Part shown: positions 1 to 64,000 of the stretch, piece after piece
Layout: each line of letters opens with the position of its first letter
Numbering within the stretch: position 1 is the stretch's first letter
IMG/VR virus record: IMGVR_UViG_3300024239_000014
Coordinates: 62,001 to 126,000 of that record
DNA length: 64,000 bases
Strand: one strand, 5' to 3'
Notes under the pieces: model-generated
Databases searched by the model: none
What the model was told of the DNA's origin: nothing
The model's input: the letters and a program-made list of their open reading frames with translations, nothing else
Translations under genes and position numbers: made by a program

Positions 1-1287
1 GTCCACTTCCAACGACCGAGTGGTCGGTAAGATATCTCCCTTGAGCCGGTATACCGGCTTCTTCTTTGACACGTCTTCTTCATAGACATGGTCACTAATG
101 TCGGTAACTACCAGCGTATTCATCGCTGTACCGACGTCACCGCGAGCGTATTCGAGATAGGTATCGCGCAGCGCGTTCATTCGCAACTCGGCGTTCCACG
201 CCATCATGGGCGGATTAACTTGTTCCGTCAGGCTAACACCGCCGACGTATTCCAAGCTTTCCGTTACCCCAGGGCGATGTACATAACGAGATCCATGTTC
301 ACAAAGATCAGAATAGTTCTTTGCTGACAAGGTCCCCGAGAGGTTGCCAACGAACGGCGAGCCGTAAAGGCCCTTAGCAATCGATTCCTGATACGCTCGA
401 ATGCAATCCAGTACAGGCTCAGGTTCCTTCAGGAACAAAACAGCGAAGCTGCCGCTAGATTGCACTTTACCGTGGTCTTCATCGTCCTTGCCGTGTTTAC
501 CGGTATAGTAGATGTGGCGACCATCGGGTGCCAAACGTGCTTGGTTCGACATAGTCGAGAAGTACCAAGCATTCTGGCAAAACAACCGGTTATAATCCGC
601 CTTGAAGTTCCAGTAACCTTTAGCCGGCTTATACGTTGTGACGGGCTCCAACAAACCCTTACTGGCCAAGATCAACCCACGAGTCGCTTGGTTATCGGCC
701 GTGTCGTTACCGAGATTGCCCGAATGCCCCATGACCCAATACATCTGAACCGGAACTTTCTTGTCATCGAGTTGTCCGACCAACCCGTAGATCTTTTTCC
801 AGTATTCGACATTCTGGACCGGGATACCACCACCCTTGCACCAGTTATTCTTCACCCACTTGTGCATGTGGTTCAGCGTACCTTCAAGGACGTACTTGCT
901 ATCGGCCGCAACGACCACCGAACGCACTTCATTTTCCAGTGCCACTGTCAGGGCTGAAATCATCCCTTCAAGTTCACCGATGTTATTCGTGCCGTTGGGT
1001 ACAGGTACATGGGAGTCTACCATGACCAACGGTTTGACCACCCTGGCACCCATGCTGATTAGTTCAGCCAGATTGTTTTCATCCACATAGCCGTGGGTGG
1101 TCGGCGTTTCTTTCTTGGCGGGTGGTTCTTTGACCAACACTTCCAATTCTTCGCCTGGACTTGTTGCGTAAATATACGCATGCAGACCACCGCCTGCCAT
1201 CGGCGGTGTCCACCGGCACCCGCCATCAGAATACGCCACCAAATGGAGCGTCTTCCCTGCTTCGAGTGCTTTTGTCAATTCGCTCAT
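1..1287 (-). CDS. rnhA: Ribonuclease HI with long C-terminal extension (partial, runs off window start)
   Basis: Not in the ORF track. Hand translation from ATG at 1287 stays open to base 1: LVAYSDGGC..TNNIGELEG..VAADSKYVLEG..KWVKNNW..WVMGHSGNLGNDTAD, which are the D-E-D-H-D catalytic motifs of RNase HI. Confidence 0.9.
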   Translation of the reverse strand, partial: MSELTKALEAGKTLHLVAYSDGGCRWTPPMAGGGLHAYIYATSPGEELEVLVKEPPAKKETPTTHGYVDENNLAELISMGARVVKPLVMVDSHVPVPNGTNNIGELEGMISALTVALENEVRSVVVAADSKYVLEGTLNHMHKWVKNNWCKGGGIPVQNVEYWKKIYGLVGQLDDKKVPVQMYWVMGHSGNLGNDTADNQATRGLILASKGLLEPVTTYKPAKGYWNFKADYNRLFCQNAWYFSTMSNQARLAPDGRHIYYTGKHGKDDEDHGKVQSSGSFAVLFLKEPEPVLDCIRAYQESIAKGLYGSPFVGNLSGTLSAKNYSDLCEHGSRYVHRPGVTESLEYVGGVSLTEQVNPPMMAWNAELRMNALRDTYLEYARGDVGTAMNTLVVTDISDHVYEEDVSKKKPVYRLKGDILPTTRSLEVD

Positions 1288-1335
1288 GTAAAGCTCCACT
1301 GATTACGCCTACAGATTATCCGTCGACGTAAAGAC

Positions 1336-1818
1336 TTACCGGACACAAGTTTTCAACCAATCTTGATACGCCTTTGCCAGCGCAGCGTCGTAATCAATAA
1401 TGTGTTTCTTCAAGTCCAGTATGTAGTACTTCATGGCCAGGATAACTTCACGATCATCGCGAATATCTGACACCTTACCAATCACAGGCATCTGTGGCCG
1501 CTGTGGTGGTGTAAATTCCTTTGTACAGCTCATGCCGGCAGCTTGGGGTGGGGTGACAACCTTAGGAGTCGGCAAAGGTTCTATGGCCACGCGGTGGCGT
1601 TTCAGGTAATCGATGTAAGCATCCAGCTCAGCGACGTAAGCGGCGCTTTCATCGTGGTAATAAGTACCTTCAGGCAAACCTTCATTGGAAACTGGGACTG
1701 GGGGTGATAACAATTCGGCAGGATAAGCCGTATCAACTTGGCGATAATCAACGTGACTCTGAGGAGACAGTGTACAACCGGAGAGAAGAGCGATCGCAGC
1801 AAGAATAACAGCTTTCAT
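1336..1818 (-). CDS. Lipoprotein, o-spanin-like
   Basis: MKAVILAAIALLSGC is a signal peptide II with lipobox LSGC. Pro-rich; overlaps the upstream TM/coiled-coil gene by 4 nt. Confidence 0.6.
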   Translation of the reverse strand: MKAVILAAIALLSGCTLSPQSHVDYRQVDTAYPAELLSPPVPVSNEGLPEGTYYHDESAAYVAELDAYIDYLKRHRVAIEPLPTPKVVTPPQAAGMSCTKEFTPPQRPQMPVIGKVSDIRDDREVILAMKYYILDLKKHIIDYDAALAKAYQDWLKTCVR

Positions 1819-2360
1819 TTGGCACCTTCGGTCAATTCGTTGTACACGTCCGCACCGACCCCTTTCTTCTTAGGCGTCGAAGGAGTGGTTGTTGTGCAGA
1901 GCTTGCGCTTACGGAGTTCTGCTTCCATGCGAGCATTATCGCTCACCAGGATTGACAGATCCTGATTCATTTTGGCGTTTTCCAAAAGCGCCGTGCTCAA
2001 TTCACGTTCTTTATCTTCCAGCTCGAGTTCGAGCTCACGCGACTTAGTTTCATGCGCATCAGCTCTAAGTACCGTGGCTTCGAACTTTCCTCTCAACTCG
2101 GTGTACTTTTCGGTTTGTTCGTGAAGCTGCGTCTGTAGGCGTTCTTGCTGGAGCTTAGCCTCACTGCTTGCTTCCAACAGATTCACCTTTTCAAAGAAGT
2201 ACCAGGCGCCACTGGCGATGATGATGGCAATCAGGGTGGTGACTACCGGCATCAGTCTGTTCTTGGTGCGCCCGGCATTGGGGTACGCATCGGATGAATA
2301 AATCTCACTTACGTAAGCCTTAACCGCGGGCACCCACTTGAGAAACGCAAAAATATCCAT
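1815..2360 (-). CDS. Single-TM coiled-coil protein, i-spanin-like
   Basis: Probable start MDIFAF at 2360 (GAGGG SD). TM LMPVVTTLIAIIIASGAWYFF, then a long coiled coil and a C-terminal Cys. Confidence 0.55.
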   Translation of the reverse strand: MDIFAFLKWVPAVKAYVSEIYSSDAYPNAGRTKNRLMPVVTTLIAIIIASGAWYFFEKVNLLEASSEAKLQQERLQTQLHEQTEKYTELRGKFEATVLRADAHETKSRELELELEDKERELSTALLENAKMNQDLSILVSDNARMEAELRKRKLCTTTTPSTPKKKGVGADVYNELTEGAK

Positions 2361-2476
2361 AGGCGTGCCCTCATGGTATGGTTTTAAGTAGTTCAGCCCA
2401 TATAAAATCGAGCCATTTGTGCGAGTCATGGGTACAACTTACTGTTATCGATTCCGGGTGCATAAGCGAGGAACAC

Positions 2477-3877
2477 ATGATCACCGGCTTCATCCAATAT
2501 ACATCATTGCACGACCATGTTTCAGGTAACGTGGCCGTCTTGGGCGAACTGTCTGAATACAGCGCCACATACGCCATCGAGAACACCGTTCACGATATTC
2601 CCGCTACCTATCCGGGGATTCAGTTTGTCTCGTTCCGCAACCGTGGCCGGATCACCAATCCGGTACCCGCCGCGCCAACGTACGATCAGGTAAACCGCAT
2701 CCTTCAGATCGCTCACTGGATCTATGAAGAAGCGTCCGGCGGGTTCTTTACCGACGACCGTACAACCGCACTCCAGGCCTTCATGGCTGAATTTGATGCA
2801 GTGGGTACGGAATTCTCCATTGGTCAGATGGTGACCAACGGCAGCATTTATATGCCGGAATGGGTCTCCTGGAAAAACGTCGTCGACGATGGTAGCGGTA
2901 ACATGATTCCGAGTACACCGTTTAAGGTGTGGCTCTGTGATCAATCATTCCGTAACCAGTACAGCCAGTACGACATCGCGTTTGTCCCACCGGTCGCCAA
3001 CCTTGATGTACTCCACGGTTCCCGTACCCAGGTGCAAACCGCCCTGGGCGCCAAGACCATGGCACAGCTGATGCGTGACATCAAAGCCATCAAGAACAAG
3101 AACCCTGATACCGAGGTACAGACCCTCGAATACGAATGGGTCGATAAACTCGACCCTACCTTCAAGATCATGACCAATTGGTCGGTGATCATCTGGGGTG
3201 CAGCTGCGTTTAACGAAGACATCATCCGCGACGAGATGATGGAGTATATCCTGGATAACTCCACTTTCCCGCGGTCTGAATGGGAAGCAGTTCTTCCGGA
3301 CATGTTTGTGTCGACGGAGTTCCTCTTCGTTCCGAATTGGGACCAATACGCTATCCCAAACCAGACACTCCAGACAGGGATCTATTCGCCACTGGCTAAG
3401 CCGGGCGAGCTGGAGTTGCTTGGTGTTAAAGGGATGCCAGCGCTGTCGGAAGCACATCGTTCAGCGTACTTGCGTGCCGGGGTACACCCGTACCGCAGTA
3501 TTGGTTTTGTGGTTTGCGGCGGTGAACGCAATCTCAACGCTGTGTACGATTTTTCAGCCAAGTTCCCTGACTACTTCACCGTGCAGTCCACCACCCACGT
3601 CGACTTCAACCGCATGAGCCCTTCAACCCAGCAATGGTACATGAAGTTCAGCCAGGCGCTTAATGAAGCCGAGAAGATGGACGAGTCGTCAGAAGTCCCA
3701 CAAGGCTTTTCGCGTCTGACCCGTAACAACCTTTACTACATCAGCTTCAACTTCGAGCGCGTGCAGTATCTGGTGTTGCTCAAGAAGGGTCAGTCGGCCG
3801 ATACGCCCATCCCATCCGACTTCACCGGTTGGCTGCGCGTTGATGGGACGTGGGTACAGCATACCTCCGGGGGTTAA
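2477..3877 (+). CDS. Putative virion structural protein (jumbo-phage type)
   Basis: Long clean ORF; start MITGFIQ after GAGGA. Position between RNase H and SbcC resembles phiKZ-like structural genes; function is inference. Confidence 0.6.
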   Translation: MITGFIQYTSLHDHVSGNVAVLGELSEYSATYAIENTVHDIPATYPGIQFVSFRNRGRITNPVPAAPTYDQVNRILQIAHWIYEEASGGFFTDDRTTALQAFMAEFDAVGTEFSIGQMVTNGSIYMPEWVSWKNVVDDGSGNMIPSTPFKVWLCDQSFRNQYSQYDIAFVPPVANLDVLHGSRTQVQTALGAKTMAQLMRDIKAIKNKNPDTEVQTLEYEWVDKLDPTFKIMTNWSVIIWGAAAFNEDIIRDEMMEYILDNSTFPRSEWEAVLPDMFVSTEFLFVPNWDQYAIPNQTLQTGIYSPLAKPGELELLGVKGMPALSEAHRSAYLRAGVHPYRSIGFVVCGGERNLNAVYDFSAKFPDYFTVQSTTHVDFNRMSPSTQQWYMKFSQALNEAEKMDESSEVPQGFSRLTRNNLYYISFNFERVQYLVLLKKGQSADTPIPSDFTGWLRVDGTWVQHTSGG

Positions 3878-3880
3878 TAG

Positions 3881-4492
3881 ATGCCAAGACGGACACCGCC
3901 ACTCAATACCGTTGGTCGGTATGAGCTTAATACACCCTGGCTGGCACAAACAACAAAGGTCTACACCTGTAAGGCCATTCGTACGTTTGACGACCTGCGG
4001 GCCCGTTCGATTGATCCGTTCAAATTTGCGTATCAACCTTACGGCGCCACTGACTCGGTTTACCAATCAGACCTGACTGAACGGGCAGCAATCGTTACCC
4101 TGATGTCGGCTGATGGCGAAATCATTTACGTACCAGATACACAGATTGTTAGTTACCCGAACATGGGTGATTATCATTATCGCCATCTGGTCTTGAGTGT
4201 TTCGCTCGGTGCCGTGCCTGATTCGTTGTCACTCGAGTGGTTGATGGAACAAATCAGTGAAACTACGCGATTGACCGTAGGGATCACTCCTGCGGTGAAC
4301 TTGCATGAAGCGCTGGTGCGTGATGCCATCGACCCAGTCGAACACGAGCAAATCCAAGCAGCCCGTGCTGCGGCGATTACCAACACCGTGACCTACAAGG
4401 CTCAGGTCGAAACCCTGACTCGAGTAGTGAACGAGCAAGCCGCTCGGTTGGCCGCATACGAGCAAAAGATGCGCGACGAAGGCCTACTGTAA
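3881..4492 (+). CDS. Hypothetical, probably virion-associated, C-terminal coiled coil
   Basis: 203 aa, starts 3 nt after the previous stop, followed by a hairpin. Confidence 0.6.
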   Translation: MPRRTPPLNTVGRYELNTPWLAQTTKVYTCKAIRTFDDLRARSIDPFKFAYQPYGATDSVYQSDLTERAAIVTLMSADGEIIYVPDTQIVSYPNMGDYHYRHLVLSVSLGAVPDSLSLEWLMEQISETTRLTVGITPAVNLHEALVRDAIDPVEHEQIQAARAAAITNTVTYKAQVETLTRVVNEQAARLAAYEQKMRDEGLL

Positions 4493-4504
4493 CCAAAAAA
4501 AAAA

Positions 4505-4537
4505 GAGCCCAGGGATTTACCCCTGGGCTCTATGCCG
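4505..4537. terminator. Bidirectional hairpin terminator with TATGCCG tail
   Basis: GAGCCCAGGG-ATTTAC-CCCTGGGCTC, A-run on the left and TATGCCG on the right, between convergent genes. Confidence 0.8.
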
Positions 4538-4538
4538 T

Positions 4539-5036
4539 TTACCAAGGGTCTTTGACGACCTGAACTTTCGGCTTCGGTGCCATGGGACGCAACACCGAAC
4601 AATGCATCGGCAAGTGGTTCAGGATGATCTTGCTGACACAGCTACCTTGCAGCGAATCGCACTCGCGTGTCCAACGGGCAGCGTAATCGTACGCTTCTTC
4701 GCGCTCGATGTCGCATTCGGCCAATTGCCGGTACGCTTGATCCACGTAGTCGTAAATCAAACGATCACTGGGATACTGGAGCACAAACCCTTGGTTACCG
4801 GCCACACACCACTTGAGGAAACTGATACAATCAATGTGGTATACCAGTTGTACGATTTTCCCACTGATCATCGCATCGTTGATCTCCTTGCGGAAATCAT
4901 GGTGGGAACGCGATGCATCGTAACGGATAATCGCCACTTCACGGTTTCCGATGCGAGTACGTTCCATGCCAGGCCAAACTACCATCAGGTAGGGTTTCAG
5001 TGTGCTGGTGGTCTGTGTAATCTTAGTCGCTTTCAT
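4539..5036 (-). CDS. Hypothetical protein
   Basis: 165 aa, AAGGA SD upstream, ends at the hairpin. Confidence 0.7.
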   Translation of the reverse strand: MKATKITQTTSTLKPYLMVVWPGMERTRIGNREVAIIRYDASRSHHDFRKEINDAMISGKIVQLVYHIDCISFLKWCVAGNQGFVLQYPSDRLIYDYVDQAYRQLAECDIEREEAYDYAARWTRECDSLQGSCVSKIILNHLPMHCSVLRPMAPKPKVQVVKDPW

Positions 5037-5082
5037 GTGTCGGGGTCCTTTTTATTGTTGGCGGCGGAGATTCACAGAGAGG

Positions 5083-5100
5083 ATATAGGTCTGAGAATCC
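5083..5100 (-). promoter_or_regulatory. Candidate phage promoter motif (minus strand GGATTCTCAGACCTATAT)
   Basis: Intergenic; 12-bp exact match plus AATCC to the site at 43544-43560. Confidence 0.45.
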
Positions 5101-5117
5101 GTCGATTCGGGAATAAA

Positions 5118-5137
5118 GAGAGCCCCGAAGGGCTCTC
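5118..5137 (-). terminator. Hairpin terminator after sbcC
   Basis: Minus strand GAGAGCCC-TTCG-GGGCTCTC-TTTATT; UUCG loop. Confidence 0.75.
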
Positions 5138-7607
5138 ATTCGATTTTCACGTGCTTGTTGTGCTGACGGGGTACGTGAATGTTCTCGCCGTCGATTACGC
5201 AGATTTCTGCATTCTCCATGGCAGCGTGTGTGGAGGCATAATGCGAAATGTAAAAGCACTGTGACGCTTTACCCATATCCACATAGTCCTTTACAAACGC
5301 CAGTACTGCTGAACGATGGGTCTCATCGAAAGAAGCACCGAGTTCATCCAAGTACAACGGCCAGTCGGTATGTTTCAAATACAGACCTACCGTCAGCTTA
5401 AATGCAAAGTCAATGACATCGCGTTGTGCTTCAGAGCCGCACGACACGTCAGGCGCCGTGTAACGTTCATCTGCCATTTCAATGGGGAAGTTGTAGTCCA
5501 ATTCACCGTCTTGTAAACCACACGGCAGTACCCGTAACGGGTACGTCCAAATGCGTTCCAAGATTTGGTTCATCTTTTCTACAAAGCAACCAATGAATCC
5601 GGAGATCTGTTCAGCAATCAACCCGTCTGTGGGAGAAAGCTCATCGAGCAGTTTCGCATATGCCACCTCCTGGGCCTTCAGTGATACCACAGAGGCATCG
5701 AGGTCTTTGACAATACCGATAGCTACCTTCTGTTGTCCCAAGCGGTTAACGAGCACACCAAGCTGGTTGTGGTGTCCTTCAATACAGCGCTCAATCGCCA
5801 GGTTTCGGAGTTCGCGTAACTTACCATCCAGGTAGTCGGCCACTTCTTTTTTGGTAACATTGACCGAGGTCTGGTTCTGTGACATTAACCGGAAGTTAGT
5901 GGCAATGTCTCCCCAGTAACGTTCCTCTTGCTGTAACTGTTCCAGAAGTTTAGTCTTCTCTTCAATCCCAGCATGTAGCGCATGTCCACGATCACTGACA
6001 TTATTCACGTCCTGATCATTGACCGCGTCGAGTCGAGCAATGGTTTCCTCGATTTCAGCAATGCGAGCCTTGAGTTGCTCACGGCGGTGTTCATTGATTA
6101 GCGCCACCTTCCATTGATGCACAACAGAAACCAATGACCGAGGAGAACAGAACGGGAATCCGCGTTCTGCCATGTAATCCCACAACCCACGATGGAGTGG
6201 GAAGCTGCGGCAGTAACCGCGCATTTCCGTTAACGCACCTTCAAATGCCACCTGAGCTTCAGCTAACCGCTTCTTCTCACCGAGTAGGGTTTCTAATTCA
6301 GTCACCTTTACCTTGGCGTTATCAAGAAACTCACCTAGTTGTTGGAGTTCGTTAGGTCGCATACCTACGATAAACCGGTGATTGCAGTTAGGACAAGTTT
6401 CGGCCTTTGCTGTTTCCAGCGTGTCAATGCGGATTGATGCTCGTCCCGACTGATCCCGTAACTTGATTAGTTGCATTTCCAACGATTCGATTTCCTGTCG
6501 AGTCGCTTCGATGCTACTGCGATCAAACCCGCCAGTACCGCTGGTGGGGTCTGGCATGTGCGTAAGAATATCGCACACTTTCATTGCCAGATTATCCAAC
6601 CCGTCTTCTTCGATGGCCATGCGGATTTGGTCGGGATACTTGAAGCGAGAATCCTGAGGAATTTGAGCCAACTCAGACGACAACTCGATTAAGCTCGCCT
6701 TTAATCCCTCCTTGTTCTCACCTTTGGTGCGGGCGATTTCAGCCATCTTCTTTTCGAGGTGGCCGTATTCTTCCAGCATCTGATCACGCAGTGCTGTCGT
6801 GGCTGCAATTCGCTTACCAACAGCGATGCGCTGTCCATCGATTTCTTCGTAACTGGCGCCGACCTTAGCGACAGTTTCACCGTTACCAAGCACACCCTTA
6901 GACTTTGTCGCAATGACATCAAGGAGATATGACAGGTAATCGTCACTCAGTTCCTGATTGGTCTGTGATAAATCACGGTTGGCCATCAAGACATTGAGTT
7001 CATCTTGCAGTAGGGTGACCTGTGTTTCCAGTGCCCGGTATTCTTCTTCCGGCATGAGTTTGGACGTTTCGCTTGCTAGCCGTCCTTCGGCGTGTTTGCG
7101 TGCACCAATCACATCGCGATACTGCGTCCGGAGTTTATTGTAGACACCTAGGGCGTAGCTTAAGTCAACCGGACAAAGTTCGGTGAATAGTTCGCGTCGC
7201 TTTGCCACTGACATGTGCTGAAACGTTACGGTACCGTTAAGCAAATCCAAGATGGTTGGTGTCAACCCGAAATAGCGCTTTACCAGTTCACGTTGGACAG
7301 TTGCTGTACCACCTTGGTTGAGCTGAACACCGTCGCACCAGAACTCGTGTTTCATCGTTGACTTGTTGATGCTCTTGATGATGTATTCTTGGCCGTTGTG
7401 TTCAATGACAACTTCCTTACCACCCATTGGGGCATAAGCGTTACTGTCAGCTGGCATCGGACTGAGTTCTTTGAGTACACTGGATTTGCCGCAACCATTT
7501 CTTCCTAGGATAACCTGGAGTGGCGAGGTGAAGGTAGCCGACAAATTACGGATGTTAGCCAATGCCAAGCGTCTGAATCCCTTGACCTGAAAAGACTTAA
7601 TGCGCAT
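5136..7607 (-). CDS. sbcC: SbcC/Rad50-like SMC ATPase
   Basis: Walker A GRNGCGKSS, long coiled coils, Zn-hook CPNC, signature-like GSEAQ, Walker B LYLDELG, H-loop SH. Confidence 0.92.
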   Translation of the reverse strand: MRIKSFQVKGFRRLALANIRNLSATFTSPLQVILGRNGCGKSSVLKELSPMPADSNAYAPMGGKEVVIEHNGQEYIIKSINKSTMKHEFWCDGVQLNQGGTATVQRELVKRYFGLTPTILDLLNGTVTFQHMSVAKRRELFTELCPVDLSYALGVYNKLRTQYRDVIGARKHAEGRLASETSKLMPEEEYRALETQVTLLQDELNVLMANRDLSQTNQELSDDYLSYLLDVIATKSKGVLGNGETVAKVGASYEEIDGQRIAVGKRIAATTALRDQMLEEYGHLEKKMAEIARTKGENKEGLKASLIELSSELAQIPQDSRFKYPDQIRMAIEEDGLDNLAMKVCDILTHMPDPTSGTGGFDRSSIEATRQEIESLEMQLIKLRDQSGRASIRIDTLETAKAETCPNCNHRFIVGMRPNELQQLGEFLDNAKVKVTELETLLGEKKRLAEAQVAFEGALTEMRGYCRSFPLHRGLWDYMAERGFPFCSPRSLVSVVHQWKVALINEHRREQLKARIAEIEETIARLDAVNDQDVNNVSDRGHALHAGIEEKTKLLEQLQQEERYWGDIATNFRLMSQNQTSVNVTKKEVADYLDGKLRELRNLAIERCIEGHHNQLGVLVNRLGQQKVAIGIVKDLDASVVSLKAQEVAYAKLLDELSPTDGLIAEQISGFIGCFVEKMNQILERIWTYPLRVLPCGLQDGELDYNFPIEMADERYTAPDVSCGSEAQRDVIDFAFKLTVGLYLKHTDWPLYLDELGASFDETHRSAVLAFVKDYVDMGKASQCFYISHYASTHAAMENAEICVIDGENIHVPRQHNKHVKIE

Positions 7608-7711
7608 GGAATTTACCCAAAACTGCCGTGTTATACATAGAGTAGTTTACCGTGTATTAGTTTACAGAGATCTTATCCGTATAGTGCAGCCTACTCATTT
7701 TGGAGTTATAC

Positions 7712-8296
7712 ATGGGTACTTTTTCTACTGTTTCGGTTGGAAATGACTTGGAGTTACCGCACTACACCCATGCCAATAACCCCATTGTGACGGCTTTGGC
7801 AGAAGACCCGCTTGCCGCGGCACTTTTCACGTCCTGCATTAACAACGATGATCCAGCCGGATCGTTCGTCGAGGCAATCAACACCCTCTTTGCTGAAGGA
7901 CTACTGAAGTACCGTTGGTTCGGTTGTAATGTCGACCTCGTGCGCGCTGCCGTGCTTTCTTTGCTGTATCGTCCGGAACACCCACTTTACCGGTCCCGGT
8001 ACATGATGCTTGAGGTATATCCGCCCACACCACTCAAGTGGCTCTTGGGTCAACGCTTGCAGGTTAGTGAGTTTTGCCATATCAATCTTCCACTGCCGCC
8101 CAGCGCTGACATCCGATACGTCCTAAGGACTTTCTGGAGTCAAAATAGCAAGCACATTGAATCCCTGTACGATGTTGGTATTCCCAAGGCTATCGTCGGT
8201 GATCTGGTGCGGGTAATGGCTTACCTATCTACCGGTTACGTACCTGATGTGTACGTGGCTGTAGCGGACAACGAACTTGTTGTCACGCTGAAATAA
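7712..8296 (+). CDS. Hypothetical protein
   Basis: ATG at 7712 after GGAG (ORF track starts at TTG 7700); divergent from sbcC. Confidence 0.6.
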   Translation: MGTFSTVSVGNDLELPHYTHANNPIVTALAEDPLAAALFTSCINNDDPAGSFVEAINTLFAEGLLKYRWFGCNVDLVRAAVLSLLYRPEHPLYRSRYMMLEVYPPTPLKWLLGQRLQVSEFCHINLPLPPSADIRYVLRTFWSQNSKHIESLYDVGIPKAIVGDLVRVMAYLSTGYVPDVYVAVADNELVVTLK

Positions 8297-8313
8297 CCTT
8301 CCTCGAGGTCTGT

Positions 8314-9210
8314 ATGAAAGTCAGTGTCTTCCGTCCGATCTCCATCGGCATCGTGACTGAAAACAAAGCATTGATGGCACACGACATCAAGGTAACCATT
8401 CCTGAAATCACTCCTTTCTTGGACGGTGAGTTGAAATCAGAGCCCACGAAGCATGAAGCCGAAGGCATTGATGCTGACGGGAACGCCTATCGTGAAGAAA
8501 TCGTGTCTGACAATTGCATCATAGCGACTTGGTTGCCGCGTGGTGGTAATCGCCAGACCCCACCGAATGTCCGTCGTGGTCAGCGGGTTCATGTGTACCA
8601 AGTAGGTGACACCGATAAGTATTATTGGGAGTACTTTGGTGCTGATGATGGGATGTTTCGTCTAGAAACAATCGTCCTTGCAATCAACAACAACCCAGAA
8701 GTTGAAAGCGAAGATACCGTTGATTTGACCAATTGCTATTATCTGGAAATTTCGACACACGCCCAGCACGTGACGTTCCAGACATGTAAGTCAAACAACG
8801 AACCCTTCGCCTACACCTTCCAGTTGAACACCAAAGACGGGTCGTTCACCATTACTGACGACATCGATAACTTTATCACCTTAAATAGCCCAGACCACAT
8901 CATCCGTATTCAAAACACAGATGGAACTTGGGCAGAGGTGAACCGTAAGAACATCAATGCGTACGCTCCTGATTCCATCACGATGGTGGCTGAGAAGAAC
9001 ATCACGTTCCAGTGTCAGGTGTTCACGGTCGAAGCAAAAAACAAGGTTGAAATCAGTACACCGATCACCCTGGTGTCTGACAAGATGTCTGTCGGCAGTG
9101 ATTTGTCAGTAGGCGGTAGCTTCACTCTAAGTGGTGGTGCCACCGTTGGTGGTGTCATTAATTGCCTGAAGCTTAATTCTACGCTGCCTATCACAGCGCC
9201 GAACGTGTAA
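8314..9210 (+). CDS. Putative baseplate central spike (OB-fold plus beta-helix, phiKZ gp164-like)
   Basis: N-terminal IGIV..ATWLP..PPNVRRGQRV and a C-terminal beta-rich Gly/Val repeat SVGSDLSVGGSFTLSGGATVGG; next to sbcC. Confidence 0.6.
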   Translation: MKVSVFRPISIGIVTENKALMAHDIKVTIPEITPFLDGELKSEPTKHEAEGIDADGNAYREEIVSDNCIIATWLPRGGNRQTPPNVRRGQRVHVYQVGDTDKYYWEYFGADDGMFRLETIVLAINNNPEVESEDTVDLTNCYYLEISTHAQHVTFQTCKSNNEPFAYTFQLNTKDGSFTITDDIDNFITLNSPDHIIRIQNTDGTWAEVNRKNINAYAPDSITMVAEKNITFQCQVFTVEAKNKVEISTPITLVSDKMSVGSDLSVGGSFTLSGGATVGGVINCLKLNSTLPITAPNV

Positions 9211-9215
9211 GCGGT

Positions 9216-9251
9216 CATACGGGAGGGCCAGAAGGCCCTCCCGTTATGCCG
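9216..9251. terminator. Bidirectional hairpin with CATA/TATGCCG flanks
   Basis: CGGGAGGGCC-AGAA-GGCCCTCCCG between convergent genes. Confidence 0.8.
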
Positions 9252-10508
9252 TTAATCAACCCGGTAGGTGATCTCAACGCTGTCGATATCGATGACCCTT
9301 GCGTTAACAAACCATCTGGGTAACCCAGTGGCTTCATAGTCAACAATCACGCCGGTTTTCTCGTACCGGTAAGTATCGATAACCTTTCTCGGTTCGCGGT
9401 AGTGTTCCATCGCAACCACGTACTTGCCGTGCTCAGGAAACACCAGATACTCTGGCAATATCCCATGCGCACCCTGCACCATCCCAACGATGTGGTGATC
9501 TGCTAGATACCGACCGGGTAGTCCTGTGTGCTCCAGTGTTCTGTAAGAAATCTGAAGATTAGGCGCATCAAGCAGTACCAAGAAGCTTTGTGACAATTGC
9601 AGCATGGCACGAACAGTGTCGTCGCTGGTCAGTTCAGCATAACTACGTCGACTGTCAGTCGGGTCATCATCGATCGTGTCGATTGGTAACGAAGATAAGT
9701 CGATCAACGCATTGCTTTGGTAATACCGTTCTACCCACGGCAACCGGTTGATCTTCACCATCACTGTGTCTTCAGACACCTTTACCAGCGTGTCGTTCAT
9801 CACATGCAAATAGCCGCCTAACACCACCATTGGTGTTTTCCCTTCAAAGGGGGTTGGGAATTTGATGTAGACGTTATCTTTCATCTGGTGACGTGTCGTT
9901 GGCTTCAGAATCTGGTTTGCTGCGATACTGAAGGTTTCAAGCTTGCCGATGTCCTGAAAGTCCAGAATACCAACCTGGTTGCTTTTAGCCACCCGAACAC
10001 TCTTCATTCCATCCACAATGTACAATCCGTGAATAGACGGGATTGCACGGTGAATCAGTCCGTTCACGGTAACGAGACAGTAATCGTGAATATCGACTGG
10101 GTCGGTACCTTCGCGTGACATCAACACATCAGTTTGTTCATATTCCGACAATTCAGTATCGGGATGTACCGTGTGTTTGGTTGGCTTGAAGTGGTAGTTA
10201 GCGGCAAAGGCGTCACCGCAGCGCAACGATTTCTTGGTCAACACCGGCACGCCATCATGGTGCGGTAGAGCACCGGAACCATTGATCAATAACCAATTGG
10301 TGAATGAAACAGATTCATTGACCAGTGCGTCGCGGATATCTTCGAGATGAACCGTCACACGTGTCGGTAACGATACATGGAATAAAACGAACATCACATC
10401 GCGATAGAGTCGGCAGATTTCACTGCAGGTCATTGCTGCAACGTCGACCTCTACCCAAGGTGATCCGGGGTTAACAGATTTCCCCAATGCATATCGATAC
10501 TGATACAT
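9252..10508 (-). CDS. Putative virion structural protein
   Basis: 418-aa clean ORF divergent from the fibre cluster; function inferred from context. Confidence 0.6.
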   Translation of the reverse strand: MYQYRYALGKSVNPGSPWVEVDVAAMTCSEICRLYRDVMFVLFHVSLPTRVTVHLEDIRDALVNESVSFTNWLLINGSGALPHHDGVPVLTKKSLRCGDAFAANYHFKPTKHTVHPDTELSEYEQTDVLMSREGTDPVDIHDYCLVTVNGLIHRAIPSIHGLYIVDGMKSVRVAKSNQVGILDFQDIGKLETFSIAANQILKPTTRHQMKDNVYIKFPTPFEGKTPMVVLGGYLHVMNDTLVKVSEDTVMVKINRLPWVERYYQSNALIDLSSLPIDTIDDDPTDSRRSYAELTSDDTVRAMLQLSQSFLVLLDAPNLQISYRTLEHTGLPGRYLADHHIVGMVQGAHGILPEYLVFPEHGKYVVAMEHYREPRKVIDTYRYEKTGVIVDYEATGLPRWFVNARVIDIDSVEITYRVD

Positions 10509-10653
10509 GGCAGTTCCTCAAACTAAGGATAAAGGGTAGGGCGGTTTATCGTATGGTACCTACCCTCTGACGGTAACATTCAGCCATAGATTGAGAGGGT
10601 GAAATACGCTTTTTATTCCCCCATTCAGTCCGATGGTCCACACGGAGTCGCCC

Positions 10654-12576
10654 ATGATCGTAAAGAATTTTGCATGGCCCCTTGACCCTCACGCGTCAAG
10701 CGTAGACAACTACATCAAGGGCGAACGTCATGTTATCACTGCTGCCAACGGCAGCTCGTACCGCGTTATCATGCCTCGCGGTGCCCCTTTCTTTGTTAAA
10801 GACCTGAAGGTCACCTTTGTTCCCATGAATCGCGTTCTTCAAGAGAACGTCGATTATGCACTTGGTTACCAGTTTGAATTGATTAGTCGCCGTACCTACA
10901 TGCCGGTGTTCTGCGGTATTGTGATCCTCGACCACACCCTTTCCGGTACCTTTGAAATCGAGTACCGCACCCTAGGTGGTGAATTTACTCTGGATCAGCA
11001 GTCACTGGCCACGCTGCTGTCCAATGCCATTACCGATCCGCGCACCACCAGCTGGGAAGCGTTGACCGAAGTGCCGTGGTACTTCACGCCTATTGAGCAC
11101 CGCTTTGACGTGCAGGATATGGTCGGGATGTCCGGCGTGGTGGCTGCGGTTGACCGTATTTCTGCTGCACTGGCCGCACGTGAAACCGAAAATGAACTCT
11201 TGATTGAGCACATTCAGGAAACCAATAATCCGCACGGGACGGATAAAGAGCAGATTGGCTTGGGTCTTGTCCCGAACTGTCGCATGGCCACCGAGGCCGA
11301 AGCGTTGGCCATGCTTCGTACAGACCTCTTCTTGTCTCCGGCACACATGGCGATCGTACTGGCCCGGTTGAACAGCGAGACAGTGGCTGGTCATGCGGCC
11401 GACCGCAATAACCCACACTTCGTGACCAAGGCGCAGGTGGGTCTGCCGAATGTCGATAACTTCCCGACAGCAAACGACACCCAAGCGATCGACGTCAATA
11501 ATGACAACACTTTCGTGACACCACGTAAAGTGTGGCTCATGATTTCGACACGGGTGTTGGCGGCCATCAACGGTCACATCGCTGCTACCGGGAACGTCCA
11601 CGGATTGAATAAAGGCGATATCGGTTTGGACAAGGTGTCCAACATCGGTAAGGCCTCAGCTGTGGAGCTGGATAACCCGGCCAACCTGGATACTCATTAT
11701 CCGACCATTGCAGGTGTGGTGCGCATCTTTAACCGCATCTTCGGCGATGCCTTTACGTCTCACGCAGGCGCCAGTAACCCGCACAGGACAAGTAAAGGAG
11801 ACATCGGTCTCGGCGAAGTCCCGAACTACGCGGTTGCCGGTGCGGCAGAAGCGTTGTCCAACAGCGGTTCTCACTTTTCGACACCTCTGACAACTTACCT
11901 CCAGATCCAAGCGTTTGGCGGCGGCGTCGCTGAGGTCGAGAATAAGGTTGACGTTACCGGTACCTTTACGACCGATGACTTGAACAAGTACCTGCGCATT
12001 GCTCAGCCGTCGGATGGTACGTACTACGTTGGTCCCGATGCTACGGCTAACTGGCCAGACCATGCCACCTTGAACTTGCGTGCAGCTGGCCCTGGGATCT
12101 TGACCTTGGCCGGTAGTGGTGGGGTAACCCTCCATGCGCCAGCTGGTGGTAGCCTTCGTTTGGCGCCGGGTATGGCTGTATCGCTTAAACGCATCGCAGT
12201 CGATTCCTGGGATGTAATCGGCCAGACGATCAGTACTACGCCGGTGGGTACAGGTAATTCACGCATTGTCGTTAAGACACTCACTGACGTGGCTTACACG
12301 TTTGGTTTGGACGATGATGGGTCCTACCTGCGCCCAGATACCGACGTAGTATCTGAATACACCGTCCCGTCTCAAGCGGTTGTAGCTTGGGAGAATGATA
12401 CCGAAATCCATCTCCATAAGGCGGGTGTGAGTACGCTTATTCTAGCGGCTATGCCAGGAGTGACGCTCAATCCACCGGCTGATGGCACACTCCAGGTTGG
12501 ACCGTCGATGACGGTGGTTCTCAAACGTGTCGGTGTCAACATCTGGGATGTCGTCGGCCAGACCATCAGTCTGTGA
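10654..12576 (+). CDS. Tail fibre / baseplate-anchored fibre protein
   Basis: N-terminal WPLDP..ERH..APFF anchor domain, paralogous to the 29844 gene. Four NPH-x-x-K-x-x-[IV]GL repeats and two tandem ~95-aa C-terminal domains ending LKR-x-x-x-x-x-WDV-x-GQT. Confidence 0.75.
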   Translation: MIVKNFAWPLDPHASSVDNYIKGERHVITAANGSSYRVIMPRGAPFFVKDLKVTFVPMNRVLQENVDYALGYQFELISRRTYMPVFCGIVILDHTLSGTFEIEYRTLGGEFTLDQQSLATLLSNAITDPRTTSWEALTEVPWYFTPIEHRFDVQDMVGMSGVVAAVDRISAALAARETENELLIEHIQETNNPHGTDKEQIGLGLVPNCRMATEAEALAMLRTDLFLSPAHMAIVLARLNSETVAGHAADRNNPHFVTKAQVGLPNVDNFPTANDTQAIDVNNDNTFVTPRKVWLMISTRVLAAINGHIAATGNVHGLNKGDIGLDKVSNIGKASAVELDNPANLDTHYPTIAGVVRIFNRIFGDAFTSHAGASNPHRTSKGDIGLGEVPNYAVAGAAEALSNSGSHFSTPLTTYLQIQAFGGGVAEVENKVDVTGTFTTDDLNKYLRIAQPSDGTYYVGPDATANWPDHATLNLRAAGPGILTLAGSGGVTLHAPAGGSLRLAPGMAVSLKRIAVDSWDVIGQTISTTPVGTGNSRIVVKTLTDVAYTFGLDDDGSYLRPDTDVVSEYTVPSQAVVAWENDTEIHLHKAGVSTLILAAMPGVTLNPPADGTLQVGPSMTVVLKRVGVNIWDVVGQTISL

Positions 12577-12584
12577 GGTGAACC

Positions 12585-13055
12585 ATGATACCTGGAGTCA
12601 TTGCTTGGCGCGGTGGTAAGAAGGATACGAGCAGCTATGCGCTATCGTGGACTTACCCGGTCTTAGTGTCAGATGGTTTCGCCTCTCAAGTCGCGCCAGG
12701 TAACGGCTACGCCTTATCGTTCGGTAATGAAATACCTTCTTACCAGGTAGGGTTGGGGATCGCTCCTGGTGCCATACTGCTTGACGCAGAAGAAGTGGTA
12801 ATGAAAAGAACGACCGTCGATGACGGTGGTGGTTATGTATCGTCAATTGGTTTAGCTGCCACCGCCGTACTTAAAAACGTGCTGGTTAGCAGACATCTGC
12901 CAATGGACGACAATAGCCAGTGCTACTCGTCATCGATGAGCATTGTCGCTGGAGCCGTGCTAAAAGAAACGTTGGTTGGCTACACAGTCGACTACGAAGC
13001 CGGTACAGGTCTTATCGCCCAGCTCGGTTTTGCCGGCACGGCATCGCTTTATTAG
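12585..13055 (+). CDS. Tail-associated hypothetical protein
   Basis: 156 aa, begins MIPGVIA, GAGG SD, co-oriented in the fibre operon. Confidence 0.6.
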   Translation: MIPGVIAWRGGKKDTSSYALSWTYPVLVSDGFASQVAPGNGYALSFGNEIPSYQVGLGIAPGAILLDAEEVVMKRTTVDDGGGYVSSIGLAATAVLKNVLVSRHLPMDDNSQCYSSSMSIVAGAVLKETLVGYTVDYEAGTGLIAQLGFAGTASLY

Positions 13056-13065
13056 GAGACGAAGA

Positions 13066-13974
13066 ATGTTTACAGTAGACATGCGAATGCAGGGTATCGT
13101 CGGTGTCGGCAAAATGGTCAATGGCAAATACGTTCATGCCAATACGACCGAAAACATGATTGTTGATAGCGGTCTCGAGTTAATCGGTAACGTGGATGCC
13201 GACGTTGCCAGCAAATACTGTCTGGTCGGCAGCGATGGAACACCGACCAATGCTGCGATGACAACGCTCTTATCGCGAATCGGTACCGCCTCCGCTTACG
13301 CGTCGGGTTCGTCGGATGTTTTTGGCGGAACCCCGGGTGTTGATGCCTATGTGTCACTTATCCGAACTTACACCTTTGCTCTGGGTGCGGTTACTGGTAA
13401 CGTTGCCGAGATTGGGTTCTTTGATACGTCGGGGACGAGTAGAAAAATGTTCTCCCGTATGATTCCCAAGGACGCAGAACAAACCCCGGTCACGATCCCC
13501 ATTTCAAACGAAGAACAACTCGTCGTCACCTACGAACTACGCGCGTATCTGCCACCGGTTGTTGATACCACCATGACCATCGACCTCAAAGGAGTACCTA
13601 CCGTTATTCCGGTAAAAATCACCCCATTGACTGCAAACTCCACCGTCTGGTCGCCGGGTACAAATGTTGTGACCACGACAAACACTTACGTTCAAGACAG
13701 TTTGATTACGCCCGTTCCTGGTGTATCGTCGGGGTATCTCTTAGGTAACAGAGAATACGTCACTAATTGGAGCAACCCTGCCTATGTTCCAGGTAGCTAC
13801 GAACGGGTGAAGGCTTTGACGATCCCGATCAACCTCGCTGCTTGGCCGGGTGGTATTCAGTCGATGGTTATCCATTCTAAGTACTACATCGGTTTCTCGA
13901 TCCCGATCCCAAAACAAGCGGGCGACACTCTAACGATTCCCTTTAAGTGGTCGTGGGGGCGCTACGGCGAATAA
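13066..13974 (+). CDS. Tail-associated protein
   Basis: Start MFTVDM after AGGAG; beta-rich, ENMIVDSGL..YTFALGAVTGNVAEIG..LVVTYELR. Confidence 0.65.
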   Translation: MFTVDMRMQGIVGVGKMVNGKYVHANTTENMIVDSGLELIGNVDADVASKYCLVGSDGTPTNAAMTTLLSRIGTASAYASGSSDVFGGTPGVDAYVSLIRTYTFALGAVTGNVAEIGFFDTSGTSRKMFSRMIPKDAEQTPVTIPISNEEQLVVTYELRAYLPPVVDTTMTIDLKGVPTVIPVKITPLTANSTVWSPGTNVVTTTNTYVQDSLITPVPGVSSGYLLGNREYVTNWSNPAYVPGSYERVKALTIPINLAAWPGGIQSMVIHSKYYIGFSIPIPKQAGDTLTIPFKWSWGRYGE

Positions 13975-13987
13975 CACATGGTCTAAT

Positions 13988-14019
13988 AGGGCGGGGCAGA
14001 AGCCCCGCCCTTTTATCCG
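13988..14019 (+). terminator. Hairpin terminator
   Basis: AGGGCGGGGC-AGAA-GCCCCGCCCT then TTTATCCG. Confidence 0.7.
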
Positions 14020-14028
14020 GAGGTTGTA

Positions 14029-16920
14029 ATGATACCGAGTAACAGCTGGTCAAACGCACCATACCCGACAAAGGTAAAGCGCTATCAAACGAGTACGTTT
14101 GCCACCCAACAAACAAGTAGTTCACTTGGACCTGTGGCGGTCGGCGATATTAGTAAAGGTCTTCAACATCGCCAATGGTTCTGCAAGTGGGATGAAACTA
14201 CAGGCAACGTTCTTCTTGACGGTAGCACGGTGTTGTTCAATGCACCTAACCTCGAAACATTGAGTCTGGCATTTGATCAAGTCGGTCGGGCTGTGGTGGC
14301 CTACATGGCCAATAATATTGTTAGTATTTGGCATTACGATGCCAATGCTGACGGTTTCGTGTCGACACAGCTCTGTTTCGGCGACCAGCCGTTGTTGGCC
14401 ATGGACCTGCACGAACAGATCTATGTTGCCATGTCCGACGTACTTCTTTTCTACCGGCGCGGCGAGTTCATCTATTACCGCACTCAGCGTGATAAATACC
14501 GAATTGAACGAAAACCGCCCGTGAATAACGACGGTTGGATTTCTTTGCTTGGAATCGGGATGGGCGATAATCGCCGGTTTGTTGTCAAATATCGCAGTAA
14601 CCATCCGTTGGCCGCCGAACCTGTTTCGCTGTCGGTTGTGCGTGAATTTAATGCGCACGTTGTTCGTGATCCGCATCTTGACTTTGTAAAAGCAACACAG
14701 TCGGAATTAGATCCAGCCACCGGCTGGAGCACGGTTAACGTTGCAGGCACAGCAAACGTTACAACGCTTGACCACGAACTTCAGGTTACGGCCAGTACGA
14801 GCGCGTACCGTATTCTACATCACGCAACCCCTATCGGCGTTGTCCCCAATATTTTTGTTGAGGGTATTTGCACCGATATCGGAAATGGTTACGCTGGCGT
14901 CGGCGTGTACAACACAGCCGGTGGCCGCCACATTTCCGCGGTCTTTAACAGTAACACAAACGAAGTATACATCGCATCCGGCTCAGGCGGTGTTGATGTC
15001 GCCATTTCAGCAAGAGTTGCGCTTACCGTCCAATCGGGGGACCGCATTGGTCTTGGTTTCGTAGCTGGTGTTTACCACCTGTGGTACTATTCACCAACCA
15101 CCACTACCGGATGGTTCAAGGTTCTGGAGTTTAACGCAGCTTCCACAATTTACGACCTAGCCACCGCCGACCTTTCGACCTACAGACCTTCAATCGTGGT
15201 TAACGCTCTTGCAGCCAGCACTTGGGGTGTATCTGAATTTGTGGCTTCTCGCTTCGGTTTTACCGGAGTGAAGGATTTGACGCTGGTTACCAAATCAGAT
15301 GGTCAGCCGTACCTTTTCGAAGGCAAATATTATTTTGCCACGACACTGGAAGTACCAGGTAATCGTACCCAGTTTGCAATCTGTACGGTTGACGTCGATA
15401 CCGGAACATTGCGGATAAAGTCACTGTTTCAGTTCAACCGTGGTGGTCCGTCGCCGGATGCTTACGGGTCGGTGTGTTTGGTTAACGGAGTGTGGAACTT
15501 CTTTACTATACAGTCATCCGGCGCTAACGCCGGTCAACCGCAGTTGTCGCTATTTTACGGCGATCTTTCAGCGGGTGCCCATCTGCTTGAGAGACAAAAT
15601 CTTGTTTTGCCACAAACTGCAGGCAAACAGGTGTTTTCAGTTGCGGCTGTTAGACCAGGTCAGTCTGTTTGGACCATTCAATACAGTACTTCAGCCACTG
15701 AAAGGTTTGGTTCGGATACTGTTCTTCATTTGGCTTCAACGTCTAACTTCGTTACTTTTAATTCGGTGTACAATGGGACGGCCGAGCCAGGTGTAGGTGG
15801 TGGGAAGTTTTCGTACTTAAACAACCGCCTTCTGATTCTTGCAGGTGATGATCAAGGTAACCTGGTCGTTAAGGATATCTTCGGTTTAACGCGCGAAGTA
15901 GTGAATGGCTTCATCGCTCCAGTTGGTGGTGTGTCAGTTGGTGCCAACTTGGTCCAGTACGGATCATTTATTTACCTGGTGTCGACATCGCCTGCCGATG
16001 GCTTGCGGATTCACGACAACATCCCAGCTGAATTTGACGACCGTTATCGGTTTGTTGTTGGTTGCGATGATCCTGAATTTGCACGCTTTTTCGACAGTGC
16101 ACTCGGGACGCCGGCGACCACGGACTTGTCCTTTAACCAGAAACCAACGGTATCTGCCATTACGTCAGATGGGCAACGTCTAGCGGTTTATGACTCCAGA
16201 ATCATTCTGTACAAAATTGTTTTGGGGGTCGGTGAAACATCACCGCTGGTGATTGTCGCTGACCATGTCACCGCGTTGGCGTTTAGCCAAGATGGTCGGT
16301 TCTTGTATATTGGGCGAAGTGTTGCACCGTACATCAGGGTGTATGATGTAATCAGAGAAATCGAAGTACCTGCACCCATTGTGTCGGCAGCAGTAACATC
16401 ATTCGATATCTCGTCTACGGGGTTGATTCTTGCAGTAGGGATTAATTCGGTAGCAGGTGTCGCGCTGTTTTCAACGGCCGACTTGTCAGTAATTTCTTTC
16501 CCACTGCATGGGGCGGCTGGAACATTCGTTAAGTTTGTTCTTGATGATCAACTCCTGGTCGTTGGCGATGGCATTCTGTCTACGGTATACCGAACTGCTG
16601 ACTGGACTACTGTTAAGAAAGCAGTACTTCCACCAGGGCCGGTGACCGCCATCACTGAGACTCCTGACCAAGAGTACCTCATTGTAGCAACCGATACAGA
16701 AACCAAAGCGATCCGCATGCTGGATTGGTCTGTCGATACTACCATGCCTTCGTTTTCTGGAGTGACTTCTGCTCAACTGGTTAACAGTGGCCGTTGGTTA
16801 TTCCTGACAGGCTCTTTTGCTGAAGGGTATATTGTACTCAACACGTCTAATTTCGGTGTCGAACAAAGCGGGTCTGCTATCACCGGTGTGACAACGGGCT
16901 TTGCTTATCGCATTGAATAA
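14029..16920 (+). CDS. Multidomain tail protein with C-terminal WD40-like beta-propeller
   Basis: 963 aa; blade-like repeats VTALAFSQDGRFLYIG, VTSFDISSTGLILAVG, VTAITETPDQEYLIVA. Confidence 0.65.
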   Translation: MIPSNSWSNAPYPTKVKRYQTSTFATQQTSSSLGPVAVGDISKGLQHRQWFCKWDETTGNVLLDGSTVLFNAPNLETLSLAFDQVGRAVVAYMANNIVSIWHYDANADGFVSTQLCFGDQPLLAMDLHEQIYVAMSDVLLFYRRGEFIYYRTQRDKYRIERKPPVNNDGWISLLGIGMGDNRRFVVKYRSNHPLAAEPVSLSVVREFNAHVVRDPHLDFVKATQSELDPATGWSTVNVAGTANVTTLDHELQVTASTSAYRILHHATPIGVVPNIFVEGICTDIGNGYAGVGVYNTAGGRHISAVFNSNTNEVYIASGSGGVDVAISARVALTVQSGDRIGLGFVAGVYHLWYYSPTTTTGWFKVLEFNAASTIYDLATADLSTYRPSIVVNALAASTWGVSEFVASRFGFTGVKDLTLVTKSDGQPYLFEGKYYFATTLEVPGNRTQFAICTVDVDTGTLRIKSLFQFNRGGPSPDAYGSVCLVNGVWNFFTIQSSGANAGQPQLSLFYGDLSAGAHLLERQNLVLPQTAGKQVFSVAAVRPGQSVWTIQYSTSATERFGSDTVLHLASTSNFVTFNSVYNGTAEPGVGGGKFSYLNNRLLILAGDDQGNLVVKDIFGLTREVVNGFIAPVGGVSVGANLVQYGSFIYLVSTSPADGLRIHDNIPAEFDDRYRFVVGCDDPEFARFFDSALGTPATTDLSFNQKPTVSAITSDGQRLAVYDSRIILYKIVLGVGETSPLVIVADHVTALAFSQDGRFLYIGRSVAPYIRVYDVIREIEVPAPIVSAAVTSFDISSTGLILAVGINSVAGVALFSTADLSVISFPLHGAAGTFVKFVLDDQLLVVGDGILSTVYRTADWTTVKKAVLPPGPVTAITETPDQEYLIVATDTETKAIRMLDWSVDTTMPSFSGVTSAQLVNSGRWLFLTGSFAEGYIVLNTSNFGVEQSGSAITGVTTGFAYRIE

Positions 16921-16929
16921 GGAGTTTTC

Positions 16930-18690
16930 ATGATCATGGGAATTTGGGCAGGTATTCCTAGCCCATACGCTATCCCCGAAGTTGGTTTCTGGCATCAGAA
17001 TAACTTCGTCCACGTGCACGATCCGGACGCACGGACGACCGCGTGGACGGCGCCGACGGTTCTGTATTCGTCCGAAGGCGGTTGGGATATATTACAGGTT
17101 ACCGGAACTAAGTTCGCCGGCCTAAGGCCCACCGCCATCGAGTTTGACGTATCATTCAGTAACCCCACCTCCACGACCGAGTTGGGCATTATGATCTACG
17201 ATTCTACCGTGGTCGACATCTATGGCGTGGCAACTGCCGGTAAGTATATCTACAGCCCAGGTACCGTGAGGATACCGATAGTTCTTAATGGCGATATCGA
17301 GCACATCGGGTTGACTCAGAACATGGAATGGTTCCCGTTCTCGATCACGGATATGCGCCTGATCTTCGAACCGCCTATCACCTGGTACGATGTCCCACTG
17401 GGCGGTGTTGACAACGCCTTTATTGCTGGCCAGTTCAACAACGACAGCATTAATCTACCCGGTACCATTACTGGGGCTACGAAGATTCGCCTAGTAGGTA
17501 CCTGGCAAGGCACATATTCGAACGGGGACTTAACCATCCGCGGTTACAGCGGGGAAGGAAATCACGACCTGTCCATGCGGTATCAAGAAACTTTCGGTAC
17601 CGAGAACTGGTCAGGCAGTATTGACGTCATCATCCCACTGCAACCTGAACTTGGTGTGGTTGATGGTCAGACTGGGCTGACAGGTTTCTTCCTTGGCGGT
17701 ACTGATATTGGATACCTAGAAATCTTCGATGGCGTTGGCACCGGGATTACGGGAATTAACATTAAACTCCAGATTGACGTACCATTCACTGAACCAACAG
17801 GTGGCGGCGGTGGCGGTCCTGGTCCAAGTGTTAACCTCTGGAGCACCACTAACTTTACAGTCACCGGGACGAACACTGTCACCAACGAATCATTCGCCTT
17901 CAATACTTCAGACGACCAATGGAGTACCGCAACGACGTCTAAACACCGGTTTTCGTGTACGGCGACACCCAAGGATGAAAACCTCTACCTCAGAGACAAA
18001 CAGCCGGATTGGATTGATATCGAAGTGGCTAACTTCGAGAAGCTACCCGGGTATGAGTCTGACCCAACTGCCTTTGGTCAGTTTGTGGTAGTCGGTGTGG
18101 ATAACCAAATCATCGGTGAAGTCAACATTACCGGTAACGGCGTATTCCGTGTGTCGCCCGACTTTGTCACCTTCAGTAACATGGGTATTGAGTTCTTCGT
18201 CGTCGACACGACAGGTCTCTTGCACCTGTATCTGGATCTGTGGGATTACTCACGACCGCCGAAAGTCAAGTTCGACATCGTCGCTATGCAAATTGAAGGG
18301 GTGGCTGAAAACCCAATCTTCTGGCACCAGGATAACTTCTCGTCCAACGCCGGTAGCTGGACGAGTCCGACAACCCTTGAACTACCGTTCCCTGATACCG
18401 CGAGCTTTAAGGCAACGGTCATCAGCACAGTATTCCAAGGCCTCCGTCCAGAATACATTTACCTCGACATCGACCGTAACGGCGAATCCGATGAACTTGA
18501 AATCCGTGTCATGGAAGTAGGTAAGAACTATCCGGATGTGATAGGGCTTAACTATTCTTGGGGTAGCGGAGTCGTTGAAATCTACATCGATGGTCAGGTA
18601 GACGACATCGGCTCGATTGGGTTCTTCCAGAACCAAGGGGTGTCTAATTCCTACGTCATTAAACGGATGTGGTTCGCCTTTCCGCTTTAA
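16930..18690 (+). CDS. Repeat-domain virion/adhesin protein
   Basis: 586 aa; first and last ~120-aa domains both begin FWHQ-x-NF..WT-x-PT-x-L..GLRP; central Gly6 linker. Confidence 0.6.
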   Translation: MIMGIWAGIPSPYAIPEVGFWHQNNFVHVHDPDARTTAWTAPTVLYSSEGGWDILQVTGTKFAGLRPTAIEFDVSFSNPTSTTELGIMIYDSTVVDIYGVATAGKYIYSPGTVRIPIVLNGDIEHIGLTQNMEWFPFSITDMRLIFEPPITWYDVPLGGVDNAFIAGQFNNDSINLPGTITGATKIRLVGTWQGTYSNGDLTIRGYSGEGNHDLSMRYQETFGTENWSGSIDVIIPLQPELGVVDGQTGLTGFFLGGTDIGYLEIFDGVGTGITGINIKLQIDVPFTEPTGGGGGGPGPSVNLWSTTNFTVTGTNTVTNESFAFNTSDDQWSTATTSKHRFSCTATPKDENLYLRDKQPDWIDIEVANFEKLPGYESDPTAFGQFVVVGVDNQIIGEVNITGNGVFRVSPDFVTFSNMGIEFFVVDTTGLLHLYLDLWDYSRPPKVKFDIVAMQIEGVAENPIFWHQDNFSSNAGSWTSPTTLELPFPDTASFKATVISTVFQGLRPEYIYLDIDRNGESDELEIRVMEVGKNYPDVIGLNYSWGSGVVEIYIDGQVDDIGSIGFFQNQGVSNSYVIKRMWFAFPL

Positions 18691-18705
18691 CGTTGCAGCA
18701 TAGGT

Positions 18706-18726
18706 GGCGGGAGGAAACCTCCCGCC
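18706..18726 (+). terminator. Hairpin terminator
   Basis: GGCGGGAGG-AAA-CCTCCCGCC-TTTA, preceded by GCATA. Confidence 0.7.
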
Positions 18727-18744
18727 TTTACTTAAGGAACCGCT

Positions 18745-19158
18745 ATGTTCAATCTTGCAAGTCTCAAGGTCTGGGGCGTTGTCGGTCTTGTCTTTGTCGC
18801 AATGGCAGGGTTTGGTGTTTATCAGTATCAGCAGATTGCGCTGCTAAAGAGCCAAGCAGAAACCCATGCTCAGGTCCTTGAGACCAAGGCACAGGAAATG
18901 AAGAATGTGCAGGACCAACTCCGAGGTGCTCAAGAGGCATACCGGACGGCCATCGCTGAAAAGCACGCGCTGGTGAGCGACCTGTACGATAACCGATTGC
19001 GGCTGGAGCAACGCACCAAGGAACTCCAGACCCTGCAAACCCAACACAAAACCAAAGTGGACGTTGTCCGTAGGAGTACCGATGCAAAAGGTAATCTTGA
19101 TGCTTGTTTGCCTGCTGACGTGCTCAGCTTGTATCCCAACGCCACCCCCTGCCACTGA
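18745..19158 (+). CDS. i-spanin (Rz-like)
   Basis: N-terminal TM VWGVVGLVFVAMAGFGVY, coiled coil, C-terminal ACLPADVL. Confidence 0.8.
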   Translation: MFNLASLKVWGVVGLVFVAMAGFGVYQYQQIALLKSQAETHAQVLETKAQEMKNVQDQLRGAQEAYRTAIAEKHALVSDLYDNRLRLEQRTKELQTLQTQHKTKVDVVRRSTDAKGNLDACLPADVLSLYPNATPCH

Positions 19159-19384
19159 GGTTATCTACAAAGACGTTATCGTCTACGTAGGTCCAGACCC
19201 TCTGTATTTCCAACCCACGTTTGCTCCGACCTTTACAGGCAATAGCTGTCGCAACTACATCGAATACGGTCTCGAACTCGAGCTCGCTCTCGGTAGCTGC
19301 AACCTCGATAAAGCCATGATTCAGGAATGGGCAGACAAACACCTGACCCCGATTCAATACAACAACCCCATGAAGGAGGAGTGA
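19082..19384 (+). CDS. o-spanin (Rz1-like lipoprotein)
   Basis: TAGGAG SD inside the i-spanin gene; MQKVILMLVCLLTCSAC lipobox, Pro-rich IPTPPP, LGSCNLDKAMI; overlaps the i-spanin 3' end by 77 nt. Confidence 0.8.
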   Translation: MQKVILMLVCLLTCSACIPTPPPATEVIYKDVIVYVGPDPLYFQPTFAPTFTGNSCRNYIEYGLELELALGSCNLDKAMIQEWADKHLTPIQYNNPMKEE

Positions 19385-19734
19385 TGGAAGTTCTGTTAAT
19401 CGTCCCGGCAATCCTAGCGCTGGCTGGGTTGCCTTGGTTTCTCGTTTGCCTGCTGCTGTGTTTCATCTTCAAGCCAGGCACCAATATCTGGCTGTACTGT
19501 TACAATGTCTGCATCAGTTATGATCAATGGGTGAATTCTGCTCTAGGTGGCGATCACGACCAGACGATTTCGGCACGTGCTGGTATCGCCAGGAACGAAG
19601 GATCGAAGTGGGGTACTCGCTTTGCTAACTTCATTGATTGGCTCTTTAGCCCCCTGGAAAAGAACCATTGCGAGAAGGCCATCCTTTTCGATCAAAAGAG
19701 ACCTAAAAGTTATGAGACCGTGAGATGGGATTAA
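19384..19734 (+). CDS. Membrane-anchored phage protein in lysis cassette
   Basis: Start ATG overlaps the o-spanin stop; hydrophobic N-terminus, then DQWVNSALGGDHDQTISARAG. Confidence 0.7.
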   Translation: MEVLLIVPAILALAGLPWFLVCLLLCFIFKPGTNIWLYCYNVCISYDQWVNSALGGDHDQTISARAGIARNEGSKWGTRFANFIDWLFSPLEKNHCEKAILFDQKRPKSYETVRWD

Positions 19735-19767
19735 CCCGTCTCATTCAACCACACCGCAGGAGTCGTT

Positions 19768-20004
19768 ATGGAAGGATTGTTGACTGGTCAAGAATTTGGC
19801 GTACTACTGATCAGCGCCCTGTACAAAATCGTGCTGGGGTTGATCGCAATGTGCCTCGGCTTTGGCTGCATGCTCGGCATGCTTAAGATGCTGGGTATCA
19901 GTATTCGTGAGTGGGGTGTCAATGCTGAAAAACAAGACCTGGGCGTCTTTTTTGGCCTGCTGTCTATTGGTGTCTGTCTCCTGTACGGCCTTATCCTCTC
20001 CTAA
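19768..20004 (+). CDS. Small two-TM membrane protein, putative holin
   Basis: 78 aa, AGGAG SD, two hydrophobic segments, directly upstream of the transglycosylase. Confidence 0.55.
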   Translation: MEGLLTGQEFGVLLISALYKIVLGLIAMCLGFGCMLGMLKMLGISIREWGVNAEKQDLGVFFGLLSIGVCLLYGLILS

Positions 20005-20524
20005 GTTCACGAATAAGTACGATGTGTCCATCCAGCATGCGACGGATCTATTTACTCCGGGAGTGGACTGGCTGTATTACAAGGCGCAGTTCTATCAAGA
20101 GTCCAGGTTAAATCCTGATGCCATCAGTCCGGTAGGTGCACGCGGTATCGCACAATTCATGCCGGGTACGTGGAAGGACATGTCAGTACTGATGAACGTC
20201 AACGGGACACCACATGACCCGGAGCTGTCCATCTTGCTGGGTGTTCGGTATATGGCGCAGCTACGTCGCACGTGGCGTGCTAATCCCAAACCCAACGTAA
20301 CGCGGTCTGATTACGACCGGCACAGTCTTGCACTGTGTAGTTACAACGCTGGTGCTGGTAACTGCTTGAAGGCTCAGAAGCTGTGTAACAACGCGGTGAC
20401 TTGGGCTGACATCAAAGCGTGTCTACCGCAAGTCACCGGTAAACACCACAAGGAAACGTGGGACTACCAGAACAAGATCATGCATGTCTGGTATCCTGCA
20501 ATGAAACGTGCAACATTGTTCTGA
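19922..20524 (+). CDS. SLT-family lytic transglycosylase (endolysin) with N-terminal signal/SAR-like segment
   Basis: KAQFYQESRLNPDAISPVGARGIAQFMPGTW..ALCSYNAGAG..KETWDY; probable start MLKNKTWASFLACCLLV. Confidence 0.9.
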   Translation: MLKNKTWASFLACCLLVSVSCTALSSPKFTNKYDVSIQHATDLFTPGVDWLYYKAQFYQESRLNPDAISPVGARGIAQFMPGTWKDMSVLMNVNGTPHDPELSILLGVRYMAQLRRTWRANPKPNVTRSDYDRHSLALCSYNAGAGNCLKAQKLCNNAVTWADIKACLPQVTGKHHKETWDYQNKIMHVWYPAMKRATLF

Positions 20525-20547
20525 TGGTGCAATCTTTTATCCGTCAG

Positions 20548-20571
20548 AGGCGAGGGGAATTCCCCTCGCCT
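20548..20571 (+). terminator. Hairpin terminator
   Basis: Perfect palindrome AGGCGAGGGGAATTCCCCTCGCCT followed by TTTATT. Confidence 0.75.
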
Positions 20572-20590
20572 TTATTCAAGGAGTGCTAAT

Positions 20591-23038
20591 GTGAGCGCTG
20601 CACAGAAACTACTGGATATGATCAACCGGGATAACCCCGGTGCCAATCTGGTGCTCAACGACGTTGTGATTGCTCAGGCTGAAGACAACACCAACACGCT
20701 GGTTCAACGCGATACCACAGTGCTGGTTTACTCCGGTCCTAGTCGGCGGATGAAAGGTTCAATCCGCATTTGGTATAACCGATTGGACCTCAATGCGCTG
20801 TTCTTGAACATCGATGCCAGCATCAACTACGAAATCCCGGTCGATACGGGTATCGTCTACACCACTCACCACATCCTGCCTATCTTTAACGAGAAGTACG
20901 GTCTGGATCTTCAGTTAGCCGATGTTCTCCCGCAACCACTGACAGTGGTCAACGGCGTAGGTCGTGCCACCATCATGGCAACCCCCGGCAATCCCGCCTG
21001 GAAAGGCTTCGTGGAGTTTACCTTCGGTACCAGTATCCCGTCGTTGTCCCAGGTAATTCTGACTACGACCCTGACTTCCTTTAACCTCATTGGTGATGAT
21101 CCAACCAAAGGTCAGGCGGCGGTGTACTCGTACAACCTCAACGGCACCGACGACCCCGATTTCTTCTGGCAGCAGCTCAATGAAGGTCAGGTCACCGAAG
21201 AACTGGTCGAGCACTTCAACCTGCTTCAGGGTCTGGGTGCTACCTGGGTACATACACCCACTCCGAGTCCGTATAACCTGTACGGCGCTACGGTGGATTA
21301 CAGCGGTGACAATGAAGTTGGTTCCGTACCGTCAAACATCATCCAACCACTGAACCCCGTGTTCGACAACGTGGCCATCATCACTCTTTCAGCCACCTAT
21401 TGCGTGAACTTCGCCGGTAAGCTGACGGTGTATTCCAATGACGTGGTGATTGTTGAACCAACTCCAGATTGGCACACCAGCCATTACACATTGGAAGGAA
21501 TGGTCGGTAATAATGCATGGTTGACTGATACCCAGCTGTTCGTCGACTCGTCCATTAAGCTGGTGCCGCAGGCATCTCTGGTGGCTGGCAAACGACCACT
21601 GGAAGTTCACTTCGACATTATCAACTTCGGTATCGATGCGGGTGCTGAAGGTGGTAGCGGTTGGACGTTGCGGATCACGGCCCATAATGCAGCTGATGTT
21701 ATTTTGGGTAGCGCTGATGTCACATCCGATGGCGTGACCGTCCTTGAAATCGACAACCATGACCACGATATTGCGTATTTTCTATTCAACGACCAGGTGG
21801 GTAATGGCGGCTGTCATGCTACTATTATCAGCGTTGCACTGAGCGGTGTTTACGTTCCCCCGGTCGACCCTGAGGAGCCTGTCGATCCGGAAGAACCTGG
21901 TACTGAAGTCGGTGCCTTTGTGTTCCGCATGGTGCCGACCGTTGCCGGCACACTGGATAGCGAACTGCGACTTGGTGGTCACGATCCGGATTATGCAGTC
22001 ACCATGACCGATGCTCAGGGTACCGAACTCGTCATAGACATCGGCACCAGCCTGACATTGACTGGTGGTATGCCAACACAGCGCCAGATCTTCGAAGACT
22101 TCTCGACTGCTGAAATCGGTGTCAAGATCGATGCGCGCGCCGAACTCGGTACCTGGGATACAGCAGACTCACTGCAGATGACCAACGGGGTTTACCAGCC
22201 AGGTGGTCGTAACGGCCGTCCATGTATCTACTTCTACGACCATCGCTACGACACGAAAGCTCGCCGTGACTTCATGATTCCTGAAGGGTTTGATGAAGTG
22301 TTCTTCGGTGCGGCATTCCGTGTTCCTGCTGGTAAAGCCTTCACGGGCGCTAACCAGTACTGGCCCAATAGTACACCGATCCCTGAGACGTTCGTAAACC
22401 GTTCGTCCTGGAAGGTGCTCTGGTGTGATTACGGTGATGATGGCGGTTTGAATGGTTCTGACTTCATCCTACCGTCCTATGCGCAAGATGACGCCATGAT
22501 GCTCTTTGGTGGTAACTCCCACACTGTGGGTGCGACTGCTTCGTCGCTGAAGCCGTCGTCGTTCTGGCACTTTGGTGAAGGTTGGAACTGTGGCCGCTTC
22601 TGGGTGAAGCACAACGCCGCCACACCACTGCTCGGCATCATCCACCAGGAATGGTTTACACCCAAAGCCACTACCCGGTCTGAAGGTCAAGGCAGCATCC
22701 TCGATGATGTCGCCAATCCAACCAAGTTCACTCAGGGTGCGCTCTGTAAGTGGATCGAAGGGAACGACCTGTGTCAAGTAATCGGTGGTGAGTCCTACGT
22801 GGCTATCGGCGAGAATGCACCCTGCCGTGTAGAGATCGGGGACCATCCCGATTACTACAAGAACCGTCAACTTGCACTGTGCCCACCTCTGCTATGGGAT
22901 AAAGTGAACAAGCGTATTCGCGCCCGCCGCAACAACGGCGACTTTGTGCCCGGCAAACCGCAGTTTGTGTTTGTCATCCTCGAAAACAACCTACCACTGA
23001 GCCGTTATGGGCTTCTGTGGCGTCCGGAGGACGTGTAA
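20591..23038 (+). CDS. Virion fibre/adaptor protein with phiKZ gp131-type N-terminus
   Basis: KLLDMINRDN..RDTTVLV..GSIRIWYNRLDLNALF anchor motif, acidic Pro linker PVDPEEPVDPEEP, lectin-like beta-sandwich C-terminus. Confidence 0.7.
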   Translation: MSAAQKLLDMINRDNPGANLVLNDVVIAQAEDNTNTLVQRDTTVLVYSGPSRRMKGSIRIWYNRLDLNALFLNIDASINYEIPVDTGIVYTTHHILPIFNEKYGLDLQLADVLPQPLTVVNGVGRATIMATPGNPAWKGFVEFTFGTSIPSLSQVILTTTLTSFNLIGDDPTKGQAAVYSYNLNGTDDPDFFWQQLNEGQVTEELVEHFNLLQGLGATWVHTPTPSPYNLYGATVDYSGDNEVGSVPSNIIQPLNPVFDNVAIITLSATYCVNFAGKLTVYSNDVVIVEPTPDWHTSHYTLEGMVGNNAWLTDTQLFVDSSIKLVPQASLVAGKRPLEVHFDIINFGIDAGAEGGSGWTLRITAHNAADVILGSADVTSDGVTVLEIDNHDHDIAYFLFNDQVGNGGCHATIISVALSGVYVPPVDPEEPVDPEEPGTEVGAFVFRMVPTVAGTLDSELRLGGHDPDYAVTMTDAQGTELVIDIGTSLTLTGGMPTQRQIFEDFSTAEIGVKIDARAELGTWDTADSLQMTNGVYQPGGRNGRPCIYFYDHRYDTKARRDFMIPEGFDEVFFGAAFRVPAGKAFTGANQYWPNSTPIPETFVNRSSWKVLWCDYGDDGGLNGSDFILPSYAQDDAMMLFGGNSHTVGATASSLKPSSFWHFGEGWNCGRFWVKHNAATPLLGIIHQEWFTPKATTRSEGQGSILDDVANPTKFTQGALCKWIEGNDLCQVIGGESYVAIGENAPCRVEIGDHPDYYKNRQLALCPPLLWDKVNKRIRARRNNGDFVPGKPQFVFVILENNLPLSRYGLLWRPEDV

Positions 23039-26000
23039 TGCCGATTATCTATCTGGGTAACCAAGCACCCACAGCCGCAACACCAGTAAGGGTGTATGTC
23101 CGCAACACGAACCTGTTATTGGCGAGTACTGCGCCATATCGTGCCGCCGAAGGCGATGTCATCACTTCGATCTACATCACGCGCGGTGACAACATCAACG
23201 CCAGTGGCAGCTTTAAGGGTGTCATTTACGTTTCAGACGTCGACGATATCGCAACAGCCACTCTGTTGAAGGTTGTTGCGTTTCCGCTGGTAACGGCGCC
23301 GGCGTGGTCGATGCAAAAGACCACCATTGAACCGGTACCGCTGGTGTCTGGTAAGTACTACTGGTTCGCGTTCCGCAACTTCCCCGGTGCGTATGTGGCT
23401 AAACCAGGCACCATGACCCATCAGAGCGCACTTGCAACTATCCTCTCCACCGACCCGGATCACCCGAGTCTGGCTGGTCTGACGTTCACTAACGTCAGTG
23501 GTGGGTGTTTGGTCGGCTTTGAAGCCATGAACTTGTTTGGTCGCGATACCGTTATTCTCGGCAGTGCTCAGACATCTCCGAACAATCACATTGCTCGTGA
23601 TGCTGCTCAATACCGTGCCGAAAACGTTCGAGTACGTTTCGGCGAATTCACCAACCGCGGTATCCGTGTAGAAGTACGTACCAATGGATCGTTCATGATC
23701 CATGGGGAGGGTAACCACACCTTCCCGGTGCAGTTCTCAACCGATAGCGGCAATACCTGGTCGCCTGAACAAGCAGTCACCGTTCGCGATGCTACTGTGG
23801 CTGCACCGGTGACCACACCTAACCGTCCGCCGGTGGTGGCAGGTGCTGCTGTGTTGCCGGTAATGCAAATCAATGCAGATAACACCCTGACCGCCTCGTC
23901 ACTCCTGCAAGGGGCTACTGACGCCGACGGTAATGCAATGGTTATCGAAGATCTGGTATTGACCGCAGGTGTAGCCACGATCACTGGTACTGGCCCGTGG
24001 GTGGTGCGTCCGACCACGTCTGCTCAGCTCACGTTCGGTTATACCGTGTCTGACGGCAACGGTGGTACAGTGCAACAGACCGCTACGGCACTGGTCAACC
24101 GTCCGCCGGTATCGTCCGGTGTACTGTCTCTTGCCAACACAGATGTTGGTGTTGGTCTTGTGGTATCGACCAACGACCTTCTTGCCAACGTCAGCGACCC
24201 AGATGGTGATGCACTGACAATCACCAACGTTGTGGTAACCATGGGTACAGGTACCGTCACCGGCACTGGCCCGTATACCATCACCGGTACTGCAGCAGGG
24301 ACCCTACAGCTCGCTGTGACCGTGTCCGATGGGCGCGGCGGTACCGTGGTACAACAGGTAAGCATGCAGGCTGTAACCCCGATGGTGGTTGCTCAGAACC
24401 TCGCTGTCTTTAACGGTACCTCGGCCTATTCGACGATCGAGAATTGGGCGCCAACTGGGAAGTATGGTGTTTACGCTGTGTTCGATACCATCCCGACTGT
24501 TCAGGATGCGTACCTGCTAGTGGATTCGAACAACCGGTACATCTCGGTGCTCGGTAACCAAGGTAAAGCGCAGTTTGGGGCTCTGTTTCCAGCAGCTACG
24601 CTGCCACAGTTGCCGGTAACCAAGTACTTCAGCGCTATCGTTGAAAACGGCAAGGTAACGTTCAGCGACGGCGTGAACGATGTCTCCGTCACCGATCCCG
24701 AAATCACGCTTGGATCTACTTATAGCGTCATTGGTAAGCGCGGTAGCGTATTCTCCAACATGTCGCTGTCAACTCTGATCCTATTTGATTTCCAGACGGA
24801 GTCCAACAGCCGGGTGTACCGTGCCGATGCTTCTGGTCAGCTTCTGTCAATTGTGGCAGGCAAAGCAAACCCAGCCAACATCAACTTGACTGCAGCGGGT
24901 ACGCCCAATGCGATGTACGAACCGGCAGAACTAACCAACATCAACACCGCGGCAGCATGGTCAACGTGGTATGACTCCACCTTCACCGGTGGTCTGGTTC
25001 CATCGCGTATCACCAGTCCTACGCGTGTGTCTGATTTCGGTACGTTGTTCTCAGGCGCCGGCCAAGCCTGGCTTCAGACTTTTGTAGCCATGCACCGTCT
25101 GACTGGCAGCGACATCTACCTGACCCGCGCGAAGGATCTGGTAGACTACATGTTCAACTACACCGACGATAAGCGCCTGTCGCGCAGCGAGATTCATCTG
25201 ACAACCACTCCGGAAGATGACCGCTATGTGGAAGCGCCTAAACAGTACCTGTACACCGGCGATGGTGGTACCCGTGTTACTGGGCTGGCCGCTAAAGGCT
25301 GGCGCCGTCACAACGGCACTGGGTGGGTTGTGGATGTGCAGACTTCTGGTCTGATTGCTTCCGGGATCGCTCGTCTGGCCGATTACATGTTGTCACAAAC
25401 CAACCTGTCGTCGTACCACGTTTGGGCGGCTCAGGTGCTGACGGATCTCCGTCCAATCCTGAATGAACACGACACCAGCTGGTCGGATACCAAGAACACC
25501 GTCAGTGTGGGCGGTTTCTGGTATTACCTCAACGTGATTGATGGTGCCCAGAATGCTAATAGCTTCGGGGATACCGGGAAGCTGAGCAATCCGCTGCCAT
25601 TCAACCATGGGTTGCCGATGGGTGTGGCTATGGCCATTATCAATCGCTGGCAGACCGTACCGACCTACAACACCAAAGCTGCTGCTGTGGTTGATTTCTT
25701 CCGCCGTCATTGGTGGGCAGGTACCAACAGCGATCGTCTGTGGTGGGCAGGTTGGGATGTCACAGCCAACAACCGTAAAACGGTGGATGTGGCGACTGCT
25801 GCTAATGTTGACGTGCCGTCGGTCTACTGGCTCCACAAGCTGGGTTACAACTTCTCGCAAGCGGAAGTCGTGGCTATGGCTCGCGGTATCTTGGGCGCCG
25901 AATACGCAGGTACCGGTGTGCTCCATAACCGCATTGATCGCGTGGCGAAAGATGTTGGTGACGACTTCGCCAAAGATGATGCGGCGCAAGCAGTCGGCCA

Positions 26001-28239
26001 GTTCCTGTTGTCGGTCCAGCAACTCGACTCCTCGCTCTACAGGCTGGCTAAGCGCGCCATGCGCCGCTATCTGACCCGCCCGGTGTCTAACAGCACTGCT
26101 TGGGGCGTTTACGCTGTGGCTGCTTTTGATCTGCTGGTACAAGGCGCCAAAACCGATCTCTTTGGTGCTTACGATGTTAGTCCCACGGTTACGAACGCAG
26201 CACCGACTGGTACTGCAAGTATTAACTTGGGTCAAAGCAATGTTGGCGACATCATTGAAATCACCCCTGCCGTACTCTTGGCCGGTATTACGGATGCCGA
26301 CGGCGACCCGCTGACTGTGGTTGATTTGGAAATCATCTCCGGTACTGGTGTACTTGAGTCGGTTGCCAGCAACCCGCCCACTGTAACCGGCCCTGTCAGT
26401 CTGGCTGGCCCTATCGAGGGTCAGAGCATCGTTGTTGAAGTCGAAACGCTTCTCGAGGGTGCTGTAGACCCAGATGGCGATGTGTTGAGTGTGCGTAACG
26501 TATCGGTTGTTTCTGGCCCCATTACGATTTCTGGCACAGGTCCGTATACCGTCACCGCCACTGGCGTTGGCGCAGCGACACTGAGTTACGAAATCACTGA
26601 CGGTACAGGCAACACCCTTGCTCAGACTGCGACCATGACTACTCGCGCAGCGCCTGTGCTGAGCGGTACAGTACCTGTTGTTAGTGGGTTCACGGGTACG
26701 GTTGCAACTGGTCAGACGATCCGTGTCTCCGGTAGTAACCTGGCGTTGTCTCCGACCATTCTGGCAATCAAAGGTAACGAAGCAGCCGCCGGCACCAAGG
26801 TGGCCGACCACGCGCCATTTGGTCTGTTGGAGCATGGCCCTGTACCAGATACTTGGCGCTTTGCAGGCGACGGCACGATCGTGCTGACAGGTCAGGTATC
26901 TGATGTGGTGGAAGTGTACAAAGTCTTCCCGACGAAGAAGCACTCCGTCTTCGCGCATTACCATCTTCGTTACGAAAATGTGATGCCGAGAGCGAACTTC
27001 CCAGTTGGCGCACAGACTAAGGAACTCCGGTTCAGTCCGAATCAGAGCAACCTCCACAGCACCGGCCTCGTAATTGGTACTGGCTGGAATGCCATTGCCG
27101 ACCAGCTCTGGATCTACACCGGCGGCGGTAGCAATACCACCATCAGCGGTATGACCAAAGAAATGGCTGAGCAGTGGCACACACGCTCAACAGGTGCGAA
27201 GGTCACCAATGGTGTCGCCGTTCTGTCGAATATCGTATCAGGGCCCCTTACTGGTCAGCGGTATAACGAAAACGTTAGCGTCGCAGCCGATTACGACGGC
27301 TTTGGCAATGTGCTGATGCCGTTCTTCATTCGCGACGGTCTGACGCTCGATATGCGCATCCGCAACCTGATCGTACTTGACGGTTACGCTCGTGTCGAAT
27401 TGGGTAACCGCCCGAACCGTGCTGAGTGTACGATTCAGGATACGCAGTACGCTGCCATGGCTGGTAGCGACATTGACGTGAACCTGGATCTGAGCATGTT
27501 CTCTAGTAATGACGACATTTACTTGTTCGCCATTAACGAAGATAACGTGTATTCAAACGCCATCAAGATTCGTGACAAGCAGGTGGTGGCCTACAACCGT
27601 ATTGCCGATACGCTCGGCCTGTCTCGCGCCATGAATAACGGCGCGAGTTATCTCACCATGGATACTGCGTACGCAGCGTCTGTGCTTGAGAAGGCTTGGG
27701 TCGATTACCGGATTGGGTTCAAGGTCAATGGCTGGAATTCCACAACGTCGACCGAAACCGATCTTGGCTTCAGTGCCAGCTTGGCTTCGGCCAGCCGTGG
27801 TAACCTGGCCGTCAACCGGACCACAGGTGCAGTGACGCTCAAATCTCAAGTGAACAACGTTTCGGTAACTGTAGCAACTGTTAACCCAGCGACCTTCTTG
27901 GGTAACCGGTACGATTGGGTGCTGCGGATTCCGAAGAACACCGGTGAGATGATCCAGCTGTATAACGAAACAGTGGCTGATGGTCTGGTGCTCCTGGGTG
28001 AGGTGGCTCGTCCGGCAACGTTCGACAACTTTGCACCTGAGCGCTGGATGGCAGGTTACAGCAGCGCGCGCATGAATGGCGTGCTGTACTACCTGGGTTG
28101 TTTCGGTCACGATGGTCTGCCGATCTTCGATCTGCGTTTGAACGAAGGTTCTGGCCTGGTCGCTTACTCGGAAGGCGGGGTGGTCGCTCAGGCAACCATC
28201 AGTCAGAGTGGTGCGTCCATGACCTGGGTCACGGCGTAA
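23038..28239 (+). CDS. Giant modular receptor-binding protein: cadherin-like repeats, LamG-like domains, helical enzyme-like domain
   Basis: About 1733 aa; start overlaps the previous stop. Repeats N-x-PP..LL..D-[AP]-DG-[DN]..GTGP[WY]..[ST]DG-x-G at 23821, 24097, 26194 (half) and 26371. Confidence 0.8.
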   Translation: MPIIYLGNQAPTAATPVRVYVRNTNLLLASTAPYRAAEGDVITSIYITRGDNINASGSFKGVIYVSDVDDIATATLLKVVAFPLVTAPAWSMQKTTIEPVPLVSGKYYWFAFRNFPGAYVAKPGTMTHQSALATILSTDPDHPSLAGLTFTNVSGGCLVGFEAMNLFGRDTVILGSAQTSPNNHIARDAAQYRAENVRVRFGEFTNRGIRVEVRTNGSFMIHGEGNHTFPVQFSTDSGNTWSPEQAVTVRDATVAAPVTTPNRPPVVAGAAVLPVMQINADNTLTASSLLQGATDADGNAMVIEDLVLTAGVATITGTGPWVVRPTTSAQLTFGYTVSDGNGGTVQQTATALVNRPPVSSGVLSLANTDVGVGLVVSTNDLLANVSDPDGDALTITNVVVTMGTGTVTGTGPYTITGTAAGTLQLAVTVSDGRGGTVVQQVSMQAVTPMVVAQNLAVFNGTSAYSTIENWAPTGKYGVYAVFDTIPTVQDAYLLVDSNNRYISVLGNQGKAQFGALFPAATLPQLPVTKYFSAIVENGKVTFSDGVNDVSVTDPEITLGSTYSVIGKRGSVFSNMSLSTLILFDFQTESNSRVYRADASGQLLSIVAGKANPANINLTAAGTPNAMYEPAELTNINTAAAWSTWYDSTFTGGLVPSRITSPTRVSDFGTLFSGAGQAWLQTFVAMHRLTGSDIYLTRAKDLVDYMFNYTDDKRLSRSEIHLTTTPEDDRYVEAPKQYLYTGDGGTRVTGLAAKGWRRHNGTGWVVDVQTSGLIASGIARLADYMLSQTNLSSYHVWAAQVLTDLRPILNEHDTSWSDTKNTVSVGGFWYYLNVIDGAQNANSFGDTGKLSNPLPFNHGLPMGVAMAIINRWQTVPTYNTKAAAVVDFFRRHWWAGTNSDRLWWAGWDVTANNRKTVDVATAANVDVPSVYWLHKLGYNFSQAEVVAMARGILGAEYAGTGVLHNRIDRVAKDVGDDFAKDDAAQAVGQFLLSVQQLDSSLYRLAKRAMRRYLTRPVSNSTAWGVYAVAAFDLLVQGAKTDLFGAYDVSPTVTNAAPTGTASINLGQSNVGDIIEITPAVLLAGITDADGDPLTVVDLEIISGTGVLESVASNPPTVTGPVSLAGPIEGQSIVVEVETLLEGAVDPDGDVLSVRNVSVVSGPITISGTGPYTVTATGVGAATLSYEITDGTGNTLAQTATMTTRAAPVLSGTVPVVSGFTGTVATGQTIRVSGSNLALSPTILAIKGNEAAAGTKVADHAPFGLLEHGPVPDTWRFAGDGTIVLTGQVSDVVEVYKVFPTKKHSVFAHYHLRYENVMPRANFPVGAQTKELRFSPNQSNLHSTGLVIGTGWNAIADQLWIYTGGGSNTTISGMTKEMAEQWHTRSTGAKVTNGVAVLSNIVSGPLTGQRYNENVSVAADYDGFGNVLMPFFIRDGLTLDMRIRNLIVLDGYARVELGNRPNRAECTIQDTQYAAMAGSDIDVNLDLSMFSSNDDIYLFAINEDNVYSNAIKIRDKQVVAYNRIADTLGLSRAMNNGASYLTMDTAYAASVLEKAWVDYRIGFKVNGWNSTTSTETDLGFSASLASASRGNLAVNRTTGAVTLKSQVNNVSVTVATVNPATFLGNRYDWVLRIPKNTGEMIQLYNETVADGLVLLGEVARPATFDNFAPERWMAGYSSARMNGVLYYLGCFGHDGLPIFDLRLNEGSGLVAYSEGGVVAQATISQSGASMTWVTA

Positions 28240-28253
28240 CTCGATGTTTGGTC

Positions 28254-28290
28254 AGCTACGCTTGGGAAAAGGGTTTTCCTAGGCGTAGCT
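28254..28290 (+). terminator. Long hairpin between the two cadherin-fibre genes
   Basis: 17-bp stem with two G-U pairs and a GGG loop: AGCTACGCTTGGGAAAA-GGG-TTTTCCTAGGCGTAGCT. Confidence 0.7.
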
Positions 28291-28326
28291 TTCCTCATCT
28301 AACGTATTTTAAAGGAGGGTTTAGAC

Positions 28327-29709
28327 ATGCCGGTTATTGCAACACCGCCAGGTCAGCATCCAGGTCCGTGGCAGCTCACGATCCCTGAAGCAGGGTCGGT
28401 AACACTGCGGTACCGCGTTTCAGACGGTAAAGGCGGGTTCTTCACTCGCACGGCCATCGCATCTGCCATCGTACCTGTGGTCGGGTATGACTACTACGCC
28501 AATAAGTTCGGCCTCTATCGCAAAACTGTGAACTCGCTGGCCGCGTTTTTGACAGTGCCATCTCACTCGGTCGTTGCGGGCACAGTGTCCGACGAATGGC
28601 GGTTCGGTATCAAACTTAAAACCTGGGAGCCTTACACAGCTGGTACCCAAGGCATTGCTTGTCTATGTCGAGGTACGACGTCGAACACAGAAGAGGTCTT
28701 CATCATCAGTAACCTGGGACCGATCTCGATCAAGTATGTCGGCGGTACCACGGTAACTTTGACTGGAAACCATGGGATTCAACTTGGTCAGCGCGTTGAT
28801 TTTCGTTTGATTGTACCGTCAGTTGTCGGTCAACCAATCGAACTTTACGCCAGGATTAACAACGGCGCTGAATTTCTGATGGGTAGTGCGCTGACGCCTG
28901 CATCGTCTGGATTCAATCCGAATCGTTGGCTCTCCGGTAACCAGGGCATCAACGGGATGCTGTTCTACGTAGAGCGGTATCGTGATGGCGTACCTCTTTA
29001 CCAGTTCACGTTTAATGACTTCTGGTCCACGACGTTCTTGTCGCGTCACGATCCTCAGGTAACCGCAGTCTTGACAAAAGTCAGCGGCCACATTGAGCCT
29101 CAGGTGGATGTCACTGAATGGACGCCAGCGACGCCGGCTGACGACTTAGTCGCTGTAACACGTGTCACGACGGCGTCGCTGTCGGTCGATCGACGGATGG
29201 TGCTGACGGGTATTAGCGCACGACCTGCTGGCGTTGCCAGGCGTTATCTGTCGTGGGTGCGCACTCACGACCTGACGTACGACCTGGGTCTTTGCAGTAT
29301 CGGCACCACCGAAACCGTTCGGTTCAATGCCGATGGATCGATCAGCGCGCGTGTTACTGGCATGAGCAGCACTGTCGTAATGCGACCTGCCGGTCCTCAT
29401 GTCTTGACGGGCACGAAGCAGTTGATCGAATTGGTCGTGACTGATGACCGTTTCCAGGTCAAGGTGGATGGTGTGTTGGTTGCTGAACACGTGGCCAATG
29501 GTCTGTCGTTCATTCCTGGCCAATACCTGGAAGGTGCGTCTGGTACCACCATCTGGCGCGGTCGCCTGTACAACCTCGCAGTGTACAACGACGACACCCT
29601 GATTGAGTACTGGCCATTGGATGTAGGCGAAGGAGTCGGTGTAATGACCAACACAGTTGGTACTGCTGTTGCGACATTGGGTTCTGCCAATACGTGGGTC
29701 CACGGATAA
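28327..29709 (+). CDS. Fibre-associated protein: half cadherin-like repeat plus two LamG-like domains
   Basis: AAGGAGG SD. Starts GPWQLT..TLRYRVSDGKGG; next domain is paralogous to the C-terminus of the 23038 gene; C-terminal FQVKVDG..WRGRLYNLAVY..YWPLD. Confidence 0.75.
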   Translation: MPVIATPPGQHPGPWQLTIPEAGSVTLRYRVSDGKGGFFTRTAIASAIVPVVGYDYYANKFGLYRKTVNSLAAFLTVPSHSVVAGTVSDEWRFGIKLKTWEPYTAGTQGIACLCRGTTSNTEEVFIISNLGPISIKYVGGTTVTLTGNHGIQLGQRVDFRLIVPSVVGQPIELYARINNGAEFLMGSALTPASSGFNPNRWLSGNQGINGMLFYVERYRDGVPLYQFTFNDFWSTTFLSRHDPQVTAVLTKVSGHIEPQVDVTEWTPATPADDLVAVTRVTTASLSVDRRMVLTGISARPAGVARRYLSWVRTHDLTYDLGLCSIGTTETVRFNADGSISARVTGMSSTVVMRPAGPHVLTGTKQLIELVVTDDRFQVKVDGVLVAEHVANGLSFIPGQYLEGASGTTIWRGRLYNLAVYNDDTLIEYWPLDVGEGVGVMTNTVGTAVATLGSANTWVHG

Positions 29710-29718
29710 GTGTCATAG

Positions 29719-29755
29719 CGGGAGGGTCGAAAAGACCCTCCCGTTTTTTCTTTTT
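29719..29755 (+). terminator. Intrinsic terminator
   Basis: CGGGAGGGTC-GAAAA-GACCCTCCCG plus long U-tract. Confidence 0.85.
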
Positions 29756-29843
29756 GCTTATGTAAAAAATTACCGAATTTATATGAACGGCTTCGTTTTT
29801 CATACCGACCAGGCAGGTAACGTCCCCTTACAGGAGCAGAGAG

Positions 29844-31922
29844 ATGCCTCAGAATTTGGTGATTAAGTACCCTCTTGACCTGTCAGGGAATAACCCCACG
29901 AACCTGGTCAAGAATGAACCGCACACGATTGAGCCTACGGCCACGAATCGCGGTTTTGCATTGAACTACGGCCCTTTCTACACCAAGAGTGTAGTGGTCA
30001 AACACGTGGAATCAGGGAACTACCTGAGACCACGCCTGGATTACCTGTGCCTCCATCTGGATGAAATCGCTACGCGTGAATCTGGATACGAGGTCTGCAT
30101 CGCCATCCTCATTACCAACCAGACCTACAATGGTGAATTTGAAGTCACCTATCAGGTCGTGGGTGGCGAGTACAGTAGCTACGTGTCAGTGATTCAGCAG
30201 CTGGTAGAAGCACTCCAGCTCGATGACCGTCCTGTCAAGTGGGGCGATGTGATTGGTAAGCAGGATGAATACCCACCTGCGCCACACCTGCATACCCCGG
30301 ATGATCTGTACGGCTTTGAATTCCTTGTTGACGCATTGATGCGTCTGCACCAGGCGATTCTGCACGGCGATGCAACAGATCATGCGCAGATGAGACAAAA
30401 CATTCTCAATGCGCGCGCTTACGCCGAGCAATTGGCCGCCGGTGTACGCGAAGTCCTCGATCTTCACGTTACCAACCAGAACGATCCTCACAACGTCACT
30501 AAACTCCAGGTGGGTTTGGGGAATGTCGATAACTTTGCTACCGCCACGCCAGAAGAAGCGGCCAGTGCAACGGTGGCTAATAAGTTCCTGACGCCAGCGT
30601 TGTTGCATGGGGCAATACCGAACAGTTTGCCGATTACCCAGATCAATGGCGAAATTCAGCGTTTGTGGGACGCCATCAACGCCATCAACGCCATCCTCGC
30701 CCTCGGCAAGGGCACCACCACGATCTGGAACACCCTGACTGCGTGGTCGACACTGCGTCAGACGATGGCGGTGGCAAGTCGTAGCACGACTGTGCTTATC
30801 CCGGCTGGCCCGGATCGAACCAGTTCGTGGAATACTTCTTTCACAACTGCGTGGTCGTCTGATCGCCTGACAAACCGCATGACATCCATCGGTAGCAACT
30901 GGAACACGTCCTTCACTCAGAACACGACACGAACTACAAACGTGTCGGTGGTGACGGTATGGAACACCAATACGTCCCGCAACACCGGGTACAGTAAGGT
31001 GACCCAGACGTCTGAGAATATCGTGCAGAACACGTCAGTGTCATCAAGTAAGATCACGTCGTATCAGACCAGTTGGACGACGGAGATGGGGGTGGTAACC
31101 CGTACTTCTTCGTGGGTGACCGGTTTCTATTCGATCGCTTATATCGGACGTGAAACGTCGACTACAAACTACCAACAAGTATGGCAGGAACAGTCGAAGA
31201 ACACGAACACGTCGTGGTACAGTTACACTCCCATTGTGTCGTACCGTGCAGATGGGGCCGGCGGTAACGGGTGGCAAACGGTAGGTTTTACCCGTACGCT
31301 TAAATCACGTACGACGTCAACGACCGTAGGGCCGAGCAGCCGTGCCACGCAAACGACCTTTGCCACTGAATGGACCAGTGGTGGTTTCCGTCAGATGATC
31401 ATGACATGGAAAACCACGAGTACGCAGATTGGTGGCAACGTGTCGGCGTATGTCAGTACGACCTTCAACACTAACTTCTACACTGCGTTCCCGAAAGAAA
31501 GGTCCACATCGACCACAGTCTCGTCGCCGAACCTGGTACCTATGAGTCGCCAGACCAGCAAAACGACCAACACCACATTTAGTCGTGTGACATCGTTTAA
31601 CCAATCGCGCGACACCACCACGGCATGGACCATTGCTACGTCTTGGGCTACTCAGTATTCCAAGACAACCGCATGGGATCGTACCACGGACGTGATCACC
31701 AACATTGTTCAACAGACCAGTAATGCAGCAATGGTGCAAACCAACTTCAATACTGCTGTTGCAATGTCCAAAAGTACATCTGTGGTCACATCTGTGACAG
31801 TGGCTGGAGATAGCGAACGCCATAGTTCACGCCAGACCTCTTGGGATTCGACGTGGGGTACTGAGGCGAACACCAGCCAGATGACCCAGTTCATCCGCAA
31901 CACGCAGACGAGCTTTACGTAA
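29844..31922 (+). CDS. Virion fibre with Thr/Ser-rich (mucin-like) C-terminal domain
   Basis: N-terminal KYPLDLSG..EPH..YGPFY anchor domain and DPHNVTKLQVGLGNVDN repeat; last 403 aa contain 155 Thr+Ser by hand count. Confidence 0.8.
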   Translation: MPQNLVIKYPLDLSGNNPTNLVKNEPHTIEPTATNRGFALNYGPFYTKSVVVKHVESGNYLRPRLDYLCLHLDEIATRESGYEVCIAILITNQTYNGEFEVTYQVVGGEYSSYVSVIQQLVEALQLDDRPVKWGDVIGKQDEYPPAPHLHTPDDLYGFEFLVDALMRLHQAILHGDATDHAQMRQNILNARAYAEQLAAGVREVLDLHVTNQNDPHNVTKLQVGLGNVDNFATATPEEAASATVANKFLTPALLHGAIPNSLPITQINGEIQRLWDAINAINAILALGKGTTTIWNTLTAWSTLRQTMAVASRSTTVLIPAGPDRTSSWNTSFTTAWSSDRLTNRMTSIGSNWNTSFTQNTTRTTNVSVVTVWNTNTSRNTGYSKVTQTSENIVQNTSVSSSKITSYQTSWTTEMGVVTRTSSWVTGFYSIAYIGRETSTTNYQQVWQEQSKNTNTSWYSYTPIVSYRADGAGGNGWQTVGFTRTLKSRTTSTTVGPSSRATQTTFATEWTSGGFRQMIMTWKTTSTQIGGNVSAYVSTTFNTNFYTAFPKERSTSTTVSSPNLVPMSRQTSKTTNTTFSRVTSFNQSRDTTTAWTIATSWATQYSKTTAWDRTTDVITNIVQQTSNAAMVQTNFNTAVAMSKSTSVVTSVTVAGDSERHSSRQTSWDSTWGTEANTSQMTQFIRNTQTSFT

Positions 31923-31937
31923 CAAACTCACCTATGT

Positions 31938-31966
31938 AGGGGGCTTCGGCCCCCTCATTTATTCCG
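31938..31966 (+). terminator. Short hairpin (attenuator or processing site) inside the fibre-GT operon
   Basis: AGGGGGC-TTCG-GCCCCCT then CATTTATTCCG. Confidence 0.6.
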
Positions 31967-31976
31967 GAAGTTGAAA

Positions 31977-32225
31977 ATGGACAAATCCGTTGCTATCGAA
32001 TTTGAAAAGCTCAACACACGCGTTGCCGAGCTTGAAAAGCGCCTGGTTGCTGCTGAGGAACAGGCAAAGAACGCCGAGCAATTGGCACAAGAGTCGTTGC
32101 GCCTTGTTGAACGTGCGTCATCGCTCCTGGTGGAACATATCGCTACCTTCGATACCCGTGTGGCGGAAGCCTCGGATATTATCGTGGCTCGTGTGACCAA
32201 GCAGATCCCGCACTTGATGTTGTAA
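31977..32225 (+). CDS. Small coiled-coil protein
   Basis: About 82 aa with heptads LNTRVAELEKRLVAAEEQA; lies between the fibre and the GT genes. Confidence 0.7.
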   Translation: MDKSVAIEFEKLNTRVAELEKRLVAAEEQAKNAEQLAQESLRLVERASSLLVEHIATFDTRVAEASDIIVARVTKQIPHLML

Positions 32226-32240
32226 CGGAGTAGTTGACCC

Positions 32241-33104
32241 ATGAGTGATAGCAATAAAAAGAAAAAGGCTTCGTTGGACATTGTCCTGGCTAACACTTAT
32301 GCTTCTGAAGCCAATAAGGTAGCACACAGCGGGTACCTGACTCGCGCCGGTAAGATTCGTGAATCAAACCGCATTGCTGAGCTGCTGGTGGCCGGGGCCG
32401 CGAAGCGCAAGATCAAAATCCAGTACGATATTGCTTACGATGGCCATCCTCATGAGTTATCGTTCACGGAATGCTTTGGTGGCATGGGTGGTGTTTATAT
32501 CAGACCTGCGGACAGCAACCTGTCGCGGCAGATGCTGGCTTCACCGTTTAGAGCAACTCGTGATATCAACTTTCTCTTGAATGCTGAAGACAAATACGCG
32601 CAGCTACCCATCCACTGTCCGGTTGATCACGTGATCTTCCTGCCCGGTACGAACCTTCTGGATCGGTATAAGGCCGAAGTGTTCCGACCCTATTACAGAG
32701 AAGGCGTTAAGGTCAAACCACACCCCATCACGAGCGAGTATTTCCGTTTTCTGCTCCTGCGTGAATTTGGTTCAGACGTCCTTCCTCTTAAGGGTTCGGC
32801 ACAGTCGATCCTAAAGCAGGTGAAAGAAGTCACCGTGACGCAGCACACGGAGATGGGTCTTTACGCCCTATTGCAAGGCAAGAAGGTTAACGTCATCCCA
32901 GCAATGAAGGGACTGTTACCGGTGTACCGGTACTTCTACGAAACAGGTGAGCGCCTCAAGGAGGTGTTGTCGTCCCACCTGTCGGGTTTGTTCTTCATGA
33001 ACGATAACATCGAAGAACAGATCGAAGAATGGTTCGATTATTATCAATCCCAGTCCCAACTGCGTCAAACACGTTTCTTCGACGTGTTTGGAGGTAAACG
33101 ATGA
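32241..33104 (+). CDS. Putative GT-B glycosyltransferase, capsule-synthesis (KpsC/KpsS-like) type
   Basis: VKVKPHP and EVTVTQHTEMGLYALLQGKKV resemble the KxHP and V-x-T-x-x-S-x-x-G-x-EA-x-x-x-GK-x-V motifs of that fold. Confidence 0.5.
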   Translation: MSDSNKKKKASLDIVLANTYASEANKVAHSGYLTRAGKIRESNRIAELLVAGAAKRKIKIQYDIAYDGHPHELSFTECFGGMGGVYIRPADSNLSRQMLASPFRATRDINFLLNAEDKYAQLPIHCPVDHVIFLPGTNLLDRYKAEVFRPYYREGVKVKPHPITSEYFRFLLLREFGSDVLPLKGSAQSILKQVKEVTVTQHTEMGLYALLQGKKVNVIPAMKGLLPVYRYFYETGERLKEVLSSHLSGLFFMNDNIEEQIEEWFDYYQSQSQLRQTRFFDVFGGKR

Positions 33105-34054
33105 TTCTGTTCTCCTGCACTAACCGCGCTTATCAGGACGTGTCCTTGGTTTGGGCTCATTCGTTCAAGAACAGCTGCGAGAAGTTCGAAAACAATAAGA
33201 AGTTCACACCAATTCTTTTTTGCACGACCGATGTCGATACCGAACTCTTTGCTGATACAGGCATTGAAATTCGGTACTTGCCCACCATTGGTGGGGTGGA
33301 AGAAGGATTGTTCAATCAGACGACCACCGAAGGGATGGTGATGCGACTGAAAGCCATGGATCTCTTGCACGCTGAAGGCGTGGAAAAGGTCGCGTACATG
33401 GACACAGACACTTTGATCCGTGGTGACATCAGTGAATTGTTGTTGGCACCACTGACGCCCGAGAAACCAATAGCAGCGGCTTCCGACTTCGTGTACATCG
33501 ATGACGACCGCCTGGGATCGACGTACCAACAAATCGTCCCCGATTATCCGCGCAGAACATCGATCAACAAGAAGTACTTCAACTCCGGTGTGATGGTTCT
33601 GCTTCTAAGGCCGTTGGTGGAAGAAACCAAACGCTACGGCTGTACGTCGTTGGAATCCTTTTATCTGAAGCACAAGGAAATGTGCCGGTTCCCTGATCAA
33701 GACGCACTCAATAAGCTGGCAAGGGAATATGTCGGCCTACCGCGTCGGTACAACTTCTTCCCTGAGCTGCACATCTTCGCGATCATGTCCAGTGATGAAC
33801 TAATGCACCACCGTGCACGTATCTTCCGTGAAGGGGTGATCGTGCACTTCTTGTCATTGTTCAAACCCTGGGTCAAACATGATTATGTTAACACGGCAAC
33901 AATGCAAGTCCCATTTGAAATGTACTGGGAAGCATTGAAGCCCATCCGACACAAGCTGTCGCCTTCGTTCGTTGAAAATGTGCGTTATAACGTGGAAACG
34001 CATCGCATCATCATCGAGCAGGCCAGACACGGTCATTACAACGCCGAGGATTAA
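33101..34054 (+). CDS. Glycosyltransferase family 8
   Basis: VAYMDTD (DxD), YFNSGVMVL, FPDQDALN, IVHF..KPW. Confidence 0.92.
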   Translation: MILFSCTNRAYQDVSLVWAHSFKNSCEKFENNKKFTPILFCTTDVDTELFADTGIEIRYLPTIGGVEEGLFNQTTTEGMVMRLKAMDLLHAEGVEKVAYMDTDTLIRGDISELLLAPLTPEKPIAAASDFVYIDDDRLGSTYQQIVPDYPRRTSINKKYFNSGVMVLLLRPLVEETKRYGCTSLESFYLKHKEMCRFPDQDALNKLAREYVGLPRRYNFFPELHIFAIMSSDELMHHRARIFREGVIVHFLSLFKPWVKHDYVNTATMQVPFEMYWEALKPIRHKLSPSFVENVRYNVETHRIIIEQARHGHYNAED

Positions 34055-34055
34055 C

Positions 34056-34883
34056 ATGGCCGACGTTACAGTGATCATTCCAGCTTCTCGAGCTTTTACC
34101 TTAGAAGAGTGTTTGGTACACCTTAAGAGAAGCGTCGGGGTAACCTATCGCCTGATTGTAGTGCTGGCAAATCGTGATCCAGCATTGCGTAAACTGGCTC
34201 AGGGCGCCGGGGCTGAGATCATTGAACATTATGCCAAAGGTGACCAGCATAAGGCCAGGGCAATTGCCCTGGCCTCTGTAACCACCGAATTTGTTCATTT
34301 CTTAGATGACGACGATTTCATCTGCCCTGAATTCTTAAGAGACGGTGTTGCACTACTAAGAGATGATTCTACATGTGGCGTTGCGTTCAGTCTGCCATTT
34401 AAATCGGTGGGTGTTAGGAACGTACTCATTGGTCCGCATTTTCAAGCAGGGTTTGTTAATCCAAGCTGCACGATTTATCGCACCAAGATGATCCGTGAAG
34501 TCTTTGCGATGCTACCTGAGCCGGTGCTTTCCTCTTCTGAGGACAAGTTGTACACGCTTGTGTTAGCTTCGATCTTCCGTGCGAAATTCCGGTGTTTCAG
34601 AGCACCTGTAGTCCGCGGTTCCTTCGTAGAGAACCGGAAGGTCTGGGACACCCTAATGTCGAAATCTCTCTACGACTTTTGGTACCGGATCTTGCTACTT
34701 TTACCGGAATATCAAGACGATGCCGTTGCTGATCATTACGTCAGAACGGTATTGGCAGAAACCCGACAATGGTACACCCGATGCGTCACCTACTCTTTAC
34801 CTGTATCAATCGACATTATGAAAATCAGGGGATCGTTTGGTTATCAGCACTTAGAACCTTGGCCCAATCAGCACCAGTGTTGA
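34056..34883 (+). CDS. Glycosyltransferase family 2
   Basis: Start MADVTVIIPA; FVHFLDDDD and a downstream ED motif (SSEDKL). Confidence 0.85.
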   Translation: MADVTVIIPASRAFTLEECLVHLKRSVGVTYRLIVVLANRDPALRKLAQGAGAEIIEHYAKGDQHKARAIALASVTTEFVHFLDDDDFICPEFLRDGVALLRDDSTCGVAFSLPFKSVGVRNVLIGPHFQAGFVNPSCTIYRTKMIREVFAMLPEPVLSSSEDKLYTLVLASIFRAKFRCFRAPVVRGSFVENRKVWDTLMSKSLYDFWYRILLLLPEYQDDAVADHYVRTVLAETRQWYTRCVTYSLPVSIDIMKIRGSFGYQHLEPWPNQHQC

Positions 34884-35779
34884 AGGATTGTCGGATCATT
34901 CTTTTCCACGCCCACGATGTAAATCTTCAGCGATTTAAAGACGCCTTCCCTGACATCGAGTACCGTCTCGTCAAAAGTCCGATCGAAGGTAAGACCAAGC
35001 TGTTCAGCGCTCCGGTTAGCGAAGGAATGTGCTTGCGCATTGACGCTATGGATCAACTAATCCAAGAAGGAGTTGACAAGGTAGTCTACTCTGATGCCGA
35101 TGCGGTGTGGTTCAAGGATCCTGCCAAATTGTTCGACACACCGGTTGACGCGGTTCATCGTTTTGCAGCGGTACGCGACATGGTGTATCAAAAGCACCCT
35201 GAGTTTAAAGAAGCCTACCCCATTGCATGTCGCGATTGGGGTCACCGACAGGCTATCAGTGACAACTACTTCAACTCAGGTGTGATGGTTGTTTCGCTCA
35301 AGGGGTTATCGGATTACCTAACACTATTGGGTAATGCGTCACTGACAGAATACGTACAGCAGAACCAACACCGGTACCTCTTTCCGGACCAAGATCCGCT
35401 GAACGAACTAGGCCACAATCGCATCGAGCTTCCACGCGAATTCAATGCCTACATTGATCACGTGGTCGGTCATTCGATGACTGCCTGTGAAGTAATGGAA
35501 AACCGTTACAAGATTTCGCAGTCTGCTATCATTCATTGGATCACCATGACCAAACCCTGGTTACATGAACGTGAACCGAGTTTGACTAGCGCTGCCATGC
35601 CCCACGAGAAGTACTGGGAAGCTATGCAACCCGTACTGGAGTTTCTTGATGGGGGTTTTATTAAAGCTGTCTCGATCAAGCTTCGGCAGTATGCCCACCT
35701 CGTGGAGCATGCCAAGCGCGATTTCAAGGAAGTCGGAGGCTACCACCATGACACGTACCGTTGTTTCGTGCGTAAATAA
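34781..35779 (+). CDS. Glycosyltransferase family 8
   Basis: VVYSDAD, YFNSGVMVV, FPDQDPLN, IIHW..KPW; start MRHLLFTC. Confidence 0.92.
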   Translation: MRHLLFTCINRHYENQGIVWLSALRTLAQSAPVLKDCRIILFHAHDVNLQRFKDAFPDIEYRLVKSPIEGKTKLFSAPVSEGMCLRIDAMDQLIQEGVDKVVYSDADAVWFKDPAKLFDTPVDAVHRFAAVRDMVYQKHPEFKEAYPIACRDWGHRQAISDNYFNSGVMVVSLKGLSDYLTLLGNASLTEYVQQNQHRYLFPDQDPLNELGHNRIELPREFNAYIDHVVGHSMTACEVMENRYKISQSAIIHWITMTKPWLHEREPSLTSAAMPHEKYWEAMQPVLEFLDGGFIKAVSIKLRQYAHLVEHAKRDFKEVGGYHHDTYRCFVRK

Positions 35780-36653
35780 GGCGTACAGTGATCCATTAAA
35801 AGTCTGGCTCAGTGTAATGGCTGAGCAACCCTCGCACCCTCACGTGATCCTGTATCACGCCAGCGACATTGATCCCAATGATTTCCCCACCTCAGTGGAG
35901 GTCACGTGGCGGTTGCTGGATGTGCCTACTCAGAAGTCCACCAGACCTCATCGCCGTCAAGGTATCCTGATGCGGTTTCTGGCGTTCGATGATCTCCATG
36001 CGCGCAAGATGACCCACATCGTGTACATGGATCTCGATGCGTTACCTTTTGGTAACCTGTCACCACTTCTGAATGTGCCGGTGCGTGCATCCTCACCCAT
36101 TGCCGCTGTACCTGATTTGGTGTTCCTGGGGTCTAAGCAGTACGACGCGTACTACGACCGGAGTCGTCCTGAAATCGTACATCGTTTGAACTTCAATCCG
36201 CGGTATTTCAATGCTGGGGTGATGGCGATTTATTTGCCAGGACTCTATGCGCGGTTAAACGGCAAGACGTTGTACGAGTATTGGGAAGAAAACAAACACC
36301 GGTACTTGTTTCATGGTCAGGACCCATTGAATGAACTGGTACCTGATTATACGCCTTTACCGGCGACCTTTAACGCCTTTGCCGATCTGTACATTGCACC
36401 GAAGATGACTGAACATCAACGTGAGTTGCACACCTCGGTGATTAGCAATGCCGCTATCGTGCATTGGCTATCCAATACAAAGCCGTGGGAGGCGCTTAGC
36501 AACATTCCAGTTGCTTGGGCTATGATGCCTCACCAGTTGTACTGGGATGCAGCACAACGCGTTTTAGACCGCTTAAGCGAGGGGTTTGTAACGGCACTTA
36601 CTGAAAACCTCCGACGATACGAGGAACTGACGCATGACGAAGCCGTTGTGTAG
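35748..36653 (+). CDS. Glycosyltransferase family 8
   Basis: GGAGG SD; IVYMDLD, YFNAGVMAI, GQDPLN, IVHW..KPW. Confidence 0.9.
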   Translation: MTRTVVSCVNKAYSDPLKVWLSVMAEQPSHPHVILYHASDIDPNDFPTSVEVTWRLLDVPTQKSTRPHRRQGILMRFLAFDDLHARKMTHIVYMDLDALPFGNLSPLLNVPVRASSPIAAVPDLVFLGSKQYDAYYDRSRPEIVHRLNFNPRYFNAGVMAIYLPGLYARLNGKTLYEYWEENKHRYLFHGQDPLNELVPDYTPLPATFNAFADLYIAPKMTEHQRELHTSVISNAAIVHWLSNTKPWEALSNIPVAWAMMPHQLYWDAAQRVLDRLSEGFVTALTENLRRYEELTHDEAVV

Positions 36654-37677
36654 GGCACCGTTCACGACCTTTAACCACAAACCCGAAGGGTATCGGCCGT
36701 GTTGTCAACGTCAGAACCCGGCAGTAGTGCACACCGATGGTAACTGGTGGAATTCTGAATACCTGCGTGAATTCAGGAAATCCATGTTTTCCTACGACAC
36801 CCTATCAGACGTGTGTAAGCGGTGTTACGACCGCAAAACTGCCGATGATCCGGGATACAGTTTACCATTCGATCTCAAGGACTATAACCCCAAGACGGGC
36901 GAAGTATACGCACCGCCGAAACAAGTGCTGGTTTTTACAGGCACAAAGTGTGATCTGGCTTGCGATATGTGTGATTCGACTTTTTCGGATACGCATGCGA
37001 AGGTTTATCCTGACCGCATCATCGATATCGATGTGGTTACAGAAGACTCAGCCAGGCACATCATCGGCCGGTACAACCCAGAACAGGTGGTGATCTACGG
37101 TGGCGAACCTTTTGTTAGCCGTGAACTGTACCCGTTGGTACAGCTTGCTTTAATGAAACGGTCATCCATCACGTTCTTGACGAACGGTAACCGCGATCTG
37201 GCTAAACACCCGGTGTTTAAAGAGCTCGTACTGCCGAACGCTACTCGTTTCTCATTTATCTTTTCGATAGATGGGACTGCCGATGTCAACGAACAGATCC
37301 GCAAAGGAGTACGCACTGAACAGATCCTCAGCAATGTTGAATTGTGCAGAAGTGAAAAGATTTGGCACGAACTCCATTTTACGTGTTCGAAGCTTAATGC
37401 GCATAACCTGACTGCTTTCGTCCGTTGGGTTTTATCGCTCGAGTGTTACATGGTCCCGTTCTTTTCGCTCTCAGTAGGGATTGTCGATTTTCCGGATGAT
37501 TATCGTGCAAGTACCTTGCCGATGGGCGAACGGTTATCAATCTCCCGCGACCTTTGTGCGTTAAAGGAAGAAATCAACTCGGCAGTAGACGCTGGAACCA
37601 TGGTGTTTACACCCAAACAGTTTTCTGACTTGATGACGGGACTGGATGGCACACTTGCTTCGTTGGATTTAGAATAG
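36634..37677 (+). CDS. Radical SAM protein with N-terminal twitch/SPASM-like Fe-S domain
   Basis: N-terminal CRAPF..RPCC..WNSEYLREFRKSM..CKRC; radical SAM motif CDLACDMC; YGGEPF; SIDG. Confidence 0.9.
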   Translation: MTKPLCRAPFTTFNHKPEGYRPCCQRQNPAVVHTDGNWWNSEYLREFRKSMFSYDTLSDVCKRCYDRKTADDPGYSLPFDLKDYNPKTGEVYAPPKQVLVFTGTKCDLACDMCDSTFSDTHAKVYPDRIIDIDVVTEDSARHIIGRYNPEQVVIYGGEPFVSRELYPLVQLALMKRSSITFLTNGNRDLAKHPVFKELVLPNATRFSFIFSIDGTADVNEQIRKGVRTEQILSNVELCRSEKIWHELHFTCSKLNAHNLTAFVRWVLSLECYMVPFFSLSVGIVDFPDDYRASTLPMGERLSISRDLCALKEEINSAVDAGTMVFTPKQFSDLMTGLDGTLASLDLE

Positions 37678-37686
37678 GGACATAAG

Positions 37687-37717
37687 CGGGAGGGCCTTTT
37701 GGCCCTCCCGTATGCCG
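37687..37717. terminator. Bidirectional hairpin with TATGCCG tail
   Basis: CATAAG-CGGGAGGGCC-TTTT-GGCCCTCCCG-TATGCCG at the convergence point. Confidence 0.8.
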
Positions 37718-37719
37718 CA

Positions 37720-37884
37720 TTACGCGTTCTCAGTTAACACCACTTTGGCCAATGAAACCCCAACGCACATGCAAGCGCTATACGGTGTTTCCAGGTCATC
37801 TGCTTTACAGTCGTTGAGTAACGAACGGTATTGCCGATCAATCTGCCGGCGGAGCCACTGCTGTAGTGTTTTCATTGATGTCAT
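37720..37884 (-). CDS. Small hypothetical protein
   Basis: About 54 aa from MTSMKT; fills the gap between the CYTH gene and the terminator. Confidence 0.4.
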   Translation of the reverse strand: MTSMKTLQQWLRRQIDRQYRSLLNDCKADDLETPYSACMCVGVSLAKVVLTENA

Positions 37885-38530
37885 CCCACGTAAGGTTAAT
37901 CTTCTCGTTGAATAACTCGTCAATGAGTGCTTGATCCTCAGCAGTACGTTTCCCGTACGGCTCAGTGATCGCCCGTTTCACCTGAAGCGGGAAAGCCGGT
38001 AACGTATCCAGCAGTGCAGGGACTTCCAAATCGGCCTTTACCCATGGACAGAACTGACCGTTCTTATCCTTGAAGAGATCGATCTCCCAACACAACGCTC
38101 CGTTGAACTTCGCATCGGGTTCCTTAAAAGTCCCCTCGGTGCCTGGAATAGGGAAGATGCAGCGGAGTTTCTGCCAGCCATTATCGGCAATTCGACGGAA
38201 GTGATCAAAGAGATCTTCGTTGACCTCCACAGTCACTTCAGGACGTCCTACAACGCCCTTGAGATTGAGTTTGCTGGTCAGCCAGTACGACGGTACACCT
38301 TCAACTGGTGTATTGTCTCTAAGGCCGCTTTCCGTGGCTTTGCGCACACGCACAGTTCCGGCCGGTTTACGAAGATGCCACTGTTCTTGCTCGATGAATT
38401 TGGCAGCACCTTTGACTGCCGCAATGTCTTCGAGTTCGTAGAAGTGGATGTATTCGATTTCATGTACCGTACCGGCACTATCGGATTCCTGCGACAGCGT
38501 CGCTAAGAGTGAGGTAATTGCACCTGTCAT
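37838..38530 (-). CDS. CYTH-domain (triphosphate tunnel metalloenzyme-like) protein
   Basis: HEIEY (ExE-x), VRVRK, LTSK..EV, K-x-R..F, WEIDLF, DLEV. Confidence 0.75.
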   Translation of the reverse strand: MTGAITSLLATLSQESDSAGTVHEIEYIHFYELEDIAAVKGAAKFIEQEQWHLRKPAGTVRVRKATESGLRDNTPVEGVPSYWLTSKLNLKGVVGRPEVTVEVNEDLFDHFRRIADNGWQKLRCIFPIPGTEGTFKEPDAKFNGALCWEIDLFKDKNGQFCPWVKADLEVPALLDTLPAFPLQVKRAITEPYGKRTAEDQALIDELFNEKINLTWDDINENTTAVAPPAD

Positions 38531-38591
38531 GGTATCACCTATAACACAAAACGGTTAGTCATACACAACATTAGAAGATTTGCGGCAAAAA

Positions 38592-38620
38592 AAAACAGAG
38601 GGTGGCAGTCCCTCTGTTTT
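38592..38620 (-). terminator. Intrinsic terminator
   Basis: AAAACAGAGGG-TGGCAGT-CCCTCTGTTTT with an A-run that reads as a U-tract on the minus strand. Confidence 0.75.
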
Positions 38621-38623
38621 CGT

Positions 38624-39514
38624 TTATGGTGTTGTGATTGCAACTTCGACCGTGTTGGCTAAAGTCTTGAATGCTTGTTCCAATACGCTTTGGATAGCAC
38701 GAATTGACTGTTCATCAACACCGCGACACCAAACCGGTAACTGGTACGTCCAACCAGCCAGTCGAATCTCAAAGACCACTGACGGGTCTCCGACTTCTTC
38801 CACTGTGGATGTCCGCATTTCCACCAAGGTCTTGAGGCTGTACACCCGTAAAGCATTGGCAACACTTTTAATGACATTTTCCGACATCAGTAAATGTTGA
38901 AATGCGTTGACCGACGCGAACTGGCGTTCCCGATTACTGTACTCGGGATTCGTTACAGTCATCTCAGCACCACCAGACCGATAATCCAACTGAATGGGAA
39001 CGTCAAAGATACGGGTCAAGTAGCCACTGAGGTTAGCCAAATAGGGCCCACGATGGGAACTTTTCATTGGCGGATCGTACCAGACTGGCATGGTGAGGAA
39101 TTCGCTCTGGTGGCACCAAAGGGAAATCTTCTTCCAATCTTGCTTGGGTGTAGCACTGACTCGACCTGATAAATATTCCAACACCTGGGTGACGCGTTGC
39201 TGATCCACCACTGCCAATGAATCACACAAGAAGTTATAGCCGAGTATTTTCACAACCACGGTATCGGCACCGAGGTCGAGGAGTTCCCAGCCATAACTCA
39301 CTGCGTTGGCAATTCCAGCTGCCCGCCCGACATCAGTCAGTGCGAGTCTATCACCCTTACCGAACGTTACGACCACTTCACGAACGGGATCGTAAATTTC
39401 GTAAACAACCGTGGTGCGTGTGATATCGGCCAGGTTCTTAAAGGTGGCTTCATCCGTGATGATGCCGTTACTCGGAGAATCCATCCGCCGCTTGAGGTAC
39501 TGTTCGTACATCAC
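38624..39514 (-). CDS. Hypothetical protein
   Basis: 296-aa clean ORF, AAGGA SD. Confidence 0.7.
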   Translation of the reverse strand: MMYEQYLKRRMDSPSNGIITDEATFKNLADITRTTVVYEIYDPVREVVVTFGKGDRLALTDVGRAAGIANAVSYGWELLDLGADTVVVKILGYNFLCDSLAVVDQQRVTQVLEYLSGRVSATPKQDWKKISLWCHQSEFLTMPVWYDPPMKSSHRGPYLANLSGYLTRIFDVPIQLDYRSGGAEMTVTNPEYSNRERQFASVNAFQHLLMSENVIKSVANALRVYSLKTLVEMRTSTVEEVGDPSVVFEIRLAGWTYQLPVWCRGVDEQSIRAIQSVLEQAFKTLANTVEVAITTP

Positions 39515-39600
39515 TCGCTTTCCTTATTCCAGCAGTCATTGAGTTGTCTGCTCATAGGTTAAAACGAACGGACAAAAAGAAAGGAAAGATGGTAAAAGTA

Positions 39601-39624
39601 GGTAGGAGAGAAGTCTCTCCTACC
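39601..39624 (-). terminator. Hairpin terminator
   Basis: GGTAGGAGAG-AAGT-CTCTCCTACC with a pyrimidine-rich tail on the minus strand. Confidence 0.65.
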
Positions 39625-39635
39625 CAGGGTGGTAG

Positions 39636-40016
39636 TTACTCGCCTTCGGTTTCGTCTTCCGCTGCTTCGAGCAGTTCCTCGTCGGTATACTCGAAGAAGT
39701 CGTACTCGGACGGTACCTGTTCAAATACCACCTTGATGACGCTCGAGTCAAACGAGTAGCGCCGGTCTTGTTCGATATCAAGGTCATCCACTACCTGGAA
39801 AGCCTTGTCGATCAGGGCGTCAGCGATCTTCTTGCAGCGCTCACTGTAGGCCGAACCGGACACCGACTTGACAGTGAGGTCTTCCAGAGCAACTGCCAGA
39901 TCGCCGTAGGTCGGCAATTGCACTTGGAGTTCTTGATGTTCCATCGCACCGTCCTCGCTGAGCAGCAGTACGATCTCAGGAGCCTTAAGCGTTACAGACA
40001 AACGAAATGTAGCCAT
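39636..40016 (-). CDS. Small acidic hypothetical protein
   Basis: 126 aa, 30 Asp/Glu vs 10 Lys/Arg by hand count. Confidence 0.75.
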   Translation of the reverse strand: MATFRLSVTLKAPEIVLLLSEDGAMEHQELQVQLPTYGDLAVALEDLTVKSVSGSAYSERCKKIADALIDKAFQVVDDLDIEQDRRYSFDSSVIKVVFEQVPSEYDFFEYTDEELLEAAEDETEGE

Positions 40017-40046
40017 GGTCTTCTTCCTTCTTTTAACAACGGTTTA

Positions 40047-40382
40047 TTAACGTTCGAGGTAATCGGCTTCGATGGTCAGGAAACAATGTGTTCCGTACCA
40101 ACTGTGGATTTCACCCACAGGTTTTCCGTGTCGCCATTCTGCCAGCGCACTACGCAAAGCAGACTCTTGGTTACCAATCTCGCGCAACGTTTTCGTTTGC
40201 GCATTATCGGCCAGATTGGGACTGTCGACCACTGTTTTGGTCAGTAGTTCAATCACCTGTTTGGTTAGTGTTGGCATTGTTTGCCCTTGGATCGGAATCT
40301 TAATCCGTTCGGCGGCAAAGGTGAACGGACCTTCGGTACCATGCCTCACACCGAGGTCGACAACAAACACTAACTCTCTCAT
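40047..40382 (-). CDS. Hypothetical protein
   Basis: 111 aa, AGGAGG SD. Confidence 0.75.
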   Translation of the reverse strand: MRELVFVVDLGVRHGTEGPFTFAAERIKIPIQGQTMPTLTKQVIELLTKTVVDSPNLADNAQTKTLREIGNQESALRSALAEWRHGKPVGEIHSWYGTHCFLTIEADYLER

Positions 40383-40390
40383 GTCGCCTC

Positions 40391-40846
40391 CTAAGGCAAA
40401 ATAGTGTAAGCCACTCGCTGGAATCGGGAGTGGTGTTCTGGTGCGTTACCTACGCCAAACAATGCGTTGTGTGACGTATAGGCCGCTTGCCAGGTGCCTT
40501 CCGGCTCCAGTTGCAGGAAAATTCCCTGCTTAACACTCATCCGCCGCGGATTAAACCACTGGCGGTTGTAGATGGTGTTAAACACCGGCTTGTATATTTC
40601 CAAGCATGTTCGCCCCTGCCGCTCGGCGAACTCAACACGTAGGTGGAAGACACCATCTCCAGCCAACCCACGTAACCGTTGGTTGACGAGTTTGGCCACT
40701 GCCTCGCAGACCTCGATGGTCAATGCGAGGCGTTCTGTTTGATCGGCTGCATGGTCGTCCTCCAGCGCGATCAGTCTTTTGTACTTCTCGTACAGCATAG
40801 AGGGCCTCTTAGCCGCATAAGCGGGCGACCCAAACAGGTCGCCCAA
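40391..40846 (-). CDS. Hypothetical protein
   Basis: 151 aa, tightly packed in the operon. Confidence 0.65.
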   Translation of the reverse strand: MGDLFGSPAYAAKRPSMLYEKYKRLIALEDDHAADQTERLALTIEVCEAVAKLVNQRLRGLAGDGVFHLRVEFAERQGRTCLEIYKPVFNTIYNRQWFNPRRMSVKQGIFLQLEPEGTWQAAYTSHNALFGVGNAPEHHSRFQRVAYTILP

Positions 40847-40854
40847 ATAGGTTG

Positions 40855-41427
40855 TTACAGTCGCCAGGTCTTGATGTTGACCTCTGGCGGTTCTTTCTTT
40901 TCAATCTCAGTGGCCCTGACTTCGGCCGTGAGCTTGAAGGTGATGTCGCGTTTACCGTCCACGTGCAGCCAATCGCGAGAAGCCAACAGGCGATCTTTGT
41001 ACGTCTCGATGAAGCGTTCACGGTCGTAACCGTCGTCTTTGGCGGTATACGTGAACACGTCCTTGCGGAACGTATTGCAATCCCGCAGCATGATGGCGAG
41101 TTCCTGCTTCAACTCGTTCATAGCGAGACTGGCTGACTGACCACAGGTCTTGGTGCACAGTCGTTGCAGAGCCGCCTGCACCGAGGTCTGCATATCCAGC
41201 AATAGGAACAGCTTCTCGGTAAAGACGGCTTGCGGGTCCTTGATTTCGTCGTTCCAGCAGATGACGAAACGGCCGATGCTTTGCTCATCGAGCACCTTAC
41301 CACCTTTGTCCACCATCGACAGTTTCACAGACAGTGCCGTATTAGGCGTCTGTGCAGCGAAACGGGGACCAAAGTTCTTACCTGCACCCAAACCGGTATT
41401 GGTTTCGACCATCACCACATACGACAT
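40855..41427 (-). CDS. Hypothetical protein
   Basis: Probable start MSYVVMV after AAAGGA. Confidence 0.7.
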   Translation of the reverse strand: MSYVVMVETNTGLGAGKNFGPRFAAQTPNTALSVKLSMVDKGGKVLDEQSIGRFVICWNDEIKDPQAVFTEKLFLLLDMQTSVQAALQRLCTKTCGQSASLAMNELKQELAIMLRDCNTFRKDVFTYTAKDDGYDRERFIETYKDRLLASRDWLHVDGKRDITFKLTAEVRATEIEKKEPPEVNIKTWRL

Positions 41428-41437
41428 AACTGTTCCT

Positions 41438-42019
41438 TTATTCCTTGTTGAGACGAGAAGCGATAGCGCTGTTCTGACCGCGATACTTCGCGTCAGCACG
41501 TGCACTATAGGGTTTATCAGCAGGTGACGACATCATCTCAAAGGACAATGCCCCGATTTTCATGCCAGGTTGCAATGCCAGCGGTAGCTTACCGGCATTG
41601 ACAAATTCAAGGACGATACGACCACTCCAACCCGGATCGATCCGGTGGGCCGTGACGTGTACCATGAGGCCCAAGCGTGCCAGAGAGGAACGACCGTCCA
41701 ACCAACCAACCAGGTCATCAGGGATCGTTACCGATTCATCAGTGACACCCAGAGCCAGTTGACCAGGATGTAGGTAGAAGTACTCAGACCCAGTGATGAA
41801 GATTTCATCTGACATCACATGGGAAATGGTCGAGGCAATTTCACGGCTGTCGCAGGAACAGTCGATATAAGGTGCTGTGTGGTCACGGAACACCCGGAAG
41901 AAGTTCCCCAACCGCAGATCTACCGTGCAACCACTAATGGCATCGGACTTCGGTTGAGGGTCGATAACAATCTTGCCGCTATCGAGATGTTCGATGATGT
42001 GTTTATCTGAAAGACGCAT
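41438..42019 (-). CDS. dcd: dCTP deaminase
   Basis: Start MRLSD at 42019; [35 protein letters not shown] matches the gammaproteobacterial Dcd core; 193 aa. Confidence 0.97.
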
Positions 42020-42029
42020 GGGGTTGTCC

Positions 42030-42548
42030 TCACTGAGGGTAATCGTACAGCCCGTGGACGTGATCGCGTCCTTCCAAAGCTCGTTTACGGAGCGCTTCAT
42101 TCGCCAGACGATTATCGCCCACCACAATCATGTAGCTGGCTTTTTCGTCCGTATCTGTCAGGTACAGAGTCACTTCGCCATTATGCGGCATGGACCCATT
42201 ATGGTTTGGCATGATGTACTGAGGAGCCATCCCAAAGACGTAAGGTGAAGCAGCAAGAGCTTCCATGATCTCACGGTAGCTCTCATATGGAATCGGGCCA
42301 CGCTGAAGCATCTGGATCAAATCGACCCCCTTGTACTTCTTGGAGATACGATCATCCACGATAGGTTTAGCAGTCACCTGGACGCGATAACCGCGGTCTG
42401 TCAGGTAACCAATGGTGTATTCCTTGATTCCAGGCACTGCAAAGAAGCGTGCCTTGTGGTGGTTACCGGTGACCTTTTTGACGATCACATCGGCAACGAC
42501 TTTTAACCAAGCCGGTACCACCTTGTACATTGCCGATAAGATACTCAT
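42030..42548 (-). CDS. Hypothetical protein
   Basis: 172 aa, AAGGA SD, between dut and dcd. Confidence 0.7.
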
Positions 42549-42577
42549 TTTCGTTTCCTTAACTAAAGAGAATAAAA

Positions 42578-42599
42578 GGGAGTCCTATAGCGGACTCCC
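42578..42599 (-). terminator. Hairpin after dut
   Basis: GGGAGTCC-TATAGC-GGACTCCC with a U-tract on the minus strand. Confidence 0.6.
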
Positions 42600-42609
42600 A
42601 TGGTAATGG

Positions 42610-43092
42610 TTAGCTGCCGACACCGCTGCTGCCGAAACCGGCTTCACCACGTTCACTTTCGACGAATTCAGTGACTTCTTCGTAGATCGGATGGATGACC
42701 GGCACAACGATGTACTGTGCCAGGCGGTCCATCGGTTTGACTTCGAACGGAACCGAACTGGAGTTCCAGGCTGACATTTTCAGGTCACCCTGATAATCGG
42801 AGTCGATGAGGCCGACCAGGTTACCCAGGACGATGCCGTTCTTGTGGCCGAGGCCAGAGCGCGGCAGAATCATCCCAGCGTAACGAGCCTGGTCCAGGTG
42901 GATGCGTAGGCCAGTACTGATCAGAACACGCTGACCAGGAGCGATAATTACTGGCTCGTCGATGCAAGCGCGAAGATCAAAACCGGCACTACCTGCAGTG
43001 GCAGGCTTAGTGGGTTCGAGTTCACGCAAACGCTCATCAAGAATGATGAACTGAACGCGAGGGTGAAGGAACTGAGACAGACAGCCAGACAT
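42610..43092 (-). CDS. dut: Trimeric dUTPase
   Basis: [24 protein letters not shown] and [10 protein letters not shown]: all five dUTPase motifs. Confidence 0.97.
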
Positions 43093-43144
43093 AGCGAACT
43101 CCTAGTTGATAAAACCAAAAACAAAACCCCGTCGGGTGGAAGTA

Positions 43145-43170
43145 GGAGAGTAGCCGAAAGGCTACTCTCC
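43145..43170 (-). terminator. Hairpin terminator
   Basis: GGAGAGTAGCC-GAAA-GGCTACTCTCC. Confidence 0.65.
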
Positions 43171-43180
43171 CGTGGGTTGG

Positions 43181-43483
43181 TTAACGCTTAATCCACTGCT
43201 TGACGACCTCCCAGCCGTCCTGCTCCCAGCCTCGAACGACGAACTCGATCGCAGCTACGGCACGCTCCTGCAACGTGAACGGCAGGCCGTCACTGAAGCT
43301 CCAAGCGACTTTCCCCGACTTATCGTCGAAGAAGCCTTCTACTGTGAAGTAGACCTGGAGCTTTTTGTGATAACGGAGCTCCATGTACTTCAGTCTTTTC
43401 CGTCGCAAGACGGAATACGAACGAATACAGGAGCTGCCCTTCTTGGGGTCGGGTATCGACACAGATTTCTGGATGTTATCCAT
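43181..43483 (-). CDS. Hypothetical protein
   Basis: 100 aa, AAGGA SD, own candidate promoter upstream. Confidence 0.7.
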   Translation of the reverse strand: MDNIQKSVSIPDPKKGSSCIRSYSVLRRKRLKYMELRYHKKLQVYFTVEGFFDDKSGKVAWSFSDGLPFTLQERAVAAIEFVVRGWEQDGWEVVKQWIKR

Positions 43484-43543
43484 TAAGCTTAGTCCTTTTA
43501 ACCATGGTCCGATTACGAGCAGGCGTCCCTACTCATTTTAACC

Positions 43544-43560
43544 ATATAGGTCTGAAATCC
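43544..43560 (-). promoter_or_regulatory. Candidate phage promoter motif (minus strand GGATTTCAGACCTATAT)
   Basis: Intergenic twin of the 5083-5100 motif. Confidence 0.45.
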
Positions 43561-43584
43561 ATTTGTTTTCGATTCGAAGCATTA

Positions 43585-44181
43585 TTAGTTACCTGACAGC
43601 ATCTTCTGGATAATCGCCCAATTGCTTTCTAGCGACGAGTAGCGCTTGGTAGCACTCTCGTGGATGCTGGTAACCACAGCATCAAAGACGTCCTGCATCA
43701 AATGGAAGGTGAAGATCTTCACAGGTGATGACGAGGTCTTGTCATTGAACAGTATAGTCATCTGTGCCAGCACACCGACGTGTTCAGCCGATACGTGGGG
43801 GTCGTCAATGATGATCGGGAGTAGTTCCCGTATCTTTGAAATCGCAGTTTCAAGGACGTCCCAGTTAATTGGCTTACCGCTACGGTGCCGCCGCGCCCAG
43901 TATTCCGTTTCGGATTCCAGCAACAGTTTCAGTGCTGAGATGTCCTTAAAGGTCTGTGGGGTATAACGTTCCGAACACTTGATTTCCGGGGCCTGTACTC
44001 GGTATTCTTCAGCTACCGGGTTGAAGTAACACGCCACTGGACCGTAGACGGTTTTGAGGTGGATGTTCGTACCGCCGAAGGCAATGTCTTCTTTGAGCGA
44101 TATGAACGGCAATGGCGCTAACTTCTGTCGCCGTTCAAGTCCGGCGCAAAGGTTACGCCACTGCTCGAGTTTCGTGGTCAT
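43585..44181 (-). CDS. Hypothetical protein
   Basis: Probable start MTTKLEQ after GAGGAG; the longer ORF-track version overlaps another gene. Confidence 0.7.
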   Translation of the reverse strand: MTTKLEQWRNLCAGLERRQKLAPLPFISLKEDIAFGGTNIHLKTVYGPVACYFNPVAEEYRVQAPEIKCSERYTPQTFKDISALKLLLESETEYWARRHRSGKPINWDVLETAISKIRELLPIIIDDPHVSAEHVGVLAQMTILFNDKTSSSPVKIFTFHLMQDVFDAVVTSIHESATKRYSSLESNWAIIQKMLSGN

Positions 44182-44590
44182 GGCGGCGCTCCTCGCGCAG
44201 ATAGTTGTAGTACCAAGTAGCAAAGTCAGTGTCGGTTTTAAAGCGTCGATTAGAACGCTTTTCTTCCTTCGCCTTGAGCTTTGCCAGTCGGTAAGCAAAA
44301 CGACGTTCACGCCGCTGCTCCGTTGCCCAGTGAGTGTAGATATCGGTCGTCGTGTGGCGCACCGCCTTAGAACGTACCTGATATACTTCTTCCAACACGC
44401 GATCTGGCCGAACACTTGTATGGTGTTGACATGCACAAAAGCCAAGTGATTCAACAGACACCTGCGGTGCACGGAAGGCATGTCGCGGTGAGACATGAAA
44501 GTTCTTAATGCAGCATACTGGATACCCGTAACGCACACCCCGAAAAAACCAAGCAGATTTGAACGGTTTTTTGAAATTCTTGGACACCAT
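44153..44590 (-). CDS. Basic Cys/His-containing protein
   Basis: GVRYGYPVCCI..FCACQHH, Arg/Lys-rich C-terminus. Confidence 0.65.
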   Translation of the reverse strand: MVSKNFKKPFKSAWFFRGVRYGYPVCCIKNFHVSPRHAFRAPQVSVESLGFCACQHHTSVRPDRVLEEVYQVRSKAVRHTTTDIYTHWATEQRRERRFAYRLAKLKAKEEKRSNRRFKTDTDFATWYYNYLREERRHDHETRAVA

Positions 44591-44635
44591 GGTCGTAGTT
44601 CCTAGGTAGGGATTCAACCGAGTGATGTAGGTTTA

Positions 44636-45121
44636 TTATTCTTTTACCTTCGGTACCCAAGGCAGTGCATTACCCGGATCGACTTCTACACCAGCCTGTT
44701 CCAAGATCTTACCCATCCGTACATAAGCCGACTTCAGATCTTGCTTGTACTGCTCGAGGTTCTTTTCTTGATCCAAGTAAATGGACAGCCCGTTGGATTC
44801 GATGACCTTGACCAGGTCAATGAACCGATCGGTGAACCACGTGCTCAGAGGCGGTACATCCATCGTTTTACCCAGCAGCGCTTCAACATCTACACCTTGC
44901 GGTAACTTCTGTGATATGAATGAAAGCACGTAGTCCTTTACCGCTACAGCTTCAGCGTGACATTCTTCGTAGTCAACGTAATCGCAGTTATCCACCATGG
45001 TCCACAGGAAGCTACGGATGTTTGCCAGAACCGCGGGGTCGGTGCCAAGGGCTTCCAATTGAGCAATACACGCTTTGGCGCGTTCTTCTCTGGTGAAATT
45101 AGCGGGGATATAAAAGCTCAT
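44636..45121 (-). CDS. Hypothetical protein
   Basis: 161 aa, AAGGTG SD. Confidence 0.7.
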   Translation of the reverse strand: MSFYIPANFTREERAKACIAQLEALGTDPAVLANIRSFLWTMVDNCDYVDYEECHAEAVAVKDYVLSFISQKLPQGVDVEALLGKTMDVPPLSTWFTDRFIDLVKVIESNGLSIYLDQEKNLEQYKQDLKSAYVRMGKILEQAGVEVDPGNALPWVPKVKE

Positions 45122-45176
45122 AGCACACCTTCGAACGGTAGCGGGATTATAGATGTTTGAAATGCGTATAACTTAA

Positions 45177-45213
45177 CGGCATAAGAGGAGGGGTTACCCC
45201 TCCTCGCTTTATG
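45177..45213 (-). terminator. Hairpin with TATGCCG tail after helicase
   Basis: Minus strand GCATAAAGC-GAGGAGGGG-TAA-CCCCTCCTC-T-TATGCCG. Confidence 0.75.
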
Positions 45214-45216
45214 CAC

Positions 45217-47241
45217 TTACCAGAATACCGACGCTGGCTTATCAGTACCCGTTAACACGGTAACCGTGGACGGTAGTTCGTTATGCGGGCTAATCCCCAT
45301 GGATTCCAATACCACATCATCCAATGCAGAACTGTTACCCATGATGACGTCTACCTGCTGACGACTCCATTCCACCAGATCCATCGACCGTGTGGAAATG
45401 TTCGGTTGACCCTTGGTATCTAACAGGACGTTGACGATATGTACTGGTGAATCCTGATCCAACCGAGCTACACGAGCGGTAGCCTGCTCCACCACGTACT
45501 GGCGGAACGGTTGGTTAAACAAGATACAGGTATTGGCCATCACCAACGGCACTGCGGTACTCAGGGAATCGTACGTCGCAATCAACGGATTGGTTTCAAA
45601 GTCCTGATCGAACTGTTTGACGATCGCAGGGAGATTCTTCACCGTGTCACCGTAGACGACGATCGGTTTATACCCACGATCTTCAAAGTACTTCTTGAGG
45701 TTATCCACCACATCCACGTAGCTCGTAAAAATCACGGTTTTCTTTTCAGACCGGTCTACGAACGTTTCAATCCCCGAATGCTCCACCATGGCTGCAAAGC
45801 AATCGATTCTACGGCGCCCCAGTATGCGTCCTAGCGCTTCGCCGCGGATCTTCAGGTCTACGTACTTCACGACGCTGCGCGCGTCCATAAAGGGCTTACG
45901 GAGCCTGTCAGGCAGACTCGGCAATACCTTCTCCTTCTCGTACTTCGTACAGTACCGCGCAATCTCCTTGTGCAGTACCGGATCAAAACCTTTACGGATA
46001 GTCCTGACGTATTCGTTGTAGCGTTGATAGTCCTGCAACTGTGATCCGTGTAACGTACCTTCATGAATCTTCAGGCACGTGAAGTACAGATCTTCGAATT
46101 CCTTGAAGTGTTTTTTGTAGTACTCAGTACGTTCCACCACAAAGGCCGAGATTTCTATCCGAATCGCATCCAAGGTAAACCGGTCAGCACCGGGGAAACT
46201 GAACTTGTGGTCAATGGTGTCGACCGTCAGGGTCACGACCTCGGCCTTCTCCACTTTAAAGCTAGTCAACCCAATCCGGTTGGCCAGGATGTCGTTAGCA
46301 CGGCTGGCCGACTTGCCAAAGACTTTCATCATGGCCTGTGCGGCTTGGTCGTTAAACAGCGGATCGATGGTGCGCAGGAATGGAATGGCTTCAGAGCCAA
46401 TGGCTTTGATCGGCGTCCCTGACATCCAGGTAATACCGTCAGACTTTGACAGCTTACACAAGTCAATAAACTGCTGGGTGCGCAAGGATTCCGACGTATT
46501 CATGTTGTGGCATTCATCGAGGATGATGCTAAAAGACCGGTCCTGATGCTCACGTACAAACTGCAAAGCAGACGCCAACGATTCGTAATGGAACACTAAG
46601 AACTCATGTTCCTTGGTGGGTTTACCGGGCTTGATGGAGGTCCAGTATCGCGGAACCTCGTGGAACCACACTTCAAAGGTCTTGGACCAAACATCATGTA
46701 CTGCCACTTTAGGGCAAATTACAATGGTGTGGTCTTTCTTGGCTCCCAGTGCCACTGCCAGAGATGAAATGGTTTTACCAGTACCAGCGGCAGATGCGAG
46801 CATGTAGCCCAGCAGACCCATCTTCGGTCGAACACGACTAAAGATACGGAAGTATTCTTCCTGAGCCGGCTTCAAGTTAGCCTTCATGCGCTTGACTTGA
46901 GAAAAATCCAAGGTGTCGTGTTCCACGTCCTGGATCTTACTCAGCCAGGTGTGCTCATCCATCAGTTCGATGATGTGGCGGATGGCACGGACCTTGGTGT
47001 AACGACCAGGATTTTCCATGATCGTCTGCAATGCGTAACGCACTTCAATGGCAAAGAAGGATAAGAAGGTAAAGGAGTTCTTACCCAGGCTCAGGAACAT
47101 GTTGTTCCCAATACGGCTGGTTGACCAGATACGCATCAAATCGGATGAGATGTCATCGGCTGGAATCCCTTCGATGCGGATGATCCCTTTTTCTTCTACA
47201 ACCGTGGGGTTGCCAATCAACCGTTTCAACCCAGAAAACAT
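45217..47241 (-). CDS. Superfamily 2 helicase
   Basis: Walker A SAAGTGKT, DECH, MSGTP, C-terminal VIFT..QATARVARLDQ; start MFSGLKRL. Confidence 0.9.
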   Translation of the reverse strand: MFSGLKRLIGNPTVVEEKGIIRIEGIPADDISSDLMRIWSTSRIGNNMFLSLGKNSFTFLSFFAIEVRYALQTIMENPGRYTKVRAIRHIIELMDEHTWLSKIQDVEHDTLDFSQVKRMKANLKPAQEEYFRIFSRVRPKMGLLGYMLASAAGTGKTISSLAVALGAKKDHTIVICPKVAVHDVWSKTFEVWFHEVPRYWTSIKPGKPTKEHEFLVFHYESLASALQFVREHQDRSFSIILDECHNMNTSESLRTQQFIDLCKLSKSDGITWMSGTPIKAIGSEAIPFLRTIDPLFNDQAAQAMMKVFGKSASRANDILANRIGLTSFKVEKAEVVTLTVDTIDHKFSFPGADRFTLDAIRIEISAFVVERTEYYKKHFKEFEDLYFTCLKIHEGTLHGSQLQDYQRYNEYVRTIRKGFDPVLHKEIARYCTKYEKEKVLPSLPDRLRKPFMDARSVVKYVDLKIRGEALGRILGRRRIDCFAAMVEHSGIETFVDRSEKKTVIFTSYVDVVDNLKKYFEDRGYKPIVVYGDTVKNLPAIVKQFDQDFETNPLIATYDSLSTAVPLVMANTCILFNQPFRQYVVEQATARVARLDQDSPVHIVNVLLDTKGQPNISTRSMDLVEWSRQQVDVIMGNSSALDDVVLESMGISPHNELPSTVTVLTGTDKPASVFW

Positions 47242-47313
47242 AAAGATTCCTCTACCTAAAAATACCTCGACTATAACATGGAACAAGCAAAGATTTAAAA
47301 CTGATTTTGCGAC

Positions 47314-47350
47314 ATAATGGGAGGGTCTTTCGACCCTCCCACCTATTCCG
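47314..47350 (-). terminator. Hairpin with TATGTCG/TATTCCG flanks
   Basis: TGGGAGGGTC-TTTC-GACCCTCCCA. Confidence 0.75.
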
Positions 47351-47353
47351 TGA

Positions 47354-47647
47354 TCACACTTCTTTGATGTTGATTAAAGCGTCTACCAGGTAAGGTCTAA
47401 CCCAGAAACCTCCGGGTTCGTTTGCCCCACAAGCCATGCCGCCATAATCACGTACCAGCTCATACCCGTAATCTTCATCATCAGGCTGGCTTACTGAAAT
47501 GCAGCAATGAATCTCTCCTTCGGATAATTGGACAAACGAAATCGCTTTATCCAACGCCACCGTAGACCCTTTGATTTCAGAAATGACTTGATGAAGTTCG
47601 TACCAGGTGTTGGCCTTGAGCTTTGCGTTCTTCAGCGTCAATGGCAT
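47354..47647 (-). CDS. Small virion-associated protein, paralog of 53110-53400
   Basis: 97 aa from MPLTLKN after GAGG; shares KGSTV..AISF..LSEGE..Y-x-L-x-R-x-YGG..IN-x-x-EV. Confidence 0.75.
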   Translation of the reverse strand: MPLTLKNAKLKANTWYELHQVISEIKGSTVALDKAISFVQLSEGEIHCCISVSQPDDEDYGYELVRDYGGMACGANEPGGFWVRPYLVDALINIKEV

Positions 47648-47658
47648 AACTACCTCTG

Positions 47659-49305
47659 TTAAATAATCGCACCAAAGGCAGTATGCCTTACGGGACCGAC
47701 ACCAATCCAATCCAGCGCCATGACGTCAGCGACTGCCAGGTGTGACCCGACGACCACGACACCGGCTCCAAGGGCCCGTGTTGCGTTAGCGGCTGGAATG
47801 TTGCTGGTCAAAGTTTCAGCGAACACCAATGTGTTATCGGTATCATTGTACACGGAAAACCGTACTTCAGATGACGAAATCACATCAATGTGCAGGACGT
47901 ACCACTTCAACTGTACGATTGAAAATGCAGCACCTATAGTCCTTACGGAGTTACTGGATGCCACGAAGTTACAGTTCAATCCATCTAACTTGATGTAAAC
48001 GCCGTCGACTGGATCGGCTTTGGCTGATGCATCATGCAATCCATTAATCATCCACGCCGTGGTCATCCCTGCGATGGGAATCATAAACCGCGATGTGTAG
48101 TGTGTACCCGGCATCAAATGCAGCTGCGTAGCGCTGTTGGTGATCCTGTAACCAGTGTTTGCAGTTGCCGTGCATCGTAACAACACTACCCCGTAGAAAT
48201 CGGGGTCGGCCGTCACCATTGCTGCCGAGAAGGTATTGGTGACCGTCCCGGAACTAATGGCCGCACCAGTCCACGGAGCTGCCGATGCGTCGAAATCCAT
48301 CCACGAGTACCGCAGGTCGCCGATGGTTTGCCCACCAAGGCCGGCGGGTTTGTTCAGGATGTGTCCAGGCTGACCTGCGGCAGCATTCCAATCTGCCTGT
48401 GCCAATCCTGCTAGTTTGGTCTTTTCTTCATTGGTGTAGTCGTTCGTAGAAAGACCTTTACCGGCAACTACATCAACCTTGCTATCTGGATCAAACGGTT
48501 CTCCAGAGCCGGCTGCCTCTAGTGTATCCAGCCGGCTTTCGTGTTCACCGATAGTTGTGCTGTGAGCGGACAGCTGCCCTTGCTGACCTGACAAGGTATC
48601 GTTGAGCCCACTGACCTGTCCCTGAAGATTACCTTGGCCAGTTTCAACAGCGCTTACCCGACCGACCAGCGCATTGTGGGCGTCTATCTGGTTACCTGCC
48701 GCAGTGGTTAAGTTCCCGACCGTTGTCGATAAATCGCTCAACGAGCTATTGACGCCGCCTGCCCATGTGCTCATACTGCCCAGCGTATTTTCGATACCCT
48801 CGAAGCGTACGTTGTACGCAGATAGCGTGCCCGCAACCGAGGTGTTCGTCAGTCCTTGCGTAGTTTGCTGGCTCTCAAGTACCTCGATTCGTCCAGTGTG
48901 GTTACTGGAAGCGCTACCGAGACCACCTACCGTCGATGCTAACGAAGCTAAGTCACTAAGCGCATCCTCGGCATCGTCAAGACGAGTAGACAGTTCGTTG
49001 AGCGTTGTACTGTGGTCATTGACCGTTTGTGTCAGACCGTTAACTGCAATCGAGATATTGCCGATTAGAGCAACAGTGGCGCTCGACATAAAGCCGTGGC
49101 GTTCGGTGGTTGCCAAGTCGTGTGCCAGCGCTCCTTTAGCCTCGTGCTCACCGGCAGTCATACCTGGCGTAGTACCAGCACCTGATCCACCGTCACCGCC
49201 TCCACCGGTGTTTCCGCCGGTACCGCTACCTGTACCGGGATCAACTGGCTCTACAGGCTCGGTCAGCCCACGCAAACGAGTAAAACGAAAATTGTACAAT
49301 GGCAT
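47659..49305 (-). CDS. Coiled-coil fibre protein with C-terminal beta-sandwich
   Basis: Gly-rich linker, about 190 aa of heptads, KVDVVAGKGLSTNDYTNEEKTKL and QADWN..ILNKP fibre motifs. Confidence 0.7.
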   Translation of the reverse strand: MPLYNFRFTRLRGLTEPVEPVDPGTGSGTGGNTGGGGDGGSGAGTTPGMTAGEHEAKGALAHDLATTERHGFMSSATVALIGNISIAVNGLTQTVNDHSTTLNELSTRLDDAEDALSDLASLASTVGGLGSASSNHTGRIEVLESQQTTQGLTNTSVAGTLSAYNVRFEGIENTLGSMSTWAGGVNSSLSDLSTTVGNLTTAAGNQIDAHNALVGRVSAVETGQGNLQGQVSGLNDTLSGQQGQLSAHSTTIGEHESRLDTLEAAGSGEPFDPDSKVDVVAGKGLSTNDYTNEEKTKLAGLAQADWNAAAGQPGHILNKPAGLGGQTIGDLRYSWMDFDASAAPWTGAAISSGTVTNTFSAAMVTADPDFYGVVLLRCTATANTGYRITNSATQLHLMPGTHYTSRFMIPIAGMTTAWMINGLHDASAKADPVDGVYIKLDGLNCNFVASSNSVRTIGAAFSIVQLKWYVLHIDVISSSEVRFSVYNDTDNTLVFAETLTSNIPAANATRALGAGVVVVGSHLAVADVMALDWIGVGPVRHTAFGAII

Positions 49306-49374
49306 GACGGTACTCCAGGTCAATAACCCGTTACTTTAGAATACTTGAAGATCATAAAATTTCGAATAAGAAAG

Positions 49375-49402
49375 GAGAGGAGGGGCGCTTACCCCTCCTC
49401 TC
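49375..49402 (-). terminator. Hairpin terminator
   Basis: GAGAGGAGGGG-CGCTTA-CCCCTCCTCTC with a pyrimidine tail on the minus strand. Confidence 0.7.
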
Positions 49403-49416
49403 AGTCTACGCCTAGC

Positions 49417-52400
49417 TTAGCTGTGACGTTCCGTCACCGTAATGCCAACCCCTTTACCTGAGGCCGCATTACGCAGATCGCCTGCGTAAATAAGCGCCCC
49501 GAGATTAACTGACCCTGCTTCATTGGGGTGAGTAGAATCAATCAACCAGGAATTGTTGCTGTACACGGAATAATCACCCACAGCAGCAACAGTCGACATG
49601 AACCGGCAATTGTACTTAAGCGCAGTGGTCTCCCAGATACCGCACAATGCGTTAACACCGCCAGTACCTGTGGTACCCTGGGTACCGCCGTCGTTGTTCG
49701 GACGAAGCAGCAGAACGTTAGCGGCACCGACCTTCGATACAAAGACCCCAGTCAACGCATCAAGCGCAGCCAGGACCGTTGCATACGGGTCAGACTTATC
49801 GTTCATACCGCCGTTCAGGATGACGCGTTCGGCGCCGATGGCGTCGCACCATTCGGACCACTTCGAGTCATCGAACCCAGTGATCTTCTGGCTAGCCCGT
49901 GCAAAGTTGGCCAACTGGAAGGCATTGGGCTGCCCGTAGTTCTCAGTGCGACACATTGCGCCGTAAACCGCAACATCGCCGGTGAACTGATCGAACCGTA
50001 GGATGGTGAACCCGCCTGGTACATCTACATCCACGTACGCCAACCCAAGTGTAGCTGCGTAGCAGTTCACGACCAACGGTGAGCCTGGTTGCTGTATCCG
50101 GAAGGTGCCTTGTGAAGGCCCTGCGAGATAAAACACCCTTGCATGATAGTAGGTCGTGTAGCTATTGATCTGGAACCATTCGGTTCCAGCCAACGACGCA
50201 GGTACTGTAGCGATACCGCGCGCATGGGGTGACCAATCTCGACTGGCGTTACCGGCCGCAATGGAGTCCACCGTCTTGATCCCCGTGCCGAGCCCGGAGT
50301 TTGACGTGAAGATGTTCTGGTTCTCACGACCGATAGTGTCCGCACAAAGGAAACGCCCGCCGAGGCGGTTATCAGCCCTCGCACTTTCAGCCAGGTAGTG
50401 CGGCCAAGACCGCAAGTTAGCTACACCAGCAGTCAGTGAATCCAGCCCGACCAGAACTGTTCCAGAGAGCGTGAACGGTTGAGTGATCGTTCGTTCACCT
50501 ACCTGTACGAAGGTTCCTGTATCGTCAGCGATGTATTCAAAGCTGTTCGCAGCATTGGCCAGGTCGGTAAACGTTACCCCACCGATTTCGCCGATGTAGT
50601 TTGTCGCACCGCCAGACACACCACCAATCGAGCCATTAAAATGCAACCTCAACCCAGACACCGCGGCAATCGTCGAACTGCCAATCAACTGTCCGTTGAT
50701 GTAGCAACTCATGGTACCACCACGGCGTGTGAAGGTCAGTTCCGCCAGGGTGTCTGGAGTGATAACCCCCTGACCACCGAAGATGAACCGATGCAGAGTG
50801 TTGCTACCGTTGATCCCGATTAAGAACTCCCAGCCATCTGGTACGTCGTAGTAAATACGCACTGAGTTGGGTTCAAATGGCCCTGTGTTGGCAATCAGCT
50901 GACGGTCTATCGTCGTGGTCCCAAGCGTTACCGGGAACGTTAGGTCAAAGTCACCCGTCGACACCCACGACGGCATGATGACACGATTGGTGGTTGAACC
51001 AGAGAATGCCGCAGCATATACCGGCACATCGACAGTACCTGCCACACCGCTGGCAGTCTGGGTGATACTGCGACCACGACGCGTGGAGATGGTATACGAC
51101 AAAGTCACCGTCCCACCAGCAGTCGGTGTCACCGTCCAAGGACCAAAACCATCGCCGACCACCGTTGCATTTGTAGCCGACACGTCAATGGCGAACAGTG
51201 TTCGACCATCTTCTTCCACAGCACCGGCAAGCAACATTTCTTGGGTTACGACAAACGGCTCACCTACGACCAGGTCTGTCAGTGCAACAGGGCCGATGAC
51301 AGTCGGTACTCTGGGTGCTTTGGCCTGCTTACCGATACCGCTGTACAAGGTAACCGGAGTCAATACGGCGTTAATGCTTGGCAGCGTGAAGTTGTTGTTC
51401 TGCACGTACTTAGCACCATTACCTTCGAAGGTGTAATCGGAGATACTTCCTTCGTTGGTACAATTCACCGCCCACAGTGGACCCAGGGTCGCACTGAAAT
51501 CACTGGCCGATACGCCAGGGCTGTCGCGCGATACCACCCCTACACAGAGCACACCGCCAGAGCTGACAGAGATCACCACATCGCCTGCAACGCTGTAGTA
51601 GTCACCGCCGATCAAAATAGCATTACCACTACCGTGCATGGTGTTAGCGTTATTACTCCCAGACATCGGGCAATCAAACCCGTAGGAGTTGACGTATACT
51701 GCATTCGCACTGGACTGAAGACTGAAAGCATCCAGTCGATGACCGAAGGATTCGCATTCCGTCAGGTATGACACAAACCCGGTGTTGGAACCGGGGTTAG
51801 CCAGAAATCCAGAGTCATCCTGCCCGTGCTGATAACCGAACTCACAACGGTACAGATGGTTGCGGATGCCCACACCGTTGACGTTCGGCATAACCGAACC
51901 ACCATACCAGCTGATGTTCTTCCAGTACAGGTCAATGTTCGACTTACCGATGTAACAACGACGCTGACGGAACACTTTCAATCGAGCATCAGGTACTCGA
52001 CCATTCTTAAGGTGAACGTACAGATTCACGCCATTGCTGTAATAGCTGTTGGGGTTTGCAGCAACATCAGCAAGCGACGTTTGCTTGGTCACCCAACCCC
52101 AGGTACCGAACCTGGTGGGCCATGCTTCATCGCGAACATCGAAGATGGTATTTGACCCCGCCCAAACATACACGTTCGGGTAGGTACCTTCAGGTACGAA
52201 GTTCGTAGATGAATTCAAGAGACCTGCAAAGAACCTGGCTTGGCCGTCGTCGCAAATGAGTCCGCGGAAGTTGTTCTGGAAAGAAACGTCTCCCCAGAAC
52301 CCGTTTTCGTAATCCCCGGCAGCGGCCATCACGATAACACAATCCGCCATACCAGCGGCCGCTGCAACGGTTTTCTTAGGTGAGGCAGGAGTCAGACCGT

Positions 52401-53100
52401 TGTTGGTGTCAACACCGTTAGGTGCGATGTAATACGTCTTCCCATTGGGACGGAACAAGTCAGGGTGATAGGTCGTGGTGTTATCGGCTTTGATCTGGTA
52501 CGGGAACCAGGAGAACTGAGACGGAAGTGCCAGGTTATTATAGACGATGTCGATTGCATTGAACGTCATCGTAGCCAGAATGTTGCCGCCGTGGCCATCG
52601 GAGACGCGATACTGAATAACAGATGACCCAGCAGATGGTGCACTAATCCCCCAGGGACCAGTACCCGTGATCACCGCGTTACCAGACAGAACCACGACAT
52701 CAGACACGGTCAGCGTGTCCCCGTCAGCATCGGTGATGACCGACGTCAGTTCAGCTGCAGAGAGATTCAAGACAGTATTGACGACTGTATTAGCTGGCGT
52801 ATAACTGCCAGACGCGACAGGTACGCGGTTCACCGCAGGGATGGTACCCATCGAGCGAATATACCGTACACTGTACTCGACGCTGATTTCTTTGTTGAAG
52901 TAGGCTTCACCGAGATCTGGAGAACGGGCCGAAGTTGCACCAGAAATATTGACACCGTCACTTTTCCACTGCACTGACAGGATTGTCCCATCAGTCGGCG
53001 GAACAATAGAGAACGCTTTATTGATCCCACTGGCTACCGCAGGCTTCACCTGAGGTCCGCTAATCGTAGGTCGTTCGCCGTGTGCAAACTTGCGTGCCAT
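49417..53100 (-). CDS. Modular adhesin/depolymerase: Ig-like, cadherin-like x2, beta-helix, LamG-like, SGNH esterase
   Basis: DADGDTLTV..GTGPW..YRVSDG; YYIAPNGVDTNNGLTPASPKKTV beta-helix cap; SGNH blocks GLDSLT, NGGMND, DSTHPN. Confidence 0.8.
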   Translation of the reverse strand: MARKFAHGERPTISGPQVKPAVASGINKAFSIVPPTDGTILSVQWKSDGVNISGATSARSPDLGEAYFNKEISVEYSVRYIRSMGTIPAVNRVPVASGSYTPANTVVNTVLNLSAAELTSVITDADGDTLTVSDVVVLSGNAVITGTGPWGISAPSAGSSVIQYRVSDGHGGNILATMTFNAIDIVYNNLALPSQFSWFPYQIKADNTTTYHPDLFRPNGKTYYIAPNGVDTNNGLTPASPKKTVAAAAGMADCVIVMAAAGDYENGFWGDVSFQNNFRGLICDDGQARFFAGLLNSSTNFVPEGTYPNVYVWAGSNTIFDVRDEAWPTRFGTWGWVTKQTSLADVAANPNSYYSNGVNLYVHLKNGRVPDARLKVFRQRRCYIGKSNIDLYWKNISWYGGSVMPNVNGVGIRNHLYRCEFGYQHGQDDSGFLANPGSNTGFVSYLTECESFGHRLDAFSLQSSANAVYVNSYGFDCPMSGSNNANTMHGSGNAILIGGDYYSVAGDVVISVSSGGVLCVGVVSRDSPGVSASDFSATLGPLWAVNCTNEGSISDYTFEGNGAKYVQNNNFTLPSINAVLTPVTLYSGIGKQAKAPRVPTVIGPVALTDLVVGEPFVVTQEMLLAGAVEEDGRTLFAIDVSATNATVVGDGFGPWTVTPTAGGTVTLSYTISTRRGRSITQTASGVAGTVDVPVYAAAFSGSTTNRVIMPSWVSTGDFDLTFPVTLGTTTIDRQLIANTGPFEPNSVRIYYDVPDGWEFLIGINGSNTLHRFIFGGQGVITPDTLAELTFTRRGGTMSCYINGQLIGSSTIAAVSGLRLHFNGSIGGVSGGATNYIGEIGGVTFTDLANAANSFEYIADDTGTFVQVGERTITQPFTLSGTVLVGLDSLTAGVANLRSWPHYLAESARADNRLGGRFLCADTIGRENQNIFTSNSGLGTGIKTVDSIAAGNASRDWSPHARGIATVPASLAGTEWFQINSYTTYYHARVFYLAGPSQGTFRIQQPGSPLVVNCYAATLGLAYVDVDVPGGFTILRFDQFTGDVAVYGAMCRTENYGQPNAFQLANFARASQKITGFDDSKWSEWCDAIGAERVILNGGMNDKSDPYATVLAALDALTGVFVSKVGAANVLLLRPNNDGGTQGTTGTGGVNALCGIWETTALKYNCRFMSTVAAVGDYSVYSNNSWLIDSTHPNEAGSVNLGALIYAGDLRNAASGKGVGITVTERHS

Positions 53101-53109
53101 ACGGCCTCC

Positions 53110-53400
53110 TTAGACCTCTCTGAGGTTGATCTTGATCTCACCGAACGGTGCCTTGAACCAGATGTTGCTTTCACCGGCATCGAATTCGACGCCACCGTAA
53201 CCACGGATCAGGTCGTAAGCATCATCGTTAATCGGTTCAACTGGCGCGATGCAGTAGTAAAGCTCGCCTTCAGAGAGCATGGAGAAGGAGATGGCTGCAC
53301 CGGGATTCACAGTAGATCCTTTCGCAGCGCTCAGCAAGGTAAAGGCATTATACCACTTACCGTCTCCCGGTACAGTGGTATTTTTGACTGTATCGACCAT
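53110..53400 (-). CDS. Small virion-associated protein, paralog of 47354-47647
   Basis: 96 aa, AAGGA SD, same motif set. Confidence 0.75.
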   Translation of the reverse strand: MVDTVKNTTVPGDGKWYNAFTLLSAAKGSTVNPGAAISFSMLSEGELYYCIAPVEPINDDAYDLIRGYGGVEFDAGESNIWFKAPFGEIKINLREV

Positions 53401-53462
53401 GTTACATTCCTTTTGAAAATGAGGGGTGAGGGCGGGTTCATACTGTTAACGAGGCAAAAAAA

Positions 53463-53494
53463 GAGGGAGGGGTCTAACCCCTCCCTCTATGGCG
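53463..53494 (-). terminator. Intrinsic terminator with TATGGCG on the opposite flank
   Basis: GAGGGAGGGG-TCTAA-CCCCTCCCTC, A-run at 53456-53462. Confidence 0.75.
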
Positions 53495-53500
53495 CTTTGG

Positions 53501-54982
53501 TTACACGATCACAGTGAACTTTGATGTTTCACCGGTTTCGATGTTGTTGGCCACGACATCAAAGCGACACTTCGTGGTCAACGTAAACACCGTATGGAAG
53601 TCGTGATGACAAATGGCCAGTTTACTGACTAGGTCATCGATTTCTCTGCGATACGGAGCAAAGTCTTCCTTGACATCAAATGTGATGTCTTCTGAGGCGA
53701 TAAGTGGACAGCGACACACGAGTGTGTAATACGGTTCACTTATTTTTGCAATGGATCTAAGCTCAAACTGTCCTCGGTATACGTTTCTGTGCGGCCATCT
53801 GTACCCTTCCAGGATTTTCCCGTTATTCTCAGGGAACAACGGTACGACAATGGCTTGCCGATCGGCACGCACGTGCGACCCATCGTGCACCATGGTAACC
53901 ATCAGTGAGGAGCTGCCGTAACGACCGCGGACAGCGTTTTCGCTGAATTCAGCGAAAGTGATTGTTTCAGTACTTTCGCTGTCATCGTTCCCGCTTGCTC
54001 CTAACACCAGTTCCTTTAACAGGATATCGGGATTAGGCTTCGCGGTAAAGTGATGGACATCGTGCATCGCACCAAAGGCGATGTCATTCGCATCACCCAT
54101 GCGCATCATCAGCGATCTAGCACCGCCGTGTTTCATGATCAGCGCATGCAGCTCTTTACGGTACTCCTCGTAGACGGCCGTTCGCACGGCCGGGTCAACG
54201 TCGGGCATATGTGCCCGTTCATCCAATTCAAAGAACGTTCGTTTGATCGGTTCCTTTTTCGGGTTAGCACGACACAGTGCCTTGAAGAAGGTACTCCCTT
54301 CCACGGCGAGACAGTACCAGCGCAGATACCGACCCGGACCTTTCCCGAGACGCTTTTCATTGAGTGCCTTGCGAAACATGGCTACCTGGCGTTCGTCAAA
54401 ATCTGGGTAGAGGCGAACATAGGTGTCGATTACCAGCTGCATCTCGTCGCAGGAAAGTCTGTTAAGCGTCATCGCCGGCGTAGTGTCATAGACGCCAACG
54501 CACTCGCCTAGCATTACATTGGCCAGTCCGATCAGCTTCACGTGACCCAGCGACAGTTTGAATTGATCGGGGTCAACAAAGAACCCGAAACTGCTCGGCA
54601 CTTCGTAATTCGAGTGTTTACTGAGACTGTGGTCGGGTAGTGTCAGTTTGCGAGCAGCGATCACCGCGCTGGCGAACGGTTCTTCCAGTTCACTCGGGTC
54701 AGGCCAAGCCACCGGGGTGATGTGAAACAGTTCGCCTTCACCGAGATTGGCTTTAACGACCGACATGTTGCCAAACACATGAAAGTTGTTACGAAAGAGT
54801 TCCCAGTCGTAACGATCACGTACATCCACGGGCAGGCTGGCCAGGAATGCACCATAAACCTTCTTGCCCGGTATCTTGGACTTGACGACATGATCACCGT
54901 CTTTGGGTGAAAAGGTAGCGATCACCTTCTCAAAGTGCGCCTTGAAGATTCGATTCAGATCCAAAAGCGATTGCATAGTCAT
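53501..54982 (-). CDS. Hypothetical protein, N-terminal domain paralogous to the next gene
   Basis: 493 aa; KSKIPG..FLASLP..R..GN..WP..L-x-x-P. Confidence 0.75.
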   Translation of the reverse strand: MTMQSLLDLNRIFKAHFEKVIATFSPKDGDHVVKSKIPGKKVYGAFLASLPVDVRDRYDWELFRNNFHVFGNMSVVKANLGEGELFHITPVAWPDPSELEEPFASAVIAARKLTLPDHSLSKHSNYEVPSSFGFFVDPDQFKLSLGHVKLIGLANVMLGECVGVYDTTPAMTLNRLSCDEMQLVIDTYVRLYPDFDERQVAMFRKALNEKRLGKGPGRYLRWYCLAVEGSTFFKALCRANPKKEPIKRTFFELDERAHMPDVDPAVRTAVYEEYRKELHALIMKHGGARSLMMRMGDANDIAFGAMHDVHHFTAKPNPDILLKELVLGASGNDDSESTETITFAEFSENAVRGRYGSSSLMVTMVHDGSHVRADRQAIVVPLFPENNGKILEGYRWPHRNVYRGQFELRSIAKISEPYYTLVCRCPLIASEDITFDVKEDFAPYRREIDDLVSKLAICHHDFHTVFTLTTKCRFDVVANNIETGETSKFTVIV

Positions 54983-55009
54983 TCCTCTATGTGTTGTTTC
55001 AGCAGGCGA

Positions 55010-56527
55010 TCACGGCTGAACCAGAAAACCACTCCGATTGTTAGCGCTGTCCTGAATGTTGACGCTGATGGGATTGGAACCATTTTTAATGGTTTTGATG
55101 CGCGATATTTCGCCACGGTAGCGCAGTAGCCCAACCATTAACCGTGTCAGCTTGTCGCAGTAGTTGGCAAATTCCATGGTTGTCGTCACCCTAACGGTGT
55201 AGTCGGTCGTTTCAGCGTTCTCGATGATAAGTACGAGGTCGTCCGATGGAGATACACCAACGTAAGCAACATCAGCGCATATGCCGCGGTGACGGTCTGT
55301 CGGTACCACTTCGAGACGATGAATCGCCGGGTGCTTCGACGTACCAGCAATAACATCACTACCTTCGTAGACTTCGGGTCCGACCATCAACCGGTATCCC
55401 CGGTATTCGCCGTTCTTGATGTTATCAAGAAATTGCCGTTTAGTGATGATGCCTTGTTCTTTTCCAGCTACTGGTTCAGCCAGACCTAGTAACAGATTCA
55501 CTGCTTCTTCGGTGTTGTACGGCGATACGGCTGTTTGAGCGGTTGAATAGTGCTCCTTCAGTCCCGCAAGAACATCAGTTACCGTGTAGTCCGGTGCACA
55601 CATGAGGTCGTCGAGACTACCGCGTTGTTTGAGGAGTTCCAACAGTTCCCGGCTATGGTTCTTCTCGATGGGAATAGCACCCTTGGAACCAACAATCATC
55701 CCGTCGGCACGGAGTGCCTGCAAGGTCCCGTATTCCAACGAAAACGGGCCTCTAAGGACTCGCATAGCAACCTTGAAGAACTTGGGTCCATGAGTTACAT
55801 GTAACGCCATGGCGAATTTGTCGAGCGGTGTCAGGCCAGTACGTCTTGCCCGGCAGAAGCTTTTTAACAACAGCGTTGCTTTGGCGATATTTTCGAAACT
55901 GTCCACGCCCAGACTATTGTAAGTTCTCAGGATTTCTTCCAGAGCTTCGTCCGACGCATTCAACAGTGGGCCGATGTCGTCAAACATTTTGGTGTTGGAT
56001 AGAAAGTTACCGATGTGGAAATAGTAGTTGTAAACATCGGTACTGTAACCACTCCAGTGACCCAAGTGCTTACGAGTCGTGTCCTTGGCAGCGCTATAAA
56101 GCACTTTTCGTTGATTATTCACCGCTTTTGCAAAGACCATACCCAGTTGCAGTTCAAAGTCATTCGCATTGATGACATCAATCACGGCACTGACGGCATC
56201 GCAATATGGTTGTGGGAGTGCCTTGGCGTTGGGCCACATGAGACAATGCAGCTTGAACATGTTTGGTTCTGCTTCAGGGGTATGTACCGCAGTGCAGATG
56301 TTTCCAATCAGTTCCATTACGCTTCGACATGCCTTGCAACGCCACACCTGCCGGTATTCTTCCGGCAACGCGTCGATGAACACATCAAAGAGTTCGGCAC
56401 CGCTAACCTTTGAACGGATCAGCGGTATCGCAGTCTTCTTTTCCCTTAACAGCATCAGCGTATTCAGCGACTGATTGTTGAACGCCTCGATGATAGCCGA
56501 TGCAGTAGAGATAATTTCTGTATTCAT
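55010..56527 (-). CDS. Hypothetical protein with CxxC in N-terminal domain
   Basis: 505 aa; RSKVSG..FIDALPEEYRQVWRCKACR..GN..WPN..LPQP. Confidence 0.75.
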   Translation of the reverse strand: MNTEIISTASAIIEAFNNQSLNTLMLLREKKTAIPLIRSKVSGAELFDVFIDALPEEYRQVWRCKACRSVMELIGNICTAVHTPEAEPNMFKLHCLMWPNAKALPQPYCDAVSAVIDVINANDFELQLGMVFAKAVNNQRKVLYSAAKDTTRKHLGHWSGYSTDVYNYYFHIGNFLSNTKMFDDIGPLLNASDEALEEILRTYNSLGVDSFENIAKATLLLKSFCRARRTGLTPLDKFAMALHVTHGPKFFKVAMRVLRGPFSLEYGTLQALRADGMIVGSKGAIPIEKNHSRELLELLKQRGSLDDLMCAPDYTVTDVLAGLKEHYSTAQTAVSPYNTEEAVNLLLGLAEPVAGKEQGIITKRQFLDNIKNGEYRGYRLMVGPEVYEGSDVIAGTSKHPAIHRLEVVPTDRHRGICADVAYVGVSPSDDLVLIIENAETTDYTVRVTTTMEFANYCDKLTRLMVGLLRYRGEISRIKTIKNGSNPISVNIQDSANNRSGFLVQP

Positions 56528-56541
56528 GTCCCAGACCCCAG

Positions 56542-56889
56542 TTAATTCACGTTGACGTTAAACCAACCGAAGTCGGTTGTGACTTTATACACGCGTTCTT
56601 TGAACGCATTTTCGGCTTCCGTAAGGTCACAGACTCCGTCATCACGCAGTCGTTCTACAGTGGCCGACAATACACCCGGACCGTCTACCTCGTACAGTGC
56701 AAATCCGACGGTAGTCCTGACCGAGTCAAAGGTTGTATAGCCGCGTTTCTTCTTTGACAGGAACGCAGCCAGGTCGGTCTCCTTTGAAAACCGAGTCTTG
56801 CGGAAATGGCGGTGCAGGACTTCCTTCAGGTAATCCAAATCGCGTTTGATTACCGCCATTGCATTGAGGTTCGGCTTGTGCTCGGTCAT
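56542..56889 (-). CDS. Hypothetical protein
   Basis: 115 aa, AGGAGG SD. Confidence 0.75.
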   Translation of the reverse strand: MTEHKPNLNAMAVIKRDLDYLKEVLHRHFRKTRFSKETDLAAFLSKKKRGYTTFDSVRTTVGFALYEVDGPGVLSATVERLRDDGVCDLTEAENAFKERVYKVTTDFGWFNVNVN

Positions 56890-56906
56890 AGACCCTCCTT
56901 AACACG

Positions 56907-57581
56907 TTATTCGGCTTTCGGACGATACCGCATCCACTTCAAGGTGGTGAGTTTGGGACGAGGCGGCTCAGCATCACCGTAGCGCTGGCTCTTCACTGCA
57001 CTATTGAACTGCTGAAAGACCTTGACTTTGATCGGTTTACCGTCTTTGTAGTTTTCAACCAGGACTTTGTCCTCGACATCCGTGTGCACGAACGTGCCTT
57101 TGATCACGCTGTCATCGTTGCTGTCGAAGTAGGTATCAGCTTCCCAAGTACCAGGTACCTGCGTGATAATCAGCTTCTCCACCATGTTACAGACGGAGTT
57201 ATACAGCTTCGCACCACCGATGAAGAAGATCGTCTTCCCTGGATACTCGGCATACGCCTTACCAAGCGCAGCGGGGATAGAATGCACGAAATGCAGCGGG
57301 CTATTTTCATACACGCCATTGAGCTCAATGGCAGGCAGGGTGGTCGATACGACGATGTTCACACGGTTCTTGAGCGGGGTCTCGTTCAACGATTCCCAGG
57401 TGTTGCGCCCCATGACCACGATGTGGTCGGTTGTCGTTTCACGGAAGTGCTTCATGTCTTCCTTGATCCGCGGCCAGGGAAGATCGTTATTCAGGCCGAT
57501 CTCACCGTTGTCACCGTGGGCAACAATCAATGCGGTATTCGGCCAGTAGTTCTTCTGAGAAGTCTTAGTCATCTGAGCCAT
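56907..57581 (-). CDS. folA: Dihydrofolate reductase with C-terminal extension
   Basis: ALIVA..IGLNNDLPW..EDMKHFRETT..VVMGRNTWESL..PLKNRVNIV..FIGGAKLY..ADTYF. Confidence 0.96.
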   Translation of the reverse strand: MAQMTKTSQKNYWPNTALIVAHGDNGEIGLNNDLPWPRIKEDMKHFRETTTDHIVVMGRNTWESLNETPLKNRVNIVVSTTLPAIELNGVYENSPLHFVHSIPAALGKAYAEYPGKTIFFIGGAKLYNSVCNMVEKLIITQVPGTWEADTYFDSNDDSVIKGTFVHTDVEDKVLVENYKDGKPIKVKVFQQFNSAVKSQRYGDAEPPRPKLTTLKWMRYRPKAE

Positions 57582-58041
57582 CCTTCAATGAAATCGGTGT
57601 GAATGTGGAGGGCGTGGTTACCGCAACAGTAGCAGCTTCAGTCGGTCTATTCCGTGCTCGATGGTCGACGGTCACGATGTACACGTGCGAGTCTTTGTTG
57701 CGCAAAGACCGTATCGAAAAATCAAGCAGGCCAACCATCTCAGCAGTATAAAGCTCGGTGTACCGAACCTTAATGAACAGCTTTTCTACGATACCTTCGG
57801 CATCGTACATAGGCAATGCATCGACAATCGCGAGATCGCTGGTGTCACCTTTTAATTCAACCACAGAAAGTCGTTGATTGAGTTTAGGGAAGTAATCACT
57901 CTGCGAGGTATCGACCTGCGACATTATTACATCAATGTCTTCAGAAACGGTAGGAAGACGATGTAGGAAATCTTCCATTGTCATCTTCCGAAGCACACCG
58001 GTGTCGATGTGCACAGGTAACCAATCGGATACCGTATTCAT
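57565..58041 (-). CDS. Hypothetical protein
   Basis: 158 aa, overlaps the DHFR start. Confidence 0.7.
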   Translation of the reverse strand: MNTVSDWLPVHIDTGVLRKMTMEDFLHRLPTVSEDIDVIMSQVDTSQSDYFPKLNQRLSVVELKGDTSDLAIVDALPMYDAEGIVEKLFIKVRYTELYTAEMVGLLDFSIRSLRNKDSHVYIVTVDHRARNRPTEAATVAVTTPSTFTPISLKDGSDD

Positions 58042-58044
58042 GAT

Positions 58045-58218
58045 TCATTCCTTGGTAAGGGATTTAACACGCGAATCGAGGTAGCGAGCACCGGAGACCA
58101 ACTCCTGCGCCAACTTCGCTTCCTCAACGGGTAAGGTATCGTCCTTTTCAATCTGATTGGCTACATAACGCATGCGGCCTGTCAGATTGCGCAGTCTTGA
58201 CAGATGTTTCTTGTTCAT
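58045..58218 (-). CDS. Small hypothetical protein (57 aa, not in ORF track)
   Basis: MNKKHLSRLRNLTGRMRYVANQIEKDDTLPVEEAKLAQELVSGARYLDSRVKSLTKE; fills the gap with 3-nt spacers on both sides. Confidence 0.65.
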   Translation of the reverse strand: MNKKHLSRLRNLTGRMRYVANQIEKDDTLPVEEAKLAQELVSGARYLDSRVKSLTKE

Positions 58219-58221
58219 GTG

Positions 58222-58701
58222 TCAATGCATCGCTGTTGATCTAACCGGCGAGAGCGATAATTCCGTGATGAAGTACTCGTCCGTCCACGAGTGACTGCGT
58301 GTCATCGAGTTTTCTTTATCGAGACCAAGCTCGTTGTTGATCGCATTTAGATACAGAGTTACCGCGTGGTGCTCAGGATAATCGAACAGTGTCGCTGACA
58401 TCGTGTACAAGTCATTGACGTCGGCAATCTCAAGGGACTCCATCGCAGCGGTAACATATTCGCGTGGGATGGCGTAAAGATGACCAGACACTTCGTCGGT
58501 ATCCAGAGACGACATCCCTGCCCGTCCTACACCGTGGTTATTGCCTATACAGATGGCAGCGGTGCCCAGCTCATTAACGACCCCTGCACCGAAGACATTT
58601 TCGAATAAGGCGTTGACGTGGTGACCGGAGAATAACCCCGATTCTGTAGAACACGCCGAATCAAGCGCATCAGCGTCCATAAAGACGTTGTACTGTTTCA
58701 T
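58222..58701 (-). CDS. Hypothetical protein
   Basis: 159 aa, acidic. Confidence 0.7.
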   Translation of the reverse strand: MKQYNVFMDADALDSACSTESGLFSGHHVNALFENVFGAGVVNELGTAAICIGNNHGVGRAGMSSLDTDEVSGHLYAIPREYVTAAMESLEIADVNDLYTMSATLFDYPEHHAVTLYLNAINNELGLDKENSMTRSHSWTDEYFITELSLSPVRSTAMH

Positions 58702-58715
58702 GATATCTTCACCCC

Positions 58716-58901
58716 TTAACCTTGTTTGATGACACTGATGTCAATGACTTCGGCATCAGTGCTGTTTTGTAGCCGACATTCAATCCGACCATCGGGTAAC
58801 CGTTTGAAGCTGACTTCATCCCAACTACCGTCAGGACAGTCAAGCAATAAGTCACGGATCTTGTAGATTACGAGCCAGCGAAGCGATTGCAGAAATGCCA
58901 T
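58716..58901 (-). CDS. Small hypothetical protein
   Basis: 61 aa from MAFLQSL; the longer ORF-track start overlaps the real upstream gene. Confidence 0.55.
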   Translation of the reverse strand: MAFLQSLRWLVIYKIRDLLLDCPDGSWDEVSFKRLPDGRIECRLQNSTDAEVIDISVIKQG

Positions 58902-58906
58902 GGGAA

Positions 58907-59035
58907 TTACTCGCGATAGTAGAACCGGTAAATCAGGTACAGAAGCGGGATGACAATGAAACACAGGTACACCCCAACTGACCAGATAAGACCGATTAAC
59001 CACCGGTAAAACCAGCGAATATGCCAGGGTTCCAT
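58907..59035 (-). CDS. 42-aa single-TM membrane protein (not in ORF track)
   Basis: GGAGG SD; MEPWHIRWFYRWLIGLIWSVGVYLCFIVIPLLYLIYRFYYRE. Confidence 0.65.
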   Translation of the reverse strand: MEPWHIRWFYRWLIGLIWSVGVYLCFIVIPLLYLIYRFYYRE

Positions 59036-59048
59036 GTCATCCTCCCGG

Positions 59049-59633
59049 TTACGAAAATAGGTTAACGAACCAGCGACTTAGACGCGTAAGCGGATTGGCC
59101 ACGCGGTCGTATTGCTCGATGATCGGTCGTCCTTGGACGTGAACCAGGTCATCGCGCTCCACTAGCTCGTACAGAAGCGGTTGCTCCGCAGCGTCAAAAA
59201 CAAAGAACAGAAATTCGTATTCTTTGCCTTCAAAAGCAATTACGGTACAACCTACCGAATTAGGAGATAAACGATCCAGTAGTTTGGTGTATCGCGCGGC
59301 TTCTCCGGCGCAGAAGGTCATGTTAGTCATCAATTCCGCATCGTCGTACGGAATGACCGACTGTGCGAAAAGCTTGCAGGTCTCCTTAGCTCGGCTACAC
59401 GCAACAAGTACCAGTGCCTGTTTTGTATCAGGATACTTATCGGTTTTAGCGTGTAGGATAAAATGGTCCACCGTTTCAGGTGCGGGTCCCGTGGTGTAGA
59501 TGTGTAGCTCCAGTCCATCAAGCATTTGCTCCACAGGCTGCCCGAGCTCTTTCAAAACAGCGTGGTGAAATTCAGCCTGTCGGAGAACTGCCTCACACCC
59601 AGCATGCCCTGGGTTGGCGTAGATAAAAAGCAT
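59049..59633 (-). CDS. Hypothetical protein (possible paralog array member)
   Basis: 194 aa; VACSRAKETCKLF motif. Confidence 0.7.
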   Translation of the reverse strand: MLFIYANPGHAGCEAVLRQAEFHHAVLKELGQPVEQMLDGLELHIYTTGPAPETVDHFILHAKTDKYPDTKQALVLVACSRAKETCKLFAQSVIPYDDAELMTNMTFCAGEAARYTKLLDRLSPNSVGCTVIAFEGKEYEFLFFVFDAAEQPLLYELVERDDLVHVQGRPIIEQYDRVANPLTRLSRWFVNLFS

Positions 59634-59664
59634 ACTGGGGGTTCCTTGTGATGTTGTCTTAGCT

Positions 59665-59703
59665 GCATAAAGGACGGAGAGGAAGTCCTCTCCGTCTATG
59701 CCG
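59665..59703. terminator. Hairpin flanked by GCATA and TATGCCG
   Basis: GACGGAGAGG-AAGT-CCTCTCCGTC. Confidence 0.75.
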
Positions 59704-59708
59704 CAGCA

Positions 59709-60323
59709 TTAGGCTTGTGGTGTGCCGTCGATGTTTTCGATGTCGACATCAACGTCTTCAGCAGGTACCTGAATCTCAGCGCCTGCTTGAAGGCCCATGA
59801 AGGTTTTGACTGACTCCAGAGCATCTTTGATGATCAGGAAAATCACATCTTCCTTGGTGTCTTTGTCACTCGGGTCAGCGAATTCAAAGACCTGGAAACC
59901 CACCTTGGCGGAAGTGCCAACCGGAACGCTGAGCAGGTCCAGCTGACGATTGATTTCATCAATCACAATACCCGCATAACCGCTCACCGTTACTTCTTCA
60001 CCTTCTTCGCGGTCGGCGGTGTAGAAACGGTAGACTTCCTCGGCGCTCGGACACACGAAGCCAACGATGACATCGTTACAAGGAGCGCCTTCTTGATCGA
60101 CCACGGCCATAGCGTAGCGTTGTTCCGGGCTGATGCTGCCGGGGGCCATACAGGCCACCGTTACATTAGCCTCAGGGTTTTCGGCATAAAAGGCTTTGAT
60201 GGCTTCATCGTCACAATTGAACATCAACGCCCAGACCAGTGCGCTGGCAATCGTCCCTTCAGGATCGTTGAAGACATAGTTACCTACGGTAGCAGACGGC
60301 ATGAAGTGAATGGTAATGGCCAT
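59709..60323 (-). CDS. Acidic hypothetical protein (paralog array member)
   Basis: 204 aa; FVCPSAEEVYRFYTADRE. Confidence 0.75.
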   Translation of the reverse strand: MAITIHFMPSATVGNYVFNDPEGTIASALVWALMFNCDDEAIKAFYAENPEANVTVACMAPGSISPEQRYAMAVVDQEGAPCNDVIVGFVCPSAEEVYRFYTADREEGEEVTVSGYAGIVIDEINRQLDLLSVPVGTSAKVGFQVFEFADPSDKDTKEDVIFLIIKDALESVKTFMGLQAGAEIQVPAEDVDVDIENIDGTPQA

Positions 60324-60337
60324 GGGTTGCTTTTCCT

Positions 60338-60871
60338 TTATTGAAGAACTTGAGGGGCGGTTGCTGTTTCCAGTGCCGGGAACAGCGACTTGAGAACACT
60401 GACGCCATTGGGAATCTTGGCGAGGTAGGCCCGTTCGATCAGATTGTGGTCGTCGTCGACAAGATCGATGACAATGGTGCCCATGGCGACATCGAAACTA
60501 CCGGTTAAACGTGACAGTGACTCTGTCGCTGAAGCAGAGCGTTCACCGACCACGTGGGCTTCTTTCGACGGCATCGGGATGGCGTCCTGGTTACCACCTA
60601 CTTTTTCCAGAGCAGTCATGTACTCGTCGATTTCCTCGAAATGGCGAGACAGAACGAACAACGTGATGCTGTCGGTATTGACCACATCAGTCAGGATAAC
60701 GGTAAACCCGTTGGGCAGGTCTGTCATCACCAAAGACATGGTGGTGCCGTCTTTGATGTTCTCCTGAGCATACGCAATGCCCAGCAACCGGTCAACCAGT
60801 GCTCTGGAGTTTTCGTTGTGTACGTTATAACCTGCAAAGACGCTATCGGGTTCGATTTTCACAAGGATCAT
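60338..60871 (-). CDS. Hypothetical protein (possible paralog array member)
   Basis: 177 aa; FVLSRHFEEIDEY. Confidence 0.7.
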   Translation of the reverse strand: MILVKIEPDSVFAGYNVHNENSRALVDRLLGIAYAQENIKDGTTMSLVMTDLPNGFTVILTDVVNTDSITLFVLSRHFEEIDEYMTALEKVGGNQDAIPMPSKEAHVVGERSASATESLSRLTGSFDVAMGTIVIDLVDDDHNLIERAYLAKIPNGVSVLKSLFPALETATAPQVLQ

Positions 60872-60878
60872 GGTGGTG

Positions 60879-61364
60879 TTACCGTTTTGTGGGTTGGGGT
60901 TTAATGAACTTCACCAAGATGAGGTTCGTCTTCTTATCGCCATGCTCGACTTCGACGAGCGAGATTTCGTAATCAGGCTTGTTAATCCGTTCACGATACG
61001 TGTGGAGTACCGTGCCGATCCGTTCATTGTGCTCCGCTAAATCGCCAAAGAATTCGTAGGGGTCGTAGATTCCCTCGTTACTGATCTTCTCGCGCGCTGC
61101 CAAGTAGAGTCGGTACCACTCATCCGCACGATCAAAGGCAAATGCCAAGATCAGTGGAATCTGTTTGCTGTTGGCAATCATGAAAGTGGACTTCAATTCA
61201 GACGTTGTCCACTGGGTGGTGTAGGTTTCCAGCTGATAAGACAGGGTCTTACTAAATGGAATCTTCTCTCCTACTTGACGCAGCATCCCGATGACTCGGG
61301 TATTCTGGCCGAAGAAGATAGGTTCAAACGCGCAGTCTTCAAACACAGTGATAATAACGGACAT
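60879..61364 (-). CDS. Hypothetical protein (paralog array member)
   Basis: 161 aa; FAFDRADEWYRLYLAARE. Confidence 0.7.
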   Translation of the reverse strand: MSVIITVFEDCAFEPIFFGQNTRVIGMLRQVGEKIPFSKTLSYQLETYTTQWTTSELKSTFMIANSKQIPLILAFAFDRADEWYRLYLAAREKISNEGIYDPYEFFGDLAEHNERIGTVLHTYRERINKPDYEISLVEVEHGDKKTNLILVKFIKPQPTKR

Positions 61365-61546
61365 AGGTCTTCCTAACGACGGATGCGGATGTATGCGCTC
61401 CTACAGATAATATCTGTTTCAAAAAAATTTACGTAGATTGTCTTAGGGTTGTTATTATGACAGATCCTCGCGTAACTCTATCCGGTATACCGTTACGCAC
61501 TTTAGGGTCGTCGATTTCAAAATCACGTGATTAAGGAACTGAAACA

Positions 61547-62833
61547 ATGTCTAATCTGCTGAAAGATCTGCTGAAGAACCAAGGCCTGGCTCTGGAAAGC
61601 GAAGAAGTGGTCGGCGCCCCGGTGGAAGAAGTACCTGCCGAAGAAGCCCAGGAAGCTACTGACGAAGTCGTGGCTGATGCGGATGCCATCGGCGAAGCCG
61701 GTGCAGATGCCGACAAGGTTGAAGAAGCCGTCGCCTCCCTGGAATCGCTGTGCCTGGCCATGGAAAGCGCCCTGAAGACCACCCGTGGTATGTCTGCTCG
61801 TGAGCTCGCCATGACTCAGCGTGCCGCCGCCTACGCGGTTGCTTCACTGGGCGTCGCAGTACCTTCCCACGCGGTATCGCTGGAATCGATCGAAGAAGCC
61901 GAAGCCCTCCAGGCCGTTGAACCGCCGGTCGCCCCAGTGGCCGAACCGGTCGAAGGCGAAGAACTCGATCCGGCCGTCGTCGCCCGTCAGGAACGCACCG
62001 AAGTCGCTCTGGAAGGTTTCAAGGAAATGGCCAGCAAACTGGCCGAAACCCTGAAAGCTCTCTGGGCCAGAATGAAAAACATGCTGGTCGGCTTCTGGAA
62101 GAAACTGACTGACTGGTCTGGCATCCAGATCAAGCGTGTTGCTGCGCTGAAGAAGAAAGTTGAAGCCGCCAAGCCGGTGAACGGTAAGGTCGACTCCACC
62201 AAGCTGGCGGGTATTTCTTCGTTCGTTGGTGGTAACCTGTCTTCCAGCAACGCAGCGGGCGCTGCTGCCACGCTGGCTTCTGTTACTAACGAAATTCTGA
62301 ACGGTTACGGCAAGAACCTGGTACACGCGTTCCGCGCCGTGGTCACTGCTGAAGGTCAGCAGTCTGACCTCCCCACGCTGTCCGTAAATCTCGGCACTAT
62401 CACCGGTCTGAAGATTGTCGAAAAGGATGGTGCCTACGCCATCGAGACCGTTAAGACCGGCGAAGTCAAAGGTGCAGTACAGGTCGATAAAGCCGACCTG
62501 GAGAAGATCTGTACTTCCCTGGAAGCTGCACTGAAGGCCGTTCAGGCCTACCGCGCGATCTGGAAGGAAACCGAAGGCGCCGCTGAAGCCGCGATCAAGG
62601 CCGTTGAAAACTACGGCAAGAAGACCGAAGGCGAAGCTGCCGGTAGTGCTCTGGCCAAAAACATGGTTAGCGACACCAAGAAGGCAATGAGCGCTGCCAG
62701 CAAACTGCCCGTCTCCTGGGGTAAGGTAGTGACCAACGGCACCAACGGCTTTATTAAGTACGTTGAAAAGGCCCTGAAAGCTACCGGCAAATCTCTCGGT
62801 GAAACTGAAGGCAAAGAGCTCGCTACTGCCTAA
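61547..62833 (+). CDS. phiKZ-like internal head (ejection) protein
   Basis: Acidic propeptide with ALE, SLE, AME, SLE, ALE sites, then the amphipathic helix GFKEMASKLAETLKALWARMKNMLVGFWKKL. Confidence 0.85.
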   Translation: MSNLLKDLLKNQGLALESEEVVGAPVEEVPAEEAQEATDEVVADADAIGEAGADADKVEEAVASLESLCLAMESALKTTRGMSARELAMTQRAAAYAVASLGVAVPSHAVSLESIEEAEALQAVEPPVAPVAEPVEGEELDPAVVARQERTEVALEGFKEMASKLAETLKALWARMKNMLVGFWKKLTDWSGIQIKRVAALKKKVEAAKPVNGKVDSTKLAGISSFVGGNLSSSNAAGAAATLASVTNEILNGYGKNLVHAFRAVVTAEGQQSDLPTLSVNLGTITGLKIVEKDGAYAIETVKTGEVKGAVQVDKADLEKICTSLEAALKAVQAYRAIWKETEGAAEAAIKAVENYGKKTEGEAAGSALAKNMVSDTKKAMSAASKLPVSWGKVVTNGTNGFIKYVEKALKATGKSLGETEGKELATA

Positions 62834-62857
62834 GGCGGACTGATACGTCAGTAACAG

Positions 62858-62886
62858 TACAGGAGGCCGTTAGGCCTCCTGTATTT
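62858..62886 (+). terminator. Hairpin terminator
   Basis: TACAGGAGGCC-GTTA-GGCCTCCTGTA-TTTCCG. Confidence 0.7.
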
Positions 62887-62907
62887 CCGTCATCAAGGAG
62901 TTACGTT

Positions 62908-64000
62908 ATGTTGAAAGAATTATTCGCGCAATCTGGATTAACTCTGGAAGGCGATGTTCCTGACAGCGCCCCAATTGCCTTGGCGGTGCAAGAAGGCTCG
63001 AATGCGATTGATGCTGAATACGATGACGGTGAAAAGGTTATTGATAACCTCGTCGCGCTTGAATCATTGATTATCGATTTTACCGATCGTGGCCAGGCGA
63101 CGCCTGACCAGACTCAGCGTTTCCAGGTAGCCTGTGAAGGCTTCTTTAAAAACCTGACACCGGAAATGACACCGGTCGACCCCGTTGCTCTGGCGTCTGG
63201 TGGGTTGGTTAAAACCGGTTCTCTGGATCAAGGCTACGGTCTGTCCGTAGAAAGCTTCCGTGAATCCGCTCGTCAAATCTGGGAAGTGGTCAAGAAGTGG
63301 TGGGTCAGCTTTAAGACCATGATCAAAGACTGGTGGGTCAGATTGTGGGACGTCGAAGGGCGTACACGGGCTCGTCTGATCAAGGCTCACGAGAACGTTC
63401 ATCGAAGCGGCAAACACTTTCGCGACGGGATAACCATCCCGGAGTCTTTCTTCAAGTCCCATTGCCGGATTGGTTGGGGTGACATTACCGACGGCCGTAA
63501 GTTCACTGATAAAGTGTACGAAACCGGTAAGGCATCGCACTACATCTTCAATGACTACATGAAGGAAATGGAAGAATTCACCGATGGTTGGATACAGATC
63601 CTCAAAACCGGTAAAGACTTCTTGGGTCGTGATGTAATCAAGAATTATCGGGTACGACATCCTAGAGCTTTCGGCTTTGACGTCGAATTCGAACGTGTGC
63701 CGTACATGCCGAAGATTATGAATACTGTCCAGGAACATTGGAAACTGCCGAAATACAAACTTATCATGATGGATGCAGAGGAATCGAAGATTGCCGATGT
63801 AACCATCGATGAAGCGTTTGTGAAGCTGTGCTTTAATGCAACGGTTGCACTGCTCGATTGGGTATCGGGTTTCCGCAAAGATTGGCGCGCTAAGGAAGAG
63901 CGTTTGGATCGCATGTTTAAGGCCGCTGAAGCTGAATTCAATGAAGCCATGAAGGAATTTGGTGCCACGACCCGCACCATGACCTTCGAACAGACGGCTT
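62908..64000 (+). CDS. Second internal head protein paralog (partial, runs off window end)
   Basis: Not in the ORF track. AAGGAG SD, open to the end: MLKELF..TLEG..VALES..LSVESFRESARQIWEVVKKWWVSFKTMIKDWW. Confidence 0.85.
   Translation, partial: MLKELFAQSGLTLEGDVPDSAPIALAVQEGSNAIDAEYDDGEKVIDNLVALESLIIDFTDRGQATPDQTQRFQVACEGFFKNLTPEMTPVDPVALASGGLVKTGSLDQGYGLSVESFRESARQIWEVVKKWWVSFKTMIKDWWVRLWDVEGRTRARLIKAHENVHRSGKHFRDGITIPESFFKSHCRIGWGDITDGRKFTDKVYETGKASHYIFNDYMKEMEEFTDGWIQILKTGKDFLGRDVIKNYRVRHPRAFGFDVEFERVPYMPKIMNTVQEHWKLPKYKLIMMDAEESKIADVTIDEAFVKLCFNATVALLDWVSGFRKDWRAKEERLDRMFKAAEAEFNEAMKEFGATTRTMTFEQTA

What the first reader, a model, noticed from the sequence alone, without database searches (positions are those of the whole stretch)
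36634..37677. N-terminal-twitch radical SAM enzyme closing a glycosyltransferase operon
Seen: the auxiliary-cluster Cys motif (C..PF..PCC..CxxC) comes before the CxxxCxxC core, the reverse of the usual SPASM order. Established: SPASM/twitch enzymes include sugar dehydrogenases (BtrN), sulfatase maturases acting on Ser/Cys, and peptide modifiers. Inference: it oxidises or epimerises a sugar, or modifies Ser/Thr/Trp of the fibre, which would assign a role to an uncharacterised family.
Basis: partly seen in the sequence, partly recalled or inferred. Interest (0 to 1): 0.6.

Follow-up and report, generated by a model that had tools for sequence, protein, structure and literature searches.

The report
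Phage radical SAM enzyme partnered with glycosyltransferases
A 250-kb phage carries a radical SAM enzyme whose extra iron-sulfur motif sits at the front of the protein, and its relatives always lie beside, or are fused to, family-8 glycosyltransferases. It is therefore most likely a tailoring enzyme of a sugar-coating system for a Ser/Thr/Trp-rich tail fibre, though its actual reaction is unknown.

Summary
ORF 36634-37677 (+) encodes a 347-aa radical SAM protein with five conserved N-terminal Cys (C6, C23, C24, C61, C64; half-SPASM or "twitch" pattern) ahead of the core C106-x3-C110-x2-C113.

The layout is already catalogued as NCBIfam NF033640 (N_Twi_rSAM). The match is E 8e-34 but below the curated cut-off. 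I found no paper on its function.

New here:
- The protein belongs to a well-supported clade of 13 modules that are all next to a GT8 gene, in at least seven phage or bacterial lineages.
- Four representative clusters are natural GT8-rSAM fusions.
- The recurring cassette is a small ORF, a ~280-aa KpsC/WbbB-like putative glycosyltransferase, GT2, one to three GT8s and the rSAM.
- In four lineages the cassette directly follows a Ser/Thr/Trp-rich module with a four-residue period. In the window this is the C-terminal 390 aa of the 692-aa fibre protein.
- In Photobacterium and Vibrio genomes GT8-rSAM-GT8 lies beside flagellar genes.

Best reading (confidence 0.5): a tailoring enzyme that acts with GT8 on the glycan of a phage-made fibre glycoprotein. 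Modification of the repeat polypeptide, or of a host surface glycan, is not excluded. Structure searches do not discriminate between these.

The parts
36634..37677 (+). N-terminal-twitch radical SAM enzyme (P0001, 347 aa), the finding itself
   Evidence: Pfam PF04055 34.2 bits. NF033640 N_Twi_rSAM E 7.8e-34, 117.4 bits, below the cut-off of 170. phrog_14086 E 3.5e-36. AF2 model pLDDT 84.5, pTM 0.85. It is the only radical SAM gene in the 249,640-bp genome.
36649..36825 (+). N-terminal auxiliary-cluster (twitch-like) Cys motif: C6, C23, C24, C61, C64 with G19
   Evidence: Invariant. The pattern C-x12-G-x3-C(C) ... C-x2-C is the first half of the SPASM motif. Pfam SPASM matches the aligned region in relatives.
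36949..36972 (+). Radical SAM core motif C106-x3-C110-x2-C113
   Evidence: The GGE SAM-binding motif G156-G157-E158 is also invariant.
35748..36653 (+). GT8 glycosyltransferase c (ORF opens at 35646; likely start ATG 35748 behind GGAGG)
   Evidence: PF01501 E 6.8e-22. Start and SD. DxD, YFNSG and H..KPW motifs kept. Its 3' end overlaps the rSAM start by 20 nt.
34769..35779 (+). GT8 glycosyltransferase b
   Evidence: PF01501 E 3.7e-18. Motifs kept.
34056..34883 (+). GT2 glycosyltransferase (ORF opens at 33972; likely start ATG 34056 behind GAGGA)
   Evidence: PF00535 E 4.1e-7. It is the only GT2 in the genome. Start.
33101..34054 (+). GT8 glycosyltransferase a
   Evidence: PF01501 E 4.3e-17. 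Start overlaps the stop of the preceding gene by 4 nt.
32241..33104 (+). ~280-aa protein P0169 (phrog_26179), a putative fifth glycosyltransferase of KpsC/WbbB (beta-Kdo transferase) type
   Evidence: phrog_26179 E 2e-28. AF2 pLDDT 78. Best fold matches are KpsC and WbbB: VIA Z 9.2, 208 aa aligned; Foldseek E 4.8e-4. H161-P162 is invariant, matching the HP motif of CMP-sugar GTs (PMC10148158). It travels with the cassette in other lineages.
31977..32225 (+). Small ORF (82 aa), likely coiled coil (judged by eye), between the fibre gene and P0169
   Evidence: Read from the sequence. It resembles the 78-aa ORF at the same position in L002, compared by eye and not aligned. A short ORF of 50-121 aa precedes the P0169 homologue in L003, L007, L053, L056, L060 and L065.
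29844..31922 (+). 692-aa fibre / virion structural protein P0004, the candidate substrate
   Evidence: phrog_2163 virion structural protein E 3.7e-78, with tail and tail-collar-fibre PHROGs.
30741..31919 (+). Ser/Thr/Trp-rich module of P0004 (residues ~300-692) with a four-residue period
   Evidence: 34-48% S+T per 50 aa and 17 Trp. Bulky residues recur at lags 4 and 8 (1.9x, 1.5x) and are depleted at lags 1-3. It is the only real ORF of this kind in the genome.
31938..31955 (+). Hairpin after the fibre gene
   Evidence: 7 bp, 6 GC. It may separate the fibre transcript from the cassette.
37687..37710 (.). GC-rich hairpin (10-bp stem, TTTT loop) between the cassette and the converging minus-strand genes
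   Evidence: Read from the sequence. There is no U-tract, so the terminator scan did not list it.

Best explanation
P0001 is a two-cluster radical SAM enzyme of the N-terminal-twitch family.

Shown:
- It has the SAM-cleaving CxxxCxxC cluster site and a second, conserved five-Cys site at the N-terminus that is homologous to the SPASM/twitch motif.
- It belongs to a distinct clade whose members are always adjacent to, or fused with, GT8 glycosyltransferases.
- It is the last gene of a seven-gene unit: a small ORF, a KpsC/WbbB-like putative GT, GT8, GT2, GT8, GT8 and the rSAM. This unit follows the gene of a fibre protein with a Ser/Thr/Trp-rich tetrapeptide-repeat tail.

Inferred:
- The cassette O-glycosylates that tail, using host nucleotide sugars. 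The phage has no detectable CMP-sugar synthetase or SDR epimerase.
- The rSAM works together with a GT8 on the sugar. It would abstract a hydrogen atom from a sugar carbon, either on the residue GT8 has just added or on GT8's donor.
- The substrate radical would then be resolved in one of two ways. It could be oxidised through the auxiliary cluster (a BtrN-type two-electron oxidation). Or a hydrogen could be returned from the spare conserved Cys of the C23-C24 pair (a NeoN/HygY/EpeE-type epimerisation).
- Either route would give the fibre a sugar that the host does not supply.
For: Identity:
- (motifs and family hits).
- (Pfam SPASM on the N-terminus of relatives).
- (confident model; radical SAM core fold, Z 12.5-14.4 to SkfB, BlsE, viperin, SuiB, CteB, anSME, MoaA).

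Coupling to GT8:
- Fusions P0023-P0026 have a GT8 domain N-terminal and an N-twitch rSAM C-terminal, with E 1e-84 to 1e-97 to the profile. The GT8 catalytic motifs are intact in P0023, P0024 and P0026; P0025 departs at two of them.
- Synteny holds in the window, L002/L003, L007/L009, L010/L011, L053, L054, L065 and the bacterial L026/L027.
- In a tree of 108 N-twitch modules the window lies in a 13-row set that is entirely GT8-adjacent, SH-aLRT 97.
- All three GT8 genes, the one GT2 and the one rSAM of the 250-kb genome are in this cassette.

Link to a protein acceptor:
- Ser/Thr/Trp repeat modules lie directly upstream in the window, L002/L003, L010/L011/L065 (a stand-alone 183-191-aa ORF) and L053 (two small ORFs).
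- The cassette sits in the structural gene block, between fibre and virion genes.
- Bacterial relatives lie beside FliR-FlhB-FlhA-FlgF-FlgG-FlgA. Flagellins are classic O-glycoproteins (own knowledge).

Sugar-level rather than peptide-level:
- The repeat module occurs with the KpsC-like gene but without rSAM or GT8 in L060.
- GT8 occurs without rSAM in L056-L059.
- The rSAM of this clade never occurs without GT8 and fuses to it.
- The genome has no PF02348 or PF01370 gene.
Against: - No chemistry was tested, and no glycan has been shown on any of these fibres.
- Fold and sequence matches tie peptide-modifying enzymes (SkfB, SuiB, CteB, anSME, EpeE) with sugar or nucleotide enzymes (BlsE, viperin, DesII).
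- A fusion of two tailoring enzymes is also expected if both act on the same polypeptide.
- No repeat module was seen within the fetched flanks of L007/L009, L054 or L026/L027.
- A hairpin and a 285-nt gap separate the fibre gene from the cassette, so co-transcription is not shown.
- GT8 enzymes are best known from LPS core synthesis, and the window's GT8s give weak NCBIfam hits to LPS 3-alpha-galactosyltransferase.
- The complex prediction for GT8c with the rSAM gave no verdict.
Confidence: 0.5

Rival explanations
1. The rSAM modifies the polypeptide of the Ser/Thr/Trp repeat itself, alongside glycosylation. Candidate reactions are an aromatic-to-C-beta cyclophane or Trp cross-link within the [W/Y/F/R]-x-T-S repeats, oxidation of Ser/Thr as in anSME, or C-alpha epimerisation.
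For: - The closest solved structures by Z and by sequence profile are peptide maturases: SkfB Z 14.4, SuiB 13.5, CteB 13.4, anSME 12.7, EpeE 12.6.
- The repeat places W, Y or F two residues before T/S. Of 17 Trp in the P0004 tail, 14 are W-x-[T/S]. This resembles the three-residue motifs of cyclophane-forming maturases (own knowledge).
- The repeat modules are encoded like precursors, right in front of the enzymes.
- Some distant N-twitch proteins carry TPR domains, which usually bind peptides.
Against: - There is no RRE or PqqD-like leader-binding domain. The N-terminus is the twitch motif.
- The repeat module exists with the KpsC-like gene but without any rSAM in L060.
- rSAM-GT8 pairs exist where no repeat module is in reach (L026/L027, L054, L007/L009).
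- The tightest partner, including by fusion, is GT8, not the repeat.
Confidence: 0.25
2. The cassette does not touch the virion. It remodels a host surface glycan (LPS core, O-antigen or capsule) during infection, for example to block superinfection, as proposed for GT8-rich islands of pelagimyophages. In that case the rSAM tailors that glycan.
For: - GT8 is mainly known from LPS synthesis, and there are weak NCBIfam hits to LPS 3-alpha-galactosyltransferase.
- The KpsC/WbbB-like fold of P0169 comes from capsule and O-antigen enzymes.
- PMC7029224 reports GT8 genes and radical SAM cassettes in the fibre-containing host recognition cluster of pelagimyophages, and interprets the GTs as O-chain modifiers.
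- A hairpin separates the cassette from the fibre gene.
Against: - None of the six enzymes was checked for membrane anchors. I saw no flippase, polymerase or lipid-carrier gene in the cassette.
- The repeated co-location with Ser/Thr/Trp repeat ORFs in unrelated phage backbones has no explanation under this model.
- The cassette lies inside the structural block and runs in the same direction as it.
- The bacterial relatives sit in a flagellar cluster, not an LPS or capsule cluster.
Confidence: 0.15
3. The enzyme acts on nucleotides or phage DNA, for example a hypermodified base that is then glycosylated. It would then be only incidentally near fibre genes.
For: - There are weak family hits to QueE-type enzymes.
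- Distant N-twitch paralogue arrays lie beside ThyX and a PP-loop ATPase.
- Phage GTs often glycosylate DNA (own knowledge).
Against: - These hits are generic radical SAM core similarity, far below the cut-offs.
- The ThyX context belongs to members of 21-26% identity that fall outside the GT8-adjacent clade.
- GT8 is not known as a DNA glycosyltransferase (own knowledge).
- The cassette lies in the virion module.
Confidence: 0.04

Closest known systems
NCBIfam NF033640 N_Twi_rSAM (twitch domain-containing radical SAM protein)
   Same: Same architecture: the twitch-type Cys motif precedes the CxxxCxxC core. The alignment is full-length (residues 4-309 to model positions 3-335 of 398), E 7.8e-34.
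   Different: The score of 117.4 bits is below the curated cut-off of 170. P0001 is shorter (347 aa against a 398-position model) and belongs to a mainly viral, GT8-coupled clade. I found no paper that gives the family a function.
BtrN (twitch radical SAM dehydrogenase of butirosin biosynthesis); also the sugar epimerases NeoN and HygY
   Same: A radical SAM core plus one auxiliary cluster site with four Cys available. BtrN acts on a sugar-like carbon by H-abstraction followed by two-electron oxidation (PMC9012708). This is the working model for P0001.
   Different: In BtrN the twitch domain is C-terminal; here it is N-terminal. There is no specific sequence or fold similarity beyond the superfamily, and BtrN is not among the listed matches. 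P0001 has a fifth conserved Cys. NeoN and HygY are recalled from memory and were not tested.
SPASM/twitch peptide maturases (SkfB, SuiB, CteB, anSME, EpeE)
   Same: These are the best structural and profile matches to the core: Z 12.6-14.4, E 2e-8 to 1e-7.
   Different: Matches cover only model residues ~75-347. Their auxiliary domains are C-terminal, and several have an N-terminal RRE that P0001 lacks. The scores are tied with BlsE, viperin and PFL-AE.
Glycosylation of serine-rich repeat adhesins in streptococci (several GT8/GT2 enzymes extending O-glycans on Ser-rich repeats) and flagellin O-glycosylation
   Same: A Ser/Thr-rich repeat acceptor is encoded beside several GT8 and GT2 genes. 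Bacterial relatives of the rSAM-GT8 pair lie in a flagellar cluster.
   Different: I know of no radical SAM enzyme in those systems (own knowledge). The repeat here has a four-residue period with Trp or Arg. The candidate initiating enzyme is KpsC/WbbB-like rather than GtfA/B or Maf.
Virion glycosylation by phage-encoded GTs in mycobacteriophages; GT8-rich host recognition clusters of pelagimyophages (PMC7029224)
   Same: Phage GT genes lie beside structural or fibre genes. PMC7029224 notes radical SAM cassettes in the same island.
   Different: The mycobacteriophage case is recalled from memory and has no rSAM. The pelagimyophage paper does not describe the N-terminal twitch, the fusions or the repeat modules, and it assigns the GTs to host O-chain modification.

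Membership tests
Radical SAM superfamily | CxxxCxxC motif for the SAM-binding [4Fe-4S] cluster | tested here: met
   C106-x3-C110-x2-C113, invariant.
Radical SAM superfamily | Pfam PF04055 above the gathering score, and a partial TIM-barrel core fold | tested here: met
   34.2 bits against 29.5. AF2 pLDDT 84.5. Z 12.5-14.4 to solved radical SAM enzymes over residues ~75-347. The GGE motif G156-G157-E158 is invariant.
SPASM/twitch auxiliary domain | Cys pattern C-x9-15-G-x4-C ... C-x2-C (first half of the SPASM motif; pattern recalled from memory) | tested here: met
   C6-x12-G19-x3-C23(C24) ... C61-x2-C64, all invariant across 11 modules of 18-61% identity.
SPASM/twitch auxiliary domain | Match to Pfam SPASM PF13186 | tested here: inconclusive
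   No match in P0001 at E <= 1. The model does match the aligned N-terminal stretch of relatives P0027, P0028, P0040, P0044 and P0058, and in P0034 the matching stretch lies ahead of the second module.
SPASM/twitch auxiliary domain | Location as a C-terminal extension of the core (PMC9012708) | tested here: not met
   The motif is N-terminal, and no conserved Cys follows the core. This is the point of the finding.
SPASM/twitch auxiliary domain | Binds an auxiliary Fe-S cluster | not testable with these tools
   Needs iron and sulfide analysis, EPR or Moessbauer spectroscopy.
NCBIfam NF033640 N_Twi_rSAM | Score at or above the curated cut-off (170 bits) | tested here: not met
   117.4 bits, E 7.8e-34, best family by far. 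P0001 is a divergent relative, not a member by NCBI's rule.
GT8-coupled N-twitch clade (defined here) | Falls in the supported clade, and a GT8 gene is adjacent or fused | tested here: met
   13-row set, SH-aLRT 97, all GT8-adjacent. The GT8c stop overlaps the rSAM start.
Sugar-acting twitch enzymes (BtrN type) | Specific similarity to BtrN, NeoN or HygY, or a demonstrated sugar substrate | tested here: inconclusive
   Only superfamily-level similarity. Sugar-acting BlsE and DesII score like the peptide maturases. The substrate cannot be tested with these tools.
RiPP-type radical SAM maturases | RRE/PqqD-like recognition domain and a leader-bearing precursor | tested here: not met
   No such domain in Pfam or NCBIfam scans. 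The candidate substrates are a fibre tail or 118-258-aa ORFs, and no leader was recognised.
Phage-encoded virion glycosylation system | GT genes beside the structural gene they modify, and a glycan on the virion protein | tested here: inconclusive
   The gene arrangement is met. The glycan itself cannot be tested here.

The most novel reading that the evidence does not exclude
GT8 and the N-twitch radical SAM enzyme would form one catalytic unit, sometimes one polypeptide. That unit would install a sugar or a linkage that ordinary glycosyltransfer cannot give, on four-residue [W/Y/F/R]-x-T-S repeats. Examples are an in-situ epimerised or oxidised sugar, or a radical-made C-C or ether bond between the glycan and Trp or Thr. 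This would be a previously unrecognised type of protein glycosylation, shared by phage fibres and a flagellar system of Vibrionaceae. The abundance of tandem N-twitch modules further suggests that the N-terminal position of the cluster arose by duplication and circular permutation.
Probability: 0.15. Interest if true: 0.85.

Novelty: new variant of a known kind. Interest (0 to 1): 0.62.

Why it matters
The N-terminal-twitch radical SAM proteins form a very large family: 1,295 clusters at 50% identity score E <= 1e-30 to the profile. They are mostly viral in the ESM Atlas neighbourhood, and I could find no published function.

This window gives the family its first concrete, testable context:
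- an obligate partnership with GT8 glycosyltransferases, including natural fusions;
- a compact cassette;
- an obvious candidate substrate that can be co-expressed in E. coli.

If the fibre is indeed glycosylated, this would extend phage-encoded virion glycosylation beyond mycobacteriophages to marine and Vibrionaceae phages. It would also bear on host recognition and on how fibres escape proteases or receptors. It could reinterpret the GT8/radical-SAM islands of pelagimyophages and cyanomyophages as fibre-decorating rather than host-modifying.

For radical SAM enzymology, an auxiliary cluster domain moved to the other end of the chain is a natural test of what the twitch domain does.

Tried and rejected
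- Complex prediction of GT8c (35748-36653) with the rSAM: no verdict, score 0.00, controls not run. This is no evidence either way.
- Foldseek and VIA searches of the rSAM model gave only the superfamily core. They cannot tell sugar-acting from peptide-acting enzymes and do not cover residues 1-75.
- Megablast of 30000-40000 against GenBank phages: no match.
- Literature: searches for an N-terminal twitch, for twitch plus glycosyltransferase, for the NCBI product name, for GT8 plus radical SAM plus phage, and for O-linked virion or tail glycosylation by phage glycosyltransferases found nothing on this family or system.
- KVP40: the record's note that KVP40.0274, two genes from the KVP40 homologue, matches PF00534 (GT1) was not reproduced by my Pfam scan. 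KVP40 is therefore not counted as GT-linked.
- Missing contexts: the contexts of P0018 (Salinivibrio) and P0030 could not be read.
- Distant members (21-26% identity) lie in arrays of many rSAM paralogues without GT8. Vibrio phage K566 is the exception. The GT8 link is therefore claimed for the clade only, not for the whole family.
- One-to-one orthology between the fused GT8 domains and the window's three GT8s could not be established; the paralogues are ~30% identical.
- No other genetic code was needed. No reads tools were used.
Full report
WHAT THE WINDOW IS. The window is bases 62001-126000 of a 249,640-bp IMG/VR virus record, about 90% complete. It is a jumbo phage with 51.5% GC. It has no close DNA relative among GenBank phages. 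The region 14-32 kb carries fibre and virion structural genes on the + strand. From 37.8 kb the genes run on the - strand; one further down, at 45217-47286, is a DNA helicase.

THE OBSERVATION.
- ORF 36634-37677 (+) encodes 347 aa.
- These eight Cys and G19 are invariant in alignments that reach down to 18% identity. The four later Cys are not conserved.
- The pattern C-x12-G-x3-C ... C-x2-C is the first half of the SPASM motif, that is, a twitch-type site.
- Pfam's SPASM model does not score on P0001. It does match the aligned N-terminal stretch of more distant relatives.
- The literature describes SPASM and twitch as C-terminal extensions (PMC9012708), so the order here is indeed reversed.
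- The layout is not unrecorded. NCBIfam NF033640, 'N_Twi_rSAM', is the best family hit, with E 7.8e-34 and a full-length alignment. At 117 bits it misses the curated cut-off of 170. phrog_14086 also matches.
- A database gene call for this protein (P0005, 316 aa) appears to start at V32, judged from its length and coverage, and cuts off three of the five Cys. Conservation of the N-terminus and a GAGGA 8-9 nt before the ATG support the long ORF.

THE FAMILY.
- A profile search of 1.84 billion representatives found 1,295 clusters at E <= 1e-30.
- Of 164 proteins examined (the listed hits plus the word-search hits), 35 are tandem double or triple N-twitch modules. Four (P0023-P0026) carry a complete GT8 domain in front of the N-twitch module. 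The DxD, YFNSG and H..KPW motifs are intact in three of the four; P0025 departs at two of them. Some distant members carry TPR repeats.
- The nearest ESM Atlas clusters are 69-100% viral.
- KVP40-like Vibrio phages carry up to four copies at about 28% identity.

THE NEIGHBOURHOOD. In the window the rSAM is the last of seven co-directional genes:
- a small ORF, likely coiled coil by eye (31977-32225);
- P0169 (32241-33104);
- GT8a (33101-34054);
- GT2 (34056-34883);
- GT8b (34769-35779);
- GT8c (35748-36653);
- the rSAM.
Starts and stops touch or overlap. Hairpins bound the unit at 31938-31955 and 37687-37710. These are the only GT8, GT2 and radical SAM genes in the whole genome. There is no CMP-sugar synthetase (PF02348) or SDR epimerase (PF01370).

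P0169 (phrog_26179) has no Pfam or NCBIfam hit. Its model (pLDDT 78) matches the retaining beta-Kdo transferases KpsC and WbbB best: Z 9.2 over 208 residues, Foldseek E 4.8e-4. The family has an invariant His-Pro, the one motif these enzymes share with CMP-sialic acid transferases (PMC10148158). I therefore read it as a probable fifth glycosyltransferase, at moderate confidence.

RECURRENCE ELSEWHERE. The same set of genes surrounds every relative of 37% identity or more whose context I could read:

| Locus | Identity | Gene order |
|---|---|---|
| L002/L003 | 46-47% | fibre, small ORF, P0169, GT8, GT2, GT8, rSAM |
| L007/L009 | fusions | extra rSAMs, P0169, GT2, GT8, one or two GT8-rSAM fusions, GT8s |
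| L010/L011 (61-63-kb phage) | 41-43% | tail fibre, 183-aa ORF, P0169, GT2, GT8, rSAM, internal virion protein, tail fibre |
| L065 | not computed (profile E 3e-131) | fibre, 191-aa ORF, small ORF, P0169, GT2, GT8, rSAM, rSAM, GT8 |
| L053 | 38% | two small ORFs, P0169, GT2, GT8, rSAM, GT8 |
| L054 (temperate) | 41% | GT2, GT8, rSAM |

In the genomes of Photobacterium kasasachensis and Vibrio sp. MEBiC08052 (37%), GT8-rSAM-GT8 lies next to FliR, FlhB, FlhA, FlgF, FlgG and FlgA, with TPR proteins on either side.

A maximum-likelihood tree of 108 N-twitch modules puts the window in a 13-row group, SH-aLRT 97, in which every member is GT8-adjacent. Members at 21-26% identity lie in arrays of many rSAM paralogues without GT8. 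Vibrio phage K566 is an exception, with rSAM, GT8, rSAM, rSAM.

THE CANDIDATE SUBSTRATE.
- The gene before the cassette, P0004 (692 aa, phrog_2163 virion structural protein with tail-fibre PHROG hits), has an ordinary N-terminal 300 residues.
- Its remaining ~390-residue tail has 34-48% Ser+Thr per 50 residues and 17 Trp.
- Bulky residues (W, F, Y, R, K) recur every fourth position. Lags 4 and 8 are enriched 1.5-1.9 fold and lags 1-3 are depleted.
- Modules with the same period, stronger still (up to 2.9 fold), occur in several places: as the fibre tail in L002/L003; as stand-alone ORFs right before the cassette in L010/L011/L065 and L053; and before a lone P0169 homologue in L060, where Ser+Thr reach 60%.
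- In the window's genome P0004 is the only real ORF of this kind.

WHAT IT MOST LIKELY DOES. The following is shown: a radical SAM enzyme with a conserved second cluster site, obligately partnered with GT8, inside a glycosyltransferase cassette that repeatedly accompanies Ser/Thr/Trp repeat modules of fibre-associated proteins.

The rest is inferred. The cassette would glycosylate the repeat, and the rSAM would tailor the sugar. Three points favour sugar over polypeptide:
- The repeat can occur with P0169 alone.
- GT8 can occur without the rSAM (L056-L059).
- The rSAM of this clade never occurs without GT8 and fuses to it.
The phage also has no other detectable way to make an unusual sugar.

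With four Cys for a fully ligated auxiliary cluster and one to spare, either a BtrN-type two-electron oxidation or a thiol-dependent epimerisation is plausible. I cannot choose between them.

The main rival is direct modification of the repeat polypeptide. It is supported by the top structural matches being peptide maturases and by the W-x-[T/S] spacing. Those matches are tied with BlsE, viperin and PFL-AE, and they cover only the core. A host-glycan role, as proposed for pelagimyophage GT8 islands (PMC7029224), does not explain the repeat modules or the flagellar context. The complex prediction gave no verdict.

VERDICT.
- The enzyme is a divergent relative of a catalogued but functionally unknown family.
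- The GT8-coupled clade, the fusions, the cassette and its repeat-module partner appear undescribed in the literature I could search.
- The chemistry is open and directly testable.

Noticed in passing
window 36634-36729: A database gene call for this protein (P0005, 316 aa) appears to start at V32, inferred from its length and 91% coverage rather than inspected. It would drop C6, C23 and C24, so automated annotation hides the N-terminal cluster motif.
   Followed up: yes
window 31977-32225: An 82-aa ORF, coiled-coil-looking by eye, lies between the fibre gene and P0169. By eye it resembles the 78-aa ORF at the same place in L002. Short ORFs of 50-121 aa precede the P0169 homologue in most other loci. 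It may be a chaperone or part of the cassette.
   Followed up: partly
window 32241-33104 (P0169, phrog_26179): This protein of unknown function folds like the retaining beta-Kdo transferases KpsC and WbbB and has an invariant His-Pro. It is a probable CMP-sugar glycosyltransferase family that no sequence library recognises. It also occurs without the rSAM in ~200-kb phages (L056-L059) and in L060-L062.
   Followed up: partly
window 30741-31919; L010:7032-7583; L053:561-1355; L060:8953-9729; L065:2042-2617: These are Ser/Thr/Trp-rich modules with a strict four-residue period ([W/Y/F/R/K]-x-T-S), up to 60% Ser+Thr. I could not name their fold or family.
   Followed up: partly
window 10633-12576: A 647-aa ORF is a paralogue of the N-terminal part of the fibre protein P0004 (phmmer E 2.5e-29) but lacks the Ser/Thr/Trp tail.
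   Followed up: no
window 29717-29745 and 37687-37710: Two hairpins share the stem core GGGAGGG. They may be a reused phage terminator element.
   Followed up: no
window 23017-28239 (P0002, 1740 aa) and 28327-29709 (P0003): A giant structural protein shows repeated ~90-aa units containing D-x-D-G-D/N-type motifs. P0003 begins with what looks like a fragment of the same unit. Neither was scanned against family libraries in depth.
   Followed up: no
P0027-P0141; L024, L039, L043: 35 of 164 proteins examined are tandem double or triple N-twitch modules, and some genomes carry 7-10 paralogues in a row. In a tandem protein the second module's twitch follows the first core. Duplication followed by loss of the ends could therefore have produced the N-terminal position (circular permutation).
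   Followed up: no
L026:438-8206 and L026:16755-20837: In Photobacterium kasasachensis the GT8-rSAM-GT8 trio lies between a flagellar gene block (FlgA, FlgG, FlgF, FlhA, FlhB, FliR, TPR protein) and a 1360-aa protein. The C-terminus of that protein matches the type VI effector Tse6 (E 1e-31).
   Followed up: partly
L016:7278-8625: In marine phage contigs with distant N-twitch paralogue arrays, ThyX and a PP-loop (QueC/Asn-synthase-like) ATPase sit among the rSAM genes. This hints at a different, possibly nucleotide-related, role for those branches.
   Followed up: no
L005:4701-5702 (KVP40.0274): The GenBank note says this gene matches PF00534 (GT1). My Pfam scan at E <= 0.01 found no glycosyltransferase family.
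   Followed up: yes
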